Shown: in pieces, positions 1 to 64,000 of the stretch
How the letters are laid out: each line of letters opens with the position of its first letter
How positions within the stretch are numbered: position 1 is the stretch's first letter
DNA from: Planctomycetota bacterium
Lineage (GTDB): Bacteria > Planctomycetota > UBA11346
Assembly (NCBI GenBank): GCA_025055595.1
Contig: JANWWU010000083.1
Span: 200 to 64,199 of the forward strand
Reading direction: 5' to 3'
Length of the DNA: 64,000 nucleotides
The notes under the pieces: generated by a model
Seen by the model: the letters and a program-made list of their open reading frames with translations, nothing else
What the model was told of the DNA's origin: nothing
The model's database searches: none
Position numbers and translations under genes: made by a program

Positions 1-816
1 CGAGGCGACGATCAGGACGCTGATCGCGAAGGGCAGCCAGCTGAGCCGGTCGCCAGGCAGCGGCAGGATGCCGCAGAGGAGGTGGACGATGGCGGCGAAG
101 CTCAGGCCGGTCAGCGGCAGGGCGACCAACAAGGCGACCTCCGGGAAACGCAGCAGGCGCTCGGCGATGCGCGGATCGCTGGCGATCGCCCACAGCGTCG
201 TAGCGAGGGCCGCGGCGACCAGCGACCACAGCGCCTGGCGCGTCCAGCGGATCGCGCGCTGCTGCAGCTCGCCGTCGGTCTTGATCAGCAGCCAGGTCGC
301 GCCCATCAGCAGGTATCCGCAGACCGCGACCAGCGCGAAGCCGGCCGCGAACACCCAGGCCGCCCAATCCTCGGCGAAGCCCATGATGAAACGTCCGAGC
401 ATCCAGCCCTGGGCGAGCGCGGTGACGAGGGATCCCCACTGGAAGGCGCGATCCCACCACGCCTGCTGCGGCGGCGGGGCCTTCTTGCGGAAGTCGAAGG
501 CGACACCGCGGAAGATCAGCGCGATCAGCATGATCGCGATCGGCAGGTAGAGCTGGCCGAGGACGATGCCGTGGGCCGCCGGGAAGGCGACGAGCAGCAA
601 GCCCGCCCCGAGGATCAGCCAGGTCTCGTTGGCGTCCCAGAAGGGGCCGATCGCCGCGATCATCCGGTCGCGATCGGCGCCCTGCACCCGTCCGCTGAGC
701 ATGCCGACCCCGAGGTCGTAGCCATCGAGGACGGCGTAGACGAGCATCGACAGGCCGAGCAGAGCGGCGAAGACGAAGGGCAGCCAGTGGCCGCTGGCGA
801 TCAGATCCGGCGTCAT
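1..816 (-). CDS. cydB: Cytochrome bd ubiquinol oxidase subunit II, 3'-truncated by the window edge
   Basis: I translated the minus strand by hand (it is not in the ORF track because the stop lies outside the window): MTPDLIASGHWLPFVFAALLGLSMLVYAVLDGYDLGVGML..., a typical CydB N-terminus. Its ATG at 816 overlaps the cydA stop (ATGA). Confidence 0.85.
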   Translation of the reverse strand, partial: MTPDLIASGHWLPFVFAALLGLSMLVYAVLDGYDLGVGMLSGRVQGADRDRMIAAIGPFWDANETWLILGAGLLLVAFPAAHGIVLGQLYLPIAIMLIALIFRGVAFDFRKKAPPPQQAWWDRAFQWGSLVTALAQGWMLGRFIMGFAEDWAAWVFAAGFALVAVCGYLLMGATWLLIKTDGELQQRAIRWTRQALWSLVAAALATTLWAIASDPRIAERLLRFPEVALLVALPLTGLSFAAIVHLLCGILPLPGDRLSWLPFAISVLIVAS

Positions 817-2141
817 GGCGAGGTCTCCGCGACTGCTGGTTGTGCGGCCTGCGCCGCCTTCCGCGCCAAGTAGGCGAGCACGGCGATGAAGGCCGCGACC
901 AGCACGAGGTAGGTGATCAGGTAGAGGACGAAGGTGAAGCCGACCATCGCGGGCGGATGCGTCGCCACAGCCTCGCGCGTCTTCAGCACCCCTTGCACGA
1001 GCCACGGCTGACGACCGATTTCCGTCACATACCAGCCGGCGAGGCTGGCGATCCAACCGCTGAAGGTCATCCATGACAGCGTCCGGAGGTACCAGTCGGG
1101 CCAGGCGCGGCGGCGCCAGAGCAGCCAGGCGCCGAGCCAGGCGACCGCGATCATCAGCAGCCCGATGCCGACCATCAGCCGGAAGGACCAGAACACCGGC
1201 GCCACCGGCGGATGCTCGCCGACGAACTGATCGAGCCCGCGCACCGTGCCGTTCGGATCGCGCGTGATCACCAGGCTGCCGAGCTTGGGGATGGCGAGCT
1301 CGGCGCGATTGCGGCGCTCCTCTTCATCGGGGATGGCGAAGAGAACCAGCGGCGCCCCGCTCTCCGTGCGCCACTGCGCCTCCATCGCGGCCAGCTTCGC
1401 CGGCTGGTAGTCGCGGGTGTTGATGCCGTGCAGGTCGCCGACGACGAGCTGCAGCGGCGCGGCGACGGCAAGCAGGAGCACCGCGGTCCTCAGGCCGGCC
1501 TGCACCGCCGCGCCGCGGTCGCCGGCGAACCAGCGCCAGGCGAGCATGCCGGCCATCAGGAAGCCGGCGGTCAGCACCGAGGACAGCAGCGTGTGCGCGA
1601 AGCGGTAGGGCATCGAGGGCGAGAAGACGATCGCCAGCCAGTCGGTCGCATGCGCCTTGCCGTCGATCATCGTGAAGCCCTGGGGAGTGTGCATCCAGCT
1701 GTTGAGGACGAGGATCCAGAACGCGGACAGCGTGGTGCCGAAGGCGACGAGCACCGTCGCCAGCGTGTGCACCCAGTTCGGCACCTTCTTGAAGGCGAAG
1801 AGCATGATCCCGAGGAAGGTCGCCTCGAGGAAGAAGGCGGTCAGCACCTCGTAGGCGAGCAGCGGGCCGGCGACATTGCCGACCGTGTTCATGAAGCCCG
1901 GCCAGTTGGTGCCGAACTGGAAGCTCATCGTCAGGCCGCTGACCACGCCGAGGCTGAAGGCGAGGGCGAAGACCTTGGTGAAGAAGAAATAGAGGTCCAT
2001 CCAGTGCTCCTCGCCGCTGCGCGTGTAGCGCCACTTCAGGAACACGAGGATCCAGCCCAGGGCGATGGTGATCGTCGGGAACAGGATGTGGAACGAGACA
2101 TTCGCCGCGAACTGCAGGCGCGAGAGCAGGTAGTCGTCCAT
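813..2141 (-). CDS. cydA: Cytochrome bd ubiquinol oxidase subunit I
   Basis: The 442-aa ORF begins MDDYLLSRLQFAANVSFHILFPTITIALG..., the canonical CydA N-terminus, followed by Q-loop and multi-TM architecture. It is translationally coupled to cydB. Confidence 0.95.
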   Translation of the reverse strand: MDDYLLSRLQFAANVSFHILFPTITIALGWILVFLKWRYTRSGEEHWMDLYFFFTKVFALAFSLGVVSGLTMSFQFGTNWPGFMNTVGNVAGPLLAYEVLTAFFLEATFLGIMLFAFKKVPNWVHTLATVLVAFGTTLSAFWILVLNSWMHTPQGFTMIDGKAHATDWLAIVFSPSMPYRFAHTLLSSVLTAGFLMAGMLAWRWFAGDRGAAVQAGLRTAVLLLAVAAPLQLVVGDLHGINTRDYQPAKLAAMEAQWRTESGAPLVLFAIPDEEERRNRAELAIPKLGSLVITRDPNGTVRGLDQFVGEHPPVAPVFWSFRLMVGIGLLMIAVAWLGAWLLWRRRAWPDWYLRTLSWMTFSGWIASLAGWYVTEIGRQPWLVQGVLKTREAVATHPPAMVGFTFVLYLITYLVLVAAFIAVLAYLARKAAQAAQPAVAETSP

Positions 2142-2218
2142 GGGCAGCCTTCGCGAAAAGGAGTTGTAGGTATATTAAGCCAGATGAACGGATTTTCAGC
2201 CAGAGCCAACGTTGTCAA
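2142..2218 (-). promoter_or_regulatory. Putative cydAB promoter/operator region: the only AT-rich stretch nearby
   Basis: On the minus strand, a TAATAT -10-like hexamer lies about 25 nt upstream of a GAAGG RBS and the ATG. A perfect TTGACA sits about 35 nt further upstream, too far for a standard sigma70 spacer, and overlaps a near-palindrome GACAACGTTGGC (core CAACGTTG). This may be an activator-dependent promoter, as is common for cydAB. Confidence 0.3.
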
Positions 2219-3369
2219 TTGTTGGTCGATTGCGCGTTGCGTGCCGCATCTGCCCTCACTTGCGCCGGCGGCCGCCGCCGGCGCAAGTAGGCCTCGAGCA
2301 GGACGGCGAGGCACTCCGCGGCGGCGCGCGGCAGGCCGCGGGCGAGTTCGACCGCCCCGCCGCCGGCGCCGCGCAGCCGCACATGGGCGCGGTCGGAGAG
2401 GCTCAGCGCCCCTTCGACTTCCGCGGCGAGATCCGCGCTGAGCGCGAGCGCGCTCGCCGCCGGCCGCAGCCATCCGGCCTCCACCTCGATGCCGGAGCGC
2501 TGCAGGACGATGCGCGCGCGCCACAGCGCGTTGCGCAGCGCCGCATGCCAGGCTTGGATCAGGAACGGCGCGATCATGACCGCGAGCACGGCATCGAAGG
2601 CGAGCGCGACCAGCCCGACGGCGCCGGTGAGGGCGACGCAGGCGTGCAGCGACCGCGCGTCCTGGCGCGGCGTGCGCCAGGAGGGAAGGTGGAGGACCAG
2701 CGTCTCGCCGGCGTCCTCGAGACGGATGCCGGCGAGCGCCAGCGGCGCCAGCGGATCGCGGCGCAGAGCCGCAGCGAGCGCGCGTTCGGCTGGCAGCTCG
2801 CTGCCGGCGCTGCCAGCCGCCACCGGCAGCAGGAACGACAGCGGCCCGCGGCGAGCGCGCCAGCGCAGGCGCCACTGGGCGCGCGCCGTCGGCAGATCGC
2901 TGGGCAGCGGCAGCTCGAGCCGATAGCCCCACAGCTCGCCCTCGCGGCGCGCCGCGCGCCGATCGCCGCGCAGCGGAATCGCGCACAGGCTGCGCCGGCC
3001 GTGCTGCACCTCGAGGACGGCGGTCGGGATGCCGTCCTCCGGCGCGCTGCCGTCGAACACCAGGACCTCGACGACGGTGCCGCTCTGCCAGCCTCCGCGC
3101 TCGCAGCGCAAGCGAACGCCGGGCTGCGCGCTCGCCGACCAGCGCTGCAGCGCGGCGACCAGCAGGACGCCGCCGGCGACGGCGAGGGCGAGCGCGAACG
3201 CAAGCAGGACGATGGAGAACAGCGCGAACCCGCTCTCGAGGGCGAGGAACGCGAGGCCGACCGCCAGCAGCAGCGAGAACAGCGGACCGAGCAGCTCGGA
3301 GGCGCTCGGCCGCTCGGGCGGCAGCTCTTCGCGCGCTGGCTGCAAGGCCTGCTCTCCGGACGCCGACAT
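2215..3369 (-). CDS. Hypothetical membrane protein: two N-terminal TM helices plus a soluble domain
   Basis: The 384-aa ORF has a hydrophobic N-terminal stretch (LLGPLFSLLLAVGLAFLALESGFALFSIVLLAFALALAVAGGVLLVAAL). The overlapping plus-strand ORF 2212..3504 has R/D/Q/G-rich antisense-like composition, so the minus-strand ORF is preferred. I do not recognise a family; a bacterial PH-like (YdbT-like) architecture is possible. Confidence 0.45.
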   Translation of the reverse strand: MSASGEQALQPAREELPPERPSASELLGPLFSLLLAVGLAFLALESGFALFSIVLLAFALALAVAGGVLLVAALQRWSASAQPGVRLRCERGGWQSGTVVEVLVFDGSAPEDGIPTAVLEVQHGRRSLCAIPLRGDRRAARREGELWGYRLELPLPSDLPTARAQWRLRWRARRGPLSFLLPVAAGSAGSELPAERALAAALRRDPLAPLALAGIRLEDAGETLVLHLPSWRTPRQDARSLHACVALTGAVGLVALAFDAVLAVMIAPFLIQAWHAALRNALWRARIVLQRSGIEVEAGWLRPAASALALSADLAAEVEGALSLSDRAHVRLRGAGGGAVELARGLPRAAAECLAVLLEAYLRRRRPPAQVRADAARNAQSTNN

Positions 3370-3412
3370 GCCAGCATCCTGCGCCTGCGCCGTGCGACGC
3401 TAGCGCTCCGCC

Positions 3413-5404
<1,992 letters not shown>

Positions 5405-5518
5405 GAGCTTCCGAAGTATGGGGTCGCCTGGCTTCGCCCAAGCGATGATCGCTGCGCCTGCGACGCCGTGTCAGCGGCTCGCGGCTGGCAATCGGCGGCC
5501 GCGCTCTCTGCTGTCGCC

Positions 5519-6637
5519 ATGCCGGAACCAGCGCTCTCGTACCTCGCGAGCGCGCGCTTCGAGGCTGCGCGCTCCGTCGCCTGCGTCGCCGACGGCCATC
5601 CCTGCCGGCGCCTGCACGGCCACAGCTTCCTGTGCCGGCTGCGCGCGCGGCCGCCCGCGGCCTGGGTGCCCTATCCCGGCGGCGCCCTGCCGACGCTCGC
5701 CGCCTGTCTGCAGCGCGCCACCGCCGAGCTCGACTACCGCTTCCTCAACGAGCTGCTCGCCTACCCGACCGACGAAGAGCTCGCGCGCTGGCTGTGGCGC
5801 CGCCTGACCCGCCAGGGCGTCGCGGAGCGCAGCGTCCATGGGCTGCTCGGCGTCGGCATCGCCAGCACCGCCGAGCAGGGCGTCGAGCTGCTCGCGCTCG
5901 ATCGCGCCCGGGTCTGGCGCCGCTTCCACTTCGCCGCCGCCCACCGTCTGCCGCGCGTGCCAGCTGGCCATCCCTGCGGCCGCCTGCACGGGCACAGCTT
6001 CGCGGTGACGCTGATCGCCGAGGCCGGCTTCCCCGACCAGGCCCCCCTCGCGCTCGACTACGAGCTCCTCGCCGAGGCCTGGGAGCCGATCGGCCGTCAG
6101 CTGGCGCACCGCTGCCTCAACGAGGTCCCCGGTCTCGACAACCCGACCAGCGAGGTCCTCGCCGCCTGGCTGTGGGAGCGCCTGCGCCCCGCGCTCGGCG
6201 CCCTGCGCGCGCTGCGCGTCGCCGAGACCTGCACCGCCGGCTGCCACTACGACGGCCAGCGCCATGTCATCTGGAAGGAGTTCCGCGCCGAGAGCGCGGT
6301 CCGCCTGCCGGCGGCGCCGAATGGCAGCGAGCTGGCGCGCTGGCATGGGCACAGCTACCGCCTGCGCTGCTGCCTCGCTCCCCCCTTCGACGCGATGCTC
6401 GGCTGGACGATCGATTTCCGCGCCGTCAAGGACGGCCTGCAGGCGGCGATCGCCGAGCTCGATCACCACGCGCTCAACGAGCTGCCCGGCATCGCCGACG
6501 GCGACCCCGCGAGCGTCGCGAGCTGGCTGTGGGATGCCGCCCGCGCGCGCTTCGGCGAGGGGCCGCTCGTCGCTCTGGTCGTCGAAGAAGAGCCCGGCCA
6601 CGGCGCCGTCCTCGGCGACGCGGTCGAGCCGTGGTGA
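5519..6637 (+). CDS. 6-carboxytetrahydropterin / 6-pyruvoyl-tetrahydropterin synthase-like protein (QueD/PTPS T-fold), three tandem repeats
   Basis: The ATG at 5519 lies inside the spurious 3422..6637 ORF. The 372-aa product has three repeats of about 124 aa, each with the QueD-like LDY..LNE....A.WLW.RL block. Repeat 1 has CRRLHGHSF, repeat 2 has AAHRL plus CGRLHGHSF, and repeat 3 has WHGHSY. Only repeat 2 retains all three Zn-ligand His residues plus the catalytic Cys. Confidence 0.78.
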   Translation: MPEPALSYLASARFEAARSVACVADGHPCRRLHGHSFLCRLRARPPAAWVPYPGGALPTLAACLQRATAELDYRFLNELLAYPTDEELARWLWRRLTRQGVAERSVHGLLGVGIASTAEQGVELLALDRARVWRRFHFAAAHRLPRVPAGHPCGRLHGHSFAVTLIAEAGFPDQAPLALDYELLAEAWEPIGRQLAHRCLNEVPGLDNPTSEVLAAWLWERLRPALGALRALRVAETCTAGCHYDGQRHVIWKEFRAESAVRLPAAPNGSELARWHGHSYRLRCCLAPPFDAMLGWTIDFRAVKDGLQAAIAELDHHALNELPGIADGDPASVASWLWDAARARFGEGPLVALVVEEEPGHGAVLGDAVEPW

Positions 6638-6688
6638 AGCCCGGCGGCCGCGCGAACGACGAAAGACCCCGGCCACTGGCCGGGGTCC

Positions 6689-6779
6689 TGGCGGAGACGG
6701 GCGGATTCGAACCGCCGGTACGCTTTTGGCGTACGGCTCATTAGCAATGAGCTGGTTTCAACCACTCACCCACGTCTCC
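6689..6779 (-). tRNA. tRNA-Ser (anticodon GCU)
   Basis: The reverse complement gives GGAGACG TG GGTGAGTGGTTGAAACC-AGCTCA-TTGCTAA-TGAGC-long variable arm GTACGCCAAAAGCGTAC-GGCGGTTCGAATCCGCC-CGTCTCC-G-CCA. It has a 7-bp acceptor stem, a GCT anticodon loop, a long variable arm, a G73 discriminator and an encoded CCA. Confidence 0.9.
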
Positions 6780-6808
6780 GTGCGCGGCGACTGCGGAGTC
6801 TAGCGAGG

Positions 6809-9757
6809 CTAGGAAGCATGCAATGCAGCGGGGAAGGAGAGCGCCCGGGCCGCGGCCGCGCGCACGCGCTGGCGCAGCGCGCGCAGCGCCTCATCGAAGG
6901 CCGCCGCATCGCGCCAGCCGCAGCGGCGCGCCAGCTGGCCGCGCGCCGCGGGATCGGCGGGCACCGCGCTCAGCGGCCGTCCTGCAGCGAGGCGCAGGCG
7001 GTTCTCGATGTCGCGCAGCGCGCGCAGGCCATCAAGCAGCGTCTCGGCATCGGCTGCCGCCAGCCGTCCGAGCTCGGCCAGGCGTCGCAGGCAGGCCGCC
7101 GTGCTCGGCGGATCGGGCAGCAGCTCGGCCGGCAGGCCGAGGAACAACGCCTGCGCGACGAACTCGGCGTCGACGTAGCCGCCGATGCCGCGCTTGAGGT
7201 CGTCGCTCCCGGCGACCGTCGCCTCCAGCCGCTGCCGCATCGCCGCCACCTGCGCCTGCAGGTCGGCGGGCGCGGGGGCGGCGATCGCCTGCTGGCGCAG
7301 CAGCTGCAAAGCCTCGGCGGCGAGCTGCGGATCGCCGGCGAGGTAGGAGGCGCGCAGATGCGCCATCCGCTCCCAGGCCTCGCGCGGCTGCCGCCAATAG
7401 TCGCCAAGCAGCGGCAGCGTCGCGACCAAGGGCCCCTGCTCGCCCCAGGGGCGCAGGCGGGCATCGAGCGGGCCGATGCCGAGCTCGGCGACGCCCCGGA
7501 TCAGGTCCTGGGCGACGCGCTCCCAGAAGGCCTCGCCTTCCCGCCCGCTGCGCGGGCAGACGCCGCCGGCGTCGCAGACGAACAGCACATCGGCATCGCT
7601 GCACCAGCTCATCTCGCGACCGCCGAGCTTGCCGAGCGCGAGCACGCAGAAGCGCGCCGGCCGGCCCTGGATCTCCGGCACGCCCCAGGCGCGGGCGCGC
7701 TCGCGCAGGCAGTGGGCGAGCGTCGCCGTGATCGCCACCTCGTTGATCAGCGCCAAGCGGGCCCCGAGATCCTCCTCGGCGCCGCGCAGCTGGCGCGCGG
7801 CGGCGACCGCAAGCTCGCGCGCGACGAGGAAGGCGAGCGACGGCAGCGGATCGGCGAGGCCGCGCATCAGCGCTCGCGCCTCGCCATGCAGCACCACCGC
7901 GCGCAGCGGCGGGCGGGCGAGCGCATCGGCCAGCTCGTCGGGCAGGCCATGGTGCCGCTCGATCAGCTCGGCGAGCAGATCGCCGCTGTCGGCGAGCGCG
8001 ACGAGCAGATCGAGGACCGCCGGGCGCTGCGCGAGCAGCTCGTAGAAGATCGCCCGGCCGCCGACTGCCGCGACGATGCGCGCGACATTCGCCAGCGCGC
8101 GCTCGGGGTCGGCGGTGGCGGCGAGACGGTCGAGGAGCCCGGGCAGGACGGCAAGCAGCGCGCGCTCGGTGCGCGCGCGCGAGAGGATGAAGAACGGCTC
8201 CTCGGCCAGCGCGCGCAGCCAGCGCGCGGCGCTCGCCGGATCGCGGAAGCGGCCGCTCAGCAGGCGCTCGGCGAGCTGGGGGCTCGCCTCGCCCTGGACG
8301 AGCAATGCGAAGGCGGCGTCGTCGGCCGGCCCGCGTCCGAGGAACCAGGCATCGACGATCGTGCGCACCCGCTCGCGGACCCGCATCAGATCGGCCTCGA
8401 AGCGCGCCAGGGCCTGCGCTCCCGCGTAGCCGCAGCGCGCGGCGAGGCTGGCGCGCGCCGCCGGCGCGCTCGGCACCTCGTGCTCCTGGCGGTCCTCCCA
8501 GCACTGCAGGCGGTGCTCGAGCGTGCGCAGCCAGATGAGGTGCTGCGTCAGCTCCTCGGCCAGCGTTTGCGGCAGGATCCCGCGGTCGGCGAGCACGCGC
8601 AGCGCCGGCAGGGTGGCGCGCAGGCGCAGCTCGGGCAGCCGGCCTCCGTACAGCAGCTGCAGGTGCTGGACCAAGAACTCGATGTCGCGGATGCCTCCGG
8701 CCCCGGTCTTGACATCGGCGCTGCGCGCGCGCTCCTCGATGCGGCGGCGCATCGCGCGCGTCTCCTCGATGTCCTCCCAGCGCGGCTCCTGCGGCCAGAT
8801 CCAGGGCGCGAGCTCGTCGAGCAGCCGCTGCCCGAGCGCGAGGTCGCCGGCGACCGGCCGCGCTTTGAGCAGCGCTTGCCGCTCCCAAGGCCGGCCGACC
8901 GTCCAGTAGTAGTCGACGGTCTCCTGGCGCGACAGCGACAGCTCGCCGCGCTCACCTTCCGGGCGCAGCCGCATGTCGACCCGCAACAGGCGCTCGCCGT
9001 CGCCGCCCTCGAGCCAGCGGATCAGCGCGCGCCCGAGCCGGCAGGCCTGGGCGTGCGCGCGCTCGGCCTCGTCGCCCGCCTCGTAGACGAACAGCAGGTC
9101 GACATCGCTGCTGTAGTTGAGCTCGCGGCCGCCGAGCTTGCCGAGCGCCAGCACGCAGAAGGGCGGCGGCTCCCCGCGCTCCGCGACCTCGGCGCGCGCC
9201 AGCTCCCAGGCCGCGCCGATCAGCGCATCGACAGCATCGGACAGCTCGCCGACGATCGCCTCGAAGCCGAGCAGGCCGCAGGCCTCGCCGAGCAGGACGC
9301 GCAGCCACTGGCGGTGCTTGAAGCGGGCGAGCGCGGCCTGGCGCTGCGCCGGGCCGCGCGCGGCGGCGAGCTCCTGATCGAGCGCGCGGCGCAGCGCGGC
9401 GCGGCCCCAGATCTCGGCGTGCTGGTTCTCCTCGATGATCTGCCAGAACACGCCGGGGACGCGGCAGGCGAAAGCGAAGGCGTAGCGGCTGATGCCGGCC
9501 AAGCGCATCGGCAGCAGCGCCAGCTCGGGGTTGGCGAGCAGCGCGCGCAGGCTGGCGGCGCCCGCCGGATCGTCGTGGACCAGCGCGGCGAGATCAGCGA
9601 GGCGGGCGTCGGCTTCGGGCAGCCGGGCGGCGAACGGCCGCACCGCCTCGAGCAGCTGCACCGCCTCCGCGCCGAACCGCGAGATGAGCGCCCGCTCGGG
9701 AGCGCTGAGCGTCGCCTCGGACATGGCGGCATCGCAGGGCGTCGCCGCCGCGCGCAA
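6809..9757 (-). CDS. glnE: Bifunctional glutamine synthetase adenylyltransferase/adenylyl-removing enzyme
   Basis: The 982-aa protein has two nucleotidyltransferase repeats carrying FCVLALGKLGGRE(L/M) and SDVDLLFV motifs. The start may be the second Met (MSEATLS, 9724). Confidence 0.95.
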   Translation of the reverse strand: MRAAATPCDAAMSEATLSAPERALISRFGAEAVQLLEAVRPFAARLPEADARLADLAALVHDDPAGAASLRALLANPELALLPMRLAGISRYAFAFACRVPGVFWQIIEENQHAEIWGRAALRRALDQELAAARGPAQRQAALARFKHRQWLRVLLGEACGLLGFEAIVGELSDAVDALIGAAWELARAEVAERGEPPPFCVLALGKLGGRELNYSSDVDLLFVYEAGDEAERAHAQACRLGRALIRWLEGGDGERLLRVDMRLRPEGERGELSLSRQETVDYYWTVGRPWERQALLKARPVAGDLALGQRLLDELAPWIWPQEPRWEDIEETRAMRRRIEERARSADVKTGAGGIRDIEFLVQHLQLLYGGRLPELRLRATLPALRVLADRGILPQTLAEELTQHLIWLRTLEHRLQCWEDRQEHEVPSAPAARASLAARCGYAGAQALARFEADLMRVRERVRTIVDAWFLGRGPADDAAFALLVQGEASPQLAERLLSGRFRDPASAARWLRALAEEPFFILSRARTERALLAVLPGLLDRLAATADPERALANVARIVAAVGGRAIFYELLAQRPAVLDLLVALADSGDLLAELIERHHGLPDELADALARPPLRAVVLHGEARALMRGLADPLPSLAFLVARELAVAAARQLRGAEEDLGARLALINEVAITATLAHCLRERARAWGVPEIQGRPARFCVLALGKLGGREMSWCSDADVLFVCDAGGVCPRSGREGEAFWERVAQDLIRGVAELGIGPLDARLRPWGEQGPLVATLPLLGDYWRQPREAWERMAHLRASYLAGDPQLAAEALQLLRQQAIAAPAPADLQAQVAAMRQRLEATVAGSDDLKRGIGGYVDAEFVAQALFLGLPAELLPDPPSTAACLRRLAELGRLAAADAETLLDGLRALRDIENRLRLAAGRPLSAVPADPAARGQLARRCGWRDAAAFDEALRALRQRVRAAAARALSFPAALHAS

Positions 9758-9760
9758 GCC

Positions 9761-12232
9761 TCAGCGGCGCTGGACGGCGAGAATCGCCGCGAACAAGCGG
9801 CGGGCATCGAAGGGCTTGACCAGCACCTCCGCACCCGCCGGCAGGGTCCAGGCCTGGCGCTCGAGATCGGCGTAGCCGGTGATGAAGACGACGGCGGCCC
9901 GGGGATGCCGCTGCAGGACGCGCTGCGCCGCCTCGACGCCGTTCATCCCCGGCATCTGGATATCGAAGACCAGCAGATCGAGCCGCTCGAGATGTTCGGC
10001 GACCGCCACCGCCTCCCGACCGTCGCGCGCGATGCGCACCAGCGCCCCCGCCTCCTCGAGCAGCTCGGCGATGTACTCGCCCTGGACGCGGTTGTCGTCG
10101 GCGACCAGCACCCGGCACTCGCGCAGGCTCTCCGGCAGCTCCAGCATGGCGCTGGAGGGCGTAGACGGCTCGGGATGGCAGGCCGGCAGGCGGATGGTGA
10201 AGGTCGAGCCCTGGCCGAGCTCGCTGACCACGCTGATCGCGCCGCCGGCGGCCTCGATCAGGGCCTGGACGATCGGTAGCCCGAGGCCCGTGCCCTTGCC
10301 GCGCTCCTTGGTCGTGAAGTAGGGTTCGAAGATGCGCTCGAGGGTCGCGGCGTCCATGCCGATGCCCTGGTCGGCGACCACGACCTCGCACCACGGTCGT
10401 CCGTGCTCGTCGTGCCGCAGCTGGCCGCTGACCGTGATGGTCCCGCCCTCGGGCATCGCGTCGCGGGCGTTGACCAGCAGGTTCATCAGCGCCTGTCCGA
10501 ACTCCGCGCGATCGATGCGCGCCCACAGCGGCTCGGCGCCGAAGCGCAGCTCGACGCGGACATCGTTCTTCCAGGCGCGCGTCAGCATGTCGACGGTCTC
10601 GCGCGCGGCGCGCTGCAGGTCGGTCGGCGTCGCGTTGCTGACCTGGCGGCGGCTGAGCGCCAGCAGCTGCTTGGTCAGCGCCGAGCCGCGCTCGACCGCC
10701 GAGAGGATGCGCTCTAAACGATCGCTCTGCTCGGGATGGCGGCGCAGCATCTCGACATGGCTGCTGATCACGGCGAGCAGGTTGTTGACATCGTGGGCGA
10801 TGCCGCCAGCGAGCCGACCGAGCAGCTGCACGCGCTGCTCGTGGCGCAGCTGCTCCTCGAAGGCGCGGCGCTCGGTGACATCGCGCAGGGTGATGCGCCA
10901 GCCGGCATCGCCGCCTCGAGCGGTGCGGATGCGGCGCATGACATGCTCGACCCAGCGCTGGCTGCCATCGGGGCGACGCAGGCGCCACTGCCCGACCAGC
11001 GGCCAATCGCTGCCGACCGACGAGAAGTGGGCGCGCAGCTGCGGCAGGTCCTGGGCATCGACCAGCTGCCACAGCAGATCGGCATCGTGCAGGAAATCCT
11101 CGGCCGGCAGCCCGGCGATCTGCCGGCAGGACGGCGAGCAGTGCAGCACGCGCCCATCGGGCGCCACCCACAGCTCCCAGTCGGCAGCGAACTCGGCGAC
11201 GACGCGCAGCCGCTCGCTGGTCTGCTCGAGGCGCTCGGTGTAGCTGTGCAGCTGCTGCCGCATGTCTTCCAAGGCCTCGGCCACCGCCGCGATCTCCGGC
11301 GGCCCGCCGACCGGCGGCAGGGGCGCTGCGATGCCCTGTTGCCGCAGCTCCGCGACGGCGCGCTCGAGGCGCTGCAGCGGCCGCAGCAGGCGCCGCGCAA
11401 GCAACCAAGCCGCGAGGCCGGCGGCGAGCACCGTTAGCAGCGTCGCCGCCACCACTGCCGCCTGCACTTCGCGGACCGCGCTCAGGGCCTCGCGGCGCGG
11501 AACGGCGACGGTAAAGCGCCAGTGCACTGCGGGCTGGCCGGCGAGGCGCACCGGCGCCGAGGCGGCGAGCGTCTCCCCCGCGAGCGACTGCCCGGCGAGG
11601 CAGCGGCCTTCGAGGTCTTGCAGCGTGCGGCCGAGGCCGCAGACGTCGTCGAGCAGGGCCGGCACAGCGGCCTCGAGGACGACGACCCCGGCGACCGCAT
11701 TGTCCGGACGCAGCAGGGCGCAAGCGTAGAGCAGGCATTGCGGCAGCTCCTCAGCGCGCGCGATGTGCACCGGCGCGATGCCGCCGGAGATCGCCAGCTC
11801 GCTGACCGCGCCGACGAACCAGGGCGCGCGATCGGCCTGCGGCGCCCATCGCCGTTCCAGACGATCGGCGCCGGCGATCAGCCGCCCTTCAGCGTCGTAG
11901 AGCGCGGCGCGCGTCAGCTGCGGTTGATAGCGTTGGATAAAGGCGGCCAGGGCGGCCTCGACCTCGCCCGGCAGCGCCATCCCGATCACGCTGCGGCGCA
12001 CGGCCGGCGCCGTCGCCAGCCACAACAGGTGCTGCTTCGGCTCCGCCAGGCGGCCGCTGGCGCCGAGCGCCGCCATCGCCGCTTTCTCGGCGAGCAGGGC
12101 TTCGGCGTGTGCGATCGCCGAACGGCTGGCCTGCCACGACAGCCACAGCGAGAGCACCAGGGCCGGCGCGCACGCCGCGCCCACCGCCAAGGCGATCAGG
12201 GCGGGGCGCAGCCCGAGGCGCCGCTGGTTCAT
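9761..12232 (-). CDS. Hybrid sensor histidine kinase/response regulator with periplasmic sensor, HAMP and PAS domains
   Basis: The 823-aa protein has an N-terminal TM, a periplasmic domain of about 230 aa, a second TM, HAMP, PAS, an H-box (GIAHDVNNLL), an HATPase (G-boxes), and a C-terminal receiver (VLVADDN...D). Its start overlaps the stop of the upstream SBP gene. Confidence 0.9.
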   Translation of the reverse strand: MNQRRLGLRPALIALAVGAACAPALVLSLWLSWQASRSAIAHAEALLAEKAAMAALGASGRLAEPKQHLLWLATAPAVRRSVIGMALPGEVEAALAAFIQRYQPQLTRAALYDAEGRLIAGADRLERRWAPQADRAPWFVGAVSELAISGGIAPVHIARAEELPQCLLYACALLRPDNAVAGVVVLEAAVPALLDDVCGLGRTLQDLEGRCLAGQSLAGETLAASAPVRLAGQPAVHWRFTVAVPRREALSAVREVQAAVVAATLLTVLAAGLAAWLLARRLLRPLQRLERAVAELRQQGIAAPLPPVGGPPEIAAVAEALEDMRQQLHSYTERLEQTSERLRVVAEFAADWELWVAPDGRVLHCSPSCRQIAGLPAEDFLHDADLLWQLVDAQDLPQLRAHFSSVGSDWPLVGQWRLRRPDGSQRWVEHVMRRIRTARGGDAGWRITLRDVTERRAFEEQLRHEQRVQLLGRLAGGIAHDVNNLLAVISSHVEMLRRHPEQSDRLERILSAVERGSALTKQLLALSRRQVSNATPTDLQRAARETVDMLTRAWKNDVRVELRFGAEPLWARIDRAEFGQALMNLLVNARDAMPEGGTITVSGQLRHDEHGRPWCEVVVADQGIGMDAATLERIFEPYFTTKERGKGTGLGLPIVQALIEAAGGAISVVSELGQGSTFTIRLPACHPEPSTPSSAMLELPESLRECRVLVADDNRVQGEYIAELLEEAGALVRIARDGREAVAVAEHLERLDLLVFDIQMPGMNGVEAAQRVLQRHPRAAVVFITGYADLERQAWTLPAGAEVLVKPFDARRLFAAILAVQRR

Positions 12233-13542
12233 GGCTGCGGCCAGAGCGCGAGCGCGCGCCGCTGCGCCTCCGCGACAGCCTCTTCGGGGGCGAGGCGGCC
12301 CTGCAGCGCGTCATGATATACTTCGCCGAGCAGGCGGCACAGCGGATCCCACTGCGGGGTGGCGGGGCGCACCGCGGGATCGAAGGCTTCGGCCGCGATC
12401 AGCTGCCGCATGACGGGAAAGAGCCCGGCATAGGGCGCTCCGAGCTCCTCATCAGCGAACAAGGCGGTCAGCGGCACGCCGGCGTTGCCGGCGCGCGCGA
12501 AGCGACGGGCGCCCTGCGGACCGCAGAGGGCGATGAGCGCGCGCCACACCGCTTCCTGCCGCGCCGGCGGCACGCTGGCGATAATGCCGAGGCACCAGGT
12601 GCCGAAGGGCGCGACGCGCCGCACGCCCTCGGCGACCGGCGGCGGCGCGCACAGCACCTGCCCGCGCACCTGGCACTCCGGGCTGAGCAGGCCCTCGCCC
12701 ATCCGCGCGCCCCACTCGTAGGCGATCGCTGCCTGGCCGGCGATGAAGCGCCGCCGGCGCTGGTCCCAGGCGGTGTTCAGGATGTCGGGCGGCGACAGCG
12801 GCACGAGCTCGCAGGCGAAGCGCAGGGCTTCGACGGCGCGCGGCCCGTCCAGCGTCGGGCGGCCCTGGGCATCGAGCAACGGCTGGCCGAAGGCGGCATA
12901 GAAATGCGCCATCGACTGGCCGAGCGCCGAGCCGCGCTGCGCGTTCCAGACGATGCCGTAGATGCCGGCCGTTGGCCGGTGCAGCTGGCGCGCCAGCGCC
13001 AGGAGCTCCTGCGGCGTGCGCGGGGCCGAGCCACCGACCTGCTCGAGGAGATCGCGGCGCAGCCACAGCAGCTCGGCGTGCGGCTGGATCGGCAGGCCGT
13101 AGAGCCGGCCGCGCCAGCGCGCACCGGCGATCGCCGCGGGAATGTAGGCGGCGGGATCGAGGCCGGCGCGCTGGCAGAGCTCGTCGAGCGGCAGCAGGGC
13201 CCCGCGCTCGGCGAGCTCCGCAGTCCACACGACATCGAAGGCGACGAGCTCGACCTGCCCGCTCGGCGCCTGCAGCTCGGCGAGGATGCTCTGGCGGATC
13301 GCATCGTAGCCGGCGCGCTCGAAGAGCGCGCCGAGTCCGAGCGGCGCGAGCAGCTGGGCGGCCTCGCGCTCGACGATCGGCGCGAAGGGATCGCCGACGA
13401 GCAAGGTGCGCACCGGCGCCGGCGCGGCCGCCTGCGCCGACGGCGGCGGACCGGGCCGCATCGCCCACCACCACGATCCGAGCGCGGCGAGCAGCGCCAC
13501 GCAGCCGGCGATAACCCAGAGCGCACGCATGGCACGCTTCAT
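12229..13542 (-). CDS. ABC-type periplasmic solute-binding protein (family 1, sugar-binding-like)
   Basis: The 437-aa protein has a signal peptide (MKRAMRALWVIAGCVALLAALGSWWW) and typical extracellular solute-binding fold features. It is translationally coupled to the hybrid kinase downstream. Confidence 0.8.
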   Translation of the reverse strand: MKRAMRALWVIAGCVALLAALGSWWWAMRPGPPPSAQAAAPAPVRTLLVGDPFAPIVEREAAQLLAPLGLGALFERAGYDAIRQSILAELQAPSGQVELVAFDVVWTAELAERGALLPLDELCQRAGLDPAAYIPAAIAGARWRGRLYGLPIQPHAELLWLRRDLLEQVGGSAPRTPQELLALARQLHRPTAGIYGIVWNAQRGSALGQSMAHFYAAFGQPLLDAQGRPTLDGPRAVEALRFACELVPLSPPDILNTAWDQRRRRFIAGQAAIAYEWGARMGEGLLSPECQVRGQVLCAPPPVAEGVRRVAPFGTWCLGIIASVPPARQEAVWRALIALCGPQGARRFARAGNAGVPLTALFADEELGAPYAGLFPVMRQLIAAEAFDPAVRPATPQWDPLCRLLGEVYHDALQGRLAPEEAVAEAQRRALALWPQP

Positions 13543-13595
13543 ATACTCGTAAGCGGAATTTCGTCAAGCTGAAATGATGGTGCGCAGCAGGCGGT

Positions 13596-13955
13596 TCAGG
13601 CGCGCCAAGGGCGTCGCAGGAGGTCGCACCGCCGCTCCAAGCGGCCGCGGGCATCGTAGAGGAACAGATCGAAGCGGAGGCGATAGCGGTGCAGGCCGTG
13701 CTGCCGCACCAAGGCGCGCGCCGCGCGCTGCAGCCGCGCCAGCTTCGCGGCATCGACCGAGCGTCCGCCCGCGTCGTGGTCTTCACGTCGGCGCACCTCG
13801 ACGACCAGCAGCGTCCGCCAGCGGCTGGCGACGATGTCGATCTCGCCGCCACCGCCGACCCAGTTGCGCGCGCAGATCCGCCAGCCCCGCCAGCGCAGGT
13901 GGCGGACCGCGGCCTCTTCGGCGCGCCGCCCGAGGTCTCGCGGGTCAGCGGCCAT
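13596..13955 (-). CDS. yraN: YraN family (UPF0102) endonuclease-like protein
   Basis: An internal ATG at 13955 within the 231-aa ORF gives a 119-aa product: GRRAEEAAVRHLRWRGWRICARNWVGGGGEIDIVASRWRTLLVVEVRRR..., matching the YraN pattern (GxxGE..A..YL...G..IL.RN.R...GEIDLIA....LVFVEVK.R). The upstream R-rich extension is rejected. Confidence 0.8.
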   Translation of the reverse strand: MAADPRDLGRRAEEAAVRHLRWRGWRICARNWVGGGGEIDIVASRWRTLLVVEVRRREDHDAGGRSVDAAKLARLQRAARALVRQHGLHRYRLRFDLFLYDARGRLERRCDLLRRPWRA

Positions 13956-16119
13956 GCGACGGCTGGCTCTCCTCTGCGGCATCGCCGAGCGAGAAGCGCA
14001 GGCCGCCGGTGATGCCGTCGATGCGCAGCCGCCCCTGCGCGATGTCGAGGCCGACGCCGAGCGGCAAGAAGGTGCCCTCGATCCGCTGGATCTCGCCATC
14101 GCGGAAGCGGGCCTCGACGACGATCGCGCCCTCGCCGCTGATCTGCAGATCGGGGGGGAGGACCAGACCGCTGAGGAAGGCCAACGGCGCATGGTCGATG
14201 ACGCCGCGCAGCTCGCCCTCCTGGCGCTCGCCGCGCAGCGTGCCGGAGAACTGGGCCGAGAAGCCGCCCGGCAGCGGCTGCCCCGCGGCATCGGCGGCGC
14301 GCACCAGCAGCTGCGCGATCTCCAGCTCCTGCATCCGGCCCTCGCTCAAGCGCAGGCCGGCCGCCAGCGCGAAGCGCGGGGTGAGCGCGGCCACCGGCAG
14401 CCACTGCCCGGGAAGGCGCAGCTCGCCGCTCATCAGCTGCCCGTCGAGCGCGATGCGGACGAGGTCGCGCTGCACCTCGATCCGGCCTTGCAGCCGGGTC
14501 GCCAACGCGCGCAGCCAGTCGCGCTGGCGTGTGCGCCAGGCGCCGTCGCGCAGCGTCAGCTCATCGATCGCGATGCTCACGGCGTCGCCGACGCTCAGCG
14601 TGCCGGCGGCCGTCAGTCGTCCGGCGAGCTCGGGCAGCGCGGCCGGCCCGCGCACCAGCGCCAGCAGGCGCTCGACGCGCTCCGCCTCGCCGGCGATCTG
14701 CGTCCGCTGGGCCGTCCAGGTCAGCTGCAGGCGCGCCAAGGGCGGCTGCGCCGCGGACTCGCGTCGCGGCTCGGCGCTGAGCAGTTCTCCGCTCGCCTGC
14801 ACCAGGCCCTCGCCGATCACTGCCGCCACCTGGGCATCGAGCGGACCGATCGACCAGCCGTCGGCGAGCACGCGCAGCTGGGACAAGCGGGCGCTGAGGT
14901 CGCGGCGGCCGGCGGCGAGCGTCAGCGCGCCCTGCACCACCTGCCCGCCGGCGATCGTCACCTCCCGCGGCAGCAGCGGCGCCAGCAGGGTCAGCGGCAC
15001 TTCCTCGGCCAGCACGCGCGGCGGCCGCTCCCCGCCGAGGCGCAGCGCCAGCCGCGCCTGATTCGCGCCGCTGACCGCGATCTCGCCCTGCCGTTCGCCG
15101 ACCGGCCAGCGCAGCTCGAGCTTCGGCAGCAAGCGCGCGATGTCGGCCAGCGGCAGCTTGGCGGGCAACGGCAGGGCCGGCCCTGGCTGCCAGCGCGCGG
15201 CGACCAGCTGCACGCGCGAGCCATCGCGTGCCGCCGTCAGCTCGCCCTCCAGCTCGCCCCAGCGCGCGTCGCGCAGCAGCAGCCGCGTCAGCTGCGCGCG
15301 GCGCGCGTCGGCAGCGAGCGCGGCGCGCAGCTCCCCGCCTTCCCAACGCAGGCAGAGCTCGCCGCGCGCGGTGTCGGAGACGACGACGCGCTCGAGGCGC
15401 GTGCCGGAGGCGTCGATCTCCGCCGGCAGCCACTGGTCGAGCGCACGGTCGAGCGGCGCGATGTAGCCGAGGCCGGCGAGCGCGTCGAGCAGCGCGCGCG
15501 GGGCGATGCGGCCCTCGCTGATCTCCACCGTCGTCGTCACCGGCGCCTCGTCGCCGGCGCGCGCCGTCGTGACCAGCAGACGCAGCGGCTGCCCGGCGAT
15601 GCGCGCCTCCGCCGTGCTGCGCGTCCGCGGCCCGAGGGCCTCGACCCGCACGCGGATCCCGCTCATCGTCAGCCCCCCCGGCAAGGCCAGCTCGGCGTCG
15701 TCGATCTCCACCTGCAGCGGCCTGGGCGCCCGGGTCGGCGGATGCCGGTCCTCGGCAGCGATGATCGCTTCCAGGAAGCGCCGGCGCCGGGCATCGAGGC
15801 CGGCGCGCAGGCCCGCGACGCGCACCGCGAGCACGCGCCGATCGAGGGCATCGAAGCGCACCCAGACCCGCCGCGCCGTCGCCAGCGGCTCCGCGCCGGC
15901 TTCGCCGAGCTCGACGGCCTCGGCCTCGGCCTCCGTCGGTCCGAGCAGGCGGATCCTGCCGAGGCGCAGCTCGCCAGGCATGCCGTACGCCGTCCAGGCG
16001 TGGGCGGCCTCGCGCGCGAGTCCGCCGCCCTGCAGATAGGCGCCGACCCCGAGGACGGCGAGCAGCGGCAGGGCGACGATCACCGCGACGATGACGAGCA
16101 GGACGCGACGGCGGCCCAT
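13945..16119 (-). CDS. Large envelope protein with N-terminal signal anchor, possibly AsmA-family
   Basis: The ATG at 16119 begins MGRRRVLLVIVAVIVALPLLAVLGVGAYLQ, followed by about 700 aa of repetitive low-complexity sequence. Its stop overlaps the yraN start by 11 nt. The family assignment is a guess from architecture only. Confidence 0.5.
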   Translation of the reverse strand: MGRRRVLLVIVAVIVALPLLAVLGVGAYLQGGGLAREAAHAWTAYGMPGELRLGRIRLLGPTEAEAEAVELGEAGAEPLATARRVWVRFDALDRRVLAVRVAGLRAGLDARRRRFLEAIIAAEDRHPPTRAPRPLQVEIDDAELALPGGLTMSGIRVRVEALGPRTRSTAEARIAGQPLRLLVTTARAGDEAPVTTTVEISEGRIAPRALLDALAGLGYIAPLDRALDQWLPAEIDASGTRLERVVVSDTARGELCLRWEGGELRAALAADARRAQLTRLLLRDARWGELEGELTAARDGSRVQLVAARWQPGPALPLPAKLPLADIARLLPKLELRWPVGERQGEIAVSGANQARLALRLGGERPPRVLAEEVPLTLLAPLLPREVTIAGGQVVQGALTLAAGRRDLSARLSQLRVLADGWSIGPLDAQVAAVIGEGLVQASGELLSAEPRRESAAQPPLARLQLTWTAQRTQIAGEAERVERLLALVRGPAALPELAGRLTAAGTLSVGDAVSIAIDELTLRDGAWRTRQRDWLRALATRLQGRIEVQRDLVRIALDGQLMSGELRLPGQWLPVAALTPRFALAAGLRLSEGRMQELEIAQLLVRAADAAGQPLPGGFSAQFSGTLRGERQEGELRGVIDHAPLAFLSGLVLPPDLQISGEGAIVVEARFRDGEIQRIEGTFLPLGVGLDIAQGRLRIDGITGGLRFSLGDAAEESQPSHGR

Positions 16120-16210
16120 GACGCCCAGGGTGTGCGGCCCGCGCCCCGCGCAATGCCGCGGACGGCCGACGAGCGGCGCGCACGCCGGGCGAGGCGCAAG
16201 AGCGGCCGCT

Positions 16211-17347
16211 TCACTCGCTGCTGCCGTGCAGGCCGATGCCGGCCAGCCACAGGCGCAGGCTGCGGCGGCCGTGATAGATGACGATCTGCACCTCGCGCAC
16301 CTGATGGAGGTCGGCGACGCGCGCACGGTGCGCCCAGCCGCTGGCCTGGGTCTTGAAGTCCGCCGCCGTCAGATCGAACGACAGCGGCACGAACTCCTGC
16401 GCGGCGCCGCCCGGCGGCACCGGCAGCGCGCGGCTCTCGTGGTAGGTCCACTGCGCCCCGGTCTTCAGCGCGAGCGCGATCCGGATCTCGCGATCGCTGG
16501 CGTTCGCCACCAGCAGGCCGAAGGCGCGCCGCCCCGTCAGCTGCAGGGGGCGCCGCAGGACGAGCGCGGCCTTGTCGAGCGCCGGCTTGTCCGGCTGCGG
16601 CTCGACATCGACCTGCAGCACGCGCCGCGGACCTTCCGGCGTCAGCAGCGTGATCGTCTCGATGCGCGCCGGGGCCGACCACTGCGGGTGATCGGCCACC
16701 CAGGGGAAGCGCTCATAGCCCTCGTCGACCGGCGTCGCGCTCGCCGCCGCCACCGGGCGGCCCTCGCGCAGGGTGGCCTCGGGATCCAGCCCCAGGCCGC
16801 GCAGCTGCTCGGCCCAGGCGGCGCGCGCCGCCTCGAGCTCGGCGAGGCGCGCCAGCAGCTCGGGATCCTCGCCGCCAGCGTTGCGATAGGCGATGTAGAG
16901 CGGCAGGGCGACCTCCGGGCCCTCGAGCTCGTCGACGACGCGGGCATGCAGGCCGCGGACAGCGAGCGGGCAGTCCGGGAACGCGACCGCGCGGTTCAGC
17001 GCCGCGCGCGCCTGCTCGTGGTGGCCGTGGGCGCGGCACCAGTGCGCGAGGTCGATCAGGCCCTGCAGGTCGCCGGGCGCGACCTGCGCCACCCGCGCCG
17101 CCAGCCCATATTCGACGCGGGCGATGCGCGCGCGCGGCAGCCGCAGGCGGCCGCTGCCGGTGTCGACCGTGACCCATTCGGCATCCGACTGTTCGCTGAC
17201 CACCGTGCCGCGGAAGCGCTGGGCGTTGTCGAGGATGATCAGGTCGCGGTCGCTCGCCGCCTCGCCGGCGTGCAGCGCGACCGCTGCGGCCAGCGCAAGC
17301 TGGCCCCAGAGCAACAAGCTGCGAGAGTTCGGAGCGCTGCAACGCAT
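16211..17347 (-). CDS. Hypothetical secreted protein
   Basis: The 378-aa ORF has a signal-peptide-like N-terminus (LLLWGQLALAAAVALHAGEAA). The opposite-strand ORF 16091..17362 looks antisense-like. It is divergent from the act operon. Confidence 0.5.
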   Translation of the reverse strand: MRCSAPNSRSLLLWGQLALAAAVALHAGEAASDRDLIILDNAQRFRGTVVSEQSDAEWVTVDTGSGRLRLPRARIARVEYGLAARVAQVAPGDLQGLIDLAHWCRAHGHHEQARAALNRAVAFPDCPLAVRGLHARVVDELEGPEVALPLYIAYRNAGGEDPELLARLAELEAARAAWAEQLRGLGLDPEATLREGRPVAAASATPVDEGYERFPWVADHPQWSAPARIETITLLTPEGPRRVLQVDVEPQPDKPALDKAALVLRRPLQLTGRRAFGLLVANASDREIRIALALKTGAQWTYHESRALPVPPGGAAQEFVPLSFDLTAADFKTQASGWAHRARVADLHQVREVQIVIYHGRRSLRLWLAGIGLHGSSE

Positions 17348-17464
17348 CGTCGTCAGTGGTGATACGCGCTCGCCGCGGCGGCGTTGCCGAGTCGCGCTTG
17401 GTGGAAAGTCTCTTCTGCCTGCCTTGTCGACATCGCCTTGCTGGTAGGCTTAGGAACGCCTCGC

Positions 17465-18382
17465 ATGGTGTCCGGCCCTCCTTCCCCTTCCGCGGCCTCG
17501 CCATCGCCGCTGTCGTGGCTCGCGCGCTGGTGGCCGTTGATCGTGCTCGCCGGCGTGCTCGCGGTAGGGGCCTGGCAGTGGTGGTGGAACGCCTTCCACG
17601 ACCGAGGCTATGCTCCCGAGCAACCGATCGCCTTCAGCCACCGCCTGCATGCCGGCGAACTCAAGCTCGACTGCCGCTACTGCCACTTCAACGCCGAACG
17701 CGGCAAGCACGCCGGGATCCCGCCGATGTCGGTGTGCATGGGCTGCCACGCGGTGGTCGCCAGCGACCGGCCGCAGATCCAGCGCCTCGCCGAGATCGCG
17801 CAGCAGGGCAGCTACACGGCTGCCGACGGCACCGTGCACGAGGGCGGCGTCGTCCACTGGCGGCGGGTCCACCGCCTGCCGGATCATGTCTACTTCGATC
17901 ACCGCGCCCATGTCGCAGCCGGCGTCGCCTGCCAGACCTGCCATGGACCGGTCGAGGAGATGACGGTGCTGCGGCAGTTCGCCGACCTGACGATGCAGTG
18001 GTGCCTCGACTGCCACCGCGGCACGCGCTATGTCGGCGGCCCCGGAACGGACCCCAACGACCCGACGACCTGGCGCGTCGGCGTCGCCGACTACGAGGCG
18101 CTGCGCGCGCGCGAGCGCCGCGATCCGATCGTCGTCTTCCACGAGCGGCGCCTGCGCGGCAGCGCCGCCGGCGCTCACGGGCACGGCGAGGCGCCGGCGC
18201 CCGACGCGGCCGCCGCCGAGGAGCCGGCGGCGGCCCCCGATCCTCGGCTCGCCGCCTTTCTCGCCGCCCATCCCGCCTTCGCCGCCAAGGTACGCGAGCT
18301 GCCAGCGTGGCGCGCCGCCGCGCTGCCCGACTCCCATCGCCTGATGAACGCCGCCACCGATTGCAGCACCTGCCATCAATGA
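17465..18382 (+). CDS. actA: Alternative Complex III pentaheme cytochrome c subunit ActA
   Basis: An ATG with an AGGAA RBS precedes an N-terminal TM (WWPLIVLAGVLAVGAWQWWW). There are five CxxCH motifs: CRYCH, CMGCH, CQTCH, CLDCH and CSTCH. Confidence 0.9.
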   Translation: MVSGPPSPSAASPSPLSWLARWWPLIVLAGVLAVGAWQWWWNAFHDRGYAPEQPIAFSHRLHAGELKLDCRYCHFNAERGKHAGIPPMSVCMGCHAVVASDRPQIQRLAEIAQQGSYTAADGTVHEGGVVHWRRVHRLPDHVYFDHRAHVAAGVACQTCHGPVEEMTVLRQFADLTMQWCLDCHRGTRYVGGPGTDPNDPTTWRVGVADYEALRARERRDPIVVFHERRLRGSAAGAHGHGEAPAPDAAAAEEPAAAPDPRLAAFLAAHPAFAAKVRELPAWRAAALPDSHRLMNAATDCSTCHQ

Positions 18383-21300
18383 CGAGCGACACGCGCTTCT
18401 GGTCCTGTCTTGACGATCTCGCCGGCCGCCCCGCCGGCAGCGACGAGTTCGCCCCCGATGTCGCCGCGGCGATCGCCGAGCTGCGCGCGGCCCAGGGCCT
18501 GGACCGCGAGGACGCCGTCGATGCACCGACCCTCGACCGCTGGCGCGCCGAGCTGCAGGCCCTGCTGCCCGGCGTCAACCGCCGCAGCTTCCTGCGGCTG
18601 AGCGGGGCGGCGGCGGTGCTGGCGGCGATCAGCGGCTGCGGCGGCGATCCCCATCCCGATACGCTGGTGCCGCTGGCCGCCCAGCCCGAGGGCACCACCC
18701 TCGGCGAGGCCCTGCACTATGCGACGGTCGTCCGCTGCAATGGCGCCCCCTGCCCGGTCGTCGCGCGCTGCTACGACGGCCGCCCGATCAAGCTCGACGG
18801 CAACCCCGACCACCCGCTGATCCGCGGCCGCAGCGATGCCCGGGTGCAGGCCGCGGTCCTCGATCTCTACGACCCCGATCGCGGCGGACTCGACCCGGCG
18901 GCCCCGCGCCAGTACCGCGACGGGCCGCGCCAGCGCAGCGGCGGGCAGTGGCAGCCGACGGGCTGGGGCGAGCTCGATCGCGCGGTCGGCGAGCGGCTGC
19001 GCGAGGCCCGCCGCATCCTGTGGATCAGCGGACCGCTCGACGGCCCGGCGCAGCGCGCCTTCGTCGAGCTGCTGCAGCGCGCGCTCGGCGAGCGGCTGCG
19101 CCACATCGCCTACCACCCCTGGGCCGAGGACAGCGCGGTCGAGGCGCGCGCCCGGGTCCTCGGCGAGCGCAGCGCCCCGCGCTGGCACCTCGAGCGTGCG
19201 GCCGTCCTCGTCACCTTCGCCAGCGACCCGCTGGCCCACGGCGATGTCGCGCTGCAGGCCGCCTACGGCCGGTTCCGCCGCGGGCAGCGCGGCGAGCCGG
19301 GGCAGCTGATCGCCGTCGAGCCGGTGCTGACCCAGACCGGTAGCTGCGCCGATGTCCGCGTCCGCGCCGCGATGGCGGACCTCGCCTGGGTCGCCTGGGC
19401 GGTGGCCGGCGAGATCGCCGCGGCCGAGGGCGCGGCCCTGCCGCCGGCGATCGCGGCGGCGCTGCCCGAGCAGCGCGCGCGCCTCGCCGCCGCCCTGCGT
19501 CCCGTCGCCCAGGACGGCGAGAGCGTCCCGGCAGTCCGCTACATCGCCGAGCGCCTGCTCGCGGCGCGCCGCCGCGGGGCCCTCGCGCTCGCGCTGGCCA
19601 GCGGCCCGACCCACAGCGGGCCCGAGAGCTTAGACCTGCACATCGCCGTGTGCTGGCTCAACCGCCTGCTCGGCGCCGAGGGCCGCGCGGTCAGCGGGGC
19701 CCCGCCGCGCGCCACCCGCGACGGTCTTAGCGCGGCGCTCGCCGAGGACTGGGATCTCGTCCTCGTCAGCCACGGCGCCAACCCGGCCTTCGACCTGCCG
19801 GGGGCCGCAGAGCGGCTGCGCGCCGTGCCCTGCCTGGTCTCGCTCAACCCGACCCGCGATGAGACCGCGGCCCTCGCCCACTGGCAGGCCCCCGGCCTGC
19901 ACGACCTCGAGAGCTGGGGCGACGCCGAGCTCGCGCCGGGGCAGGCCGAGATCCAGCAGCCGGTGATCCAGCCGCTGTGGGACACCCGGGCGGCGGAGGA
20001 GAGCCTGGCGTCCTTCCTCAGCGCCGCCGGGCTGATGCCTCCCGAGCTCGCCAGCGAGCGCGCGGCGGTGCCGGCGCAGCCGCCGCTCAGCGTCGTCAGC
20101 CGCAAGCAGCTGTGGCAGGCCAGCGCGCGCGGCCTCCTGCCCTGGCGCAGCTTCGTCCGACGGGTGTGGAGCGAGCTGCTCGCCGCGCAGGGCCAGGGCG
20201 GGGAGGCGGCGTGGCGCGCGCTGCTGCAGCGCGGCTTCCTCGCCGTCCCGCCGCGCGCCGCGCCGCCGGCCCTACCGCACGCGATCGCCGCCCCGCCGGC
20301 GCCGGCCTCGGCCAGCGCGCTGACGCTCGTCTGCAGCGGCTCGCGCACCGTCGGCGACGGCAGCCAGCTCAACAACCCCTGGCTGCAGGAGCTGCCCGAC
20401 CCCGTCAGCAAGGTGTGCTGGGACGGCTGGGCCGCGCTCTCGCCGGCCGACGCCGCGCGCCTCGGCGTCGCCGACGACGAGGTCATCGAGCTCGCCGTCG
20501 GCGAGGCCCGCGTCCGCCTGCCCGCCCTCGTCCAGGACGGCCAGCACCCCGGCTGCGTCGAGGTCTTCCTCGGCTGGGGGCGCAGCGCCGCCGGGTTGGT
20601 GGCCGACATCACCGCCGCCGATGGCTGGCGCGCCAACGCCTACCTGCTCGCCGGCGGCCAGCGCTGGGGCGCCGCGGTCACGGTGCAGCGGACCGGGCTA
20701 CGCTACGAGCTGGCGCGCACCCAGCACCACCATCGCCTGGCCGGCGAGCGCGTGGCGCGCGACGATGTCTGGGAGCTGCACCAGCGCGATCCCGGGCAGC
20801 AGCGGCGCCAGCCGGCGCACCATGCCTGGGAGCGCGGCACCGACGGCCGGCCGGGCGGACGCCTGTCGATCTGGGGTCGCCACCACACCTACCCCGGCCA
20901 TCGCTGGGGCATGGTCATCGATCTCGACCTCTGCACGGGCTGCGGGGCCTGCATCGTCGCCTGCAGCGCCGAGAACAATGTCCCGGCGGTCGGCCGCGAC
21001 GAGGTGCGCCGCAACCGCGAGCTGCACTGGATCCGCATCGACCGCTACTACAGCGCGCCGGCAGCGGAGGCGGCGGCGCGCCTCGATGTCGCCGTCCTGC
21101 ACCAGCCGATGCTCTGCCAGCAGTGCGACCACGCGCCCTGCGAGGCGGTGTGCCCGGCGAATGCGACGATGAAGAGCGAGGAGGGCATCAACATCCAGGT
21201 CTACAACCGCTGCATCGGCACGCGCTACTGCGCCAACAACTGCCCCTACAAGGTCCGACGCTTCAACTGGTACCAGTACAGCGCGATGCGCGCCGGCCCG

Positions 21301-21762
21301 CAGCGCGCCGGCGAGCCCGCGCAGCGCATCGCGCGCAACCTGCTCGGCGAAGGCTCGGCGATCGCGGCGGCGGAGCGCGCGCACGCCCCGCTGCACTTCG
21401 TCCTCAACCCCGAGGTGACGGTGCGCCACCGCGGGGTGATGGAGAAGTGCAACTTCTGCCTGCAGAGGCAGCGCGCCTGGCGGCGCGAGGAAGTGCGCCG
21501 CCATCAGCGCCTGCCCGACGGCTTCCTGACCACCGCCTGCGCCCAGGCCTGCCCGACGGAGGCGATCGTGTGGGGCGATCTCAACGACCCCGAGGCTCGC
21601 GTCAGCGCGCTCGGCGAGGACCCCCGCGCCTACCGCGCGCTCGATGCCGAGTCGAACACCAGGCCGAAGATCGCCTACCTCGCCAAGCTGCGTCATCGCC
21701 CAGCAAGCGCCGAGGAACTCGCTGCGCTGCGCGCGGCGCTCGGTCCGGAGGCGGCGCGATGA
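18379..21762 (+). CDS. actB: Alternative Complex III subunit ActB (molybdopterin-oxidoreductase-like plus 4Fe-4S ferredoxin-like fusion), Tat-exported
   Basis: The ATG overlaps the actA stop (ATGA). It has a twin-arginine signal RRSFLRLSGAAAVLAAISGC. The C-terminal region has multiple Cys clusters (CTGCGACIVACS, CQQCDHAPCEAVCP, CIGTRYCANNCP, CNFC...ACAQACP). It sits in frame inside the giant 17356..21762 ORF. Confidence 0.92.
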   Translation: MTSDTRFWSCLDDLAGRPAGSDEFAPDVAAAIAELRAAQGLDREDAVDAPTLDRWRAELQALLPGVNRRSFLRLSGAAAVLAAISGCGGDPHPDTLVPLAAQPEGTTLGEALHYATVVRCNGAPCPVVARCYDGRPIKLDGNPDHPLIRGRSDARVQAAVLDLYDPDRGGLDPAAPRQYRDGPRQRSGGQWQPTGWGELDRAVGERLREARRILWISGPLDGPAQRAFVELLQRALGERLRHIAYHPWAEDSAVEARARVLGERSAPRWHLERAAVLVTFASDPLAHGDVALQAAYGRFRRGQRGEPGQLIAVEPVLTQTGSCADVRVRAAMADLAWVAWAVAGEIAAAEGAALPPAIAAALPEQRARLAAALRPVAQDGESVPAVRYIAERLLAARRRGALALALASGPTHSGPESLDLHIAVCWLNRLLGAEGRAVSGAPPRATRDGLSAALAEDWDLVLVSHGANPAFDLPGAAERLRAVPCLVSLNPTRDETAALAHWQAPGLHDLESWGDAELAPGQAEIQQPVIQPLWDTRAAEESLASFLSAAGLMPPELASERAAVPAQPPLSVVSRKQLWQASARGLLPWRSFVRRVWSELLAAQGQGGEAAWRALLQRGFLAVPPRAAPPALPHAIAAPPAPASASALTLVCSGSRTVGDGSQLNNPWLQELPDPVSKVCWDGWAALSPADAARLGVADDEVIELAVGEARVRLPALVQDGQHPGCVEVFLGWGRSAAGLVADITAADGWRANAYLLAGGQRWGAAVTVQRTGLRYELARTQHHHRLAGERVARDDVWELHQRDPGQQRRQPAHHAWERGTDGRPGGRLSIWGRHHTYPGHRWGMVIDLDLCTGCGACIVACSAENNVPAVGRDEVRRNRELHWIRIDRYYSAPAAEAAARLDVAVLHQPMLCQQCDHAPCEAVCPANATMKSEEGINIQVYNRCIGTRYCANNCPYKVRRFNWYQYSAMRAGPQRAGEPAQRIARNLLGEGSAIAAAERAHAPLHFVLNPEVTVRHRGVMEKCNFCLQRQRAWRREEVRRHQRLPDGFLTTACAQACPTEAIVWGDLNDPEARVSALGEDPRAYRALDAESNTRPKIAYLAKLRHRPASAEELAALRAALGPEAAR

Positions 21763-23141
21763 GCGGCGGCGAGCTCGTGCTGCCGGCCAGCGCCGCCGGC
21801 GCGGCACCCGCGCCCGCCGCGCCGGCGCCGCCGACCGAAGCCGCGCGCATCACCGAGGACCTCTGCGCGCCGGCATTCCGCTTCCCCGGCCCGGCGTGGT
21901 GGGCGGCCTTCCTCGCCGCCGCCGGCCTGGCCGGGCTGCTCGTCCTCGCGGTCGCCGTCTACGTCATCGCCGGCTACGGGGTCTTCGGCGTCAACAATGT
22001 CGTCAACTGGGGCAACGACATCGCGACCTACATCTACTGGATCGCGGTCGCGGTCGCCGGCACCATCGTCTCCTCGGTCCTGCTGCTCTTCCGCCAGGGC
22101 TGGCGCACCGGCATCAACCGCGCAACCGAGGCGATGACGATCTTCGCGATCAACATCGCCGGGCTCTTCCCGCTGATCCACACCGGCCGGCCCTGGGTCG
22201 ACTACTGGCTGATCCCGCTGCCCAACGACCTCGCGCTGTGGCCGCAGTTCAAGTCGCCGATCATGTGGGATGTGTTCGCGATCACCGGCTACGCCGTGTG
22301 CTCGATCCTGTTCTTCTACCTCGGCCTGATTCCGGACTTCGCCACCCTGCGCGACCGCGCCCCGCGCGCCTGGCAGCGCCGCCTCTACGGCTTCCTCGCG
22401 ATGGGCTGGAGCGGCAGCAGCGCCGACTGGAACCACTACGAGCGCGCCTACCGCCAGTTCGCTTGGCTGGCGACGCCGCTGGTCATCGCGATGCACTCGA
22501 CGATCGCGACGCTGCTCGCCGTGTCGCACGTCCCGGGCTGGCACGCGACGATCTTCCCGCCGTACTTCGTCGCTGGCGCCGTGTTCGGCGGCCTGGCGAT
22601 GGCCTTCGTCGTCCTCGTCCCGCTGCGCGCCGCCTACCGCCTGCACCGCTATATCACCGACGACCACCTCGAGCGCCTGGCGAAGATCTTCCTCGCCGTC
22701 GGCCTCGCCGTCGCCTATGTCTACGGGATGGAGTTCTTCGCCGCGTGGTGGAGCGAGGCGCCGGCCGAGCGCGAGCAGTTCTGGTGGCGGCTGACGGGCG
22801 AGGGCGCGTGGAGCTTCTGGCTGATGCTGGCCTGCAACCTGCTGCCGATCCAGCTGCTGTGGTGGCGGCGCTGGCGCCGCCATGGAGCGGCGCTCGTCGT
22901 CATCGGCATCTTCGTCAACATCGGCATGTGGTTCGAGCGCTACAACATCCTCGTCCTCTCGCTGCGCCACGGACAGATGCCGAGCGAGTGGACGACCTAC
23001 GCCTTCACCGCCTTCGACTGGCTGCTGCTCGCCGGCTCCTTCGGCCTGTTCTTCGCGCAGATTTTGCTTTTTGCGCGCATCGCGCCGATGGTCTCGGTCG
23101 CGGAAGTGAAGGCCGAGCTGCTCGGGAGGTCGCATGGCTGA
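21759..23141 (+). CDS. actC: Alternative Complex III membrane subunit ActC (NrfD/PsrC-like)
   Basis: The ATG overlaps the actB stop. The 460-aa polytopic membrane protein shows the NrfD-like pattern. Confidence 0.9.
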   Translation: MSGGELVLPASAAGAAPAPAAPAPPTEAARITEDLCAPAFRFPGPAWWAAFLAAAGLAGLLVLAVAVYVIAGYGVFGVNNVVNWGNDIATYIYWIAVAVAGTIVSSVLLLFRQGWRTGINRATEAMTIFAINIAGLFPLIHTGRPWVDYWLIPLPNDLALWPQFKSPIMWDVFAITGYAVCSILFFYLGLIPDFATLRDRAPRAWQRRLYGFLAMGWSGSSADWNHYERAYRQFAWLATPLVIAMHSTIATLLAVSHVPGWHATIFPPYFVAGAVFGGLAMAFVVLVPLRAAYRLHRYITDDHLERLAKIFLAVGLAVAYVYGMEFFAAWWSEAPAEREQFWWRLTGEGAWSFWLMLACNLLPIQLLWWRRWRRHGAALVVIGIFVNIGMWFERYNILVLSLRHGQMPSEWTTYAFTAFDWLLLAGSFGLFFAQILLFARIAPMVSVAEVKAELLGRSHG

Positions 23142-23670
23142 GCCGCTGCCGCCGCGCTGGGTCGCCGGCCTATGGAGCGCGCCGGGGCCCTTCCTGACCG
23201 CCGTCGCCGCCGCGCGCGACGCGCGCTTTCCGCGCCTCGTCGCCTACGCGCCCTGGCCGGTGCACGGCCTGGAGGCCGCCGCCGGCCACCCGCCGAGCTG
23301 GATCGGCCGCGCCGCGCTGCTCGCCGTCGTCGCCGGCGGCCTCGGCTGCAGCGCGTTCTTCTACCACTCCTCGGTCCTCGAGTGGCCGATCAATGTCAGC
23401 GGCAAGCCGTACTTCGCCCCGCAGTTCTGGCTGGTGCCGATTCTCGAGGCCGCCCTGCTGACCGGCGCCGTCGTCACCTTCCTGTCGTGCGGCCACGCCT
23501 GCCGCTTCCTGCCCGGACAGCGCCGCCATCCCGACCCGCGCGTCACCGACGACCAGTGCGCGCTGCTGATCGCCGTCGACGGCGAGCGCTACACCGAGGA
23601 GTCGCTCAGCCGCTGGCTGCAGGACCACGGCGCCGAACGGCTGGTGTACGGCGGAGGGAGCCATGGCTGA
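23134..23670 (+). CDS. actD: Alternative Complex III subunit ActD (DUF3341-like)
   Basis: The ATG with a GGGAGG RBS overlaps the actC stop. The 178-aa protein has one TM. Confidence 0.8.
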   Translation: MAEPLPPRWVAGLWSAPGPFLTAVAAARDARFPRLVAYAPWPVHGLEAAAGHPPSWIGRAALLAVVAGGLGCSAFFYHSSVLEWPINVSGKPYFAPQFWLVPILEAALLTGAVVTFLSCGHACRFLPGQRRHPDPRVTDDQCALLIAVDGERYTEESLSRWLQDHGAERLVYGGGSHG

Positions 23671-24442
23671 GCGCCGCTGGCTCCTGCTCGCCGTCTGCCT
23701 GCTTGCCGCCTGCGGCGAGGAGAAGGACGAGCGCGGGCTGACCGTGCTGCCGGACATGCACTACACGCCCGCGCTCGAGAGCCAGGACGCCGGGGTCGCC
23801 GAGCTGCGGCAGCGCGATCCCCAGGGGCGCGAGGTCGTGCGGGTCGTCCACTATCCGGCGCAGCTCGCGCCGCCGGACGGCGCGGTCGCCCGCGATCGCG
23901 CGCTCGCGCCGCCGGAGGTCGGCGACCTCGCCGCCGCGCGCGCGCTGCGCAACCCGCTGCTGCCGACCGCCGCCGTTCTCCAGCAGGGCCAGCGCGACTA
24001 CCTGAGCTACTGCGCGCCCTGCCACGGCCGCAACGGCAAGGCGGCGACGAGCGCGCTGGCCCCGCACTTCAGCGGCATCCCCGACCTCGCCGCGCCGGGC
24101 CTGATCGTCAAGCCCGAGGGCGAGCTCTACCACATCATCAGCCGCGGCCGCGGGCGGATGCCGGACTTCGCGGCGCAGATCCCGCCGCCGGAGCGCTGGG
24201 CCCTCGTCCACTTCGTGCGCCTGCAGGCGATCGCAGCCAGCAGCGACGAGGAGCTCGCGCGGCTGGAGGCGCAGGCCGCCGGCGACCCGCAGGCCGCGGA
24301 CGCGCAGCGCGCGCTCGCCGAGGCGCGCCGCCTGCGCCGCGCCCTCGGCAGCGCCGGCGAGGGCTGGGAGTTCCGTCCCGAGCCGCCGCCCGAGCCGGAG
24401 TGGCGCCGCCCGCAGTGGCCGCTGCCGGAGGGTCCGCGATGA
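23663..24442 (+). CDS. actE: Alternative Complex III monoheme cytochrome c lipoprotein ActE
   Basis: It has a lipobox-like N-terminus (LLAVCLLAACGEE) and a single CAPCH heme motif. It overlaps the actD stop. Confidence 0.8.
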   Translation: MAERRWLLLAVCLLAACGEEKDERGLTVLPDMHYTPALESQDAGVAELRQRDPQGREVVRVVHYPAQLAPPDGAVARDRALAPPEVGDLAAARALRNPLLPTAAVLQQGQRDYLSYCAPCHGRNGKAATSALAPHFSGIPDLAAPGLIVKPEGELYHIISRGRGRMPDFAAQIPPPERWALVHFVRLQAIAASSDEELARLEAQAAGDPQAADAQRALAEARRLRRALGSAGEGWEFRPEPPPEPEWRRPQWPLPEGPR

Positions 24443-25638
24443 GCGCCGTCGCCCGCATCGAGCGCCTCGATCCGCCGCCGGCGCTGCATCCGACGCTGTG
24501 GCGCTGGCCGGCCTCCGCCGCGGCCGCCCTCGCCGCCGCGGTCTTCTGCGCGCTCTGGCTGGCGGATGCCCCGCGGGCCTGGAGCGGGCTGCTGATCGGT
24601 CTGACCGTCCTGGTCTGGCTCGGCGTCGGCTCGCTGTTCTTCCTCGCCGCCCATGCCCTCGGCGGCGCGCGCTGGACCGTGCCGCTGCAGGGCGTGATGC
24701 ACGGAATCGGCGCCGGCTGGCCACTCGCCCTGCTCGGCTTCGCCGCGATCGCCGCCTTCGGCATCCCGAGCCTCTACGACTGGTCGCTGGCCAACCCCGA
24801 GCGCGGCGCGCTGTTCCGCGATCCGGCCGGCAGCAAGGCCTGGTGGATGCAGGACGGACGCTGGGCGCTCTCGACGCTCGCGCTGCTGGCGCTGCTGTGG
24901 CTGTGCTGGGCGCGCTGGCAGCGCTGTGCCATCATCGATTCCCCGGAGGCGCAGCGGCGGCAGGCGCGCTGGGCCGTCGTCACCCTGCTCGTCCTCGTCC
25001 CGGGCTTCACCTGGCTGTCCTGGGACACGCTGCTGGCGCTCCATGTGCAGTGGGTCAGCGCCGTGTGGGGCGCCCTCTGCCTGACCTCCGCCGTCCATCT
25101 CTTCCTCGGCTGCAGCGCCCTCGCCCTGGCGTGGCTCGGCCAGCACGGGCTGGCCCAGGTGTCGCGCCCGCACCTGCGCCACGACCTCGGCACCTGGATG
25201 ATGGCGTGGAGCGCGGTCGTCGCCTACCTCGCGGCAGCCCAGTACACGATCATCGGCTTCGCCAACATCGACGAGGAGAGCTTCTGGTACCTGCTGCGCC
25301 TGCAGCACGGCTACGGCGCGCTCGCCGCCGCCGAGCTCGTCCTGCGCTGCGCGCTCCCCTTCCTCGTCCTGCTCAGCCCGCGGCTGCGCGCCGCCTCCTG
25401 GGCCCAGGTCGTCGCCGGCCTCGCCATCGTCCTCGGCACCTGGCTGCACCTGCATCTGATCGTCGTCCCCGCCTTCGCCCCCAACCACTTCCGCTCGCCG
25501 CTGGCGCCGGAGTCGCTGATCGCGCTCGGCTGTCTTGCCGGCGGCTTCCTGCTCGCCCTCCGCTGCTGGCGTCGCTGCGGGCTGGTCCCGCTCGGCGACC
25601 CGCGGCTGATCCCGGCGATCAATGGGGATCATCGCTGA
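24439..25638 (+). CDS. actF: Alternative Complex III membrane subunit ActF (NrfD-like)
   Basis: The ATG overlaps the actE stop. The 399-aa polytopic membrane protein is paralogous in style to ActC. Confidence 0.85.
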   Translation: MSAVARIERLDPPPALHPTLWRWPASAAAALAAAVFCALWLADAPRAWSGLLIGLTVLVWLGVGSLFFLAAHALGGARWTVPLQGVMHGIGAGWPLALLGFAAIAAFGIPSLYDWSLANPERGALFRDPAGSKAWWMQDGRWALSTLALLALLWLCWARWQRCAIIDSPEAQRRQARWAVVTLLVLVPGFTWLSWDTLLALHVQWVSAVWGALCLTSAVHLFLGCSALALAWLGQHGLAQVSRPHLRHDLGTWMMAWSAVVAYLAAAQYTIIGFANIDEESFWYLLRLQHGYGALAAAELVLRCALPFLVLLSPRLRAASWAQVVAGLAIVLGTWLHLHLIVVPAFAPNHFRSPLAPESLIALGCLAGGFLLALRCWRRCGLVPLGDPRLIPAINGDHR

Positions 25639-26516
25639 TGAGCGCGCGCGAATACAGCCACCCCGCCCTGTGGACGCTCGCCCTGCTCGGCGCCGCCGGC
25701 GTCATCGGCTGGCTGTTCTTCCACTGGCTCGAGATCGGGCGCCGCCACGCCCGCGACGCCAAGCCGCTCGCCGTCGCCGTCGCCAGCGCGCCGGTCGATC
25801 ACCGGGCGCTGATCGCCGACCGCTCGGAAGCCGTGCTCGAGCGCGGCCAGCAGCTCTACCTGCGCAACTGCGCCAGCTGCCACGGCCCCGAGGGCGACCG
25901 CAACATGACCGGCAGCAATCCGCCGCCGCGCAACCTGCGCCGCGAGCCCTATCAGGCGGAGTGGGGCGGCGGCCCCTACGGCTTCTACTTGACGCTGACC
26001 AAAGGCTGGGGCCAGGGGATGCCGAGCTTCACCAATCTCTCGCCCGCCGATCGCTATGCGATCGTCCACTTCGTCCGCGAGCGCTGGCAGCGCGGTACCG
26101 CGCTCTACGTCGCCGAGGATCCGCCGGCGGTCGCGGCGCAGATCCCGCAGCCCGGAGCGGCCGGCGACGGCCCGCGGACCCCGCCGCACCTCGTCGACCA
26201 GCCCGCGGCTTTGCACCCGCTGCTCGCTGTCGTCGCGCGCGAGAGCGCGCAGCGCGCGGCGCGCATCGAGGCGGCGATGACCGAGCTCGGCGCCGAGGCC
26301 GGAGCCGAGCTCGCCGACCTCGTCGCCGCCGTGCGCGCGGCGCCGCTCGGCTGGCAGGAGCGCCTGCTCGCCGCGGCGGCGAGCGGCGAGGCGGAGCGGG
26401 TGCGGGAGGTGTTGCTCGCCACCGAGAGCGGCCAGCCCGCGCTGGCCCTGGCAGCGCCAGAGCGCGCGACGGCGCTGATCCGCCTCCTGCTGCGCATCGC
26501 CGGAGCGAGGGCCTGA
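25638..26516 (+). CDS. Membrane-anchored class I monoheme cytochrome c with Ala-rich helical C-terminal tail
   Basis: The ATG overlaps the actF stop (TGATG). It has an N-terminal TM (LWTLALLGAAGVIGWLFF), a CASCH heme motif, a likely Met ligand in GMPSF, and a C-terminal helical tail of about 130 aa. It sits directly before coxB. Confidence 0.8.
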   Translation: MSAREYSHPALWTLALLGAAGVIGWLFFHWLEIGRRHARDAKPLAVAVASAPVDHRALIADRSEAVLERGQQLYLRNCASCHGPEGDRNMTGSNPPPRNLRREPYQAEWGGGPYGFYLTLTKGWGQGMPSFTNLSPADRYAIVHFVRERWQRGTALYVAEDPPAVAAQIPQPGAAGDGPRTPPHLVDQPAALHPLLAVVARESAQRAARIEAAMTELGAEAGAELADLVAAVRAAPLGWQERLLAAAASGEAERVREVLLATESGQPALALAAPERATALIRLLLRIAGARA

Positions 26517-26518
26517 CC

Positions 26519-27634
26519 ATGCGCTGCGTGCTGCTGCTCCTTCTCAGCTGCCTGCTGCTCGGCGCGAGCGAGCCGCCGCCGACCAGCGACATCGACCGCT
26601 GGGTGAGCTTCTTCAACCCCGATCTCTACGCGCTCGCCGGCCGCTGGCCGGCGACCCCGATCGTCGGCGCTTTCGACGCGCCAGCGAGCGACATCGCGCG
26701 CGACACGGCGCGCGCGACCTGGCTGAGCCTGGCGGTGTTCTTGCCCTTCCTCGTCCTGCCGCAGGTGCTGCTGGTGTGGATCATCTGGAAGTTCCGCGAC
26801 CGCGGCGATGGCCGACGCGCCGCCACCTTCGTCGGCAACCATACGCTGGAGATCGTGTGGACCGCGATCCCGATCATCGCGCTCGTCATCGTCAGCGTCG
26901 CGATCTGGGACCTCGTGGTCAAAACCGAGCTGCCGCCGGCCGATCAGCGGCGCGACATGGTCGTCGAGGTCCGTGGCAAGAGCTTCGCCTGGGACTACAA
27001 GTACCAGCGCCTCGGCGGCGAGCGGCCGACGCGCCGTGAGGACCAGATCGAGATCGGGCAGGATGTCGCCGGCCTGCAGGAGCCGCTGGTCCTGGTCAAG
27101 GGCCGGCGCGTCATCCTCAACCTGACGAGCAACGATGTCCTGCACGCCTGGTGGGTGCCGGCCTTCGGGGTCAAGAAGGACACGATCAAGGGCCGCTACA
27201 CCCACACCTGGTTCACGCCGGAGAGGACCGGCTTCTTCAAAGGCCAGTGCGCGGAGCTGTGCGGCCAGGGCCACGGCATCATGCTGATCAGCGCCCTGGT
27301 CGTCGAGGAGCCGGAGTTCGCGCTGTGGGTCGAGCTGCAGCGCCGCCGTGCCGAGACCGTCCGCACCTGGACGGCGCTGGCGGCCCGCGAGGTCGATCCC
27401 GCGGCCCTCGATGCCGCGGTCGCCGCCTACCTCGAGCGCGGCGCCGATCCCTGGCGGCTCTTCGCCCTGCGCTACTGGATGGCGAGCAACCTGCTGTCGT
27501 GGTCGCGGCGGCCCAACGAGTTCCCCCGCGATCCCGACGGCACGCAGGCGACATGGATCGCCGCCCGCCGGGCCCTGCTGGAAGAGGCGATCGCGCGCTG
27601 GCAGGCCCGCGGCGGCCCGAGCACCGGGAGCTGA
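26519..27634 (+). CDS. coxB: Cytochrome c oxidase subunit II (CuA) with C-terminal extension of about 110 aa
   Basis: The signal/TM MRCVLLLLLSCLLLGA precedes the CuA motif H...CAELCGQGHGIM. The extension after the cupredoxin domain has no CxxCH, so this is not a caa3-type fusion. Confidence 0.95.
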   Translation: MRCVLLLLLSCLLLGASEPPPTSDIDRWVSFFNPDLYALAGRWPATPIVGAFDAPASDIARDTARATWLSLAVFLPFLVLPQVLLVWIIWKFRDRGDGRRAATFVGNHTLEIVWTAIPIIALVIVSVAIWDLVVKTELPPADQRRDMVVEVRGKSFAWDYKYQRLGGERPTRREDQIEIGQDVAGLQEPLVLVKGRRVILNLTSNDVLHAWWVPAFGVKKDTIKGRYTHTWFTPERTGFFKGQCAELCGQGHGIMLISALVVEEPEFALWVELQRRRAETVRTWTALAAREVDPAALDAAVAAYLERGADPWRLFALRYWMASNLLSWSRRPNEFPRDPDGTQATWIAARRALLEEAIARWQARGGPSTGS

Positions 27635-27636
27635 CC

Positions 27637-29325
27637 ATGACCGACGCGACCGCCCTCCCGCTTCCCGCCCCGCGCTACCGCGGCCTGATGGACTGGCTGA
27701 CGACCACCGACCACAAGAAGATCGGCCTGATGTACTTCTGGTTCGTCGTCATCATGGCGATCGTCGGCGGCGCGATGGCCGGCCTGATCCGCGTCCAGCT
27801 GGCGATGCCCGGCGCCACCGTCGAGGCCCTGCAGCAGGCGGCGCTGACCGGGACGACGGCCCTCAACCTGTTCTCCGACGACACGGGGCTGTTCGCCGAC
27901 TGGGGCGGACGGCACCTCTACAACCAGCTGGTGACGATGCACGCCAGCATCATGATCTTCTTCGTCCTGATCCCCGGCTTCGTCGGCTTCGCCAACTACA
28001 TCGTGCCGCTGATGATCGGCGCGCGCGACATGGCCTTCCCGAAGATGAACGCGCTCGGCTTCTGGCTGCTGATCCCGGCCGCCCTGCTGCAGCTGGCGAG
28101 CTTCTTCGTCGCCGGCGGCGCCGCCGCCTCCGGCTGGACCGCCTACCCGCCGCTGTCGCTCAAGGAGTTCAGCGCCGGTCCCGGCCAGGACATGTGGATC
28201 CTCGGTGTCCACCTCGTCGGCGTCTCCTCGATCCTCGCGGCGATCAACTTCATCGTCACGATCACCAGCCTGCGCGCCCCCGGGATGACCTGGGGCAAGC
28301 TGCCGCTCTTCGCCTGGGCGACCTACTTCGTCTCGATCATCCAGCTGGTCGCGACGCCGGTGCTCGCGGCGGCGGTGACGATGCTCCTGCTCGACCGCAA
28401 CTTCGGCACGACCTTCACCAAGGCGAGCCAGGGCGGGGACCCCGTCCTCTACCAGCACATCTTCTGGTTCTACAGCCACCCCGCGGTCTACATCATGATC
28501 CTGCCCGGCTTCGGCGCGATCAGCCACGTCATCGCCGCGTTCAGCGGCAAGCGCGTCTTCGGCTACACCGGGATGGTGCTGGCGATCGGCGTCATCAGCT
28601 TCATCGGCTTCATCGTCTGGGCGCACCACATGTTCACCGTCGGCATGCCGCTCTGGGCCCAGGCCTACTTCATGTACGGCTCGCTGGTCATCGCGGTGCC
28701 GACCGGCATCAAGGTCTTCAGCTGGCTGGCGACGATGTGGGGCGGCACCCTCCGCTTCACGACGGCGATGAAGTTCGCCTGCGGCTTCATCAGCATGTTC
28801 GTCTTCGGCGGCTTCGGCGGCCTGTTCCTCGCGCTGACGCCGATCGACATGACGCTGCACGACTCGTACTTCGTCGTCGGCCACTTCCACATGGCGATGG
28901 TCGGCGGCTCGGTGATGCTGCTCTTCGCGATGACCTACTACTGGTGGCCGAAGATGACCGGCCGCATGCTCTGCGAGCGGCAGGGGACCTGGATCTTCTG
29001 GCTGATGCTGATCGGCATCGTCCTCGCCTTCATGACGATGCATGTCACCGGCGCGCTGGGGATGGCGCGCCGCGTGCCGGTCTACTTCAAGGACTTCCTG
29101 ATCCTCAACCACATCTCGACGCTCGGCTATGTCCTGACCTTCATCGCCTCGCTGTGGTTCGTCGTCGACCTCGTCCGCAGCTACTGGCGGCCGCCGGTGA
29201 CCGAGAACGATCCCTGGCGAGTGAACGATGTGCAGCAGTCCTTCGAGTGGGCGACCAGCTGCCCGCCGCCGGCGCACAACTTCGACCGCATCCCGCCGAT
29301 CCCGATCCTCGATCCGAAGCGCTGA
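27637..29325 (+). CDS. coxA: Cytochrome c oxidase subunit I (heme-copper oxidase A-type)
   Basis: The 562-aa protein carries classic CoxI blocks (GLMYFWF, HAS IMIFF, WAHHMFTVGM, HFHMAMVG). Confidence 0.97.
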   Translation: MTDATALPLPAPRYRGLMDWLTTTDHKKIGLMYFWFVVIMAIVGGAMAGLIRVQLAMPGATVEALQQAALTGTTALNLFSDDTGLFADWGGRHLYNQLVTMHASIMIFFVLIPGFVGFANYIVPLMIGARDMAFPKMNALGFWLLIPAALLQLASFFVAGGAAASGWTAYPPLSLKEFSAGPGQDMWILGVHLVGVSSILAAINFIVTITSLRAPGMTWGKLPLFAWATYFVSIIQLVATPVLAAAVTMLLLDRNFGTTFTKASQGGDPVLYQHIFWFYSHPAVYIMILPGFGAISHVIAAFSGKRVFGYTGMVLAIGVISFIGFIVWAHHMFTVGMPLWAQAYFMYGSLVIAVPTGIKVFSWLATMWGGTLRFTTAMKFACGFISMFVFGGFGGLFLALTPIDMTLHDSYFVVGHFHMAMVGGSVMLLFAMTYYWWPKMTGRMLCERQGTWIFWLMLIGIVLAFMTMHVTGALGMARRVPVYFKDFLILNHISTLGYVLTFIASLWFVVDLVRSYWRPPVTENDPWRVNDVQQSFEWATSCPPPAHNFDRIPPIPILDPKR

Positions 29326-30407
29326 TGGAGAGCTCGCCGCGCACCCCGGAGGCCCCCGCTCCCGGCGCCGCCGCCCGGCTCGGCGCCTGGGCGACCGTCC
29401 TGCTGATCGGCATCCTCGCGCTGAACACCGCGGGCGGCTGGGTGCGGCTCTCGGGCTCCGGCGTCGCCATCCCGCACTGGCCGCTGATCGAGCTGGCCGA
29501 CGGCAAGCGCACGCTGCTGCCGCCGTTCTCCGCCCGCGACTGGCAGGCGGCGTACGAGGCGTGGCAGGCGCATCAGCAGCGCCTGGCGCAGCGGGTCGCC
29601 GCCGGCGAGCTGCCGGCGCTGGCGCGCGGTCGCCAGCCCGCCGACCTCGACGAGTTCCGCGCGATGTTCCTCATCGAGTGGTTCCACCGCCTGCTCGCCG
29701 CGCTGGTCGGTCTGCTCGCGCTCTCCTGCCTCGGCACCGCGCTCGCGCAGCGCGCGCTGCGCGCGCGCGTCGGCGGCTGGTTCGCGGCGGCGCTGATCCT
29801 GATCGGCGTGCAGGCCTGGCTCGGCGCCGCCCTGATCGCCGAGGGCACGGGCACGCGCTGGCTGTTCCTGCACCAGGGCAACGCCGCGCTGATCGCCGGC
29901 TGCGTGCTGCTCGCGATCCTGCGCCTCGTCGACCAGCGACACGAGCTGCGCGCGCTGCCGCTGTTCGCCGCGGCCCTCGCCTGGCTGCTGCTCGTCAGCG
30001 GCGGCCTGCTCGCCGGCAGCCGCCACCTCGCGCCGCCCGCCGGCCCGCTCGGCCTCGACGCCGGGCCGCTGTGGTGGCCGACGGCGACGCTGGCGGCCAA
30101 CCTGCTCGACAACGGCGCCCTCCATCACCTCGTGCACCGCCTGGCGGCGCTGCTGCTGATCGCCGCGATCCTCGCCGCCTGGTGGCAGGCCGCGCGCCAG
30201 CAGGCCGCCGAACGCGTGCGCCTGGCGCTGGCCGCCGCCGCCACCTTCGCCGTCGTCGAGGCGATGCTCGGGCTGGCGAGCGCCACCCTGCCGCGCGGCG
30301 CGATCATCGTCCCGCTGGCGCACCAGTTCCTCGGCCATGTCCTGTTCCTGACGCTGCTGATCGCGGCCTGCGCGCCGCGCCCCGCGGCCGCTGACGCCGG
30401 AGCCTGA
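29325..30407 (+). CDS. ctaA: Heme A synthase
   Basis: The ATG overlaps the coxA stop (TGATG). The 360-aa polytopic membrane protein has a CtaA/COX15-like pattern with conserved His residues in TM helices. Confidence 0.85.
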   Translation: MESSPRTPEAPAPGAAARLGAWATVLLIGILALNTAGGWVRLSGSGVAIPHWPLIELADGKRTLLPPFSARDWQAAYEAWQAHQQRLAQRVAAGELPALARGRQPADLDEFRAMFLIEWFHRLLAALVGLLALSCLGTALAQRALRARVGGWFAAALILIGVQAWLGAALIAEGTGTRWLFLHQGNAALIAGCVLLAILRLVDQRHELRALPLFAAALAWLLLVSGGLLAGSRHLAPPAGPLGLDAGPLWWPTATLAANLLDNGALHHLVHRLAALLLIAAILAAWWQAARQQAAERVRLALAAAATFAVVEAMLGLASATLPRGAIIVPLAHQFLGHVLFLTLLIAACAPRPAAADAGA

Positions 30408-30409
30408 GC

Positions 30410-31291
30410 ATGCTCGGCGCGCTGCGCGATCTGCTGCGCTTGGCGAAGTTCCGCATCACGCTGGTCGCGGTGTTCACCGGCTACACCGCGATCGCGGTGC
30501 ACGGCGCGCATGCGACCGATGTCGCCTTCCTCTGGCCGCTGTTCATCGCCCTGTTCGCCACTGGCGCCTCGGCCAACGCGCTGAACCAGATCTGCGACCG
30601 CCACCGCGATGCGCTGATGGCGCGCACCCGACAGCGGCGTCCCTTGCCGGCGGGCCGCATCGGCCTCGGCGCCGCGCTCGCCTTCGCGCTCGCGATGCTC
30701 GCGCTCGCGATCGCGATCCTGCTCGCCGTCTACCACAGCCCGCTCGCCGCCCTGTGCAGCGTGATCACCGTCGTCTACTACGCGGTGATCTACACCTGGT
30801 GGCTCAAGCCGCGGCACTGGATCGCGACCGTCGTCGGCGGCGTGCCGGGCGCGATGGGGCCGCTGATCGCCTGGGCCGCCGTCGACCACGCGCTGCCGGC
30901 CGCGGCCTGGGCGCTGTTCGCGCTGATCTTCCTGTGGACGCCGCCGCATGTCTGGGCGCTCGCGATCCGCCTGCGCGAGGACTACGCGCGCGCCGGGATC
31001 CCGATGCTGCCGGTGGTCCGCGGCATCGACGCGACGACGCGGCAGATGCTGATCTACGGCACGGCGCTGGTGCTCTTCACCATCGCGCTGCCGCTGCTGC
31101 CGGCCTACCGCCACAGCTGGATCTACCTCGCGCTGGCCTGCGTGCTCGGGGCAGTGTTCCTCGGCTGGTGCGTGTTCATCCATGTCCGCCGGCCGGTGCC
31201 GCCGACGATGCCGCTCTTCCGCTTCACGATCGCCCACCTCGCGCTGCTCTTCCTCGCGCTGATCGTCGACGCCTTCGTGTGGAGCAAGTGA
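30410..31291 (+). CDS. ctaB: Protoheme IX farnesyltransferase (heme O synthase)
   Basis: The 293-aa UbiA-family protein has CtaB motifs (NQICDRHRDALMARTRQRRPLP, FLWTPPHVWAL). Confidence 0.93.
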   Translation: MLGALRDLLRLAKFRITLVAVFTGYTAIAVHGAHATDVAFLWPLFIALFATGASANALNQICDRHRDALMARTRQRRPLPAGRIGLGAALAFALAMLALAIAILLAVYHSPLAALCSVITVVYYAVIYTWWLKPRHWIATVVGGVPGAMGPLIAWAAVDHALPAAAWALFALIFLWTPPHVWALAIRLREDYARAGIPMLPVVRGIDATTRQMLIYGTALVLFTIALPLLPAYRHSWIYLALACVLGAVFLGWCVFIHVRRPVPPTMPLFRFTIAHLALLFLALIVDAFVWSK

Positions 31292-31953
31292 TGGGCGCGC
31301 TCGCTTCCTCCCGCGCGCGCTTGACGCTGCTGCTGGCCGGGATCCCGCTGGCGATGGCCGCGCTCGCGTTCTTCGCGATGCCGCCGCTCTATTCGCTGTG
31401 GTGCCGGCTGACCGGCACCGGTTTGCGGCCGAACAATCCCGAGGCCGCGCAGCTCGCGCAGCCGACCGGCCGCTTCCTCGAGGTCTTCTTCGAGTCGCGG
31501 GTCTTCGACGACCTGCCGGTCGAGTTCTCGTGCAGCGTCCCGTCGCTCGAGGTCGAAGTCGGGCGCGAGGCCCTCGTCGCTTACCGGCTGCGCAACGCGA
31601 GCGATCGCGTCCTGCACATCCGCCCGATCCACCAGGTGAGCCCGGTCGCCGCCGCCGCGCACTTCGGCATGCGGCTGTGCTTCTGCTTCAACGACCAGAC
31701 GCTGCAGCCCGGCGAGGTCCAGGAGTTCCCGGTCGCCTTCACCTTCGCGCCGAGCCTCGACCCGCGGATCGCCACGGTCTCGATCTGCTACAGCCTGTTC
31801 GCGATCTCGCCCGACGCCCCGCGCAGCGAGGCGCAGCTGCGCATCCAGCGCGCGATCGAGGGCCAGGGCGGCGTGGTGTCGCCGAACTTCCGCCGCCTGA
31901 GCGAGGCCGAGCTCGAGCGGCTGCGCGCCGAGGAACGACGGGGGGAGCGATGA
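31291..31953 (+). CDS. ctaG: Cytochrome c oxidase assembly protein CtaG/Cox11 (CuB insertion)
   Basis: The ATG overlaps the ctaB stop. It has an N-terminal TM, then a Cox11-like soluble domain with CFCF and a conserved HIRPIHQVSP region. Confidence 0.85.
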   Translation: MGALASSRARLTLLLAGIPLAMAALAFFAMPPLYSLWCRLTGTGLRPNNPEAAQLAQPTGRFLEVFFESRVFDDLPVEFSCSVPSLEVEVGREALVAYRLRNASDRVLHIRPIHQVSPVAAAAHFGMRLCFCFNDQTLQPGEVQEFPVAFTFAPSLDPRIATVSICYSLFAISPDAPRSEAQLRIQRAIEGQGGVVSPNFRRLSEAELERLRAEERRGER

Positions 31954-32102
31954 ATCCCGATCGCCTGGGCCTGGCGCTCGGCGCCGGGGTCCTCATCTTC
32001 ATCGTCGTGCTGATCATCGCCTTCAGCCGTTGCGGGCTGCCCAAGGACCCCAAGGAGTGGCGGCGCCAGGAACAGCAGCGCTCGTCGGGAGTGTCGCCAT
32101 GA
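31950..32102 (+). CDS. Small single-TM protein (50 aa), possible oxidase subunit IV-like accessory subunit
   Basis: Its ATG overlaps the ctaG stop and its stop overlaps the coxC start. The sequence is MNPDRLGLALGAGVLIFIVVLIIAFSRCGLPKDPKEWRRQEQQRSSGVSP. The function is inferred only from position. Confidence 0.4.
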   Translation: MNPDRLGLALGAGVLIFIVVLIIAFSRCGLPKDPKEWRRQEQQRSSGVSP

Positions 32103-32971
32103 GTGCCTCCAGCATCTCCCCCCCCGATCGCGGAGCCGAGGAGCACGGCGCCGGCCACGACCACATCCACTTGCCGCCGCCGAGCATCTGGCCCCTCGTC
32201 ACCGCCCTCGGCCTGACGATCGCGCCCTTCGGCGTCGTCTCGCTGCTCGGCGGGCTCAGCGGCTGGCCGCTGCTCGGCCACCCGAGCGTCGGCCTGCTCG
32301 CCACCCTGCTCGGACTGGCGGTCTTCCTCGTCGGCCTGATGGCCTGGGCGCACCAGAACATCGTCGAGAAGCCGCTGGCCCACGACCCCATCCAGCAGCA
32401 GAAGGACCTGCAGCTGTTCGTCCTGCTCTTCCTCGTCGGCGAGCTCGCCGCCTTCGGCGCGATCTTCGGCTACCTGTTCTACATGAATGCGGTCGATCCC
32501 AGCTTCGGGCCGCCGCGCGATCCGGACTTCCCCTACGGCGGGCCGCTGGCCGCGATCGCCACCTTCCTGCTGCTGTCGAGCTCGGTGACCGGCGAGTTCG
32601 CGCACCACGCGGTGACCCATGGCCGCTTCGCCTTCGCCCGCCTGATGCTCGTCCTGACGCTGATCCTCGGCGCGGTCTTCCTCGCCTGCCAGGGCTTCGA
32701 GTGGGGCGAGTTCATCCAGCGCGGCTTCACGCCGCTGGCGATCCCCGAGGGCGGGATGTCGAGCTTCGCCGCCGCCTTCTACACCGGCACCGGCTTCCAT
32801 GGCCTGCATGTCGCGATCGGCCTGGTGCTGCTGTTCCTCGCCTGGATGCGGATGGAGGCCGGAGCCTACCGCGACGGCCGCACCTTCTCGATGACCGCGG
32901 CGAGCTGGTACTGGCACTTCGTCGACATCGTCTGGGTGCTGCTGTTCATCACGCTGTACGTCTTCTCGTGA
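32099..32971 (+). CDS. coxC: Cytochrome c oxidase subunit III with N-terminal His-rich extension
   Basis: Its ATG overlaps the stop of the small ORF. The C-terminal block WYWHFVDIVWVLLFITLYVFS is typical of CoxIII. The N-terminus contains HGAGHDHIH. Confidence 0.9.
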   Translation: MSASSISPPDRGAEEHGAGHDHIHLPPPSIWPLVTALGLTIAPFGVVSLLGGLSGWPLLGHPSVGLLATLLGLAVFLVGLMAWAHQNIVEKPLAHDPIQQQKDLQLFVLLFLVGELAAFGAIFGYLFYMNAVDPSFGPPRDPDFPYGGPLAAIATFLLLSSSVTGEFAHHAVTHGRFAFARLMLVLTLILGAVFLACQGFEWGEFIQRGFTPLAIPEGGMSSFAAAFYTGTGFHGLHVAIGLVLLFLAWMRMEAGAYRDGRTFSMTAASWYWHFVDIVWVLLFITLYVFS

Positions 32972-32980
32972 GACGCGCGC

Positions 32981-34252
32981 ATGCCCCCTGAGCGCGGGCG
33001 GCTGACCGCGGTCTTCCTCGTCCTCTTCGTCGATCTCGTCGGCTTCAGCATCGTCTTCCCGCTGTTCCCGGCGATGCTGGCGTGGTACAGCGAGCGCTCG
33101 GGCGACGTCCTGCACCGGTGGATGGCGCCGCTGGCCGCCCTGTTCCCGGACAGCGATCCCTGGCAGCGCGCGGCGCTGTTCGGCGGCCTGCTCGGCGCGC
33201 TCTACGCCGGGCTGCAGTTTCTCGCCGCCCCGCTGTGGGGTCGCTGGAGCGATCGCCGCGGCCGTCGGCCGGTCCTGCTGTGGTCGCTCGCCGGCTCCCT
33301 GCTCGCCAACGCGCTCTGGGTCTTCGCCAGCGACTTCCTGCTGCTGGCGCTGTCGCGGATCATCGCCGGCGCGATGACCGGCAATGTCGCCGTCGCCCAG
33401 GCCGCGGTCAGCGACCTCACCGACAGCGCGGGCCGCAGCCGCGGCATGGCGATCGTCGGCATGGCCTTCGGCCTCGGCTTCATCATCGGCCCGGCGCTCG
33501 GCGGCTGGCTCGGCGGCTGGCGGCTCGACCACCTGCCGCTGCCCGGCCTGCACCCCTTCTCGGTGCCGGCGCTCGCGGCCTGCGCGCTCTCCGCCATCAA
33601 TCTGCTGTGGGTCGCGCTGGCCTTCCGCGAGACGCTCGACCCCGCGCAGCGCGCCCGCGCCGCCGCCCGCCCCGGCCGCGGCTGGCTGCCCTGGCGGCAG
33701 GGGCTGCCGCGGCGCGTGCACGCGCTCAACGGCATCTCCTTCGTGCACACCTTCTGGTTCAGCGGCCTCGAGATGACGCTCGGCTTCCTCGCCATGCAGT
33801 ACCTCGGCCTCGGCCCCGCGGCGCTCGGCCTGGCGTTCGCCGGCATGGGCCTGGGGTCGGCCGCGGTGCAGGGCGCGCTGGTCCGGCCGTGGGGCGCACG
33901 GCTCGGGATGAGCCGGCTCGCGATCGCCGGCTGCCTCGCCCACATCGCCGGCTTCCTCTCCCTGCTCGCACTCGTCGTCTGGCCGAGCGCGCCCGCGTTC
34001 GCGCTCGCCCTCGCCCTGCATGCGATCGGCTGCGGCCTGCTGTTCCCGAGCCTGGCGACGCTGGTCAGCCTCGAAGCCGCCAGCGATCAGCAGGGCCTGG
34101 CGCTCGGCGGCTTCCGCTCCGCCGCCGCGCTCGGCCGGACCCTCGGGCCCCTGCTGGTCGCCGCGCTCTACTTCGCGAGCCCCGCGCTGGCGTACGCGCT
34201 GGCCGCCGGCGGCATGCTCGCGCTCGCGCTGTGGATCTCCAGCCTGCGCTAG
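32981..34252 (+). CDS. MFS transporter
   Basis: The 423-aa protein has a 12-TM pattern and the MFS motif GRWSDRRGRRPVLL between TM2 and TM3. Confidence 0.85.
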   Translation: MPPERGRLTAVFLVLFVDLVGFSIVFPLFPAMLAWYSERSGDVLHRWMAPLAALFPDSDPWQRAALFGGLLGALYAGLQFLAAPLWGRWSDRRGRRPVLLWSLAGSLLANALWVFASDFLLLALSRIIAGAMTGNVAVAQAAVSDLTDSAGRSRGMAIVGMAFGLGFIIGPALGGWLGGWRLDHLPLPGLHPFSVPALAACALSAINLLWVALAFRETLDPAQRARAAARPGRGWLPWRQGLPRRVHALNGISFVHTFWFSGLEMTLGFLAMQYLGLGPAALGLAFAGMGLGSAAVQGALVRPWGARLGMSRLAIAGCLAHIAGFLSLLALVVWPSAPAFALALALHAIGCGLLFPSLATLVSLEAASDQQGLALGGFRSAAALGRTLGPLLVAALYFASPALAYALAAGGMLALALWISSLR

Positions 34253-34302
34253 CGGCGGCGGCATGGCATGCGGCGGCGCCGCGCTAACATGGCGCCATCG
34301 CC

Positions 34303-36759
34303 ATGCATCGCCATGCGCAGCTGGCGCTCGCCGTCATCCTCGCCCTCGCCGGCTTCACCGTCCTCGTCGCCCTCGCCAGCTACCACGCCGGACAGATCGG
34401 CGGCAGCCTGCCCGCGGAGACGCATCCCTTCGGGCCGGCCGGGGCCTGGCTCGCGCACATCCTGATCCGCGGCTACGGCCTCGCCGCCTTCCTGCTGCCG
34501 CTCGTCATCATCGGCTGGGCCGCGGCGCTGTGGCGTGAGCGCGATGTCAGCAATCCCTCGCGACGGATCGCCGGCGCCATCCTCCTGCTGCCGGCCGTCG
34601 CCGGGCTGCTGCATCTGCTGCCGCGCGGCCTCGGCGACTGGCTGCTCGTCCGCTGGGATCAAGTGCCGCTCGACGGGTTGGGCGGAGCCGTCGGCTTCTG
34701 GCTCTGCGCGCGGCCCGATCACTGGGCGACGCACGGCGACGGCGGCATCCTGCGCGCCTGGCTCGACGCTGGCGGCGCCGCCTTCGCCCTCGCCGTCGTC
34801 GCCTTGCTCGCGCTGTGGCTGATGGATCTCGGCATCCTCGCGCGTCTGCGGCGCCTCTGGGGCTGGCTGCGGCATCGGCCGCCGAGCGCGGCAGCGGAGA
34901 GTGCACCGAGCGGGCTCTTCGTCAGCCCCGACCCCGAGGTCAGCGCCAGCCGCCGCGCCCGGGCCACCACCAGCTTCCGCGAGCTGCAGGCCCGGCTCAG
35001 CCGCAAGGAGACCCTGCCGGGCCCGGAGGACGCGGCGGCGATCCTCGCCGAGATCCGCCGCCAGCGCGAGGAGCTCGAGCGTGCACTCGCGGCGCAGGCG
35101 GCGGCGAGCGCTCCTGCAGCCGCTGCGCCGGCGCCTCCGGCCCCGGCCCCGGCGGCGCCCCCGGCGGTGCCAGCGCCCGCCCCGCCCGCGCCGGCGGCGG
35201 CCGCCGGCGCCAGCGGCTACGCGCTGCCGCCGCTCTCCCTGCTGCACGCGGCGGCGAACCCCGCCCAGGCCAACGCCGAGGCGGAGAAGCAGCAGACGGC
35301 GCGCGCGATCGAGGCCGCCTTCCGCGCCTTCGCGGTGGAAGTCAGCGTCGTCGGCGCGCAGCGCGGACCGACCGTCACCCAGTACGAACTCAAGCTGCTC
35401 GACGAGGCGATGCGCGTCAACAAGGTCGAGGGCTTCGAGCAGGACCTCGCGCTCAAGCTCGGCTGCGAGGGCATCCGCATCGTCGCGCCGCTGCCGAACA
35501 AGACGACGATCGGCGTCGAGGTTCCCAACCGCGTGCGCGAGCCGGTGACGATGCGCGAGCTCGTCGGCGAGGTCGATCCCCAGGCCCTGGCGATCCCGCT
35601 GATCATCGGCCGCGATGCCGTCGGCCGGCCGCTGATCCTCGATCTGACGCGCGCTCCGCACCTCCTCGTCGCCGGCGCCACCGGCATGGGCAAGTCGGTG
35701 TGCATGAACGCGATGATCTGCTCGGTGCTGCTCTTCCGCCGCCCCGACGAGGTCCGCTTCATCATGGTCGATCCGAAGATGGTCGAGCTTTCCGGCTACG
35801 AGGACATCCCGCACCTGCTGACGCCGCCGATCACCGACATGAGCAAGGCGCACGCCGCTCTCGAGTGGGCCTGCCAGGAGATGGATCAGCGCTACGAGGC
35901 CCTGCGGCTCTCCGGCTGCCGCTCGATCGCCGACTTCAACGCGCTCGGCGAGGCCGAGCTCGACGCCCGTCTGGCGCGCAAGAACGCGCGCCGCGAGGAC
36001 CTCGGCTGCGGGACGCGCATGCCCTACATCGTCATCCTCGTCGACGAGTACGCCGACCTGATGATGGTGAACAAGGAAGTGGAGAAATCGATCGTCCGCC
36101 TGGCGGCGAAGAGCCGGGCCTGCGGCATCCACATCATCCTGACCACCCAGCGCCCGAGCGCCGATGTCGTCACCGGCCTGATCAAGTCCAACCTGCCGAC
36201 CCGCATCTGCTTCCGCGTCGTCGACCGCAGCAACTCGCGCGTCGTCCTCGATGTCAGCGGGGCCGAGAACCTGCTCGGGCGCGGCGACTTCCTGCTGCTG
36301 CAGCCGGGCTCGAGCGCGCCGGTGCGCGGCCAGGGCGTGTACCTCGCCGACGCCGAGATCGAGGCGATCGTCCAGCACGCCCGCGCCCAGGGCGCGCCGC
36401 AGTACGACGAGTCCATCGCCCGCGCCGGGGCCGCCGCCCTCGCCGCCGGCGGCGCGGCGGGCGGCGAGCGCCGCAGCGCGGCGTGGAAGACCGACCGCAA
36501 GCTGCACGAGGCGGTGTGGGCGATGTACAAGTATGACAAGACCGGCGCCGACTTCTTCCGCCGCAAGCTCGGCGTCGGCTACAACAAGGCGACCGAGTTC
36601 GTCGAGACGCTCGAGGAACTCGGCTTCCTCTCGCCGGCCAACGGCACGGCCCCGCGCAAGATCCTCAAGACCTGGGACGAGTGGATCGACCTGCTGCGCG
36701 CCAACGGCGTCGAGCTGTCGGAGGACGTCGAGTACTACCGCTCGCCGTTCGCCGACTAG
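34303..36759 (+). CDS. ftsK: DNA translocase FtsK
   Basis: The 818-aa protein has N-terminal TMs, a Pro/Ala-rich linker, an ATPase domain (GATGMGKS Walker A; IVILVDEYADL Walker B), and a gamma winged-helix domain (VGYNKATEFVETLEELGFLSP). Confidence 0.95.
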   Translation: MHRHAQLALAVILALAGFTVLVALASYHAGQIGGSLPAETHPFGPAGAWLAHILIRGYGLAAFLLPLVIIGWAAALWRERDVSNPSRRIAGAILLLPAVAGLLHLLPRGLGDWLLVRWDQVPLDGLGGAVGFWLCARPDHWATHGDGGILRAWLDAGGAAFALAVVALLALWLMDLGILARLRRLWGWLRHRPPSAAAESAPSGLFVSPDPEVSASRRARATTSFRELQARLSRKETLPGPEDAAAILAEIRRQREELERALAAQAAASAPAAAAPAPPAPAPAAPPAVPAPAPPAPAAAAGASGYALPPLSLLHAAANPAQANAEAEKQQTARAIEAAFRAFAVEVSVVGAQRGPTVTQYELKLLDEAMRVNKVEGFEQDLALKLGCEGIRIVAPLPNKTTIGVEVPNRVREPVTMRELVGEVDPQALAIPLIIGRDAVGRPLILDLTRAPHLLVAGATGMGKSVCMNAMICSVLLFRRPDEVRFIMVDPKMVELSGYEDIPHLLTPPITDMSKAHAALEWACQEMDQRYEALRLSGCRSIADFNALGEAELDARLARKNARREDLGCGTRMPYIVILVDEYADLMMVNKEVEKSIVRLAAKSRACGIHIILTTQRPSADVVTGLIKSNLPTRICFRVVDRSNSRVVLDVSGAENLLGRGDFLLLQPGSSAPVRGQGVYLADAEIEAIVQHARAQGAPQYDESIARAGAAALAAGGAAGGERRSAAWKTDRKLHEAVWAMYKYDKTGADFFRRKLGVGYNKATEFVETLEELGFLSPANGTAPRKILKTWDEWIDLLRANGVELSEDVEYYRSPFAD

Positions 36760-37631
36760 CGACCGACGAGGCGGCCGATCGTCTCCCAGCACCACTGCTG
36801 GGTCAGCAGCAGGGACCGCGCGACCGGCACGAGGAAGACCGGGCTGAGCGCCGCCCGGCCCGCGCGATGGTCGGCGGGGATGCCGTCGGCCGGCAGCCCG
36901 TAGCGCTCGGCGAGCGCCAGGGCCCGCGGCAGGTGCCAGGCCGAGCTGACCAGCGCGACCCGCCGCCAGCCCTGGGCGCGCGCGATCTCGGCGACGCGCG
37001 CGATCTCTTGCCGCGTGTTCTGCGGGCCGGGCACCGCCACGACCTGCGCGGGATCGGCGCCCCAGCCGATGAGGATCGCTGCCGCCTCGGCGCCGAGCGA
37101 GCGCTCGCCCTCGTAGAGATCGGTGCCGGTGGCGAGGATCAGCGGCGCTCGGCCGGCGCGCAGCAGGGCATGGGCGACGCGCAGGCGATCGCCGCTGAAG
37201 CCGAGCTCGGGCTGGCCATCGGGTCCGAGGTCGGTGCCGCCGCCGAGCAGGACGACGGCGTCCCAGCGCTCGGCGGCCGGCGGCGGCACCGAACGCTCGA
37301 GGCGGCCGATCAGCCAGGAGGAGAGCCAGTCGTTGCCGCCGAGCGTCAGCAGCAGCCAGGCGAGCAGGGCGGCGCCAGCGCTCGCCCAGCGCCGGGCGCG
37401 CAGCGCGTCGAGGGCGACGGCGAAGACCAGCAGCCAGGCGACGCCGAGCGGGGTGGCCAGGCGCGAGGCCATCTTCTGCGCCTCGAGGTCGACCAGCAGC
37501 AGGCCGATGCTCGCCAGGCCGCCGAGGACCGTCGCCCAGGCCAGCGGCTTCCAGTCCGGGCGCCCCTCCTGCCAGCGCCGCAGCGCGACGATCGCGAACC
37601 ACAGCGTGATCAGCACGGCGAGCAGCGCCAT
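36756..37631 (-). CDS. DUF218 (YdcF/ElyC/SanA-like) envelope protein
   Basis: The 291-aa protein has N-terminal TMs followed by a DUF218-like core (AVVLLGGGTD...). It is convergent with ftsK, and the two genes share a CTAG stop. Confidence 0.75.
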   Translation of the reverse strand: MALLAVLITLWFAIVALRRWQEGRPDWKPLAWATVLGGLASIGLLLVDLEAQKMASRLATPLGVAWLLVFAVALDALRARRWASAGAALLAWLLLTLGGNDWLSSWLIGRLERSVPPPAAERWDAVVLLGGGTDLGPDGQPELGFSGDRLRVAHALLRAGRAPLILATGTDLYEGERSLGAEAAAILIGWGADPAQVVAVPGPQNTRQEIARVAEIARAQGWRRVALVSSAWHLPRALALAERYGLPADGIPADHRAGRAALSPVFLVPVARSLLLTQQWCWETIGRLVGR

Positions 37632-37694
37632 GCGGGCAGTACATGCACGCCGCCGCGCGGTCGAGCAGCCAGCGCCCGCCGAGGGCGCTCGCCC

Positions 37695-38087
37695 TCAGCG
37701 CGCGGCGGCGCCGATCTCCGGCGCCGCGGCGGCGGCGCGCGCGCGGTCGGCGACGATGTCGACCAGGCGTTCATCGAAGCCGAGATGCGGCCCGAGGCGG
37801 ATCAGGACCCCGGGATGGGCCTCGGCGAGCGCGCGCAGGCGTCGCGGCAGGTCCTCGGCGATATGCATGCCGAGGTGCAAGAGGTAGGGAACGACGAGCA
37901 GCTCGCGCGCGCCCTCGGCGATCGCGCGCTGCGCCGCCTGCTCCAGCGCCGGCTCGCTGAGCTCGAGGTAGCCGACTGCGACCCGCCAGCCCTGGCGCTC
38001 GGCCAGGCAGCGCGCGACGCGCTCCATCGCCGCCGCCGCCGCCGGCGCGCGCGAGCCATGGCCGATCAGCAGCACGGTCGTCGTCAT
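37695..38087 (-). CDS. cbiX: Sirohydrochlorin chelatase, CbiX small form
   Basis: An internal ATG at 38087 gives a 130-aa product beginning MTTTVLLIGHGSRAPAAAAAMERVA....LLVVPYLLHLGMHIAEDLP, which is CbiX/SirB-like. The upstream extension of the 291-aa ORF is rejected because it overlaps the next gene. Confidence 0.75.
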   Translation of the reverse strand: MTTTVLLIGHGSRAPAAAAAMERVARCLAERQGWRVAVGYLELSEPALEQAAQRAIAEGARELLVVPYLLHLGMHIAEDLPRRLRALAEAHPGVLIRLGPHLGFDERLVDIVADRARAAAAAPEIGAAAR

Positions 38088-38089
38088 GC

Positions 38090-40537
38090 TCACACCCAGT
38101 CGAGCTGCGCCGCCAGGGGCGGCGGCAGCTCGCCGCGGACGAAGCGCAGGCGGGCCCGCGCCCGGCTCGAGACATGATCGCGCAGCGTCGCCAAGACATC
38201 GAGCAGGCGGCGCTGCAGGCGCTCGGCCTCGGGGCCGAGGCGGGGGATGGCGAGGAAGTCGGTCAGCGCCTCGGCGAGCTCCTCGCGCTCGTCCTCGGTG
38301 AACTCGCCGGGCTTGACCGCGAGCCGCACCAGCTGCTCTGCGGCGCGCGCGGCGATGCGCGCGAGGTACTCGCCTTCGCCGGCGATCAGCACGCGCGCCA
38401 GACAGCGCGCGACCGCCAGGCGCCCGACCTGCGGGGCCAGGGCCTCGGCGATCCGCACCCGCAGGTGGGCCGGGCACTCGCGGTCGCTGGCGATCGCCGC
38501 CAGGGCTTCGGCGAGGGCCTGGACATTGCCCGGGCCCCAGACGAGGCGCCAGGACGCGACCTCCCGCCACTGCGTCACCAGGCGGTCGACGATGCGCACG
38601 CGCAGAGCCGTACAGTGCGGGGAGCGCGCGATGCGGGTCAGCGCGGCGATGATCCGCGGCACGAGCTCGGTGTGCGCCGCTAGCCGCTCGTCGAGCTGAT
38701 AAGTCAGCTCGCCGGTCGCCGGGTCGGCGAGCGCTGGCGCCGCGCTCGGCGGCAGCTCGGCGCAGGCCTCGATCAGTAGGTCTTCGACGATCGCCTGGCG
38801 GCGTTCCTCGGGGCAGGCGGCGCTCGCCGCGAGGTAGCCGAGGGCTTCGTAACCGTGCCGCCCGAGGCCGTGGCAGGCGGCGTCGACCTCGCCGGCCAGC
38901 TGCCGGTCGGCGCTGGCGGCCTCGGCGAGGATGCGGGCCGCCGCCGCGACCAGGGCCCCGCGCTCTTCGCCCTCCTCGCTACGGCGCAGGCCGGCGAGCA
39001 GACGGCGCGCCGCCGCCGCCGGCTCCGGCAGGCGCAGGACGATCTCGGGCAGGAGGGCGATCAGCTGCCGGCGCACGCGCAGCAGCGGATGGTTCTCGAT
39101 GCCGTCCCACACCGCCGGCAGGGCCGCATCACCGATGCCGATGATCGCCCCGCAGACGAGGTCGACCGTGCGATCGGCGCGGTAGCGCGCCAGGGTCTCG
39201 ATCAGCGGCGGGACGAGGGCGGCGCGCGCCGCCGGACGGCAGGGCAGGAGGGTCGGCAGCTGCTGCTCGAGCGCGGTGACGAGATGCGGTCCGGGAGCCT
39301 CGCGCAGCAGGCGGCGCAGGACATCGGCGAGCTCGTCGGCGGTGTCGACATCGATCGCGCCGTCGCGCGCCAGCTCGGCGAGCAGCCAGTGCACGCTGGT
39401 GTCGTGAGCCCGGCACAGGCGCATGCCGCGCGCCGCGATGCGGCGCGCCAAGCTGCGCTCGGCGTCGCCGCGGCGCAGCGCCGCCGCCAGCGGCATGCGG
39501 TCGCGCGGCTCCTCGTCAGGCGACAGCAGGAGATCGACGCCGCGCTCGAGGACCTGCTCCGAGAGCGCGGCTCCCGGCGCCGCGAGCAGGACGATAACCC
39601 GGGCGTCCTGCTCGGGACCGAAGCCGAGAGCGCGCTGCAGGGCGGCGGCGACGCGCGCCGGCGCCTGCTCCTGCAGGCCGCGGACGAGATCGAGCAGCGA
39701 GAAGGGAGTCGGCAGCAGCAGCTCGAGCAGGCGCTCGAGCGCGCGGTGCCCGGCCAGCCGCGGCGCCAGCGCCGCCGCCGCGGCGATCAGGCCGCGCGTC
39801 ACCTCGCCGCGCACCGCCTGCGCGGTCAGCGCAGCGATCGCCAGATCCTGCTGCTCGGCCGGCAGCGCCGACAGGGCGACAGCGAGGCGCTGCAAGCCCT
39901 GCTCATCGCGCCGCTGCAGCGCGCGGACGAGGTCGACGACGACCGCATGCCCGCCGGCCGCGGCGACCAGCGTGATCGCCCGTTCGCGGACCAGCTCCGC
40001 GCTGTCGGCGAGCAGGAGCGGCATCAGCTCGCCGACCACCGACAGCGGGGCCCCGGCGTAGCGCAGGCGTTCGAGCGCCGCTGCGCGCTGGTCGGCCTCG
40101 CGCGCCTGCATCAGGCCCTCGACCGAGGCGCGCAGCGGCGGCGCCAGCGTCGCGACCAGCGCCGGCAGCCCGCTGTCGGCGGGCGGCTCGGCGAGCGCCG
40201 GCGCCAGGGGATTGCCGACCTCGTCGGCCAGCGCCACCGTGCGCCACCCATCGGCATCGGCGATCACCTGCAGGTCCTCGCGGCCGGCGGCGGCCAGCAC
40301 CGCCGCCGGGTCCTGGCCGAGGCGGCGGTCGGCGAGCAGGCGCCGGCCGGCGTCGTCGGCGACCAGGCTCTCGAGGGCCAGCGCGGTGAAGCAGACGCGG
40401 GCCTCGAGCAGGGCGCCGACGCGCAGCAGCAGGCGCAGGTCGGCGCCGATGATGCGCCGGATGTCGTTGGCATCGCCGGCCCGCAGTCCCTTGGCCATGC
40501 CGGCAGGGTCGCGCCGCGCGGCTGCGCACAAGCGCAT
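38090..40537 (-). CDS. Large alpha-helical repeat (HEAT/ARM-like) hypothetical protein
   Basis: The ATG at 40537 overlaps the Rieske gene stop. It is 815 aa of Leu/Ala/Arg-rich helical repeats with no recognisable catalytic motif. The R-rich 90 aa upstream in the ORF track are rejected. Confidence 0.6.
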   Translation of the reverse strand: MRLCAAARRDPAGMAKGLRAGDANDIRRIIGADLRLLLRVGALLEARVCFTALALESLVADDAGRRLLADRRLGQDPAAVLAAAGREDLQVIADADGWRTVALADEVGNPLAPALAEPPADSGLPALVATLAPPLRASVEGLMQAREADQRAAALERLRYAGAPLSVVGELMPLLLADSAELVRERAITLVAAAGGHAVVVDLVRALQRRDEQGLQRLAVALSALPAEQQDLAIAALTAQAVRGEVTRGLIAAAAALAPRLAGHRALERLLELLLPTPFSLLDLVRGLQEQAPARVAAALQRALGFGPEQDARVIVLLAAPGAALSEQVLERGVDLLLSPDEEPRDRMPLAAALRRGDAERSLARRIAARGMRLCRAHDTSVHWLLAELARDGAIDVDTADELADVLRRLLREAPGPHLVTALEQQLPTLLPCRPAARAALVPPLIETLARYRADRTVDLVCGAIIGIGDAALPAVWDGIENHPLLRVRRQLIALLPEIVLRLPEPAAAARRLLAGLRRSEEGEERGALVAAAARILAEAASADRQLAGEVDAACHGLGRHGYEALGYLAASAACPEERRQAIVEDLLIEACAELPPSAAPALADPATGELTYQLDERLAAHTELVPRIIAALTRIARSPHCTALRVRIVDRLVTQWREVASWRLVWGPGNVQALAEALAAIASDRECPAHLRVRIAEALAPQVGRLAVARCLARVLIAGEGEYLARIAARAAEQLVRLAVKPGEFTEDEREELAEALTDFLAIPRLGPEAERLQRRLLDVLATLRDHVSSRARARLRFVRGELPPPLAAQLDWV

Positions 40538-40854
40538 CACACCCCGATCTCGATGCGCCCCGCGCGCACGCGCACCGGGTAGGAGACGGCGGGCCGCTGC
40601 GGATCGCCGCGCACGCAGGCGCCGTCGCTGAGGCGGAAGCGCCAGCCGTGCGCCGGACAGGCGACGGCGCCCTCGGCGAGGGCCCCGCGCTGCAGGCTGA
40701 CGCCGGCATGCGGACAGGCCTCCTTCAGCGCGTAGAAGCGCTCGCCGAGCCGCCACACGACGAGGCGGCGCGCGCCGATGCGCAGCGCTCGGCCCTCGCC
40801 GTCGCGCCACTCGTCGGCGCTGCCGACATCGACCCAGCGCCAGTCCTCGCTCAT
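40537..40854 (-). CDS. Small Rieske [2Fe-2S] protein, NirD-like
   Basis: The 105-aa protein has Rieske ligand boxes CPHAG and CPAHGW, consistent with NirD. Its start overlaps the nadB stop and its stop overlaps the repeat-protein start. Confidence 0.85.
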   Translation of the reverse strand: MSEDWRWVDVGSADEWRDGEGRALRIGARRLVVWRLGERFYALKEACPHAGVSLQRGALAEGAVACPAHGWRFRLSDGACVRGDPQRPAVSYPVRVRAGRIEIGV

Positions 40855-42473
40855 CGCGCCTCCCGGCGCAGGCCGTAGTGGACGAGCACCGGCTCGCCGG
40901 CGCTGTCCTGGCGGGTGTGCGTGCCGAGGCTCGCCGTGCGGCGCTCCGCGGCCCGCGCGATCAGCGACGCGGCGAGCAGCATGTCCTGCAGCTCCCAGCC
41001 GGCAGTGCCGCGCAGGAAGCCGTTGGCCTGGTGCGCCATCCAGAAGGCGAGCGAGCGGCGGGCCAGGGCCAGCTCGCGCGCCTGGCGCTCGATGCCGACG
41101 CTGCGCCACATCAGCGCGCGAACGCTGCCGACGAGGTCGGCGATGTCCAGGCCCTCGATCGGCGGTGCGCGGTGCTCGGCGCGCAGCGGGCCGCTCGGCT
41201 GGACCTCGGCCGCGGCGTCGCGGCCGGCGGCGAGGCCGACGACCAGGCCCTCGAGCAGGCTGTTCGAGGCCAGGCGGTTGGCGCCGTGCAGGCCGGTGCA
41301 GGCGACCTCGCCGGCCGCCCACAGCCCGGGCACAGTGGTGCGGCCCCGCGCATCGCTGACCACCCCGCCGCAGTGGTAGTGCGCGCTCGGATGCACCGGC
41401 AGCCAGGCCGCGCCGGGATCGATGCCGAAGCGCATGCAGGTATGGTAGATCGAGGGGAAGCGCTCGCGCAGGAAGGCGCTGCCGAGGTGGGTGGCGTCGA
41501 GCCAGACATGCGGATAGCCGCTGCGGCGGATCTCGGCGACGATCGCGCGGGTGACGACATCGCGCGGGGCGAGCTCGGCGTCCGGATGATAGCGCGGCAT
41601 GAAGCGCTCGCCCTCGTGGTTCTTGAGCAGCGCGCCCTCGCCGCGCATCGCCTCGGTGATCAGCAGGCGCGCGGCGCCGGCGATGTACAGCGTCGTCGGA
41701 TGGAACTGCATGAACTCGAGGTCGGCGACGACCGCGCCGGCGCGGTAGGCCATCGCCAGGCCATCGCCGGTGGCGAGCGGCGGATTGGTCGTCTCGCGCC
41801 ACAGCGCGCCGCAGCCGCCGGTGGCGAGGATCACCGCGCCGGCGCGCGCCGCGTAGACCTCCTCACGCTGGCAGTAGGTCGCGCCCGCGATGCGGCCGTC
41901 GCGGTCGAGCAGGTCGATCGCGAACGCGCGCTCGATGATCGTGATCCGCTCGTCGGCGCGCGCCGCCTGCGCCAGCGCGCGCGCGATCTCGGCCCCCGTC
42001 GCATCGCCGTGGGCGTGCAGGATGCGGCGCGCGCTGTGCCCGCCCTCGCGCGCCAGCAGCGGGCGACCCTGGGCGTCCTGGTCGAAGCGGCAGCCGAGGC
42101 GGCGCAGCAGGCGCAGCGCCTCCTCGGCGCCGCCGAGGATCGCGCGCACCGCCGGCTCGTAGCACAGCCCGCAGCCGGCGGCCAGCGTGTCGGCGACATG
42201 CCGCTCGAGGTCGTCGTCGGCGGCCCGCTCGTGCTCGTCGAGGACGGCGGCGATGCCGCCCTGGGCCCAGGCGGTGTTCGACACCGCCAGCTCGCCCTTG
42301 CACAGCACGAGCACCTCGCGGCCGGCCTCGGCGGCGGCGAGCGCCGCGCTCAGCCCAGCGATGCCAGCGCCGATCACCAGCACCTCGGTCTCCAGCCCCG
42401 GACGCCGGCGCGGATCGAAGCCGACGAGGTAGCGCGGGCACGGCGGCCCGGGCTCGCAGACGACCGGCAGCAT
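40851..42473 (-). CDS. nadB: L-aspartate oxidase
   Basis: The ATG at 42473 (MLPVVCEPG...) is followed by an FAD fold GxGxxG (VLVIGAGIAGLSAA) and an NadB-like capping domain and C-terminal helical domain. It is about 540 aa. Confidence 0.9.
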   Translation of the reverse strand: MLPVVCEPGPPCPRYLVGFDPRRRPGLETEVLVIGAGIAGLSAALAAAEAGREVLVLCKGELAVSNTAWAQGGIAAVLDEHERAADDDLERHVADTLAAGCGLCYEPAVRAILGGAEEALRLLRRLGCRFDQDAQGRPLLAREGGHSARRILHAHGDATGAEIARALAQAARADERITIIERAFAIDLLDRDGRIAGATYCQREEVYAARAGAVILATGGCGALWRETTNPPLATGDGLAMAYRAGAVVADLEFMQFHPTTLYIAGAARLLITEAMRGEGALLKNHEGERFMPRYHPDAELAPRDVVTRAIVAEIRRSGYPHVWLDATHLGSAFLRERFPSIYHTCMRFGIDPGAAWLPVHPSAHYHCGGVVSDARGRTTVPGLWAAGEVACTGLHGANRLASNSLLEGLVVGLAAGRDAAAEVQPSGPLRAEHRAPPIEGLDIADLVGSVRALMWRSVGIERQARELALARRSLAFWMAHQANGFLRGTAGWELQDMLLAASLIARAAERRTASLGTHTRQDSAGEPVLVHYGLRREAR

Positions 42474-42528
42474 GCGCGCAGTGTATGCGCGCGGCCGCGA
42501 AGTCCTGTCCGCTGCGCCGCCGCCGGCA

Positions 42529-42555
42529 TTGACCGGAGGCCGCATCTGGTATCAT
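42529..42555 (+). promoter_or_regulatory. Candidate sigma70-type promoter for metK
   Basis: TTGACC (42529-34), a 15-nt spacer and TATCAT (42550-55) lie about 28 nt upstream of the GGAGGA RBS and the ATG. The leader is too short to hold a SAM riboswitch. Confidence 0.35.
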
Positions 42556-42583
42556 TGCATCGTCATACATCGATGGAGGACGG

Positions 42584-43747
42584 ATGGCGCGCTCGCTGTT
42601 CACTTCGGAGTCGGTGTCGATGGGGCATCCCGACAAGGTCGCGGACCAGATCTCCGATGCGATCCTCGATGCGCATCTGGCGCAGGATCCGGCGAGCCGC
42701 GTCGCCTGCGAGACGCTGTGCACGACCGGCCTGGTGATCGTCGCCGGCGAGGTGACCTCGCGCGCCGTCGTCAACGTGCAGGAGGTCGTCCGCCGCACGA
42801 TCCGCGAGATCGGCTACGATGTCCCGGGCATCGGCTTCGACGCCGACAGCTGCGGGGTGCTGGTCGCGCTGCACGGCCAGAGCCCCGACATCGCGCTCGG
42901 CGTCGATGAGCGGGCGGACAAGGAGCAGGGCGCCGGCGACCAGGGGATGATGTTCGGCTTCGCCGTCGACGAGACTCCGGAGCTGATGCCGCTGCCGATC
43001 GCGCTCGCCCACGCCCTGGTCGCCGAGCTCGCCCGCCTGCGCCAGAGCGGGGCCCTGGCTTACCTGCGGCCCGATGCCAAGAGCCAGGTCACCGTCGAAT
43101 ACGACGGCGAGCGGCCGGTGCGCGTGCACACCGTCGTCGTCTCGACGCAGCACGCCAGCGGCATCGATCAGCAGCGGATCCGCGCCGACATGATCGCGAT
43201 GGCGACGCGGGTGATCAACGCCGCCTCCGCGGTGCAGGTCGACGCCGACACGATCTTCCACGTCAACCCGACCGGCAAGTTCGAGATCGGCGGCCCGCAC
43301 GGCGACACCGGCCTGACCGGACGCAAGATCATCGTCGACACCTACGGCGGGATGGGCCGCCACGGCGGCGGGGCCTTCTCGGGCAAGGACCCGAGCAAGG
43401 TCGATCGCAGCGCGGCCTACGCCGCGCGCTGGGTGGCCAAGCACATCGTCGCCGCCAGGCTGGCGCGCCGCTGCGAGGTGCAGGTCGCCTACGCGATCGG
43501 CATCGCCAAGCCGGTGTCGGTCAAGGTCGACACCTTCGGCACCGGGACGCTGCGCGACGACCTGCTCGCCGAGGCCGTGCAGCGCGTCTTCGATCTGCGG
43601 CCGAAGGCGATCATCCGGGACCTCGACCTGCTGCGCCCGATCTACCGCCACACCGCCTACCACGGGCACTTCGGGCGGCCCGAGTTCCCCTGGGAGCGCA
43701 CCGAGCGCCTGGCGGCGCTGCAGGCCGCGGTGCGCGCGCTCTCCTGA
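42584..43747 (+). CDS. metK: S-adenosylmethionine synthetase
   Basis: The 387-aa protein carries [23 protein letters not shown] and [23 protein letters not shown] signatures. Confidence 0.97.
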
Positions 43748-43753
43748 AACAGC

Positions 43754-43777
43754 GCGCCCCGCCGGACGGCGGGGCGC
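43754..43777. terminator. Bidirectional intrinsic-terminator-like hairpin between convergent metK and hpf
   Basis: GCGCCCCGCC-GGAC-GGCGGGGCGC forms a perfect 10-bp GC stem with a 4-nt loop. There is no clear U-tract, which is common in high-GC genomes. Confidence 0.5.
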
Positions 43778-43823
43778 AGCCGCAACGCAGCAACGCAACC
43801 GCGGCGCAGGGGCGCCGGCAGCG

Positions 43824-44156
43824 CTAGGCGATCGCGCGCTCGCGCTCGCCGTGGCGCATGCCGTGGTGCGCGTGCTTGTCGTGGATCCGGCGCAGCTGCG
43901 CCGCGCACTTGTCGGCGACGACATCGACCGCCGCGTACACCGTCTGCTCGAGGTCGTGGGCGATGATGTCCTTGCCGTGCGGCAGGTGCATCTCGACATC
44001 GACGCGATAGCCCGCGCGCTCGCCCTGGTGGATCGTGACATGGATCTTGTGCAGCCCGGCGTGGTACTTCTTGAGGGCGCCGAGCTTCTCGACGATGTAG
44101 GCGCGCACGCGATCGCTGACCTCGTAGTGGACGCCGGTGATCTGGATGTCGGGCAT
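43824..44156 (-). CDS. hpf: Ribosome hibernation promoting factor (short HPF/RaiA form)
   Basis: An internal ATG at 44156 gives a 110-aa product beginning MPDIQITGVHYEVSDRVRAYIVEKLGALKKY, with an HPF/YfiA fold. Confidence 0.9.
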   Translation of the reverse strand: MPDIQITGVHYEVSDRVRAYIVEKLGALKKYHAGLHKIHVTIHQGERAGYRVDVEMHLPHGKDIIAHDLEQTVYAAVDVVADKCAAQLRRIHDKHAHHGMRHGERERAIA

Positions 44157-44285
44157 GGTTCGCCTCCGGCCGCCGGCGGCCCACGCGCCGGCGTGTTTGG
44201 GTGATGACGGGGCGTGGGCTCCCCTACCGAGCGCATTGTACAGGGGGTCGATGGCGCCTGTCAAGACAGAAAGGCGCAGCGTCGC

Positions 44286-45071
44286 TCAGGACGGCGCGCG
44301 CGCCGAGAATGGCGACGCCTCGCGCGGCCCCTCGCGACCGTGCTCCTGCAGGAAGTGGCTGAGCAGCGCCAGGACGCGGCCGCTCGTCGGCGCCAGCGCG
44401 TCCTCGGCGAAGCCGTAGCCGGCGCTGGCGATGACCTCGCAGCGCACCGCCTCGCCGCTGCCCGCGGCGTGCGCCGCCAGCGCCTGGGCCTGGGCGAGGG
44501 GCACCTCGCGGTCGTGCTCGCCGTGCAGCAGCAAGAGCGGCGGCCAGTCGGCCGGATCCTGGCGCAGCGGCGAGAGGTCCTTGTGCCGCGCCATCGCGAA
44601 GCGGTCGCAGGCCGGAATGTGCGCGGCGGCGGTGCCATGGCCCTGCTCGAGGGTGGCGAGGACGCCGAGCGCGGCCAGCGCGCGCACCGGCACGCGGTGC
44701 GCCAGGCGCGGCAGCAGGCAGAAGGCGGCGAGCGATCCGCTGCCGTGTCCGACGAGGACCAGCGAGCTCCCGTCGAAGCCGAGGACCTGCGCCTCCTCGA
44801 GCGCTCGGCAGGCGGCGTTGGCGAGGTCGGTCAGCACCTCGTCGCCGGTGCGCGCGCCCTCGCCGAGCGGGCGGTGGCCGAGCGTGGCGACGGCGTAGCC
44901 GCGCCCGGCCAACAGCAGCGCGAAGCCGCGCCCGCGCTCGCAGCGCCCGTCGGCCCACCATCCGGCATCGATGCTGCATATCAGCGCCGACTCGGTCGCC
45001 GCCGGCACGAAGACATCGAGGCGCTGCCGCGGGTGGTTGCCATACGGCACGCTGAGCGCGGCGCTGATCAT
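44286..45071 (-). CDS. Alpha/beta hydrolase fold protein (putative esterase)
   Basis: The ATG at 45071 gives a 261-aa product. It has an oxyanion HGGGW-like region (DAGWWADG), a nucleophile-elbow-like LVGHGSGS, and a C-terminal His (LLLHGEHD). It is real sequence inside the spurious 738-aa ORF. Confidence 0.7.
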   Translation of the reverse strand: MISAALSVPYGNHPRQRLDVFVPAATESALICSIDAGWWADGRCERGRGFALLLAGRGYAVATLGHRPLGEGARTGDEVLTDLANAACRALEEAQVLGFDGSSLVLVGHGSGSLAAFCLLPRLAHRVPVRALAALGVLATLEQGHGTAAAHIPACDRFAMARHKDLSPLRQDPADWPPLLLLHGEHDREVPLAQAQALAAHAAGSGEAVRCEVIASAGYGFAEDALAPTSGRVLALLSHFLQEHGREGPREASPFSARAPS

Positions 45072-45076
45072 GGCGC

Positions 45077-46843
45077 TCACATCCGCTCCGGGGCGGCGAG
45101 GCCGAGCAGGTGCAGGCCCTCGGCGAGGGCCCCGCGCGCCGCGCGCACGAGCAGCAGGCGCGCGGCGCACAGCTCCCGATCCTCGCCGAGGACCTTGGCG
45201 CCGTGCTCGCGGTTGCCGGCGGTCAGCCAGGCCGAGACCGCGCCCGCCAGCCGCAGGACGGCCTGCGCGAGGATGCTCGGCTCGTCGGCGTCGACCGCGC
45301 GCTCGAGCTGGGCGCGCAGGCCGGCGATCGCCAGCAGCACCGCCTTCTCGTCGTCGCGCGTCAGCAGGCGCGGATCGCCGCCGCCATCGACCGTCGCCTT
45401 GCGCTCGATCGAGCACAGCCGGGCGTGCGCGTACTGCACATAGGGCCCGGTCTCGCCGTCGAAGCGCAGCGCGTCCTCGAAGCGGAACTTGACATCGTTG
45501 ACCCGCGCATGCTTGAGGTCGTTGAAGACGACGGCGCCGATGCCGACGGCGCGCGCGACGCGCTCGCGCTCCTCGCCGACCAGCTCGGGGTTCTTCTCGG
45601 CGATGATCGCGCGCGCGCGCTCGACCGCCTCCTCCAAGACCTCGGCCAGCAGCATGACGCGGCCGGCCCGGGTGCGGCCCTTGGCCCAGCCCGGGGCCAG
45701 GCCGGGGCCGGGCTCGTCGTTCCACATCAGCAGCACGCCGAAGCCGACATGGCGCAGGCGGTCGGCATAAGGCCGGCCGAGCAAGCGCGCGACCGCGAAC
45801 CACTCCTGGAAGTGCAGCGACTGGCCGAGGTCGACGACATAGAGCGCGCGGTCGAAGCCGTAGCGCGCGTAGCGCTCGTCGGCCGCCGCGAGATCGCGCG
45901 TCGCGTAGAGCGTGCCGCCGTCGGCGCGCTGCAGCAGCACCGGCTTCTTGAACTGGGGGAAGCCCCGGGCCGCGAGGTCGACGACCGTCGCGCCGTCGTC
46001 GACGGTCGCCAGGCCGCGCGCGCGCAGCTCGGCGAGCAGCGGCGCCATCTTGTCCTCGTACCAGGACTCGCCGCGCCAGTCGTCGAAGTCGACGCCGAGC
46101 AGCTCGTAGACGCGGCGGAACTCGGCGAGCGAGGCCTCGCGGAAGGCCTGCCAGAGCTGGCGGGCCTCGGGATCGCCGTCCTCCAGCGCCTTCGACCAGC
46201 GCCGCGCGTCCTCCTCCAGCGCCGGGTCCTGCTCGGCGGCGCGGCTGGCGCGCACATAGAGCTCGTTGAGAAAGCCGACGGGATCGGCCGCGCGCGCGAG
46301 GTCGGGCAGCTGCAGCCCCTCGCGCTTCCAGCCGCTGATCAGTCGCCCGAAGGCGGTGCCCCAGTCGCCGAGGAAGTTGATGCGGACGACCCGCCAGCCG
46401 GCGGCGGCATAGAGCCGGCTCAGGCTGTGCCCGATCATCGTCGAGCGGATGTGGTGCACGGCGAGGTGCTTGGCGATGTTCGGGCTGCTGAAGTCGATGC
46501 ACACCGTGCGGCCGCGGCCTTGCGCCGAGCGCAGGGCGAGCTGCGGCTCGTCGGCGAGCAGCGGCAGGAAGGCGCTGGCGACCGCCGCTGGCGTCCAGCG
46601 CAGGTTGAGGAAGGGGCCGGCCGCCCGGGCCTCGGCCAGGCCCGAGCGCGCGACCGCCGCCGCCAGTCGCGCCGCCAGCGCCGGCGGTGCGACGCCGAGC
46701 GCCTGCGCCGGCTGGAAGCAGGGCAGCGCGAGGTCGGCGTCGCCGACGCGCGGCGGCGCCAGCGCCCCCGCCAGCGCCGTCGGCTCCAGGCCGGTCTCGC
46801 GCGCCAGCACCTCGAGGACCGGGGCGGTCAGGCGTTCGAGCAT
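45077..46843 (-). CDS. argS: Arginine--tRNA ligase
   Basis: The ATG at 46843 gives a 588-aa class I aaRS with HIGH-like SSPNIAKHLAVHH and a DALR anticodon-binding C-terminus. Confidence 0.95.
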   Translation of the reverse strand: MLERLTAPVLEVLARETGLEPTALAGALAPPRVGDADLALPCFQPAQALGVAPPALAARLAAAVARSGLAEARAAGPFLNLRWTPAAVASAFLPLLADEPQLALRSAQGRGRTVCIDFSSPNIAKHLAVHHIRSTMIGHSLSRLYAAAGWRVVRINFLGDWGTAFGRLISGWKREGLQLPDLARAADPVGFLNELYVRASRAAEQDPALEEDARRWSKALEDGDPEARQLWQAFREASLAEFRRVYELLGVDFDDWRGESWYEDKMAPLLAELRARGLATVDDGATVVDLAARGFPQFKKPVLLQRADGGTLYATRDLAAADERYARYGFDRALYVVDLGQSLHFQEWFAVARLLGRPYADRLRHVGFGVLLMWNDEPGPGLAPGWAKGRTRAGRVMLLAEVLEEAVERARAIIAEKNPELVGEERERVARAVGIGAVVFNDLKHARVNDVKFRFEDALRFDGETGPYVQYAHARLCSIERKATVDGGGDPRLLTRDDEKAVLLAIAGLRAQLERAVDADEPSILAQAVLRLAGAVSAWLTAGNREHGAKVLGEDRELCAARLLLVRAARGALAEGLHLLGLAAPERM

Positions 46844-46891
46844 GGTCGAGGCAGTGTGCCGCGGGCCTTCACCCCGCAAGGCGGACGGCGC

Positions 46892-47839
46892 TCAGGAGAG
46901 GCGGCGCAGGGCCTCGGCGAGCTGCGTGAACTCCGCCGGCACCGGCGTCGCGATGCGCAGCGGCTCCCCGCTCGCCGGATCGGGCAGCTCGACGCGCCAG
47001 GCATGCAGCATGTGCCGCGGGGCCTGCACCGGATCGCGGCGGTCGCCGTAGCGCAGGTCGCCGTAGAGCGGGTGCCCGATCTCGGAGAAGTGGATGCGGA
47101 TCTGGTGGTGGCGGCCGGTGGTCGGGCGCACGGCCAGCAGCGAGCCGTAGGGGCCGAGCCGTTCGAGCAGCTCCCAGGAGGTCTCGGCGCAGCGCGCATC
47201 GGGGCCGCGGCCGCTCGCCCAGCGCTCGTAGCCGGGTCCCTTCTCGCGGCAGACGAGGTAGCTGCGGTAGCTGCCCTGCGCGCGCGGGTGGCCGCGAACG
47301 ATCGCGAGGTAGGTCTTGCGCACCTGGTGCGCGCGAAACAGCGCTTCCAGGGCGCGCGCGCTCTGCTCGCTGCGCGCGAACAGGACGATGCCGCTGGTGT
47401 CGGCGTCGAGGCGGTGCACCGGGATCAGCGGCGGCGGCAGGGCCTGGGCGAGGAGGTCGCAGAGGCTCCAGCCCTCGCCGTCGTCGGGCCTGGTCACCGC
47501 CAGGCCCGCCGGCTTGTCGTAGGCGAACAAGTCCGGGGACTGGAAGACGAGCCGCCGCGCTTCGAAGGCGTGCTCGCGCGGCGCGAGTTCGGGGAAGACC
47601 TCGACGATCTCGCCGCGGCGCAGGGTGCGGCTGGCGAAGGTCTCGATCACGCCGTCGACGCGCACCCCGCCGCGCTCGATCAGACGCTTGGCGGCGCGGT
47701 GGCTGATGCCGAGCCGACGGGCGACGAAGGCGGCCAGTCGCTGTCCGACTTCGACGCCGACGACGCGCGCGCCGGGACCGGGACGCCAGTGCGGGGCGCG
47801 GCGCGGCGCGGCGGCGGCGAGCGCGCGCTTGCGGGCCAT
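46892..47839 (-). CDS. RluA-family 23S rRNA pseudouridine synthase with S4 domain (RluC/RluD-like)
   Basis: The ATG at 47839 gives a 315-aa protein with an N-terminal S4 domain. The catalytic motif is HRLDADTSGIVLFAR, followed by TYLAIVRG. Confidence 0.9.
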   Translation of the reverse strand: MARKRALAAAAPRRAPHWRPGPGARVVGVEVGQRLAAFVARRLGISHRAAKRLIERGGVRVDGVIETFASRTLRRGEIVEVFPELAPREHAFEARRLVFQSPDLFAYDKPAGLAVTRPDDGEGWSLCDLLAQALPPPLIPVHRLDADTSGIVLFARSEQSARALEALFRAHQVRKTYLAIVRGHPRAQGSYRSYLVCREKGPGYERWASGRGPDARCAETSWELLERLGPYGSLLAVRPTTGRHHQIRIHFSEIGHPLYGDLRYGDRRDPVQAPRHMLHAWRVELPDPASGEPLRIATPVPAEFTQLAEALRRLS

Positions 47840-47932
47840 GGCCGGGATTAGCGTCAGCGGCGGCTGTGGGCAACTGTCGATGCTTGGCCGGTGCGCGCGT
47901 GCCGGACCCGACGCTCGCAGAAGCTTATTCGA

Positions 47933-48871
47933 ATGCACGCCACGACCTACGACTTCGACCATCAGTGGTTCCAGCTGCCGCCGGGCTTCCCGCTCGGCGA
48001 CTGCCATGCCTTGGTCGTCGACCGCCGCGACCACGTGTTCCTGCTGCAGCAGAACGGCATCGCCGGCAGCTGCGCCGTCCTCGAGTTCGACCGCGAGGGC
48101 CGCTTCGTCCGCGGCTTCGGCCAGCCCTTCACCGCCGGGGCCCACGGGATGTGCCTGGCCGAGCGCGAGGGCCGGGAGACGCTGTGGATCGTCGACTACG
48201 AGCTGCCGGCGATCGCCGAATACACGTTGAGCGGCGAGGAGCTGCGCCGCCTGCCGCTGCCGCGCCATCCCGCCTACGCCGGCAGCACGCGCTTCAAGCC
48301 GACCGATGTCGCGGTCGCGCCCGACGGCAGCGTCTATGTCGCCGACGGCTACGGCGCCTCGCTGATCCACCGTTATGACCCGCAGGGCCGCTATGTCGGC
48401 GCGATCGGCTGGCCGGGCGACGGCCCGGGCCAGTTCAGCTGCCCGCACGGCATCTGCATCGATGCGCGCGGGGGCGAGCCGCGCCTGCTCGTCGCCGACC
48501 GCGCCAACGTCCGCGTGCAGGTGCTGACGCTCGACGGCGAGCACGTGCAGACGATCATCGGCCGCGGCCTGCGCTACCCCTGCACGCTGCGCGTGCACGG
48601 CGACCTGACGCTGATCCCCGACCTCTTCGGCGCGGTGCTGATCTGGGACCGCGACTACCGGCAGCTCGCGACCCTCGGCGCCCACCCCGAGATGCGTCCC
48701 GGCGAGTGGCCGAAGCATGTCGCCGGCTACCCGAATGTCCCGCGCGAGGACCGCCTGCCGGGCCGCTTCATCGCTCCGCACGGCATCGCCCGCGACAGTC
48801 GCGGCTGGATCTTCGTCGGCGAGTGGATCCGCGACGGCGGCCGCTTGACGCGGCTCGTGCCGCGCGCGTGA
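47933..48871 (+). CDS. NHL-repeat (six-bladed beta-propeller) protein
   Basis: The ATG at 47933 gives about 312 aa. It has repeated YVAD/GxG blocks (GSVYVADGYGASLIHRYDPQGRY; GICIDARGGEPRLLVADRANVRVQV; GIARDSRGWIFVGEW). Confidence 0.75.
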   Translation: MHATTYDFDHQWFQLPPGFPLGDCHALVVDRRDHVFLLQQNGIAGSCAVLEFDREGRFVRGFGQPFTAGAHGMCLAEREGRETLWIVDYELPAIAEYTLSGEELRRLPLPRHPAYAGSTRFKPTDVAVAPDGSVYVADGYGASLIHRYDPQGRYVGAIGWPGDGPGQFSCPHGICIDARGGEPRLLVADRANVRVQVLTLDGEHVQTIIGRGLRYPCTLRVHGDLTLIPDLFGAVLIWDRDYRQLATLGAHPEMRPGEWPKHVAGYPNVPREDRLPGRFIAPHGIARDSRGWIFVGEWIRDGGRLTRLVPRA

Positions 48872-48907
48872 TTGCCCGGCGCGGCTGCGGCGCATCATGC
48901 ATCGTCT

Positions 48908-49711
48908 ATGCTGTCCACGATCCGCTCCGTGTGCGTGACCTGCATCCTGCTCGCTGCCCACGCCGGGCCGCTCGCGGCCGGCGACGACGGCACCTGGGAC
49001 TACTGGGTGCGCGTGCAGGCCTCGGCCGCCTACCTGACGCTGGCCGGCGAGACGAGCTACACCGCCCGCGGCGTCCCCGGCACCGCGGTCGAGGTCTCCG
49101 ACCTCGGGCTCGACAGCGGCGCGGTCGCTCCGGGCCTCGAGCTCGGGCTGACCACCCCGCTGCTGTCGTTCCACGGCTTCCTCGCCGGCTCCCAGTGGAC
49201 GCTGGAAGAGACGACGACGCTCGGCAGCGCGGTGCAGTTCGGCGGCCGCTCCTTCGCCGCGAGCACCCAGGTGCGCAGCGAGCTGACGATCAGCGACGCC
49301 TACGCCGAGATCTGCTGGGGGCCGATCGAGCTCGACATCGCCGGCTTCGCGGTCGGCCTCGCCGTGCACCGCCTCGGCCTGCAGGCGACGCTGTCCGGCG
49401 GCGGCCAGAGCGCGTCCTTCGACGAAGTCGCCTATCTGCCGACGCTCGCCCTGCGCGCCTATGTCGCGCCGATCGACATGCTCGAGGCCGAGGCGATGGT
49501 CCACGGCCTGTCGGTGCCGCTGGGCGAGGTCGCGAGCGCGACCTTCGCCAGCGCCCAGGCCCAGCTCTCGTTCTACCCGATCGACTTCATCGGAGCCTTC
49601 GTCGGCTATCGCTACACGCTGGCCGAGGTCGAGTTCGAATACCGCTCGACCGCGATCGACGCCTCCCTGACGCTCTCCGGCCCCTTCGCCGGCATCGCCG
49701 CCCAGTTCTGA
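48908..49711 (+). CDS. Putative outer-membrane beta-barrel protein
   Basis: The ATG at 48908 is followed by a signal peptide (MLSTIRSVCVTCILLAAHAGPLAAG), alternating amphipathic beta-strand-like segments, and a C-terminal aromatic residue (…GIAAQF). Confidence 0.5.
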   Translation: MLSTIRSVCVTCILLAAHAGPLAAGDDGTWDYWVRVQASAAYLTLAGETSYTARGVPGTAVEVSDLGLDSGAVAPGLELGLTTPLLSFHGFLAGSQWTLEETTTLGSAVQFGGRSFAASTQVRSELTISDAYAEICWGPIELDIAGFAVGLAVHRLGLQATLSGGGQSASFDEVAYLPTLALRAYVAPIDMLEAEAMVHGLSVPLGEVASATFASAQAQLSFYPIDFIGAFVGYRYTLAEVEFEYRSTAIDASLTLSGPFAGIAAQF

Positions 49712-49715
49712 GTCC

Positions 49716-51275
<1,560 letters not shown>

Positions 51276-52259
51276 TCACAAGCCGAGCTCGGCGGCCTGC
51301 GCGCGCGCCAGCTCGGGCCCATCGGCCGCCAGCGCCCGCGCCTCGGCGCCGCGGCCCAGGCTGAACAAGGCGACGATCAGGTTGCGGCGGAAGCGCGCCC
51401 AGCCGAGGCGGCGGATGGCGCGGCCGGCGAAGTAGCGCGCGAAATCCGTCTCGCGCAGCGCCAGCAGCGCCGCCTCGTCGTCGCGGCCGACGAGCCGCGC
51501 GTCCTCGGCCGGCGGCGCGAAGCGGTTCCAGGGGCAGACCTCCTGGCAGAGATCGCAGCCGAACCACCAGCCGGCGAAGCGCGCGGCGAGCTCGCGCGGG
51601 ATCACGCCGCGGTGCTCGATCGTCAGGTAGCTGATGCAGCGCTCGCTGAGGCAGCGGCGCCCGAGCAGGGCCCGGGTCGGGCAGCGCTGCTCGCAGCGCG
51701 TGCAGGACCCGCAGCGATCGGCGCCCAGGCCGCCGGGCAGCGGCGGCAGCGGCGCCTCGGTCAGCAGGAAGCCGAGCAGGCGGTACGAGCCGTGGCGCGG
51801 GCTGATCAGCAGGGCATTGCGCCCGATCCAGCCGAGGCCGGCCTGTGCGGCCAGCGTCCGCTCATCGAGCGGCGCGCTGTCGACGCAGGCGCGGTGCCGC
51901 CAGGTTCGGCCGCCAAGCGCATCGAGGCGCCGCCCGACGCGCGCGAGCTTGGCGCGCAGCAGGCGGTGGTAGTCGGCGCCGGCGGCGTAGGCGGCGCGGC
52001 GCAGGCCCGCCGCGGGCTGCGCCGGCGCGTAGTGCAAGGCGACGCACAGCAGGGCGCGCGCGCTCGGCAGCAGGGCCGTCGGCCGCAGGCGCAGCGCACG
52101 CTGCGCCAGCAGCCAGCGCATGTCGCCGACGCCATCGGCGGCCAGCAGGTCGTGGCGCTCGGGCGACAGCTGCTCCGGCACCGGCGCGAGGGTCGCGAGG
52201 TGGTACAGACCCTCGGCGCGGCACAGCGCCGACAGCGTCTCGCGATCGATGGCGGTCAC
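51276..52259 (-). CDS. queG: tRNA epoxyqueuosine(34) reductase
   Basis: The 327-aa protein uses a GTG start. It has two 4Fe-4S boxes (CGSCTRCEQRCP and CDLCQEVCPWN) and a QueG-like core. Confidence 0.88.
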   Translation of the reverse strand: MTAIDRETLSALCRAEGLYHLATLAPVPEQLSPERHDLLAADGVGDMRWLLAQRALRLRPTALLPSARALLCVALHYAPAQPAAGLRRAAYAAGADYHRLLRAKLARVGRRLDALGGRTWRHRACVDSAPLDERTLAAQAGLGWIGRNALLISPRHGSYRLLGFLLTEAPLPPLPGGLGADRCGSCTRCEQRCPTRALLGRRCLSERCISYLTIEHRGVIPRELAARFAGWWFGCDLCQEVCPWNRFAPPAEDARLVGRDDEAALLALRETDFARYFAGRAIRRLGWARFRRNLIVALFSLGRGAEARALAADGPELARAQAAELGL

Positions 52260-52306
52260 AGCGGCATCTTGCGTCCCGCCTCTCCCGCCTCTAGGGTCAT
52301 GGCGCC

Positions 52307-53263
52307 ATGCCCGTGCACCCGCTCGCCGTCGTCGACCCCGCCGCCGAGATCCACCCCGACGCCGTCGTCGGTCCCTTCTGCATGATCCGCGGCGCAGTGC
52401 GTCTGGCCGCCGGCGTCGAGCTCGTGTCGCATGTCGTCGTCAGCGGCCGCACCAGCATCGGACCGGGCACCCGCGTCCATCCCGGCGCGATCGTCGGCGG
52501 CGAGCCGCAGGACCTCAAGTACGCCGGCGAGGACACGGCGACGGTGATCGGCGCGCGCTGCCGCATCCACGAGTTCGCCACCATCCATCGCGGCACGCTC
52601 ACCGGCGGCGGCATCACCCGCCTCGGCGACGACGTCCTCGTCATGGCCTATGCGCACATCGCCCACGACTGCGAGGTCGGCGACGGGGTGGTGATCGCCA
52701 ACAGCGCGCAGCTCGGCGGCCACTGCCGGATCGGCCGGCGCGCGGTGATCGGCGGGATGGTCGGCATGCACCACTTCGTCACCGTCGGCGAGCTGGCGAT
52801 GGTCGGAGCGATGAGCGGGGTGCGCGTCGATGTCCCGCCATATGTCCTCGCCGACGGCATCCCCTGCGAGCCGCGCCAGATCAACGTCATCGGCCTGCGC
52901 CGCGCCGGCATGACGGAAAGCGATATCAACGACCTGCGCGAGGCCTTCCGCGACCTCTACCACGACCGCGGCGCGACGACCCTGCGCGATGCGATCGCCG
53001 ATGTCCGCGAGCGCTACACCGACAAGCGCGACAGCCCGGTTTGGCGGCTCTGCGATTGGCTCGAGGAGCATCTGACGACGGCGATCAAGGGCCGCCTCGC
53101 CGAGGCGCACCGCGCGGCGGTGGTCGGCGGTCGCGCGCACGAGGGACCGACCCGGCCGATCCTCTGCCGGCACTGCGGCCGCGAGTTCCCCGCCCCGCTC
53201 GCCGCCTCGCCGCTCCTCGTCGCCTGCACGCACTGCGGCACGCAGCAGATGGTGTCGCCCTGA
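52307..53263 (+). CDS. lpxA: Acyl-ACP--UDP-GlcNAc O-acyltransferase LpxA with C-terminal CxxC...CxxC extension
   Basis: The 318-aa protein has left-handed beta-helix hexapeptide repeats and the LpxA catalytic His region ([14 protein letters not shown]). The extension of about 55 aa contains CRHCGREFP...CTHCGTQQ. Confidence 0.9.
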
Positions 53264-53320
53264 GCGGCGCCGCGCTTGCCGCGCATCTCCCCGGCATAAG
53301 ATGGCACGAACGGTGATGCT

Positions 53321-53479
53321 ATGAGCATGCATGGGTCGTTCGCCAGCAAGGGCGGCATCGCGATGAAGCGCAGCGTCTTCACGCGCCAGGAGCGCATCGC
53401 TCGCCTGCAGAGCAAGGGGCAGTGGGAGCGCGGCAAGCACTCGATCTTCCATCTGCCGAAAGTCCGTACCGACATCTGA
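53321..53479 (+). CDS. Small basic hypothetical protein (52 aa)
   Basis: I translated this by hand: MSMHGSFASKGGIAMKRSVFTRQERIARLQSKGQWERGKHSIFHLPKVRTDI. It has a weak RBS and is not in the ORF track (under 60 aa). Confidence 0.25.
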   Translation: MSMHGSFASKGGIAMKRSVFTRQERIARLQSKGQWERGKHSIFHLPKVRTDI

Positions 53480-53489
53480 GGAGCTGCCG

Positions 53490-53663
53490 ATGCGCCGCCT
53501 CGCCGTCGTCCTCCCGCTCCTGCCCGTCCTGCTGCTCGCCGCCGCCGCCTACAGCTGCGGCAGCAACCGCGCCCAGGGCAGCTGCCCGCGCCAGGCCCAT
53601 CAGCAGGCCGCTGGCGAAGCGCAGCGCGCCCACGAGCGCAATCTGCCGCCGCCGGGTCGCTGA
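53490..53663 (+). CDS. Small secreted peptide (57 aa)
   Basis: A strong GAGGAG RBS lies 6 nt upstream. The sequence is MRRLAVVLPLLPVLLLAAAAYSCGSNRAQGSCPRQAHQQAAGEAQRAHERNLPPPGR, a signal peptide followed by two Cys. Confidence 0.35.
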   Translation: MRRLAVVLPLLPVLLLAAAAYSCGSNRAQGSCPRQAHQQAAGEAQRAHERNLPPPGR

Positions 53664-53664
53664 G

Positions 53665-53964
53665 ATGGACGCGCTCCTCCGTTACATCGCGCTGACGGAG
53701 GAGATCCGCCGCCTCGAAGCGGAACGCGAGGCCTTGCGCGCGCACGCCGTGCGCCAGCTCAAGCAGGCCGGAGGCCGCCTCGACGACGGGCAGATCCGGG
53801 CGGTCTATGTCAGCAAGCCGGTCTATCGCTTCACGCCCGTGGTCGAGGAGATCCGCCTGCAGCTCGCCAAGCGCCAGCGGCGCGAGATCGAGCGCGGCCT
53901 CGCCGAGCGCTGCCACGACACCGAGGTCGTGCACATCGAGCGCGCGGGCGAGACGGGGCGCTGA
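53665..53964 (+). CDS. Hypothetical protein (99 aa, coiled-coil-like)
   Basis: It begins MDALLRYIALTEEIRRLEAEREALRAHAVRQLKQAGG... and is in frame within ORF 53422..53964. Confidence 0.4.
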   Translation: MDALLRYIALTEEIRRLEAEREALRAHAVRQLKQAGGRLDDGQIRAVYVSKPVYRFTPVVEEIRLQLAKRQRREIERGLAERCHDTEVVHIERAGETGR

Positions 53965-54004
53965 TCGCTGCTGGCGCCGGCGCGCCGGCTCCCACGCTGC
54001 GCGC

Positions 54005-54499
54005 ATGCAGATCGCCAAGGACACCGTCGCCCGCATCCATTACCGCGTCAGCTCGCTCGACGGGCAGTGCATCGACGAGAGCGCTCCCGGCCGGCCGCTG
54101 TCGTTCCTCTGCGGAGCGGGGCAGATCATCGTCGGCCTGGAGGAGGCCCTGGTCGGCAAGCAGGCCGGCGACCGGGTGGAGGTCGAGGTGCCGCCCGAGC
54201 GCGCCTACGGGCTGCGCGATCCCGACCTCGACCTGGCGGTGCCGATCCAGGCCTTCCCGCCGGAGCTGCGCGGCCGCCTGCGCGCCGGGATGCAGTTCTC
54301 CGCGCCGCATCCGCGTCGCCAGCAGGAGATGGTCGTGTTCACCATCCACGGCCGGCGCGGCGACGAGATCCTGATCAGCGGCAATCATCCGCTGGTCGGC
54401 ATGGCGCTGCGTTTCGAGGTCACGGTCGAGAGCGTGCGCGCGGCGACCGCCGAGGAGCTGGCGCACGGCCATCCGCACGACGAGGACTGCGCTCACTGA
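54005..54499 (+). CDS. slyD: FKBP-type peptidyl-prolyl cis-trans isomerase SlyD with His-rich metal-binding tail
   Basis: The ATG at 54005 gives a 164-aa product beginning MQIAKDTVARIHYRVSSLDGQCIDES.. with an FKBP domain and IF domain. The C-terminus is HGHPHDEDCAH. Confidence 0.9.
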   Translation: MQIAKDTVARIHYRVSSLDGQCIDESAPGRPLSFLCGAGQIIVGLEEALVGKQAGDRVEVEVPPERAYGLRDPDLDLAVPIQAFPPELRGRLRAGMQFSAPHPRRQQEMVVFTIHGRRGDEILISGNHPLVGMALRFEVTVESVRAATAEELAHGHPHDEDCAH

Positions 54500-54780
54500 G
54501 GCCGCTGCAGGCGCGCGGCGAGCGTCCGCTCGATCAGCGCCGCGATGCCGAGGCTGCCGGCGCTGTGCTCGGCCAGGCCCTGGACGAACAGCGCCCGCCA
54601 CTGGTCGCCGGCGCCGTCGCCGCCGAACAGCTCCTCCTCCTCGTCGGCGCGCTCGGCCAGCGGCTGCAGCAAGCGCTGCAAGAATTGCGCCTCGAAGGCG
54701 CGCGCCGCCTGCCGCAGCCGCTGCTGACGATCGCCCTGCAGCGCGAGGCGTCCGGCATCGCTGATCGCGAGGTCCGGCAT
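54493..54780 (-). CDS. flgJ: Rod-binding protein (FlgJ N-terminal-domain-like, no muramidase domain)
   Basis: The 95-aa protein has AARAFEAQFLQRLLQPL...DQWRALFVQGLAEHSAGSLGIAA, matching the Rod_binding pattern. It lies immediately downstream of flgI. Confidence 0.7.
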   Translation of the reverse strand: MPDLAISDAGRLALQGDRQQRLRQAARAFEAQFLQRLLQPLAERADEEEELFGGDGAGDQWRALFVQGLAEHSAGSLGIAALIERTLAARLQRPQ

Positions 54781-54781
54781 C

Positions 54782-55912
54782 TCACATCACCTCGAGGTCG
54801 GCGTGCAGGGCGCCGGCGCGGTGGATCGCCTCGAAGATCGCGACGAGGTCGCGCGGCCGCGCGCCGATCGCATTGAGCGCGTTGGCGATCTGCTCGACGG
54901 TGACGCCCTCGACGAGGTTGAGCGTCCCCGGCACCGCCGTCGGCTTGACGCCGGGCGGCGGCTGGTCGCTGCGCAGGCGGGTGACCGGATCGGTCCAGTC
55001 TTGACCCTGCGGCTTGCCGCTGGCGTCGTTCGGCTTGAGCGTCGGCTGGATGCGCAGCGACAGGCCGCCGTGGCTGACCGCGACCGGGCCGATCGTCACC
55101 TGGGCGCCGACGACGACGGTGCCGGTCCGCGCGTTGATCACTACCCGCGCCCGCGTGTCGGGCTGCACGCGCAGCTCCTCGAGGCGCGCGATCGCCTCGA
55201 CGATGTCCTGCGAGCTCGGCGGCGCGAGGAAGCGCAGGACGATCGAGCGCGCGTCCTCGGCGACCACGCGCTCGCGGCCGAAGGCCTCGGCGAGCGCCTC
55301 GCTGACCCGCGCCGCGGTCGTGAAGTCGGGCTGGCGCAGGACGAGGCGCAGGCGGTCGCCGCGGACCAGGCTGGCCGGCACCTCGCGCTCGACGATCGCC
55401 TCGATGATCGCGACGGTTTCGATGTTGCGGTGATCGGTGCCGACCGGGCCGGCGTTGACCGGGGTCGCGGGGCCGTAGCCGCCGACCGATACCGGCCCCT
55501 GGGCGACGGCGTAGATCTTGCCGTCCCAGGCATCGAGCGGGGTCTGCAGCAGGATGCCGCCGCGCAGGCTGCTGGCGTCGCCGATCGCCGAGACCTGGGC
55601 GTGCACGCGCGTCCCCGGCTTGGCGAAGGCCGGGATGTCGGCGGTCAGCGCGACCAGCGCGACATTGCGCGAGTCGAGGTCGCTCTCGGCCAGCGCCTGG
55701 TGCTTGCGCGCCAGCACCTGGCGCAGCAGGCGGCGCGTCGCCGGGCTCTTGTCGCCGGTGCCGCTGAGGCCGACGACGATGCCGACGCCGTTGAGCTGGT
55801 TGTCGCGCACACCGTCGATCGTGCAGAGATCCTTGAGCCGCACGCTGCCGTCGGCCTCGCCGGACAGCAGCGCCGCGCCGCCGCAGAGCAGGAAGGCGAG
55901 CAGGGCGCGCAT
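54782..55912 (-). CDS. flgI: Flagellar P-ring protein
   Basis: The ATG at 55912 gives 376 aa with a signal peptide. The block VRLKDLCTIDGVRDNQLNGVGIVVGLSGTGD is the FlgI signature. Confidence 0.95.
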   Translation of the reverse strand: MRALLAFLLCGGAALLSGEADGSVRLKDLCTIDGVRDNQLNGVGIVVGLSGTGDKSPATRRLLRQVLARKHQALAESDLDSRNVALVALTADIPAFAKPGTRVHAQVSAIGDASSLRGGILLQTPLDAWDGKIYAVAQGPVSVGGYGPATPVNAGPVGTDHRNIETVAIIEAIVEREVPASLVRGDRLRLVLRQPDFTTAARVSEALAEAFGRERVVAEDARSIVLRFLAPPSSQDIVEAIARLEELRVQPDTRARVVINARTGTVVVGAQVTIGPVAVSHGGLSLRIQPTLKPNDASGKPQGQDWTDPVTRLRSDQPPPGVKPTAVPGTLNLVEGVTVEQIANALNAIGARPRDLVAIFEAIHRAGALHADLEVM

Positions 55913-55914
55913 GG

Positions 55915-56520
55915 CTAGAACGGCCAGAGCCAGTCGAGGGCGCGGCCGAGCCAGCCGCGCTCCTGGGAGCGGGTCAGCGGTCCTTCGCCGACGATCGACA
56001 CCTGCAGGTCGAAGAGCTTCTCCGAGAGCACGGTGTTGTCGCTGCGGATATCGCTCGGGCGGACGATGCCGGCGATCTGGATCGTCTTGCGGTCGTCGTT
56101 GACGACGACCTCGCGCGCGCCGCGGACGACCAGGGACCCGTTGTCGAGGACGTCGACGACCTGCACCGCGATCGTCGTCCGCACGCGGTGCGAGAGGTCG
56201 TACTTGCCCTCGCCTTCGAAGGAGTTGCGCGAGTTCGCGCTGAGCCCGGGCAGGGCGCCGATGCCGGCGCCGCTGGCCGCCGGCGGGGCGTTGGTGCCGG
56301 TCAGGTAGTCGACGCCGGCGCGCATCGTGCTCGAGCGCTCGGCGCCGGTCTTCTGGTTCTCGCTGACCGAGGTCGTCTCGCTGATCACGACCGTCAGCAG
56401 GTCGCCGCGGCGGCGCGCCGTCGCATCGGCGTAGAGATTGCCGTCGGCCAGGGTCTCGGCCCGCCACAGGCTCTCGGCGGCGAGGACGGCGCAGCAGGCG
56501 AGGAGGAGGAAGGCGCGCAT
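55915..56520 (-). CDS. flgH: Flagellar L-ring lipoprotein
   Basis: The ATG at 56520 gives 201 aa with a lipoprotein signal (LLLACCAVLAA). FlgH blocks are GDLLTVVISETTS and VVRGAREVVVNDDRKTIQIAGIVRPSDI. Confidence 0.92.
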   Translation of the reverse strand: MRAFLLLACCAVLAAESLWRAETLADGNLYADATARRRGDLLTVVISETTSVSENQKTGAERSSTMRAGVDYLTGTNAPPAASGAGIGALPGLSANSRNSFEGEGKYDLSHRVRTTIAVQVVDVLDNGSLVVRGAREVVVNDDRKTIQIAGIVRPSDIRSDNTVLSEKLFDLQVSIVGEGPLTRSQERGWLGRALDWLWPF

Positions 56521-56558
56521 GGCGATCTCGCTGATGACGGTTGACGCAAGCGGCATGC

Positions 56559-57197
56559 CTAGGGCTTCGGCGGATGGACGACGGTCCAGGCCAGGCGATC
56601 GGCGGCGTAGCGGCAGAAATCGCGCGGCGTGCTCAGCACCGAGCGCCAGCCGTTGATCGGCGCCCCGCGCTCGCCCTCGCTCGCCGACCACCAGGCGCGG
56701 ATGTCGGCCTGCACATCTTCGCGCCGGCCCTCGAGCTGGGCCTGCGCGCTCCACAGCACCGCCCCGTCGTGGCAGGACACCAGATGCAGGGCGGCGCCGA
56801 GGCTGACCGGCGGGAAGCTGTCGAAATGCTCGACGCGGCCGATGACGACGGCATCGCAGCCCGTCGCGTCGCGCACCGCAAGCAGGACATCGATCGGCAC
56901 GCTGCCCTGGCCGAGGTCGGGCACCGGCAGGGCGGTGCTGGGCGGCACGCGGATCACCTCGTGGCGGCCGAGCGCGCGCAGGCTGGCGGCGAAGGCCGGC
57001 GAGAGCTCGGCGGCGCCCTTGCCGACGCCCTCGGCGAGCGCGAAGGGCAGGACGACGACGCGCAGCGGCTCCCCGGCCGCGGGATCGGCGTGCCAGGTGA
57101 CCGACGGCGGCGGCTCGCCGAGGCTGCGCCATGGCAGCCAGCTGCAGCCGGCCAAGAGCAGGGCGCCGAGCGCCAGGACGGCGCGGCGCGCGTTCAT
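56559..57197 (-). CDS. Lipoprotein with LpoB/CsgG/FlgO-P-like features
   Basis: The ATG at 57197 gives 212 aa with the lipobox LLAGC. The core LRVVVLPFALAEGVGKG...VIRVP...GCDAVVIGRVEHF resembles the VAVLPF-type TolB-N-like fold lipoproteins. It lies 38 nt upstream of flgH. Confidence 0.65.
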   Translation of the reverse strand: MNARRAVLALGALLLAGCSWLPWRSLGEPPPSVTWHADPAAGEPLRVVVLPFALAEGVGKGAAELSPAFAASLRALGRHEVIRVPPSTALPVPDLGQGSVPIDVLLAVRDATGCDAVVIGRVEHFDSFPPVSLGAALHLVSCHDGAVLWSAQAQLEGRREDVQADIRAWWSASEGERGAPINGWRSVLSTPRDFCRYAADRLAWTVVHPPKP

Positions 57198-57871
57198 CGC
57201 TTGCCCTCGGGGCGCGCCGGGGCCGCCGGTGGCTCGAGCCGGCGCGCCGCCTCGCGCGCCTCTTCCTGGAGCTCGAGCAGGCGCGTCGTCTGCCCGGGGC
57301 TCAGCCGCAGCACCGCCGCCGCCAGACGGAAATGCTCGCGCTCGGCGCGCAGGCGGGCGAGCTCGCTGGCCGCCAGCTGCTGCATCAGGTCCTCGGCCCT
57401 GGCCTGGGCCTCGGCCAGCGCCTGCTGCGCGGTCGTCAGCGCCTCGCGGGTGTAGGAGAGATCGCCGACCTGCTCGCGCAGCTCCGTGCCCTGGGCCTGC
57501 GCGCGCTCGAGCTCCGCCCTGAGCTCGGCGATGCGCCGATCGCGCGCGGCCAGCGCCGCCTCGGCCTCGGCCAGGCGCTGCTCGAGCTGGCGCAGCTGCT
57601 CGAGCGGGGTGGAGCCGGGCGCGCTGCGCCCGATGACGCGCAGCAGGCTGCCGGCGCGGTAGGCGCCGCGGCCGTGCGCACGCTGCGCGCGCTCGAGCTC
57701 GGCGATGCGCTGCTCGAGCTGCGCGAGGTGCCGCTCGATCGTCTCCGCCGCCGCCCGCCGCTCGGCCGCCGCCTCGTCCTCGCCGTAGACCCAGCGATCG
57801 GGAACGGCGGCAGCGCGGCTCGTCGCGCAGCCGCACAGCAGCACGCAGGCGGCGAGCCCGGCCCACCTCAT
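57194..57871 (-). CDS. Coiled-coil lipoprotein (225 aa), paralog of the upstream gene
   Basis: The ATG at 57871 overlaps the upstream gene's stop. It has the lipobox LLCGC and a long Ala/Glu/Arg/Gln/Leu heptad-rich region. The C-terminal motif QQLAASELARLRAEREHFRLAAAVLRL is shared with the 447-aa protein. Confidence 0.65.
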   Translation of the reverse strand: MRWAGLAACVLLCGCATSRAAAVPDRWVYGEDEAAAERRAAAETIERHLAQLEQRIAELERAQRAHGRGAYRAGSLLRVIGRSAPGSTPLEQLRQLEQRLAEAEAALAARDRRIAELRAELERAQAQGTELREQVGDLSYTREALTTAQQALAEAQARAEDLMQQLAASELARLRAEREHFRLAAAVLRLSPGQTTRLLELQEEAREAARRLEPPAAPARPEGKR

Positions 57872-59211
57872 GGCCGGGCCTCCGTGCGCTCGTCCTGCCG
57901 GGCCGCGAGCGCCGCCAGGCTGGCGCGCAGTCGCTCCTGCAGGGCCTTGACCTCGGGCGCCGCCGCCGGCAAGCGCAGGACGCGCGCTGCCAGGTCGTAG
58001 AGCGCGCGCTCGGCTTCCAGGCGCGCCAGCTCGTTGGCCGCCAGCTGCTGCTGCAGGGACGCCAGCTGGGCCTCGGCGGCACGGACGCGCTGCGCCGCCT
58101 CTTCCGCGCTCGCCAGCCGCGCCAACGCCTCGGCGCGCTGCTGCTCGGCCTCCTGCAGCCGGCGCCGGGCCTGCGCCAGCTCCTCGCGCAGCGTGCTCGT
58201 CAGGGCCTCCGCCTGCCGCGCCTGCTCCTGGGCCAGCGCGCGCTCCGCCTGCAGGCGCTCCAGCCGCTCGAGCACGCCCTCGCTGCGCGTCGGGTCGCGG
58301 GTCAGCAGGGCGGCGACGGCGTTGGCGCGGCCGAGCTCCCGCCGCTCGAGCTCGGCGAGCCGCGCCGCCAGCTGCTCGCGCGCCTCGCGCTCGGCGGTCA
58401 GCTGGCGCTCGGCGTTGCGCGCCAGCTCCTGACGCTCCCGCTCGGCCTGGGAGAGGCGCCGCCCCGCTTCCTGCAGCGCGGTCGTCAAGCGTTCGACTTC
58501 CAGCCGCAGGCGGTCGCGCTCCTCCTCGGTCTGCCGCATCCGCTCCTGCGCTGCCTGGCGCTCGCTGGCCACCGCCAGCGCCGTCAGGTTGCTCGCCGCG
58601 GCCTGCGCCTGCGCCAGGGCCGCAGCATGCAGGCGCTCGCGCTCGGCGAGCGCCGCGCGCTGCCGCTCCTCGGCCGCGGCCAGCTGCTGCGCGCATTCGG
58701 CGCGCAGGCGGGCGAGCTCGGCGTCGTGGCGGGCGACGGCCTCGGCGAGCAGGCGCCGGTACTGCTCGCGCAGGACGAGCGCGGCGCGCCCGCTCTCGGC
58801 GTCCTCGGGCGCGGCGGAGCGCACCGGCAGCAGGTCGAGATCGGTCAGCTCGCGCACGCGGTCGCCCGGCTGCGGCGCCTCCAGCGGATCGGTCAGCGCC
58901 AGCACGCGCGCGATCGCCCGGCCCTCGCCGGCCACTTCCGTCACCTGGGCCATGCCCTTGATCCGCTGGCCGTCGGCGCTGAGGATCCGCAGCGGCGCTC
59001 CGGGGGTCGCGCCGGCGAGCTCGAGCTCGAGCAGGGGCCGGCCCTCTGCGCCCTGGGCGACGGTCCGCACCGTGCCGGTGGCCGCAGCCGGGGCGCTCTC
59101 CTGCTTCGCCGCGCCGGCGGCGGCCGGCTCGCTGGCGGGACGCGGGGCGCTGCAGGCGTTGCACCACGCGACAGCGGTGAGGACGATCGGAACGAGGCGG
59201 CGGGCGCGCAT
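57868..59211 (-). CDS. Coiled-coil lipoprotein (447 aa) with N-terminal beta-rich domain
   Basis: The ATG at 59211 is the real C-terminal part of the spurious 1989-aa ORF. It has a signal/lipobox VAWCNAC and a beta-rich domain of about 110 aa (…GTVRTVAQG…PGDRVRE), then a coiled coil of about 320 aa. The C-terminal motif QQLAANELARLEAERALYDLAARVLRL is paralogous to the downstream gene. Confidence 0.65.
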   Translation of the reverse strand: MRARRLVPIVLTAVAWCNACSAPRPASEPAAAGAAKQESAPAAATGTVRTVAQGAEGRPLLELELAGATPGAPLRILSADGQRIKGMAQVTEVAGEGRAIARVLALTDPLEAPQPGDRVRELTDLDLLPVRSAAPEDAESGRAALVLREQYRRLLAEAVARHDAELARLRAECAQQLAAAEERQRAALAERERLHAAALAQAQAAASNLTALAVASERQAAQERMRQTEEERDRLRLEVERLTTALQEAGRRLSQAERERQELARNAERQLTAEREAREQLAARLAELERRELGRANAVAALLTRDPTRSEGVLERLERLQAERALAQEQARQAEALTSTLREELAQARRRLQEAEQQRAEALARLASAEEAAQRVRAAEAQLASLQQQLAANELARLEAERALYDLAARVLRLPAAAPEVKALQERLRASLAALAARQDERTEARP

Positions 59212-59264
59212 GGCAGCTGACGGCTTGAAAGCACGCGGCGTGCCAGCGCTCAGAACGCTGCCCC

Positions 59265-59292
59265 TTGACCGGCAGGGGCGTCGTGATACAAG
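59265..59292 (+). promoter_or_regulatory. Candidate sigma70-type promoter for rpsB-tsf
   Basis: TTGACC (59265-70), a 16-nt spacer, and an extended -10 TG-n-TACAAG (59284-92) lie about 118 nt upstream of the rpsB ATG. Confidence 0.3.
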
Positions 59293-59409
59293 CCGCTCTC
59301 TCGTCATCCGTACGCCGGCTCCGCTCAGCGGCGGCGCGCCGACCGGCGGCGGCCACCCCCGCGCGCTGCCATCCCCTGCGCCCGTGCAGAGGGCCGGAAG
59401 GGAGCCACC

Positions 59410-60135
59410 ATGCCGATCGTCGATCTCCAAACCCTGCTGGCCAGCGGCATCCATTACGGCTCGAGCACCAGCCTGTGGCACCCGCGGATGAAGCCGTACA
59501 TCTTCGGCAGCAGCGGTGGCATCCACATCATCGATATCCGTCAAACCGCCCGCCAGCTGGTGCAGGCCTACTACTACGCGGCGCGCCTCGGCCGCGAGAA
59601 CAAGGTCCTGCTCTTCGTCGGCACCAAGCGCCAGGCGCGCGATGTGATCCGCGACGCCGCCCGCGCCACCGGCATGCCCTATGTCGCCGAGCGCTGGCTC
59701 GGCGGCACCCTGACCAACTTCGAGACCGTGCGCTCCGCGGTCCGCCGCCTCGACGCGATCGAGCAGCGGATGTACTCCGCCGAGTACCTGCGCGAGTCGA
59801 AGAAGATGCAGGCCCGCGATCAGCGCGAGCGGCGGCGCATCCTGCGCAACCTCGAGGGCGTGCGCACGATGAACAAGCTGCCGGACGCGCTGTTCGTCGT
59901 CGACCCGCAGTACGAGGCGACGGCGGTCCACGAAGCGCGCCGCCTGGGAATCCCGATCATCGGCCTGGTCGACAGCGATACCGACCCGATGCTCGTCGAT
60001 CTGCCGATCCCCGGCAACGATGACGGCATCCGCCCGATCCAGCTCGTCGTCAAGATCATCGTCGACGGCCTGCAGAAGGGTCGCGCCGAGCAGTTCACAC
60101 CCAACCCCGACGCCACGGCCGCCGCCCAGGCCTGA
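59410..60135 (+). CDS. rpsB: 30S ribosomal protein S2
   Basis: The 241-aa protein has an AAGGGAG RBS and begins LLASGIHYGSSTSLWHPRMKPYIFG.., the bS2 signature. Confidence 0.98.
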   Translation: MPIVDLQTLLASGIHYGSSTSLWHPRMKPYIFGSSGGIHIIDIRQTARQLVQAYYYAARLGRENKVLLFVGTKRQARDVIRDAARATGMPYVAERWLGGTLTNFETVRSAVRRLDAIEQRMYSAEYLRESKKMQARDQRERRRILRNLEGVRTMNKLPDALFVVDPQYEATAVHEARRLGIPIIGLVDSDTDPMLVDLPIPGNDDGIRPIQLVVKIIVDGLQKGRAEQFTPNPDATAAAQA

Positions 60136-60144
60136 GGAGGAGCC

Positions 60145-60963
60145 ATGCCCGAGATCACCGCCGCCCTGGTCAACGAGCTGCGCTCGCTGACCAACCTGCC
60201 GATGATGAAGTGCAAGCAGGCCCTGGTCGCGACCAACGGCGACATCCAGGCCGCGATCGAGTGGCTGCGCAAGCAGGGCGCGGCGACCAGCGCCAAGTTC
60301 GGCGGCCGCGAGACGCCCTGCGGCGCGACCGCGCTGGCGATCGGCGACGGCGCGGGCGTCGCCGTCCTCGTCGGCTGCCAGACCGACTTCGTCGGCAAGA
60401 ACGAGGACTTCCGCGCCTTCGTCCAGCGTCTGGCCGACCTCGCGCTGGCGAGCGGGGCCGGCAGCGTCGAGCAGCTGCAGGCCCAGCGCCTCGGCGGGGT
60501 GCCGGTGCCGGAAGCGATCACCGGCCAGATCCAGAAGATCGGCGAGAACATCCGCCTGGTCGCGGTGCAGCGGATCAGCGCGCCGGTGATCGCCGGCTAC
60601 AACCACGACGGCCGCATCGCCGCCCTGGTCGGCGGCACCGGCGACGCCGGCAAGCTCAAGCAGGTCGCCCTCCATGTCGCCTCCGCCAATCCGCCGCCGG
60701 TCGCCCTCGACCGCAGCGCCGTCGACCCCGCGTTGATCGAGAAAGAGAAGGAGATCATCGCCGCCACCCCCGAGGTCCAGGCCAAGCCCGAGGCGGTGCG
60801 GCCGAAGATCATCGAGGGCAAGCTCGAGCGCTTCTTCAAGGAGCAGGTGCTGCTCGACCAGGAGATGCTGTTCGACGCCGAGAAGGGCGAATCGGTCGGC
60901 AAGTACGCCAAGCGCGTCGGCATCACGATCGCCGCCTACGCCCGCCTGCAGGTCGGCAGCTGA
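60145..60963 (+). CDS. tsf: Elongation factor Ts
   Basis: The 272-aa protein has a GAGGAGG RBS and begins ITAALVNELRSLTNLPMMKCKQAL, the EF-Ts UBA-like N-terminus. Confidence 0.97.
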   Translation: MPEITAALVNELRSLTNLPMMKCKQALVATNGDIQAAIEWLRKQGAATSAKFGGRETPCGATALAIGDGAGVAVLVGCQTDFVGKNEDFRAFVQRLADLALASGAGSVEQLQAQRLGGVPVPEAITGQIQKIGENIRLVAVQRISAPVIAGYNHDGRIAALVGGTGDAGKLKQVALHVASANPPPVALDRSAVDPALIEKEKEIIAATPEVQAKPEAVRPKIIEGKLERFFKEQVLLDQEMLFDAEKGESVGKYAKRVGITIAAYARLQVGS

Positions 60964-60975
60964 GCGCCGACGCGC

Positions 60976-61965
60976 ATGGCCGAGGACATCCTGGGCAGCG
61001 TCTGCAGCGTCATCGCCAGCGAGGGCGCGGCGCTGGCGGCGCTGCCGGAGATCCTGCGCGGCCAGCAGGCGGCGGTCGAGCGGGCCTGCCGGCTGATCCT
61101 CGGCTGCAGCGGCAACCTCGTCGTCACCGGCATCGGCAAGCCCTGGCACATCGGCGGCAAGATCAGCGCGACCTTCGCCTCCACCGGCACGCCCTCGTTC
61201 ACCCTGCATCCGGCGGAGGCGCGCCACGGCGACCTCGGGCGCCTGCGCGAGCAGGATGTCGTCCTCGCGCTGTCCAACAGCGGGGCCAGCGAGGAGCTCG
61301 TCGCGCTGCTGCCGGCGCTGTCGCGGATCGGCACCCCGCTGATCGCGATCGTCGGCCGCGCCGACTCGCCGCTGGCGCGGCACGCGACGGTCGCCCTCTG
61401 CTACGGGCCGGTCGTCGAGGCCTGCCCGCTCGGGCTGGCGCCGTCGACCAGCACGACGGTGATGCTGGCGCTCGGCGACGCGCTGGCGCTGACCGTGCAG
61501 CGGCTGCGCCGCTTTACCCCTGAGCAGTATGCGCGCTTCCATCCCGGCGGCGCCCTCGGGCGGCGCCTGATGACCTGCGCCGAGGCGATGCGCACCGGCG
61601 AGCGCGTGCCGGCGGTGGCGCCCGGCACGCCGCTGCTGGCGTGCATGCGCGCGATCGGCCGCGCCCGCGCCGGCTCGGTGCTGCTCGTCGACGAGGGCCA
61701 GCGCCTGCTCGGCATCTGCACCGACGGCGACATCCGCCGCGCGCTGGTCGCCAGCGCCGACCCGGCGGCCCTGCTGCAGGCCCCGGTGCAAGCGATCGCC
61801 ACCATGCCCTGCCGCGCGATCCGCGGCGAGGAGCTCGTCGAAGCCGCCCTGCGCCTGTGCGCGACCTGCAAGTTCAACGAGCTGCCGGTGATCGACGGCG
61901 AGGGCCGCCTGCTCGGCCTGCTCGACCTCCAGGACCTCGCGGAGCGCGGCTTCACCCTCGGCTAG
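60976..61965 (+). CDS. kpsF: KpsF/GutQ-family arabinose-5-phosphate isomerase (SIS plus tandem CBS)
   Basis: The 329-aa protein has an SIS domain (VVTGIGKPWHIGGKISATFASTG; LALSNSGASEEL) and C-terminal CBS pairs. Confidence 0.9.
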   Translation: MAEDILGSVCSVIASEGAALAALPEILRGQQAAVERACRLILGCSGNLVVTGIGKPWHIGGKISATFASTGTPSFTLHPAEARHGDLGRLREQDVVLALSNSGASEELVALLPALSRIGTPLIAIVGRADSPLARHATVALCYGPVVEACPLGLAPSTSTTVMLALGDALALTVQRLRRFTPEQYARFHPGGALGRRLMTCAEAMRTGERVPAVAPGTPLLACMRAIGRARAGSVLLVDEGQRLLGICTDGDIRRALVASADPAALLQAPVQAIATMPCRAIRGEELVEAALRLCATCKFNELPVIDGEGRLLGLLDLQDLAERGFTLG

Positions 61966-64000
61966 GCCTCGGCGGCCTCCGCGGCGACCGCATCGAGGGC
62001 GCGCGCGCCCTTGAGCCAGTGGCCGCTGAAGAGGCCGAACGGCGCGTGCCGCGCGGCGCTGGCGCGCAGCGCCGCCGGGCTCAGCGTGCCGGCGCGCAGG
62101 GCGGCGTAGGCCGCGGTCAGCTCGGCGACCGCCGGCGGTGCGAGGTCGGCGAGCTCGAGCAGCCAGCCATCGACCAGGCCCTCGCTCGCCGCCACCGCTT
62201 CCGGAGCGCACAGCCGCCGCCCCTCCCAGAGCACGGTGTCGCGCGCGCGCCGCTGCAGCTGATAGGGCAGGCCGCCCTCGGCGGCGCTGGCGCGCAGCGC
62301 CAGCGCCGCGCCGGGCGCCAGGCCGTGGTCCTGGCGGGTCAGCATCGCCGGCACCCGGCCGTGAGCGACGACCAGCAGGGCGAGCGGCAGGTCGCCGACC
62401 CGGCCGGCGAGGCGCGCCAGCTCGCGGCCGGAGAGCTCGAGCGAGAGCACGGCGCCGGCGGCTCCGAGCTCGGCGAGCTCGACCAGGGTCTGGCGATTCG
62501 TGACATTGAGGCTGGCGTCGGCGATCGCCGGCTGGCCGCGGGCGCGGGCGGCAGCGAGCGCGCCGAGGTGGCCAGCGAACAGCGGCGCGGCGCAGGATGG
62601 CGGCGGCGCCGTCGCCGGCGCGCGCAGCCACAGCCCCTCGGGCGGGGGCCCCGCCACCCGCTGCCAGAGGTCGAGCGTCGGATCGTCGAGCACGACCTCG
62701 TCGGCCCCGGCCTGGCGCGCGGCGGCGGCGGCATCCAGCGAGCCGACCGCCACCCAGAGCCGGGTGCGGCGGCGGCGCAGCGCCGCCGGCGGGGGTGGCG
62801 GGGCCGGCGGCGGCGGCGCGGGCTGCGCCGCCAGCGCCGCCAGCAGGGCGCGCCGCGCGCGCGTCAGCTCGGCGACGGGCACGAAAGCCGCGGGCGCCAG
62901 CTCGCAGGCGAGGTCCTCGAGCAGGTAGCCGGCGTCTTGCAAGGTGCCGAGCGCGCGCCGCACTTCCTCGCTGCACAGCGGCCGGCCGCGGGCCGCCGAT
63001 ACCAGCGGGCCGGAGACGGCGGCGCGGCGCCCGTCGCGGCAGGCGGCCTCCAGCATCAGCGGGCTGCCCGGGACCGCGCGCATGCGCACGGCGAGCGGCA
63101 GGCAGGGGCGGCGCGGCAGCGGCGGCAGGGCGGCGCGCGCCGCGGCGAGCGCGCGCCACACCGCCTGATCGCGGTTGATGAACAGCGGCGTGCCGGACGG
63201 CGCGCGCGGCCCGCGCCGAGCGACGCGCACGCGCAGCCGCCAGCGCCCGCCCTCGGCGGGCGCGGCGGCGAGCACGAGGAAGCCGTCCTGCCACATCCCG
63301 ACATGGAACTGGTAGCCGAGGCCGGCGCGCGGGGCCGACGCGCTGTCGATCAGCGCCGTCTGGCGCCGCCGATCGAGCGCCAGCAGCCGGGCGTCGGGCG
63401 CGCGGTCGTTCTCGGGCGCGGCGCGATGCACGCGCATGCCCTCGCCGAAGTCGCCCTCCAGCGGGCCGGCGGTGAAGGGACGGGCGAAGACCGCGCGCAG
63501 CTGCTCGCCGAGCGCTGCTGGCGGCGGCCGGCCGGCGAGCCAGGCGTCGCGCGCTGCGCGGTAGGCGCTCGTGACAGCGTAGACATAGTCCGGGCCCTTG
63601 AGGCGGCCCTCGATCTTGAACGAAGCGACCCCGGCCTCGATCAGCTCGCCGAGTCGCGGCAGCAGCGCGAGGTCGCGCAGCGAGAGCACGGTGTCGGGCG
63701 GCGCCCCGTCGCCGCGCTCGTAGACGAAGCGGCAGTTCTGCGCGCAGGTCCCGCGGTTGGCCGAACGGCAGCCGGCGAAGTTGGAGATCAGGCACTGCCC
63801 GCTGTAGGCGTAGCACAGGGCGCCGTGCACGAAGCACTCGACCTCGACGCCGTGCGCCCGCGCCGCGGCGGCGCAGGCGCGGATCTCGGGCAGCGTCAGC
63901 TCGCGGGCGAGGATGATCCGCCGCGCGCCGAGCCGCGCCAGCACCGCGATCTGCGACGGATCGTGGACCGTCATCTGGGTCGAGGCATGCAGCGCGAGCT
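61962..64000 (-). CDS. Peptidase U32 family protein (YhbU/RlhA-like), 5'-truncated by the window edge
   Basis: The frame stays open to the window end; …LHASTQMTVHDP… continues upstream of the ORF-track start. The U32 signature is ECFVHGALCYAYSGQCLISNFAGCRSANRGTCAQNCRF. A long C-terminal extension follows. Confidence 0.85.
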   Translation of the reverse strand, partial: LALHASTQMTVHDPSQIAVLARLGARRIILARELTLPEIRACAAAARAHGVEVECFVHGALCYAYSGQCLISNFAGCRSANRGTCAQNCRFVYERGDGAPPDTVLSLRDLALLPRLGELIEAGVASFKIEGRLKGPDYVYAVTSAYRAARDAWLAGRPPPAALGEQLRAVFARPFTAGPLEGDFGEGMRVHRAAPENDRAPDARLLALDRRRQTALIDSASAPRAGLGYQFHVGMWQDGFLVLAAAPAEGGRWRLRVRVARRGPRAPSGTPLFINRDQAVWRALAAARAALPPLPRRPCLPLAVRMRAVPGSPLMLEAACRDGRRAAVSGPLVSAARGRPLCSEEVRRALGTLQDAGYLLEDLACELAPAAFVPVAELTRARRALLAALAAQPAPPPPAPPPPPAALRRRRTRLWVAVGSLDAAAAARQAGADEVVLDDPTLDLWQRVAGPPPEGLWLRAPATAPPPSCAAPLFAGHLGALAAARARGQPAIADASLNVTNRQTLVELAELGAAGAVLSLELSGRELARLAGRVGDLPLALLVVAHGRVPAMLTRQDHGLAPGAALALRASAAEGGLPYQLQRRARDTVLWEGRRLCAPEAVAASEGLVDGWLLELADLAPPAVAELTAAYAALRAGTLSPAALRASAARHAPFGLFSGHWLKGARALDAVAAEAAEA

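Follow-up and report, generated by a model that had tools for sequence, protein, structure and literature searches.

Gene organization of the locus

The analyzed window, a 64-kb stretch of planctomycete DNA (64,000 nucleotides), carries four neighboring open reading frames on the minus strand. They had been predicted from the sequence as nadB, a Rieske protein, a large helical-repeat protein and cbiX, and this reading was borne out by direct inspection of the sequence and by domain or fold matches. The features of the locus and its two flanks are as follows.

42473..40851, minus strand: nadB, L-aspartate oxidase (540 aa; TIGR00551, PF00890)
40851..40854, minus strand: ATGA overlap of the nadB stop codon and the Rieske start codon (direct sequence reading)
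40854..40537, minus strand: small soluble Rieske-type [2Fe-2S] ferredoxin of a nadB-linked subfamily (105 aa; PF00355, PF13806)
38090..40498, minus strand: HEAT-repeat alpha-solenoid protein (802 aa from M14; alternative start at 40537 giving 815 aa)
38087..37695, minus strand: small CbiX-type (CbiXS) sirohydrochlorin chelatase (130 aa; PF01903)
42584..43747, plus strand: metK, the divergent upstream flank, outside the unit (TIGR01034, 1.3e-170)
36756..37631, minus strand: DUF218/ElyC-like membrane protein, the downstream flank (PF02698, 4.1e-17)

The four genes are co-directional and closely packed, with intergenic gaps of -4, 38 and 2 nt between nadB, the Rieske gene, the HEAT-repeat gene and cbiX. 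The predicted overlap between nadB and the Rieske gene is real, and the ATGA at 40854-40851 can be read directly. The 2-nt gap between the stop of the helical-repeat protein and the start of CbiX was likewise confirmed. The original prediction also had the Rieske stop overlapping the start of an 815-aa helical-repeat protein, and a TGATG that would allow this is present at 40539-40535. However, the methionine aligned with residue 14 (MAKGLRAGD) is the exact start in 40 of 52 members of the HEAT-protein family, and the product in the NCBI record is 802 aa long. Because the homologue N-termini and the NCBI call agree, we adopted the start at 40498, which lies 39 nt downstream of the 815-aa start and 38 nt past the Rieske stop. 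Most likely, then, the 815-aa start is a mis-call and the HEAT-repeat gene does not overlap the Rieske stop.

No riboswitch or other RNA was detected upstream of nadB or metK. Scans for sigma-70 promoters and intrinsic terminators returned nothing, but such scans are uninformative in a genome of 74% GC.

The flavoprotein is a NadB with an altered C-terminal motif

The flavoprotein scored 509.9 bits against TIGR00551 (equivalog cut-off 452.75) and matched PF00890 at 4.7e-101, and its best PDB match was E. coli NadB (1CHU, 3e-107). Alignment with 1CHU revealed equivalents of REGGHS (E121), QFHPT (H244), LAPRD (R290), SAHY (H351) and GANRLASNS (R386), in E. coli numbering. The histidine that binds FAD covalently is absent, and SNTAWAQGG stands at the position of the S-H-T of SdhA. 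Since the TIGR00551 cut-off was passed and all catalytic residues are kept, the flavoprotein is, by these family criteria, a genuine NadB. This speaks against the alternative, raised with the original prediction, of a merely NadB-like partner that is not a true NadB.

In a tree, the NadBs linked to a Rieske gene were monophyletic, and they share a change near the C-terminus. The family motif E-S-R-G-x-H is replaced by ASLGTH in the window NadB. A-S-V-G-T-H occurs in 7 of the 9 NadBs of the clade, the exceptions being the window protein and L015 (HGIGTH), and among the planctomycete NadBs outside the clade, 67 of 69 keep E-S-R-G. To our knowledge, E-S-R-G-x-H is not a catalytic residue set.

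The absence of nadA and nadC next to nadB, noted from the start, extends to the whole 64-kb window. With the E. coli NadA and NadC proteins as queries, tblastn detected neither gene there or in about 170 loci, and neither was present within 6 kb of nadB in any of the 80 planctomycete nadB loci that we scanned for neighbors. Because all 80 loci agree, this separation is normal for the phylum. The window also encodes caa3 and bd oxidases together with alternative complex III, which indicates that the organism is an aerobe.

The Rieske protein belongs to a nadB-linked subfamily

The 105-aa protein matched PF00355 with 67.9 bits (E=7.5e-19; gathering cut-off 20.3) and PF13806 (Rieske_2) at 2.4e-12. 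Both predicted ligand boxes are present in the motif CPHAG...CPAHGW, in which C47-P-H49 is followed after 16 residues by C66-P-A-H69; this fits the PF00355 pattern C-x-H...C-x-x-H with a spacing of 15-17 residues. All four ligands (C47, H49, C66 and H69) are invariant in 17 of 17 aligned relatives and in 105 of 105 aligned small Rieske proteins. Reading of the sequence revealed no signal peptide or transmembrane segment.

The best PDB match was the CarAc ferredoxin (2.3e-12), and the best NCBIfam match was NirD (TIGR02378) with 63.2 bits, below its cut-off of 74.65. The second NirD model (NF007066) scored 26.8 against a cut-off of 135. The oxygenase ferredoxin models fell short as well: AndAb (NF041683) with 60.6 against 150, HcaC (NF042948) with 47.6 against 150 and MocE (TIGR02377) with 30.5 against 136. 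We therefore rejected an assignment to generic NirD or to an oxygenase ferredoxin, as every family cut-off was missed. No NirB-like gene was found in the 64-kb window or beside any clade member, and no oxygenase or ferredoxin reductase gene lies beside the Rieske gene in 11 loci. In a tree of 105 small Rieske proteins, those linked to nadB formed one clade, which also holds P0060 and P0063, two proteins left out of the context counts. The clade has signatures of its own, namely a W16 that is clade-specific and, adjoining the cluster loop, K44 where D is usual.

The resemblance to NirD, with its top NCBIfam score and the additional match to PF13806, raises the idea that the Rieske-fold protein is a structural or regulatory subunit of NadB, contributing to stability or to the hand-over of iminoaspartate to NadA and carrying no catalytic electrons. 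E. coli NirD provides a precedent, being a Rieske-fold subunit that the flavoprotein NirB requires even though it has no cluster ligands. We consider this role improbable for the present protein: none of the four cluster ligands varies within the clade, an argument for a functional redox cluster, and the NirD cut-off was missed.

The nadB-Rieske pair is conserved

Among the planctomycete nadB loci, 9 genome loci have a NadB at least 65% identical together with downstream DNA, and in every one of them the next gene downstream on the nadB strand is the Rieske gene; one metagenome contig has the pair as well. It was found at none of the 68 loci with a more distant planctomycete NadB (at most 61% identical). 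The ATGA overlap recurs in 10 of 11 independent pairs; besides the window, the same 4-nt overlap is present in L011, L012, L013, L015, L016, L017, L021, L090 and L092. The clade is deep, with pairwise identities of 65-83% for NadB and 37-75% for the Rieske protein and a locus GC content of 55-74%.

No other gene is common to the window and the other clade loci, and the flanks vary from locus to locus, including Mur ligase/GlnA, DAHP synthase/TypA and an MreB-like gene. The flanks of the window are no exception: metK adjoins nadB at only one other locus of the 80 (L054), and the DUF218/ElyC-like gene is absent near nadB at the other loci of this set. A metagenome scan with the Rieske alignment approached the pair from the other side. 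Here, nadB was present at 1 of 80 generic small-Rieske loci, and that locus falls in the nadB-Rieske clade; the remaining loci were mostly unrelated small Rieske loci. As reconstructed from these loci, the pair arose once in one Planctomycetota lineage and was kept in every sampled descendant while its neighbors were reshuffled, and by gene order it is the only evolutionarily conserved unit of the region. No report of a NadB-Rieske pairing was found in the literature searched.

Conservation of this kind does not by itself equate to shared function. With the start codon of one gene overlapping the stop codon of the other, the two are not easily parted for purely mechanical reasons, and they could stay adjacent without sharing a task. 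The Rieske protein might then be a passenger that serves an enzyme encoded elsewhere or acts as a general electron carrier, held in place by its start within the nadB stop and by its dependence on the nadB promoter. Several observations are in line with this and count against a redox partnership. Small Rieske ferredoxins with 29-47% identity are spread over many unrelated gene neighborhoods, and one relative with 51% identity (P0062) does not adjoin nadB. In all other planctomycetes examined, including the sister lineage (L018, L019), NadB works without an adjacent Rieske gene, and the Rieske protein has evolved much faster than NadB. Against the passenger reading, the pair has survived across a deep clade in which all other neighbors changed, the nadB-linked Rieske proteins form a separate orthologous group marked by the signature residues K44 and W16, and no oxygenase or reductase gene stands alongside in any locus. 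We regard a passenger gene as unlikely, albeit as the most serious competitor of a partnership with NadB.

The HEAT-repeat and CbiX genes lie outside the conserved unit

The large protein itself had no Pfam or NCBIfam match. Its AF2 model (pLDDT 92.6, pTM 0.74) consists of helices throughout except for a small alpha/beta part at the N-terminus, and Foldseek against the PDB returned importin-4, importin-beta, CAND1, karyopherins and the PP2A-A subunit at E-values of 1e-6 to 1e-4, with importin-4, CAND1 and karyopherins at about 1e-6. P0122 and P0191, two remote members of the family, score above the HEAT_2 (PF13646) cut-off of 27.7, with 30.7 and 33.1. The initial guess of a HEAT/ARM-like protein thus proved sound. 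The small chelatase matched PF01903 with 92.7 bits (2.1e-26; cut-off 22) and missed the CfbA cut-off (68 against 120). Its catalytic histidines can be read from the sequence as H10 in LLIGHGSR and the histidine in LHLGMHI, corresponding to the G-H-G-S and L-x-x-G-x-H motifs. Its closest relatives, P0082 and P0089 (48-51% identical), belong to cobalamin clusters, where they are flanked by CbiC on one side and CbiMNQO/CbiD on the other.

The original prediction treated all four genes as one functional unit, possibly a redox system linked to siroheme or a NadB-like enzyme that has taken on a new function. The tight co-directional packing speaks for such a module, and the four-gene block recurs in another assembly, which represents essentially the same organism. 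Its composition did not hold beyond that. A HEAT-repeat gene and a CbiX gene were each absent from all 80 planctomycete nadB loci, including that of the closest species, whose NadB is 77% identical, and none of seven homologues of the HEAT-repeat protein (42-66% identical) had nadB, a Rieske gene or cbiX nearby. The two genes accompany nadB-Rieske only in the source species and near-identical strains. Non-conservation of the block and mis-called starts had been named in advance as what would overturn the prediction; the block was indeed not conserved, and of the two overlaps the one between nadB and the Rieske gene is real and the one between the Rieske and helical-repeat genes is the mis-called one. 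We therefore rejected the four-gene module.

The siroheme link was rejected as well, since the CbiX relatives belong to cbi operons and no NirB, sulfite reductase or other siroheme enzyme is encoded in the 64-kb window. A NadB that retains every hallmark residue and a Rieske protein below the NirD cut-off likewise speak against a siroheme-linked system, and we consider any such four-gene function very improbable. Judged by gene neighborhood, the HEAT-repeat and CbiX genes are unrelated neighbors that were placed there recently. The four-gene "block" would accordingly be a gene-order accident in one species, and neither gene should be annotated by association with nadB.

Proposed function of the nadB-Rieske pair

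The suggestion that NadB has a Rieske partner of its own survived the analysis and was strengthened by the conserved translational coupling. Conserved gene pairs, overlapping ones above all, predict physical or functional partners, and electron transfer between flavoproteins and Rieske ferredoxins is well known from Rieske oxygenase systems. On balance, we lean towards reading nadB-Rieske as an operon of two translationally coupled genes that is confined to this clade. In it, the cytoplasmic Rieske ferredoxin would serve NadB as a redox partner, probably by accepting its electrons. NadB would oxidize L-aspartate to iminoaspartate with reduction of FAD to FADH2, and the co-translated Rieske protein would re-oxidize the FADH2 by taking up its electrons one at a time. 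NadB would then neither reduce O2 to H2O2 nor depend on fumarate; like its paralogue SdhA, which is paired with SdhB, it would have an iron-sulfur partner of its own and act as an aspartate dehydrogenase. A ferredoxin-like Rieske protein would be expected to have a midpoint potential near -150 mV, which would suit the FAD of NadB at about -216 mV.

More tentatively, and by analogy with succinate dehydrogenase, NadB and the Rieske protein could together make up an L-aspartate dehydrogenase of just two subunits, a pared-down counterpart of SdhAB. The Rieske cluster would accept the electrons of FAD and hand them on to an acceptor in the cell. The new interface between the two proteins would then be marked by the loss of E-S-R-G from the NadBs of the clade and by the replacement of D by K beside the Rieske cluster loop.

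If NadB does have a dedicated iron-sulfur partner, the first step of NAD synthesis would be free of H2O2 in an aerobic planctomycete lineage, and recruitment of a small ferredoxin could switch the choice between oxidase and dehydrogenase in the NadB family. The pair would also give Rieske ferredoxins a new kind of partner besides those in oxygenase and nitrite-reductase systems, and it would provide a simple two-protein test system for the shielding of SdhA-family members from oxygen.

Comparison with known systems

Known NadBs are single-subunit flavoenzymes without a second redox center, and the E. coli enzyme is one of the few identified endogenous sources of H2O2 (PMC11495604). The only electron acceptors known for them are O2 and fumarate (PMC8262920). 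Compared with stand-alone NadB (E. coli 1CHU/1KNR; TIGR00551), the present flavoprotein is alike in family, domain order, substrate-binding and catalytic residues and non-covalent FAD. It differs in the translational coupling of a Rieske gene to nadB and in the C-terminal motif, where the R-x-E-S-R-G-x-H of the family has become R-T-A-S-V-G-T-H in the nadB-Rieske clade (ASLGTH in the window).

The closest parallel in electron flow is offered by SdhA-SdhB and FrdA-FrdB. SdhA is a paralogue of NadB, and its FAD delivers electrons to a [2Fe-2S] cluster on a partner encoded next to it. However, SdhB is a three-cluster protein of combined plant-ferredoxin and bacterial-ferredoxin type and does not have the Rieske fold, the FAD of SdhA is covalently bound, and membrane anchor genes are absent at the nadB-Rieske locus.

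The gene arrangement is shared with NirB-NirD, in which a Rieske-fold protein of about 105 aa is also encoded directly downstream of a flavoprotein. NirB, in contrast, belongs to a different, siroheme-containing flavoprotein family that has no gene in the window, and the nadB-linked Rieske protein has all four cluster ligands, unlike E. coli NirD.

The oxygenase ferredoxins CarAc, BphF, AndAb and T4moC are the closest solved structures by sequence and are of the same size. They have in common with the nadB-linked protein a C-P-H...C-P-x-H motif of the low-potential type without disulfide cysteines, and they too are reduced by a flavoprotein. In the proposed pair, the electrons would come from a substrate-oxidizing flavoenzyme and not from NAD(P)H. 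Finally, proteins of the B. subtilis YhfW type combine an amino-acid-oxidase-like flavoprotein with a Rieske [2Fe-2S] domain (PMC7317962). There, a DAO-family flavin domain is fused to the Rieske domain in one polypeptide, whereas the planctomycete pair consists of two proteins with a flavoprotein of the NadB/SdhA family.

Gene arrangement around nadB

With a GC content of about 74%, the window gave crowded raw ORF lists, and real genes were therefore picked out by third-position GC and Pfam matches. Those around nadB are as follows.

42584..43747, plus strand: metK, upstream of nadB and divergent from it
42473..40851, minus strand: nadB, 540 aa
40854..40537, minus strand: Rieske protein gene, 105 aa
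40498 (most likely start) to 38090 (3' end), minus strand: large helical (HEAT) protein gene, 802 aa
38087..37695, minus strand: small CbiX gene, 130 aa
37631..36756, minus strand: DUF218/ElyC-like gene, on the downstream flank of CbiX

The matching contig is JAVQYS010000001.1 of the Planctomycetota MAG GCA_033583855.1, and the same gene arrangement recurs in GCA_026415635.1 and one Logan contig. The original prediction, largely right in what it observed, described nadB, the Rieske gene, an 815-aa helical-repeat ORF and cbiX as one coupled block. As it claimed, the nadB stop and Rieske start overlap in ATGA, and the helical-protein stop lies 2 nt before the CbiX start. The TGATG joining the Rieske stop to the 815-aa ORF is also present in the sequence, but as a true gene start it is most likely mis-called. 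In 40 of 52 homologues the first residue is the very Met that lines up with residue 14, and the NCBI record gives a length of 802 aa; on these grounds the start was placed, most likely, at 40498, which leaves a 38-nt gap after the Rieske stop.

Judged by its sequence, the flavoprotein is NadB. It scored 509.9 bits with the TIGR00551 equivalog model for NadB, above the 452.75 cut-off, its best match among solved structures is E. coli NadB (3e-107), it keeps the equivalents of E121, H244, R290, H351 and R386, and it is without the His that bears covalent FAD in SdhA and FrdA. It is not a NadB-like enzyme of another pathway.

Conservation of the nadB-Rieske pair

A scan with the window's NadB, limited to one genome per species, yielded 80 planctomycete nadB loci. 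Wherever NadB was at least 65% identical and downstream sequence was present (L011-L017, L021 and L090), a four-ligand Rieske gene followed immediately on the same strand (9/9), and an eleventh pair was found on metagenome contig L092. Among the 68 loci whose NadB identity did not exceed 61%, the sister lineage L018/L019 included, no Rieske gene adjoined nadB. Conversely, one of 80 generic metagenomic small-Rieske loci had a NadB/SdhA-family neighbour, and that locus belongs to the Rieske-linked clade. In neighbour-joining trees the Rieske-linked NadBs were monophyletic, and of 105 small Rieske proteins the nadB-linked ones formed a single clade.

The clade is not shallow: pairwise identities are 65-83% for NadB and 37-75% for the Rieske protein and locus GC ranges from 55% to 74%. 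The window shares only nadB and the Rieske gene with any other clade locus, and the downstream flanks differ in all loci. A Mur-ligase/FolC-like gene lies just upstream of nadB (~4.3-5.96 kb) in L011, L012, L014 and the sister loci L018 and L019; it is ancestral and has been kept by those members and the sister group, whereas in its place the window has metK and L021 has DAHP synthase. The ATGA overlap is found in 10 of 11 pairs; L014 is the exception, with a 37-nt gap. This junction is also the basis of the main rival explanation, in which the Rieske gene is a passenger held in place by the stop/start overlap. Taken together, the loci and trees show that a Rieske gene was acquired behind nadB once and then retained, with both the coupling and the cluster ligands conserved.

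The Rieske protein and the NadB C-terminal motif

The Rieske protein has a complete ligand set (C-P-H...C-P-A-H) at canonical spacing, no signal peptide, and matches to PF00355 and PF13806. It fell below every curated family cut-off (NirD, AndAb, HcaC and MocE), and among solved structures it is closest to oxygenase-system ferredoxins such as CarAc. As a lesser rival, it could be a non-redox, NirD-like accessory of NadB; the complete ligand set and the sub-cut-off NirD score both count against that reading. K44, two residues before the first cluster-binding Cys, is clade-specific (Asp in 85% of other small Rieskes), as are W16, V52 and G104. P0062, a small Rieske of 51% identity with five residues inserted between its ligand boxes, falls outside the nadB-linked clade; in the L179 stretch 5996-8330 its gene follows a pair of ferritin-like genes and DNA-polymerase exonuclease fragments, with no adjacent nadB.

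The NadB C-terminal motif R-x-E-S-R-G-x-H is present in E. coli NadB and 67 of 69 other planctomycete NadBs. In the Rieske-linked clade it typically reads R-T-A-S-V-G-T-H (A-S-V-G-T-H in 7 of 9 NadBs; the window's NadB, at residues 512-521, has A-S-L-G-T-H and L015 has H-G-I-G-T-H), and in L018 and L019 R-T-G-S-V-G-T-H, so the departure is common to the clade and its Rieske-less sister group. Speculatively, K44 and the altered motif may mark a new interface.

The HEAT-repeat and CbiX genes

The four-gene block and its siroheme link proved wrong. Neither nadB, the Rieske gene nor cbiX lay near seven homologues of the HEAT protein (42-66% identity), whose neighbours were HtrA-like proteases, Ser/Thr kinases, PEP carboxylase, a helicase and others. 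Within 6 kb of the 80 planctomycete nadB loci, the HEAT protein, CbiX and DUF218 genes were never found, and metK adjoined nadB in one. CbiX is a typical small CbiX, and its nearest relatives, at 48-51% identity, belong to anaerobic cobalamin clusters (CbiC-CbiX-CbiMNQO-CbiD-methyltransferases), which weakens an association with siroheme or NirB. Across the entire window, a Pfam sweep found no nirB, sulfite reductase, nadA or nadC, and E. coli NadA and NadC as queries matched nothing in the window or any fetched locus. This confirms that nadA and nadC are not adjacent and indicates that nadB normally stands alone in the phylum.

The large protein has no Pfam or NCBIfam match, and its family is small: a word-indexed search gave 58 full-length homologues and an exhaustive one 260 representatives among 1.84 billion, and members with a named source come from Planctomycetes MAGs. 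The HEAT/ARM guess was borne out: an AlphaFold2 model built with the family alignment (pLDDT 92.6, pTM 0.74) is an alpha-solenoid that carries a small alpha/beta part at its N-terminus, Foldseek matched it to importins, CAND1 and the PP2A A subunit, and distant members pass Pfam HEAT_2. Nothing in this evidence indicates a specific function. Among the homologue loci (L002, L008, L009, L004 and the P0018 contig), four of seven contexts have Ser/Thr protein kinase and FHA genes within one to four genes of the HEAT gene, and several have a ~190-aa conserved hypothetical protein and then two HSP20 genes on the downstream side. These neighbours could hint at real partners of the HEAT protein, or could reflect chance in kinase-rich Planctomycetes.

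Other genes in the window

The Pfam sweep recovered alternative complex III, a caa3-type oxidase with heme A/O synthases, cytochrome bd and housekeeping genes. In the aerobic respiration cluster at 17239-32971, alternative complex III (a 1508-aa ActB-like fusion, NrfD-like ActC, ActD and cytochrome c subunits) is followed by COX2, COX1, CtaA, CtaB and COX3. The stretches 5471-6757, 44208-45443, 46892-47851 and 56632-59287 showed atypical codon-position GC, and their best candidate frames had no Pfam match. Further features are:

813-2174: cytochrome bd subunit I (Pfam sweep)
6692-6779, minus strand: tRNA
54493-56632: FlgI (flagellar P-ring) and rod-binding FlgJ-like protein, adjoining FKBP and lpxA genes

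Proposed function and comparison with known systems

Comparative genomics backs the central proposal that NadB has a Rieske partner: the pairing is conserved. The electron-acceptor role is our inference. That NadB and the Rieske protein are functionally partnered in some way seems fairly probable, and electron transfer would be the most economical function. The FADH2 of NadB needs re-oxidation at each turnover. SdhA, a NadB paralogue, passes electrons to a [2Fe-2S] cluster on SdhB, and in oxygenase systems ferredoxins with the low-potential-type Rieske sequence seen here exchange electrons with flavoproteins. The host is an aerobe. Known acceptors of NadB are O2 and fumarate (PMC8262920); the enzyme is without a second redox centre and contributes to endogenous H2O2 in E. 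coli (PMC11495604). For these reasons we favour, tentatively and with less confidence than the partnership itself, a Rieske protein that would re-oxidise the FADH2 of NadB as acceptor or relay.

No description of a NadB-Rieske partnership was found in the literature searched. The nearest item is incidental: deletion of B. subtilis yhfW, encoding an FAD-oxidoreductase with a C-terminal Rieske domain, increased transcript levels of nadB, nadC and nadA 29-39 fold, which ties a Rieske flavoprotein to NAD synthesis in an unexplained way (PMC7317962).

The nadB-linked Rieske differs from NirD and from oxygenase ferredoxins in scoring under the respective cut-offs and in lacking the genomic partners of either system. 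While a member of neither, the pair in its layout most resembles SdhA-SdhB, a flavoprotein with an adjacent small Fe-S subunit, or NirB-NirD, a flavoprotein with an adjacent small Rieske-fold subunit.

Follow-up and report, generated by a model that had tools for sequence, protein, structure and literature searches.

The 212-aa lipoprotein C, encoded in the 64,000-nucleotide stretch of DNA analysed here (the window), is probably a new outer-membrane accessory of the flagellum. In Planctomycetota and Verrucomicrobiota its relatives almost always lie in flagellar clusters, and C is therefore probably an undescribed part of the flagellar motor. Whether the six-gene block that encodes it represents two joined units, ordinary flgH-flgI-flgJ(N) genes plus a flagellar accessory module of three lipoproteins (A-B-C) with C as its core, we regard as an evenly balanced question. 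Much of the diversity of flagellar motors in torque, sheath formation, and outer-membrane protection is explained by accessory rings around the L/P rings, which have so far been characterised almost exclusively in Gammaproteobacteria and Campylobacterota. The C family is unannotated, near-constant in Verrucomicrobiota-type flagellar operons and recurrent in the three other branches sampled, which makes C a concrete candidate gene in the flagellar motor, with a fold of ring-forming lipoproteins.

Organization of the six-gene block

All six genes lie on the minus strand, in the order A (57868-59211, a 447-aa lipoprotein recognised by its ORF and lipobox Cys), B (57194-57871, a 225-aa coiled-coil lipoprotein), C (56559-57197, lipobox LAGC followed by a PelC/GNA1162/LpoB-type alpha/beta core), flgH (55915-56520, the 201-aa flagellar L-ring lipoprotein), flgI (54782-55912, the 376-aa flagellar P-ring protein), and a gene for a 95-aa single-domain FlgJ-like rod-binding protein (54493-54780). 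The block is real: its coordinates and lengths agree with those first described in a sequence-only reading, and NCBI gene calls on GCA_033583855.1 contig JAVQYS010000001.1 give identical lengths for all six genes. The tight spacing described there was also confirmed, with 4-nt ATGA overlaps at the A/B and B/C junctions and gaps of 38 nt between C and flgH, 2 nt between flgH and flgI, and 1 nt between flgI and flgJ. A terminator scan found no terminator-like site within the block, a generic sigma-70 promoter scan found nothing, and an Rfam search of the region gave nothing credible. Upstream of the block is the divergent rpsB-tsf pair and downstream the convergent slyD; as previously stated, no rod, hook, or export genes flank it, and the called genes and large ORFs that were checked in the window include no further flagellar gene. 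A few ORFs at 21-34 kb appear, by eye only, to be of respiratory type.

Both flgH and flgI are intact, and their identities as L-ring and P-ring genes rest on full-model Pfam matches. FlgH matched PF02107 (5.1e-49, 166.6 bits, cut-off 27, model positions 4-172 of 172), and 13 of its 15 NCBIfam matches are FlgH/L-ring models; its N-terminus, MRAFLLLAC/C, read directly from the sequence, is a short lipoprotein signal with an L-L-A-C box and Cys. FlgI matched PF02119 (1.2e-99, 333.9 bits, cut-off 25.3, model positions 1-343 of 343) and NF003676 (322.9 bits, cut-off 300). The 95-aa protein occupies the canonical place of FlgJ, directly after flgI. It had been described as a FlgJ-N-like protein without muramidase; no peptidoglycan hydrolase domain was found in it with Pfam or NCBIfam, in keeping with a single-domain type, and its match to the rod-binding domain PF10135 is borderline (25.0 bits, cut-off 25.1), with weak matches to NCBIfam FlgJ models (4e-4 and 1.5e-3) in the N-terminal region only.

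Sigma-54-type promoter element upstream of A

A sigma-54-type promoter element lies on the minus strand at 59230-59245, some 20 nt before the start codon of A (window sequence TGGCACGCCGCGTGCT). It reads TGGCAC-N6-TGCT, with GG and GC ten bases apart, which is the canonical spacing (consensus used: TGGCAC-N5-TTGCW), and it is the sole exact match in the 64-kb window. Across eight orthologous upstream regions, GGCA...GC is invariant within the conserved block CTGGCACGG.GGGTGCTTTCA, and the distance from the element to the ATG is near constant (~17-22 nt). The element is also kept at locus L007, where the upstream neighbour is gyrB. Judged by its sequence, it would function as a sigma-54-type promoter. 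For Planctomycetia and Opitutia, sigma-54 promoters have been predicted at motility genes in a sigma-54 regulon survey (PMC12316311).

Lipoproteins A and B

All three lipoproteins begin with a signal sequence that has Cys at the lipobox position, a residue that is nearly invariant across the A and C homologues and invariant in six aligned B sequences; Pfam and NCBIfam contained no family covering any of the three, and returned coiled-coil noise only. A consists of an N-terminal six-stranded beta-barrel (~residues 45-121), predicted at pLDDT >90 in the structure model, and a long helical/coiled-coil region, with a conserved central motif and a C-terminal ELARLEAER..LAARVLRL motif. Thirteen homologues share this architecture. 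The structural neighbours of the barrel are generic only (ATPase N-terminal domains, FlgT, membrane-fusion proteins, and MreC), and no function can therefore be read from it.

B carries a conserved GRGAYRxGSLLRV motif and a C-terminal QLAASELxRLRAER motif. In tblastn searches against relatives it aligns with the C-terminal half of A, and the C-terminal motifs of A and B are 58% identical over 43 aa (E 4e-7). The two had been taken for tandem paralogues sharing this motif; the common motif holds, and by sequence similarity B is paralogous to the C-terminal half of A, so that the paralogy is partial.

Fold and sequence relations of lipoprotein C

In a fold search the top structural match of C was PelC, followed by GNA1162, CT253, CsgG, FlgT-N, TolB-N, and LpoB. 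C has the PelC fold, an alpha/beta sandwich lipoprotein whose core starts ~15 residues past the lipobox Cys, and differs from PelC in an extra conserved C-terminal segment of ~50 residues forming three helices and in its flagellar context. Searched against PDB sequences, the C family profile matched PelC (5t10) at E 1.4e-3 (profile A1) and 3.7e-5 (profile A4); since GNA1162 matched nearly as well (9.7e-5), these scores place C in the superfamily and not in the PelC family itself. W149 of C, in an LWSA motif, is nearly invariant and pairs in the alignment with the VVWSA Trp of P. phytofirmans PelC; it may be the counterpart of the membrane-facing Trp-149 of P. aeruginosa PelC. Some family members have weak Pfam matches to LpoB, CsgG, and GNA1162, all below the gathering thresholds; those to LpoB (PF13036) occur in 10 of 46 members, with a best E of 1.8e-4, and the window protein has none. 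FlgO, FlgP (LPP20), and FlgT gave no Pfam match at E<=1 for C or the 46 family members, and their PDB sequences gave none at E<=10 to the family profile. The sequence-only assignment of C to a FlgO/FlgP, CsgG, and LpoB type of fold is thus borne out by structure at the superfamily level and, among profiles, by the sub-threshold LpoB and CsgG matches, with no profile counterpart for FlgO, FlgP, or FlgT. Two observations speak against a flagellar ring role: proteins that form no ring, LpoB and TolB-N among them, can have the PelC/LpoB fold too, and PelC, the best structural match, is a component of polysaccharide export, not of flagella.

Distant relatives of C lie in flagellar clusters

An exhaustive profile search returned 1105 representatives of the C family with full-length matches at E<=1e-3 (~1,100 clusters, counted at 50% identity). 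Those members that are named belong to Verrucomicrobiota and Ca. Brocadiaceae and are annotated as hypothetical proteins, with one JGI record reading universal stress UspA family protein. All four distant branches sampled sit inside flagellar clusters, and the flagellar link of the lipoproteins, originally proposed from local gene order, is strongly supported by this new evidence. In the Verrucomicrobiota-type branch, the order fliC-fliD-[C]-flgM-fliS was found in 76 of 80 metagenome loci, a census that rests on a narrower alignment and covers only part of that branch. The other contexts are fliOPQR-flhB-flhA-flhG-fliA-..-[B-like]-[C]-..-fliK-flgD-flgE in P0076 (19 contigs), flhG-fliA-78aa-[B-like]-[C] in P0208, and [B-like]-[C]-..-fliK-flgD-flgE in the Brocadiaceae member P0083. 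A sigma-28 promoter upstream of fliD was seen at 5 of 26 loci of the Verrucomicrobiota-type branch, above the 3% background and not general.

A B-like coiled-coil lipoprotein, of similar size to B and with a similar C-terminal motif, immediately precedes C in three of the four distant branches (P0076, P0208, and P0083), and in two of these three cases its stop overlaps the start of C. Comparison of B with the distant B-like group by hhalign gave a probability of 83% (E 8e-6); at a probability of only 83%, and with coiled-coil sequence prone to spurious matches, their homology is uncertain. Based on ~20 loci of close relatives at which flgH and flgI are absent, the trio had at first seemed unrelated to flagella, a view that was dropped after the exhaustive profile search and the distant members.

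The A-B-C operon in close relatives

Within the subfamily of the window, A-B-C forms a self-contained operon behind the conserved sigma-54-type promoter, usually beside rpsB-tsf. The only genomes in which flgH-flgI-flgJ follow C are that of the window, an identical assembly, and a single clade with 77% identity; in all other members with sequence downstream of C, A-B-C ends at C and unrelated genes come next (Ppnp/UPF0114, sucDC, fur/mdh, or a porin-like gene). Gene calling on the relatives' loci covered the high-GC ones (GC 74%) and left out L013, L015, and L016. The six-gene neighbourhood is conserved in part, A-B-C with rpsB-tsf being mostly kept and flgH-flgI-flgJ being confined to the closest relatives. 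The description of A, B, and C as lipoproteins dedicated to the flgH-flgI genes that they precede does not hold beyond these genomes, and local synteny therefore does not show dedication to the L/P rings. Occurrence mostly away from flg genes in relatives, which would count against a flagellar role, was found in part, namely within this subfamily, and the trio may therefore have acquired another role there.

It is possible, though unlikely, that A-B-C in this subfamily is a general cell-envelope module, such as a PelC-like funnel serving a polymer or porin, or a coiled-coil lipoprotein tether or spacer of the outer membrane, and that it came to lie before flgH-flgI through a recent rearrangement of no functional significance. 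Such a module would fit the self-contained trio with its own promoter, the stable and non-flagellar neighbour rpsB-tsf, the restriction of flgH-flgI-flgJ to the window genome and the 77%-identical clade, the closeness of C to the PelC fold, and a freshwater clade in which a 430-aa porin-like gene and a 202-aa gene follow the trio on the same strand. However, the four distant C-family branches, three of them with a B-like partner, are all flagellar in context, and no pel, polysaccharide-synthesis, or export genes lie nearby. Moreover, two independent contexts in the subfamily have flagellar neighbours, above the expectation for scattered genes; at locus L003 the neighbours of A-B-C are csrA-fliW and a fliA-like sigma factor.

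Proposed role of the module

We take flgH-flgI-flgJ(N) to be L-ring, P-ring, and rod-cap genes of the ordinary kind, and propose that A-B-C may be a lineage-specific, expanded form of a flagellar accessory module of Planctomycetota and Verrucomicrobiota. C would be lipid-anchored at the periplasmic face of the outer membrane and, by analogy with PelC, CsgG, FlgT-N, and Vibrio FlgO/FlgP, would oligomerise into a ring or disk beside the L ring. The coiled-coil lipoprotein B may attach to C as a spacer or strut, and A, a B copy of the window's subfamily with an added beta-barrel, would play the same role as B. The module would be transcribed from the sigma-54-type promoter, and in the window genome the transcript probably reads through into flgH-flgI-flgJ, given the 38-nt gap and the lack of a terminator in the scan. 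Fold and gene context suggest that the ring could be built around the L/P rings and contact them.

More specifically, we tentatively suggest, with somewhat less than even confidence, that the motor of Planctomycetota and Verrucomicrobiota has an undescribed outer-membrane ring of its own, made of PelC-fold C and, in Planctomycetota, also of B. If so, a fold known from a polysaccharide-export ring would have been recruited independently into the flagellum, and the window clade would have duplicated and extended the module (A), placed it under a sigma-54 promoter, and joined it transcriptionally to the L/P-ring genes. C may therewith serve as a case study of how a ring fold of polysaccharide export and envelope lipoproteins could be put to new use in the flagellum. 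Annotation should treat C-family genes as flagellum-associated.

Instead of a lasting structure, C with B might be a transient assembly factor, for example one that helps the L ring or the hook/filament to breach the outer membrane, which we consider improbable. In its favour, late and chaperone genes surround the Verrucomicrobiota-type C, with fliD on one side and flgM-fliS on the other, and the Vibrio H-ring lipoproteins are needed for outer-membrane penetration or sheath formation. However, the closest structural relatives of C are stable oligomeric rings, and the known flagellar outer-membrane lipoprotein rings are permanent structures. The late-gene setting (fliD, flgM, and fliS) suits an assembly factor and a structural ring equally.

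About equally improbable is an LpoB-like role, in which C would extend from the outer membrane to the peptidoglycan and, at the site of rod passage, recruit or activate a cell-wall enzyme, which would offset the missing muramidase domain of the single-domain FlgJ. Yet both structure and profile place PelC and GNA1162 clearly nearer to C than LpoB. In none of the contexts is a peptidoglycan hydrolase or penicillin-binding protein conserved beside C, and the long disordered linker that an LpoB would be expected to have is missing from C, whose core follows closely on the lipobox Cys.

Comparison with known systems

Returning to the proposed ring of C, its nearest structural model is PelC, the dodecameric outer-membrane lipoprotein ring of the Pel exopolysaccharide exporter PelBC, by analogy with which a C ring may be envisaged. 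PelC is encoded in the pelABCDEFG operon with the TPR-porin PelB, whereas no pel genes occur in any C neighbourhood examined and no PelB-like TPR-porin lies nearby. The flexible Gly-x-Asp-Gly loop of PelC contacts PelB through its Asp; in the profile alignment the corresponding loop of C is three residues shorter, reads F-D-S-F-P-P, and has no conserved Asp. The GNA1162/DUF799, LpoB, and CsgG lipoproteins belong to the same fold superfamily as C but, unlike the C family, have no flagellar context.

Lipoprotein rings around the L ring are known from Vibrio (FlgO/FlgP/FlgT) and Helicobacter (FapH/FlgP), and FapH guards outer-membrane integrity during rotation (PMC11756786). FapH, and FlgP of sheathed Helicobacter species, are lipoproteins encoded with flagellar genes that form rings near the outer membrane, as proposed for C, although the searches run here found the families of the Campylobacterota FlgP basal disk and Helicobacter FapH to be unrelated to C. 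The FapH and FlgP rings are supported by experiment, whereas the A-B-C module is known from genes and models. FlgO/FlgP and FlgT of the Vibrio H ring likewise have no profile relationship to C, differ from it in taxa and gene neighbourhood, and have no coiled-coil lipoprotein partner, which C has in B; FlgO was not among the fold-search matches of C, for which the presence of the FlgO entry 9YDS in the library was not established. Like the C family, the Vibrio H-ring genes are linked to flagellar genes, and their products ring the L/P rings.

Organization and putative promoter of the flgH-flgI block

The region 54493-59211 consists of six closely packed genes, all on the minus strand: three lipoprotein genes, here named A (57868-59211, 447 aa), B (57194-57871, 225 aa) and C (56559-57197, 212 aa), followed by flgH (55915-56520, 201 aa) and flgI (54782-55912, 376 aa), which match the respective Pfam models over their full length (5e-49 and 1e-99), and a 95-aa gene (54493-54780) with a borderline rod-binding (FlgJ N-terminal) domain and, according to Pfam and NCBIfam scans, no hydrolase part. 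The same databases revealed no family for A, B and C beyond coiled-coil noise. A/B and B/C overlap by 4 nt each (ATGA), the gaps between C and flgH, flgH and flgI, and flgI and the 95-aa gene are 38, 2 and 1 nt, respectively, and no terminator-like site was detected within the block; transcription could read through into flgH. Divergent rpsB-tsf lies upstream and convergent slyD downstream. The six lengths are identical in the NCBI gene calls of a 352-kb contig that includes the window and belongs to a Planctomycetota MAG (GCA_033583855.1), and the ORFs, lengths, spacing and flanking genes described by the sequence-only reading were all confirmed. No other flagellar genes were found among the called genes and large ORFs checked in the 64-kb window (including cytochrome bd, glnE, histidine kinase, metK, argS and leuA-like genes; for a few respiratory-type ORFs at 21-34 kb the assessment was visual only). 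The flgJ-like gene (-) and slyD (+) converge so closely that their stop codons overlap by 7 nt (54493-54499), with no space left for separate terminators. Between lpxA and slyD, small conserved ORFs encode a helical protein of 99 aa and another protein of 57 aa (53535-53964, +), and a 50-aa ORF immediately precedes them (about 53330-53480); these ORFs have no family match and have equivalents in the 77%-identical relative (L017).

Upstream regions of A have one conserved block in common, a sigma-54-type element (CTGGCACGG.GGGTGCTTTCA; window 59230-59245, minus strand) with an invariant GGCA...GC at canonical sigma-54 spacing. Its exact pattern matches once in the 64-kb window, which is not significant alone, and the evidential weight is its conservation: orthologous sites are present in seven relatives' loci (L001, L003, L004, L007, L010, L017 and L022), including L007 although the upstream neighbor there is gyrB. 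Because the element lies about 17-22 nt before the ATG of A, it implies a very short leader without a Shine-Dalgarno sequence. Expression of A-B-C from such a promoter is consistent with a survey in which motility genes of Planctomycetia and Opitutia were predicted to have sigma-54 promoters (PMC12316311). The rpsB-proximal half of the intergenic region (59246-59409) also contains conserved blocks (e.g., CCTCTGCACGGG and GCCGGTCGGCGCG), which recur in L003, L010, L017 and L022, have no Rfam match and may represent an rpsB leader or regulatory RNA.

Structure and homology of the three lipoproteins

C has a canonical lipobox (LAGC), and its AlphaFold2 model, based on an alignment of 25 homologues, is confident (pLDDT 89.9): residues about 33-156 form an alpha/beta sandwich core, and residues 160-207 add three conserved helices. 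PelC is the top structural match, ahead of GNA1162, CT253, CsgG, FlgT-N, TolB-N and LpoB, and Foldseek ranks them likewise (PelC at 1.7e-7). When the C-family profile was compared with all PDB sequences, only PelC (1.4e-3 with the close alignment and 3.7e-5 with the broad alignment) and GNA1162 (9.7e-5) were significant. Pfam scans of 46 members gave sub-threshold matches only (LpoB in 10, CsgG in 6, GNA1162-like in 5 and TolB_N in 2) and none to FlgO, FlgP or FlgT. Considering these profile matches and the sub-threshold level of the Pfam matches, C is the founder of a new family within the PelC/GNA1162/LpoB superfamily, and the fold class guessed from sequence alone was thus correct. The possibility that C is PelC proper was rejected: although the Trp of its LWSA motif aligns with a PelC Trp, its surroundings lack pel genes, and the loop whose Asp contacts PelB in PelC (PMC12141448) is shorter and not conserved in C.

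A has 13 detectable homologues of identical layout: lipobox Cys, beta-barrel, long helical region, a conserved motif in the centre (GRA..AALLTRDP.R.EGVLERL) and a strongly conserved one at the C terminus (ELARLEAERAL.DLAARVLRL). The barrel (residues 45-121) is modelled at pLDDT above 90, and the structures nearest to it are six-stranded barrels of a generic kind, from ATPase N-terminal domains, FlgT, membrane-fusion proteins and MreC. Since B has the C-terminal motif in common with A (58% identity over 43 aa, E 4e-7) and in relatives also aligns with A residues about 280-430, sequence comparison identifies B as paralogous to the C-terminal half of A.

Genomic contexts of the A-B-C trio and the wider C family

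Close homologues of C are rare: a word-indexed search of 5.8 billion proteins recovered only 37, and C is present in 10 of 185,579 species-representative genomes, nine of which carry a Planctomycetota or planctomycete label, whereas the tenth reads just 'MAG: bacterium'. Across about 20 loci of this window subfamily (the close relatives of A-B-C), the gene order is kept wherever upstream sequence is present, and the trio is usually divergent from rpsB-tsf. Downstream genes differ: convergent Ppnp and UPF0114 in L007, L022 and L023, sucDC in L008, fur and mdh in L009, a same-strand porin-like gene and a 202-aa gene in L001, L004 and L012, and convergent HDOD-csrA-fliW in L003, with a fliA-like sigma factor a few kb beyond. 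Because the order is kept while the downstream genes differ, the trio is an autonomous unit in this subfamily. Its designation as dedicated to flgH-flgI was overstated, as just three cases have flgH-flgI-flgJ behind C: the window genome, the identical assembly GCA_026415635.1 and the nearest clade (77% identity).

In the freshwater clade (L001 10814-12820, L004 9029-11022 and L012 9948-11947), the same-strand porin-like protein has 430-435 aa and a weak Porin_O_P match; the protein of about 202 aa beyond it has no family in L001 and L004, and the gene caller gave a 160-aa ORF in L012. The L003 region (11536-17756; GCA_031412315.1) additionally encodes a 733-aa protein without annotation and an 80-aa protein similar to the C-terminal domain of FlhB.

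Taken alone, the synteny of close relatives would argue against a flagellar accessory structure. However, the contexts of distant C-family members reverse this conclusion. An exhaustive HMMER search, in which the C profile was run against 1.84 billion cluster representatives, yielded 1105 proteins at E<=1e-3, of which 516 reach E<=1e-10; nearly all have 200-260 aa and align over their full length. The best 150 comprise the window subfamily and several further ones, members with a named source belong to Verrucomicrobiota, Limisphaerales and Ca. Brocadiaceae, and the lipobox Cys, RRV.VLP, DAV, LWSA and C-terminal SP..F..Y are kept throughout. In every distant branch that could be placed on a contig, a flagellar cluster surrounds the C-like gene: fliC x3-fliD-[C]-flgM-like-fliS in P0203 (Verrucomicrobiota); fliOPQR-flhB-flhA-flhG-78aa-fliA-78aa-68aa-[142-aa lipoprotein]-[C]-HEAT protein ... 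fliK-flgD-flgE in P0076 (19 contigs); flhG-96aa-fliA-78aa-[194-aa lipoprotein]-[C] in P0208; and [192-aa lipoprotein]-[C] ... fliK-flgD-flgE in P0083 (Brocadiaceae). Metagenome contigs scanned with a narrower alignment provided 80 loci covering part of the Verrucomicrobiota-type branch, 76 of which have fliD directly upstream and/or flgM-fliS directly downstream; the four exceptions are fragments of less than 1.5 kb (L040, L082 and L086) and a 3.4-kb locus (L056). In L051, flgE, flgH and flgI lie about 6 kb upstream of the C-like gene. The flagellar connection claimed by the sequence-only reading therefore holds through these distant branches, and a non-flagellar envelope role of A-B-C in the window subfamily, as the close-relative synteny might suggest, appears unlikely.

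A sigma-28-type promoter (TCAA-N16-GCCGATA) just upstream of fliD (L025 6134-6255) would assign the C-like gene to a late flagellar operon; it is present in 5 of 26 Verrucomicrobiota-type loci and is not general. Two distant subfamilies share a small CxCG-motif protein of 68 or 78 aa (..LDVTCTCGRRFDVLLEEE, ..IEVRCSCGEVTVVELEYD; L027 7370-7576 and L031 2210-2446), which has no family match on record and is encoded between fliA and the gene of the B-like lipoprotein.

Evolution and possible function of the module

The lipoproteins encoded upstream of C in P0076, P0208 and P0083 combine a lipobox and a helical body with a C-terminal motif (e.g., ALLASEIQKATFERRLLEQRLVEL and LTTAQIRGLEAEKRWLELSLSL) resembling that of A and B (B counterpart QLAASELARLRAEREHFRLAAAVLRL), and the B-like stop overlaps the C-like start in two of the three. 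An hhalign comparison of the B alignment with these proteins (probability 83%, E 8e-6) is only suggestive of homology because coiled coils align easily. Given such pairs in distant flagellar clusters, a B-C pair within flagellar operons looks ancestral in Planctomycetota. In the window subfamily the pair would have moved out of these operons, with A arising by duplication of B and addition of a barrel, and in the window's clade the L/P-ring genes would have been placed directly behind the module.

We propose that C is most likely an outer-membrane-anchored part of the flagellar basal body in Planctomycetota, Verrucomicrobiota and Chlamydiota (PVC), where it could oligomerise to form a ring or disk close to the L ring, to which B, and here A as well, would attach as coiled-coil struts. 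The accessory ring around the L/P rings envisaged from sequence alone is partly supported, namely in its fold class and flagellar link, whereas the dedication to flgH-flgI was overstated and the ring architecture is a prediction. Accessory rings made of lipoproteins are already known, and possible functional analogues are the Vibrio H ring, in which lipidated FlgO and FlgP form C58 rings around a C26 FlgT ring, and the Helicobacter FlgP disk and FapH ring. A role of C as a transient assembly factor seems improbable, and LpoB-like recruitment of a cell-wall enzyme, which the hydrolase-less FlgJ would favor, slightly more so. The C family has no name in any source and falls under no curated model, and literature searches brought up no description; a ring made from this unrelated family and its coiled-coil partners would be a new lineage-specific variant of the accessory rings. 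Encoded directly 3' of the C-like gene in a flagellar cluster (L027 8664-9794), a HEAT-repeat protein of 376 aa whose N-terminus is signal-like may be a further accessory component.
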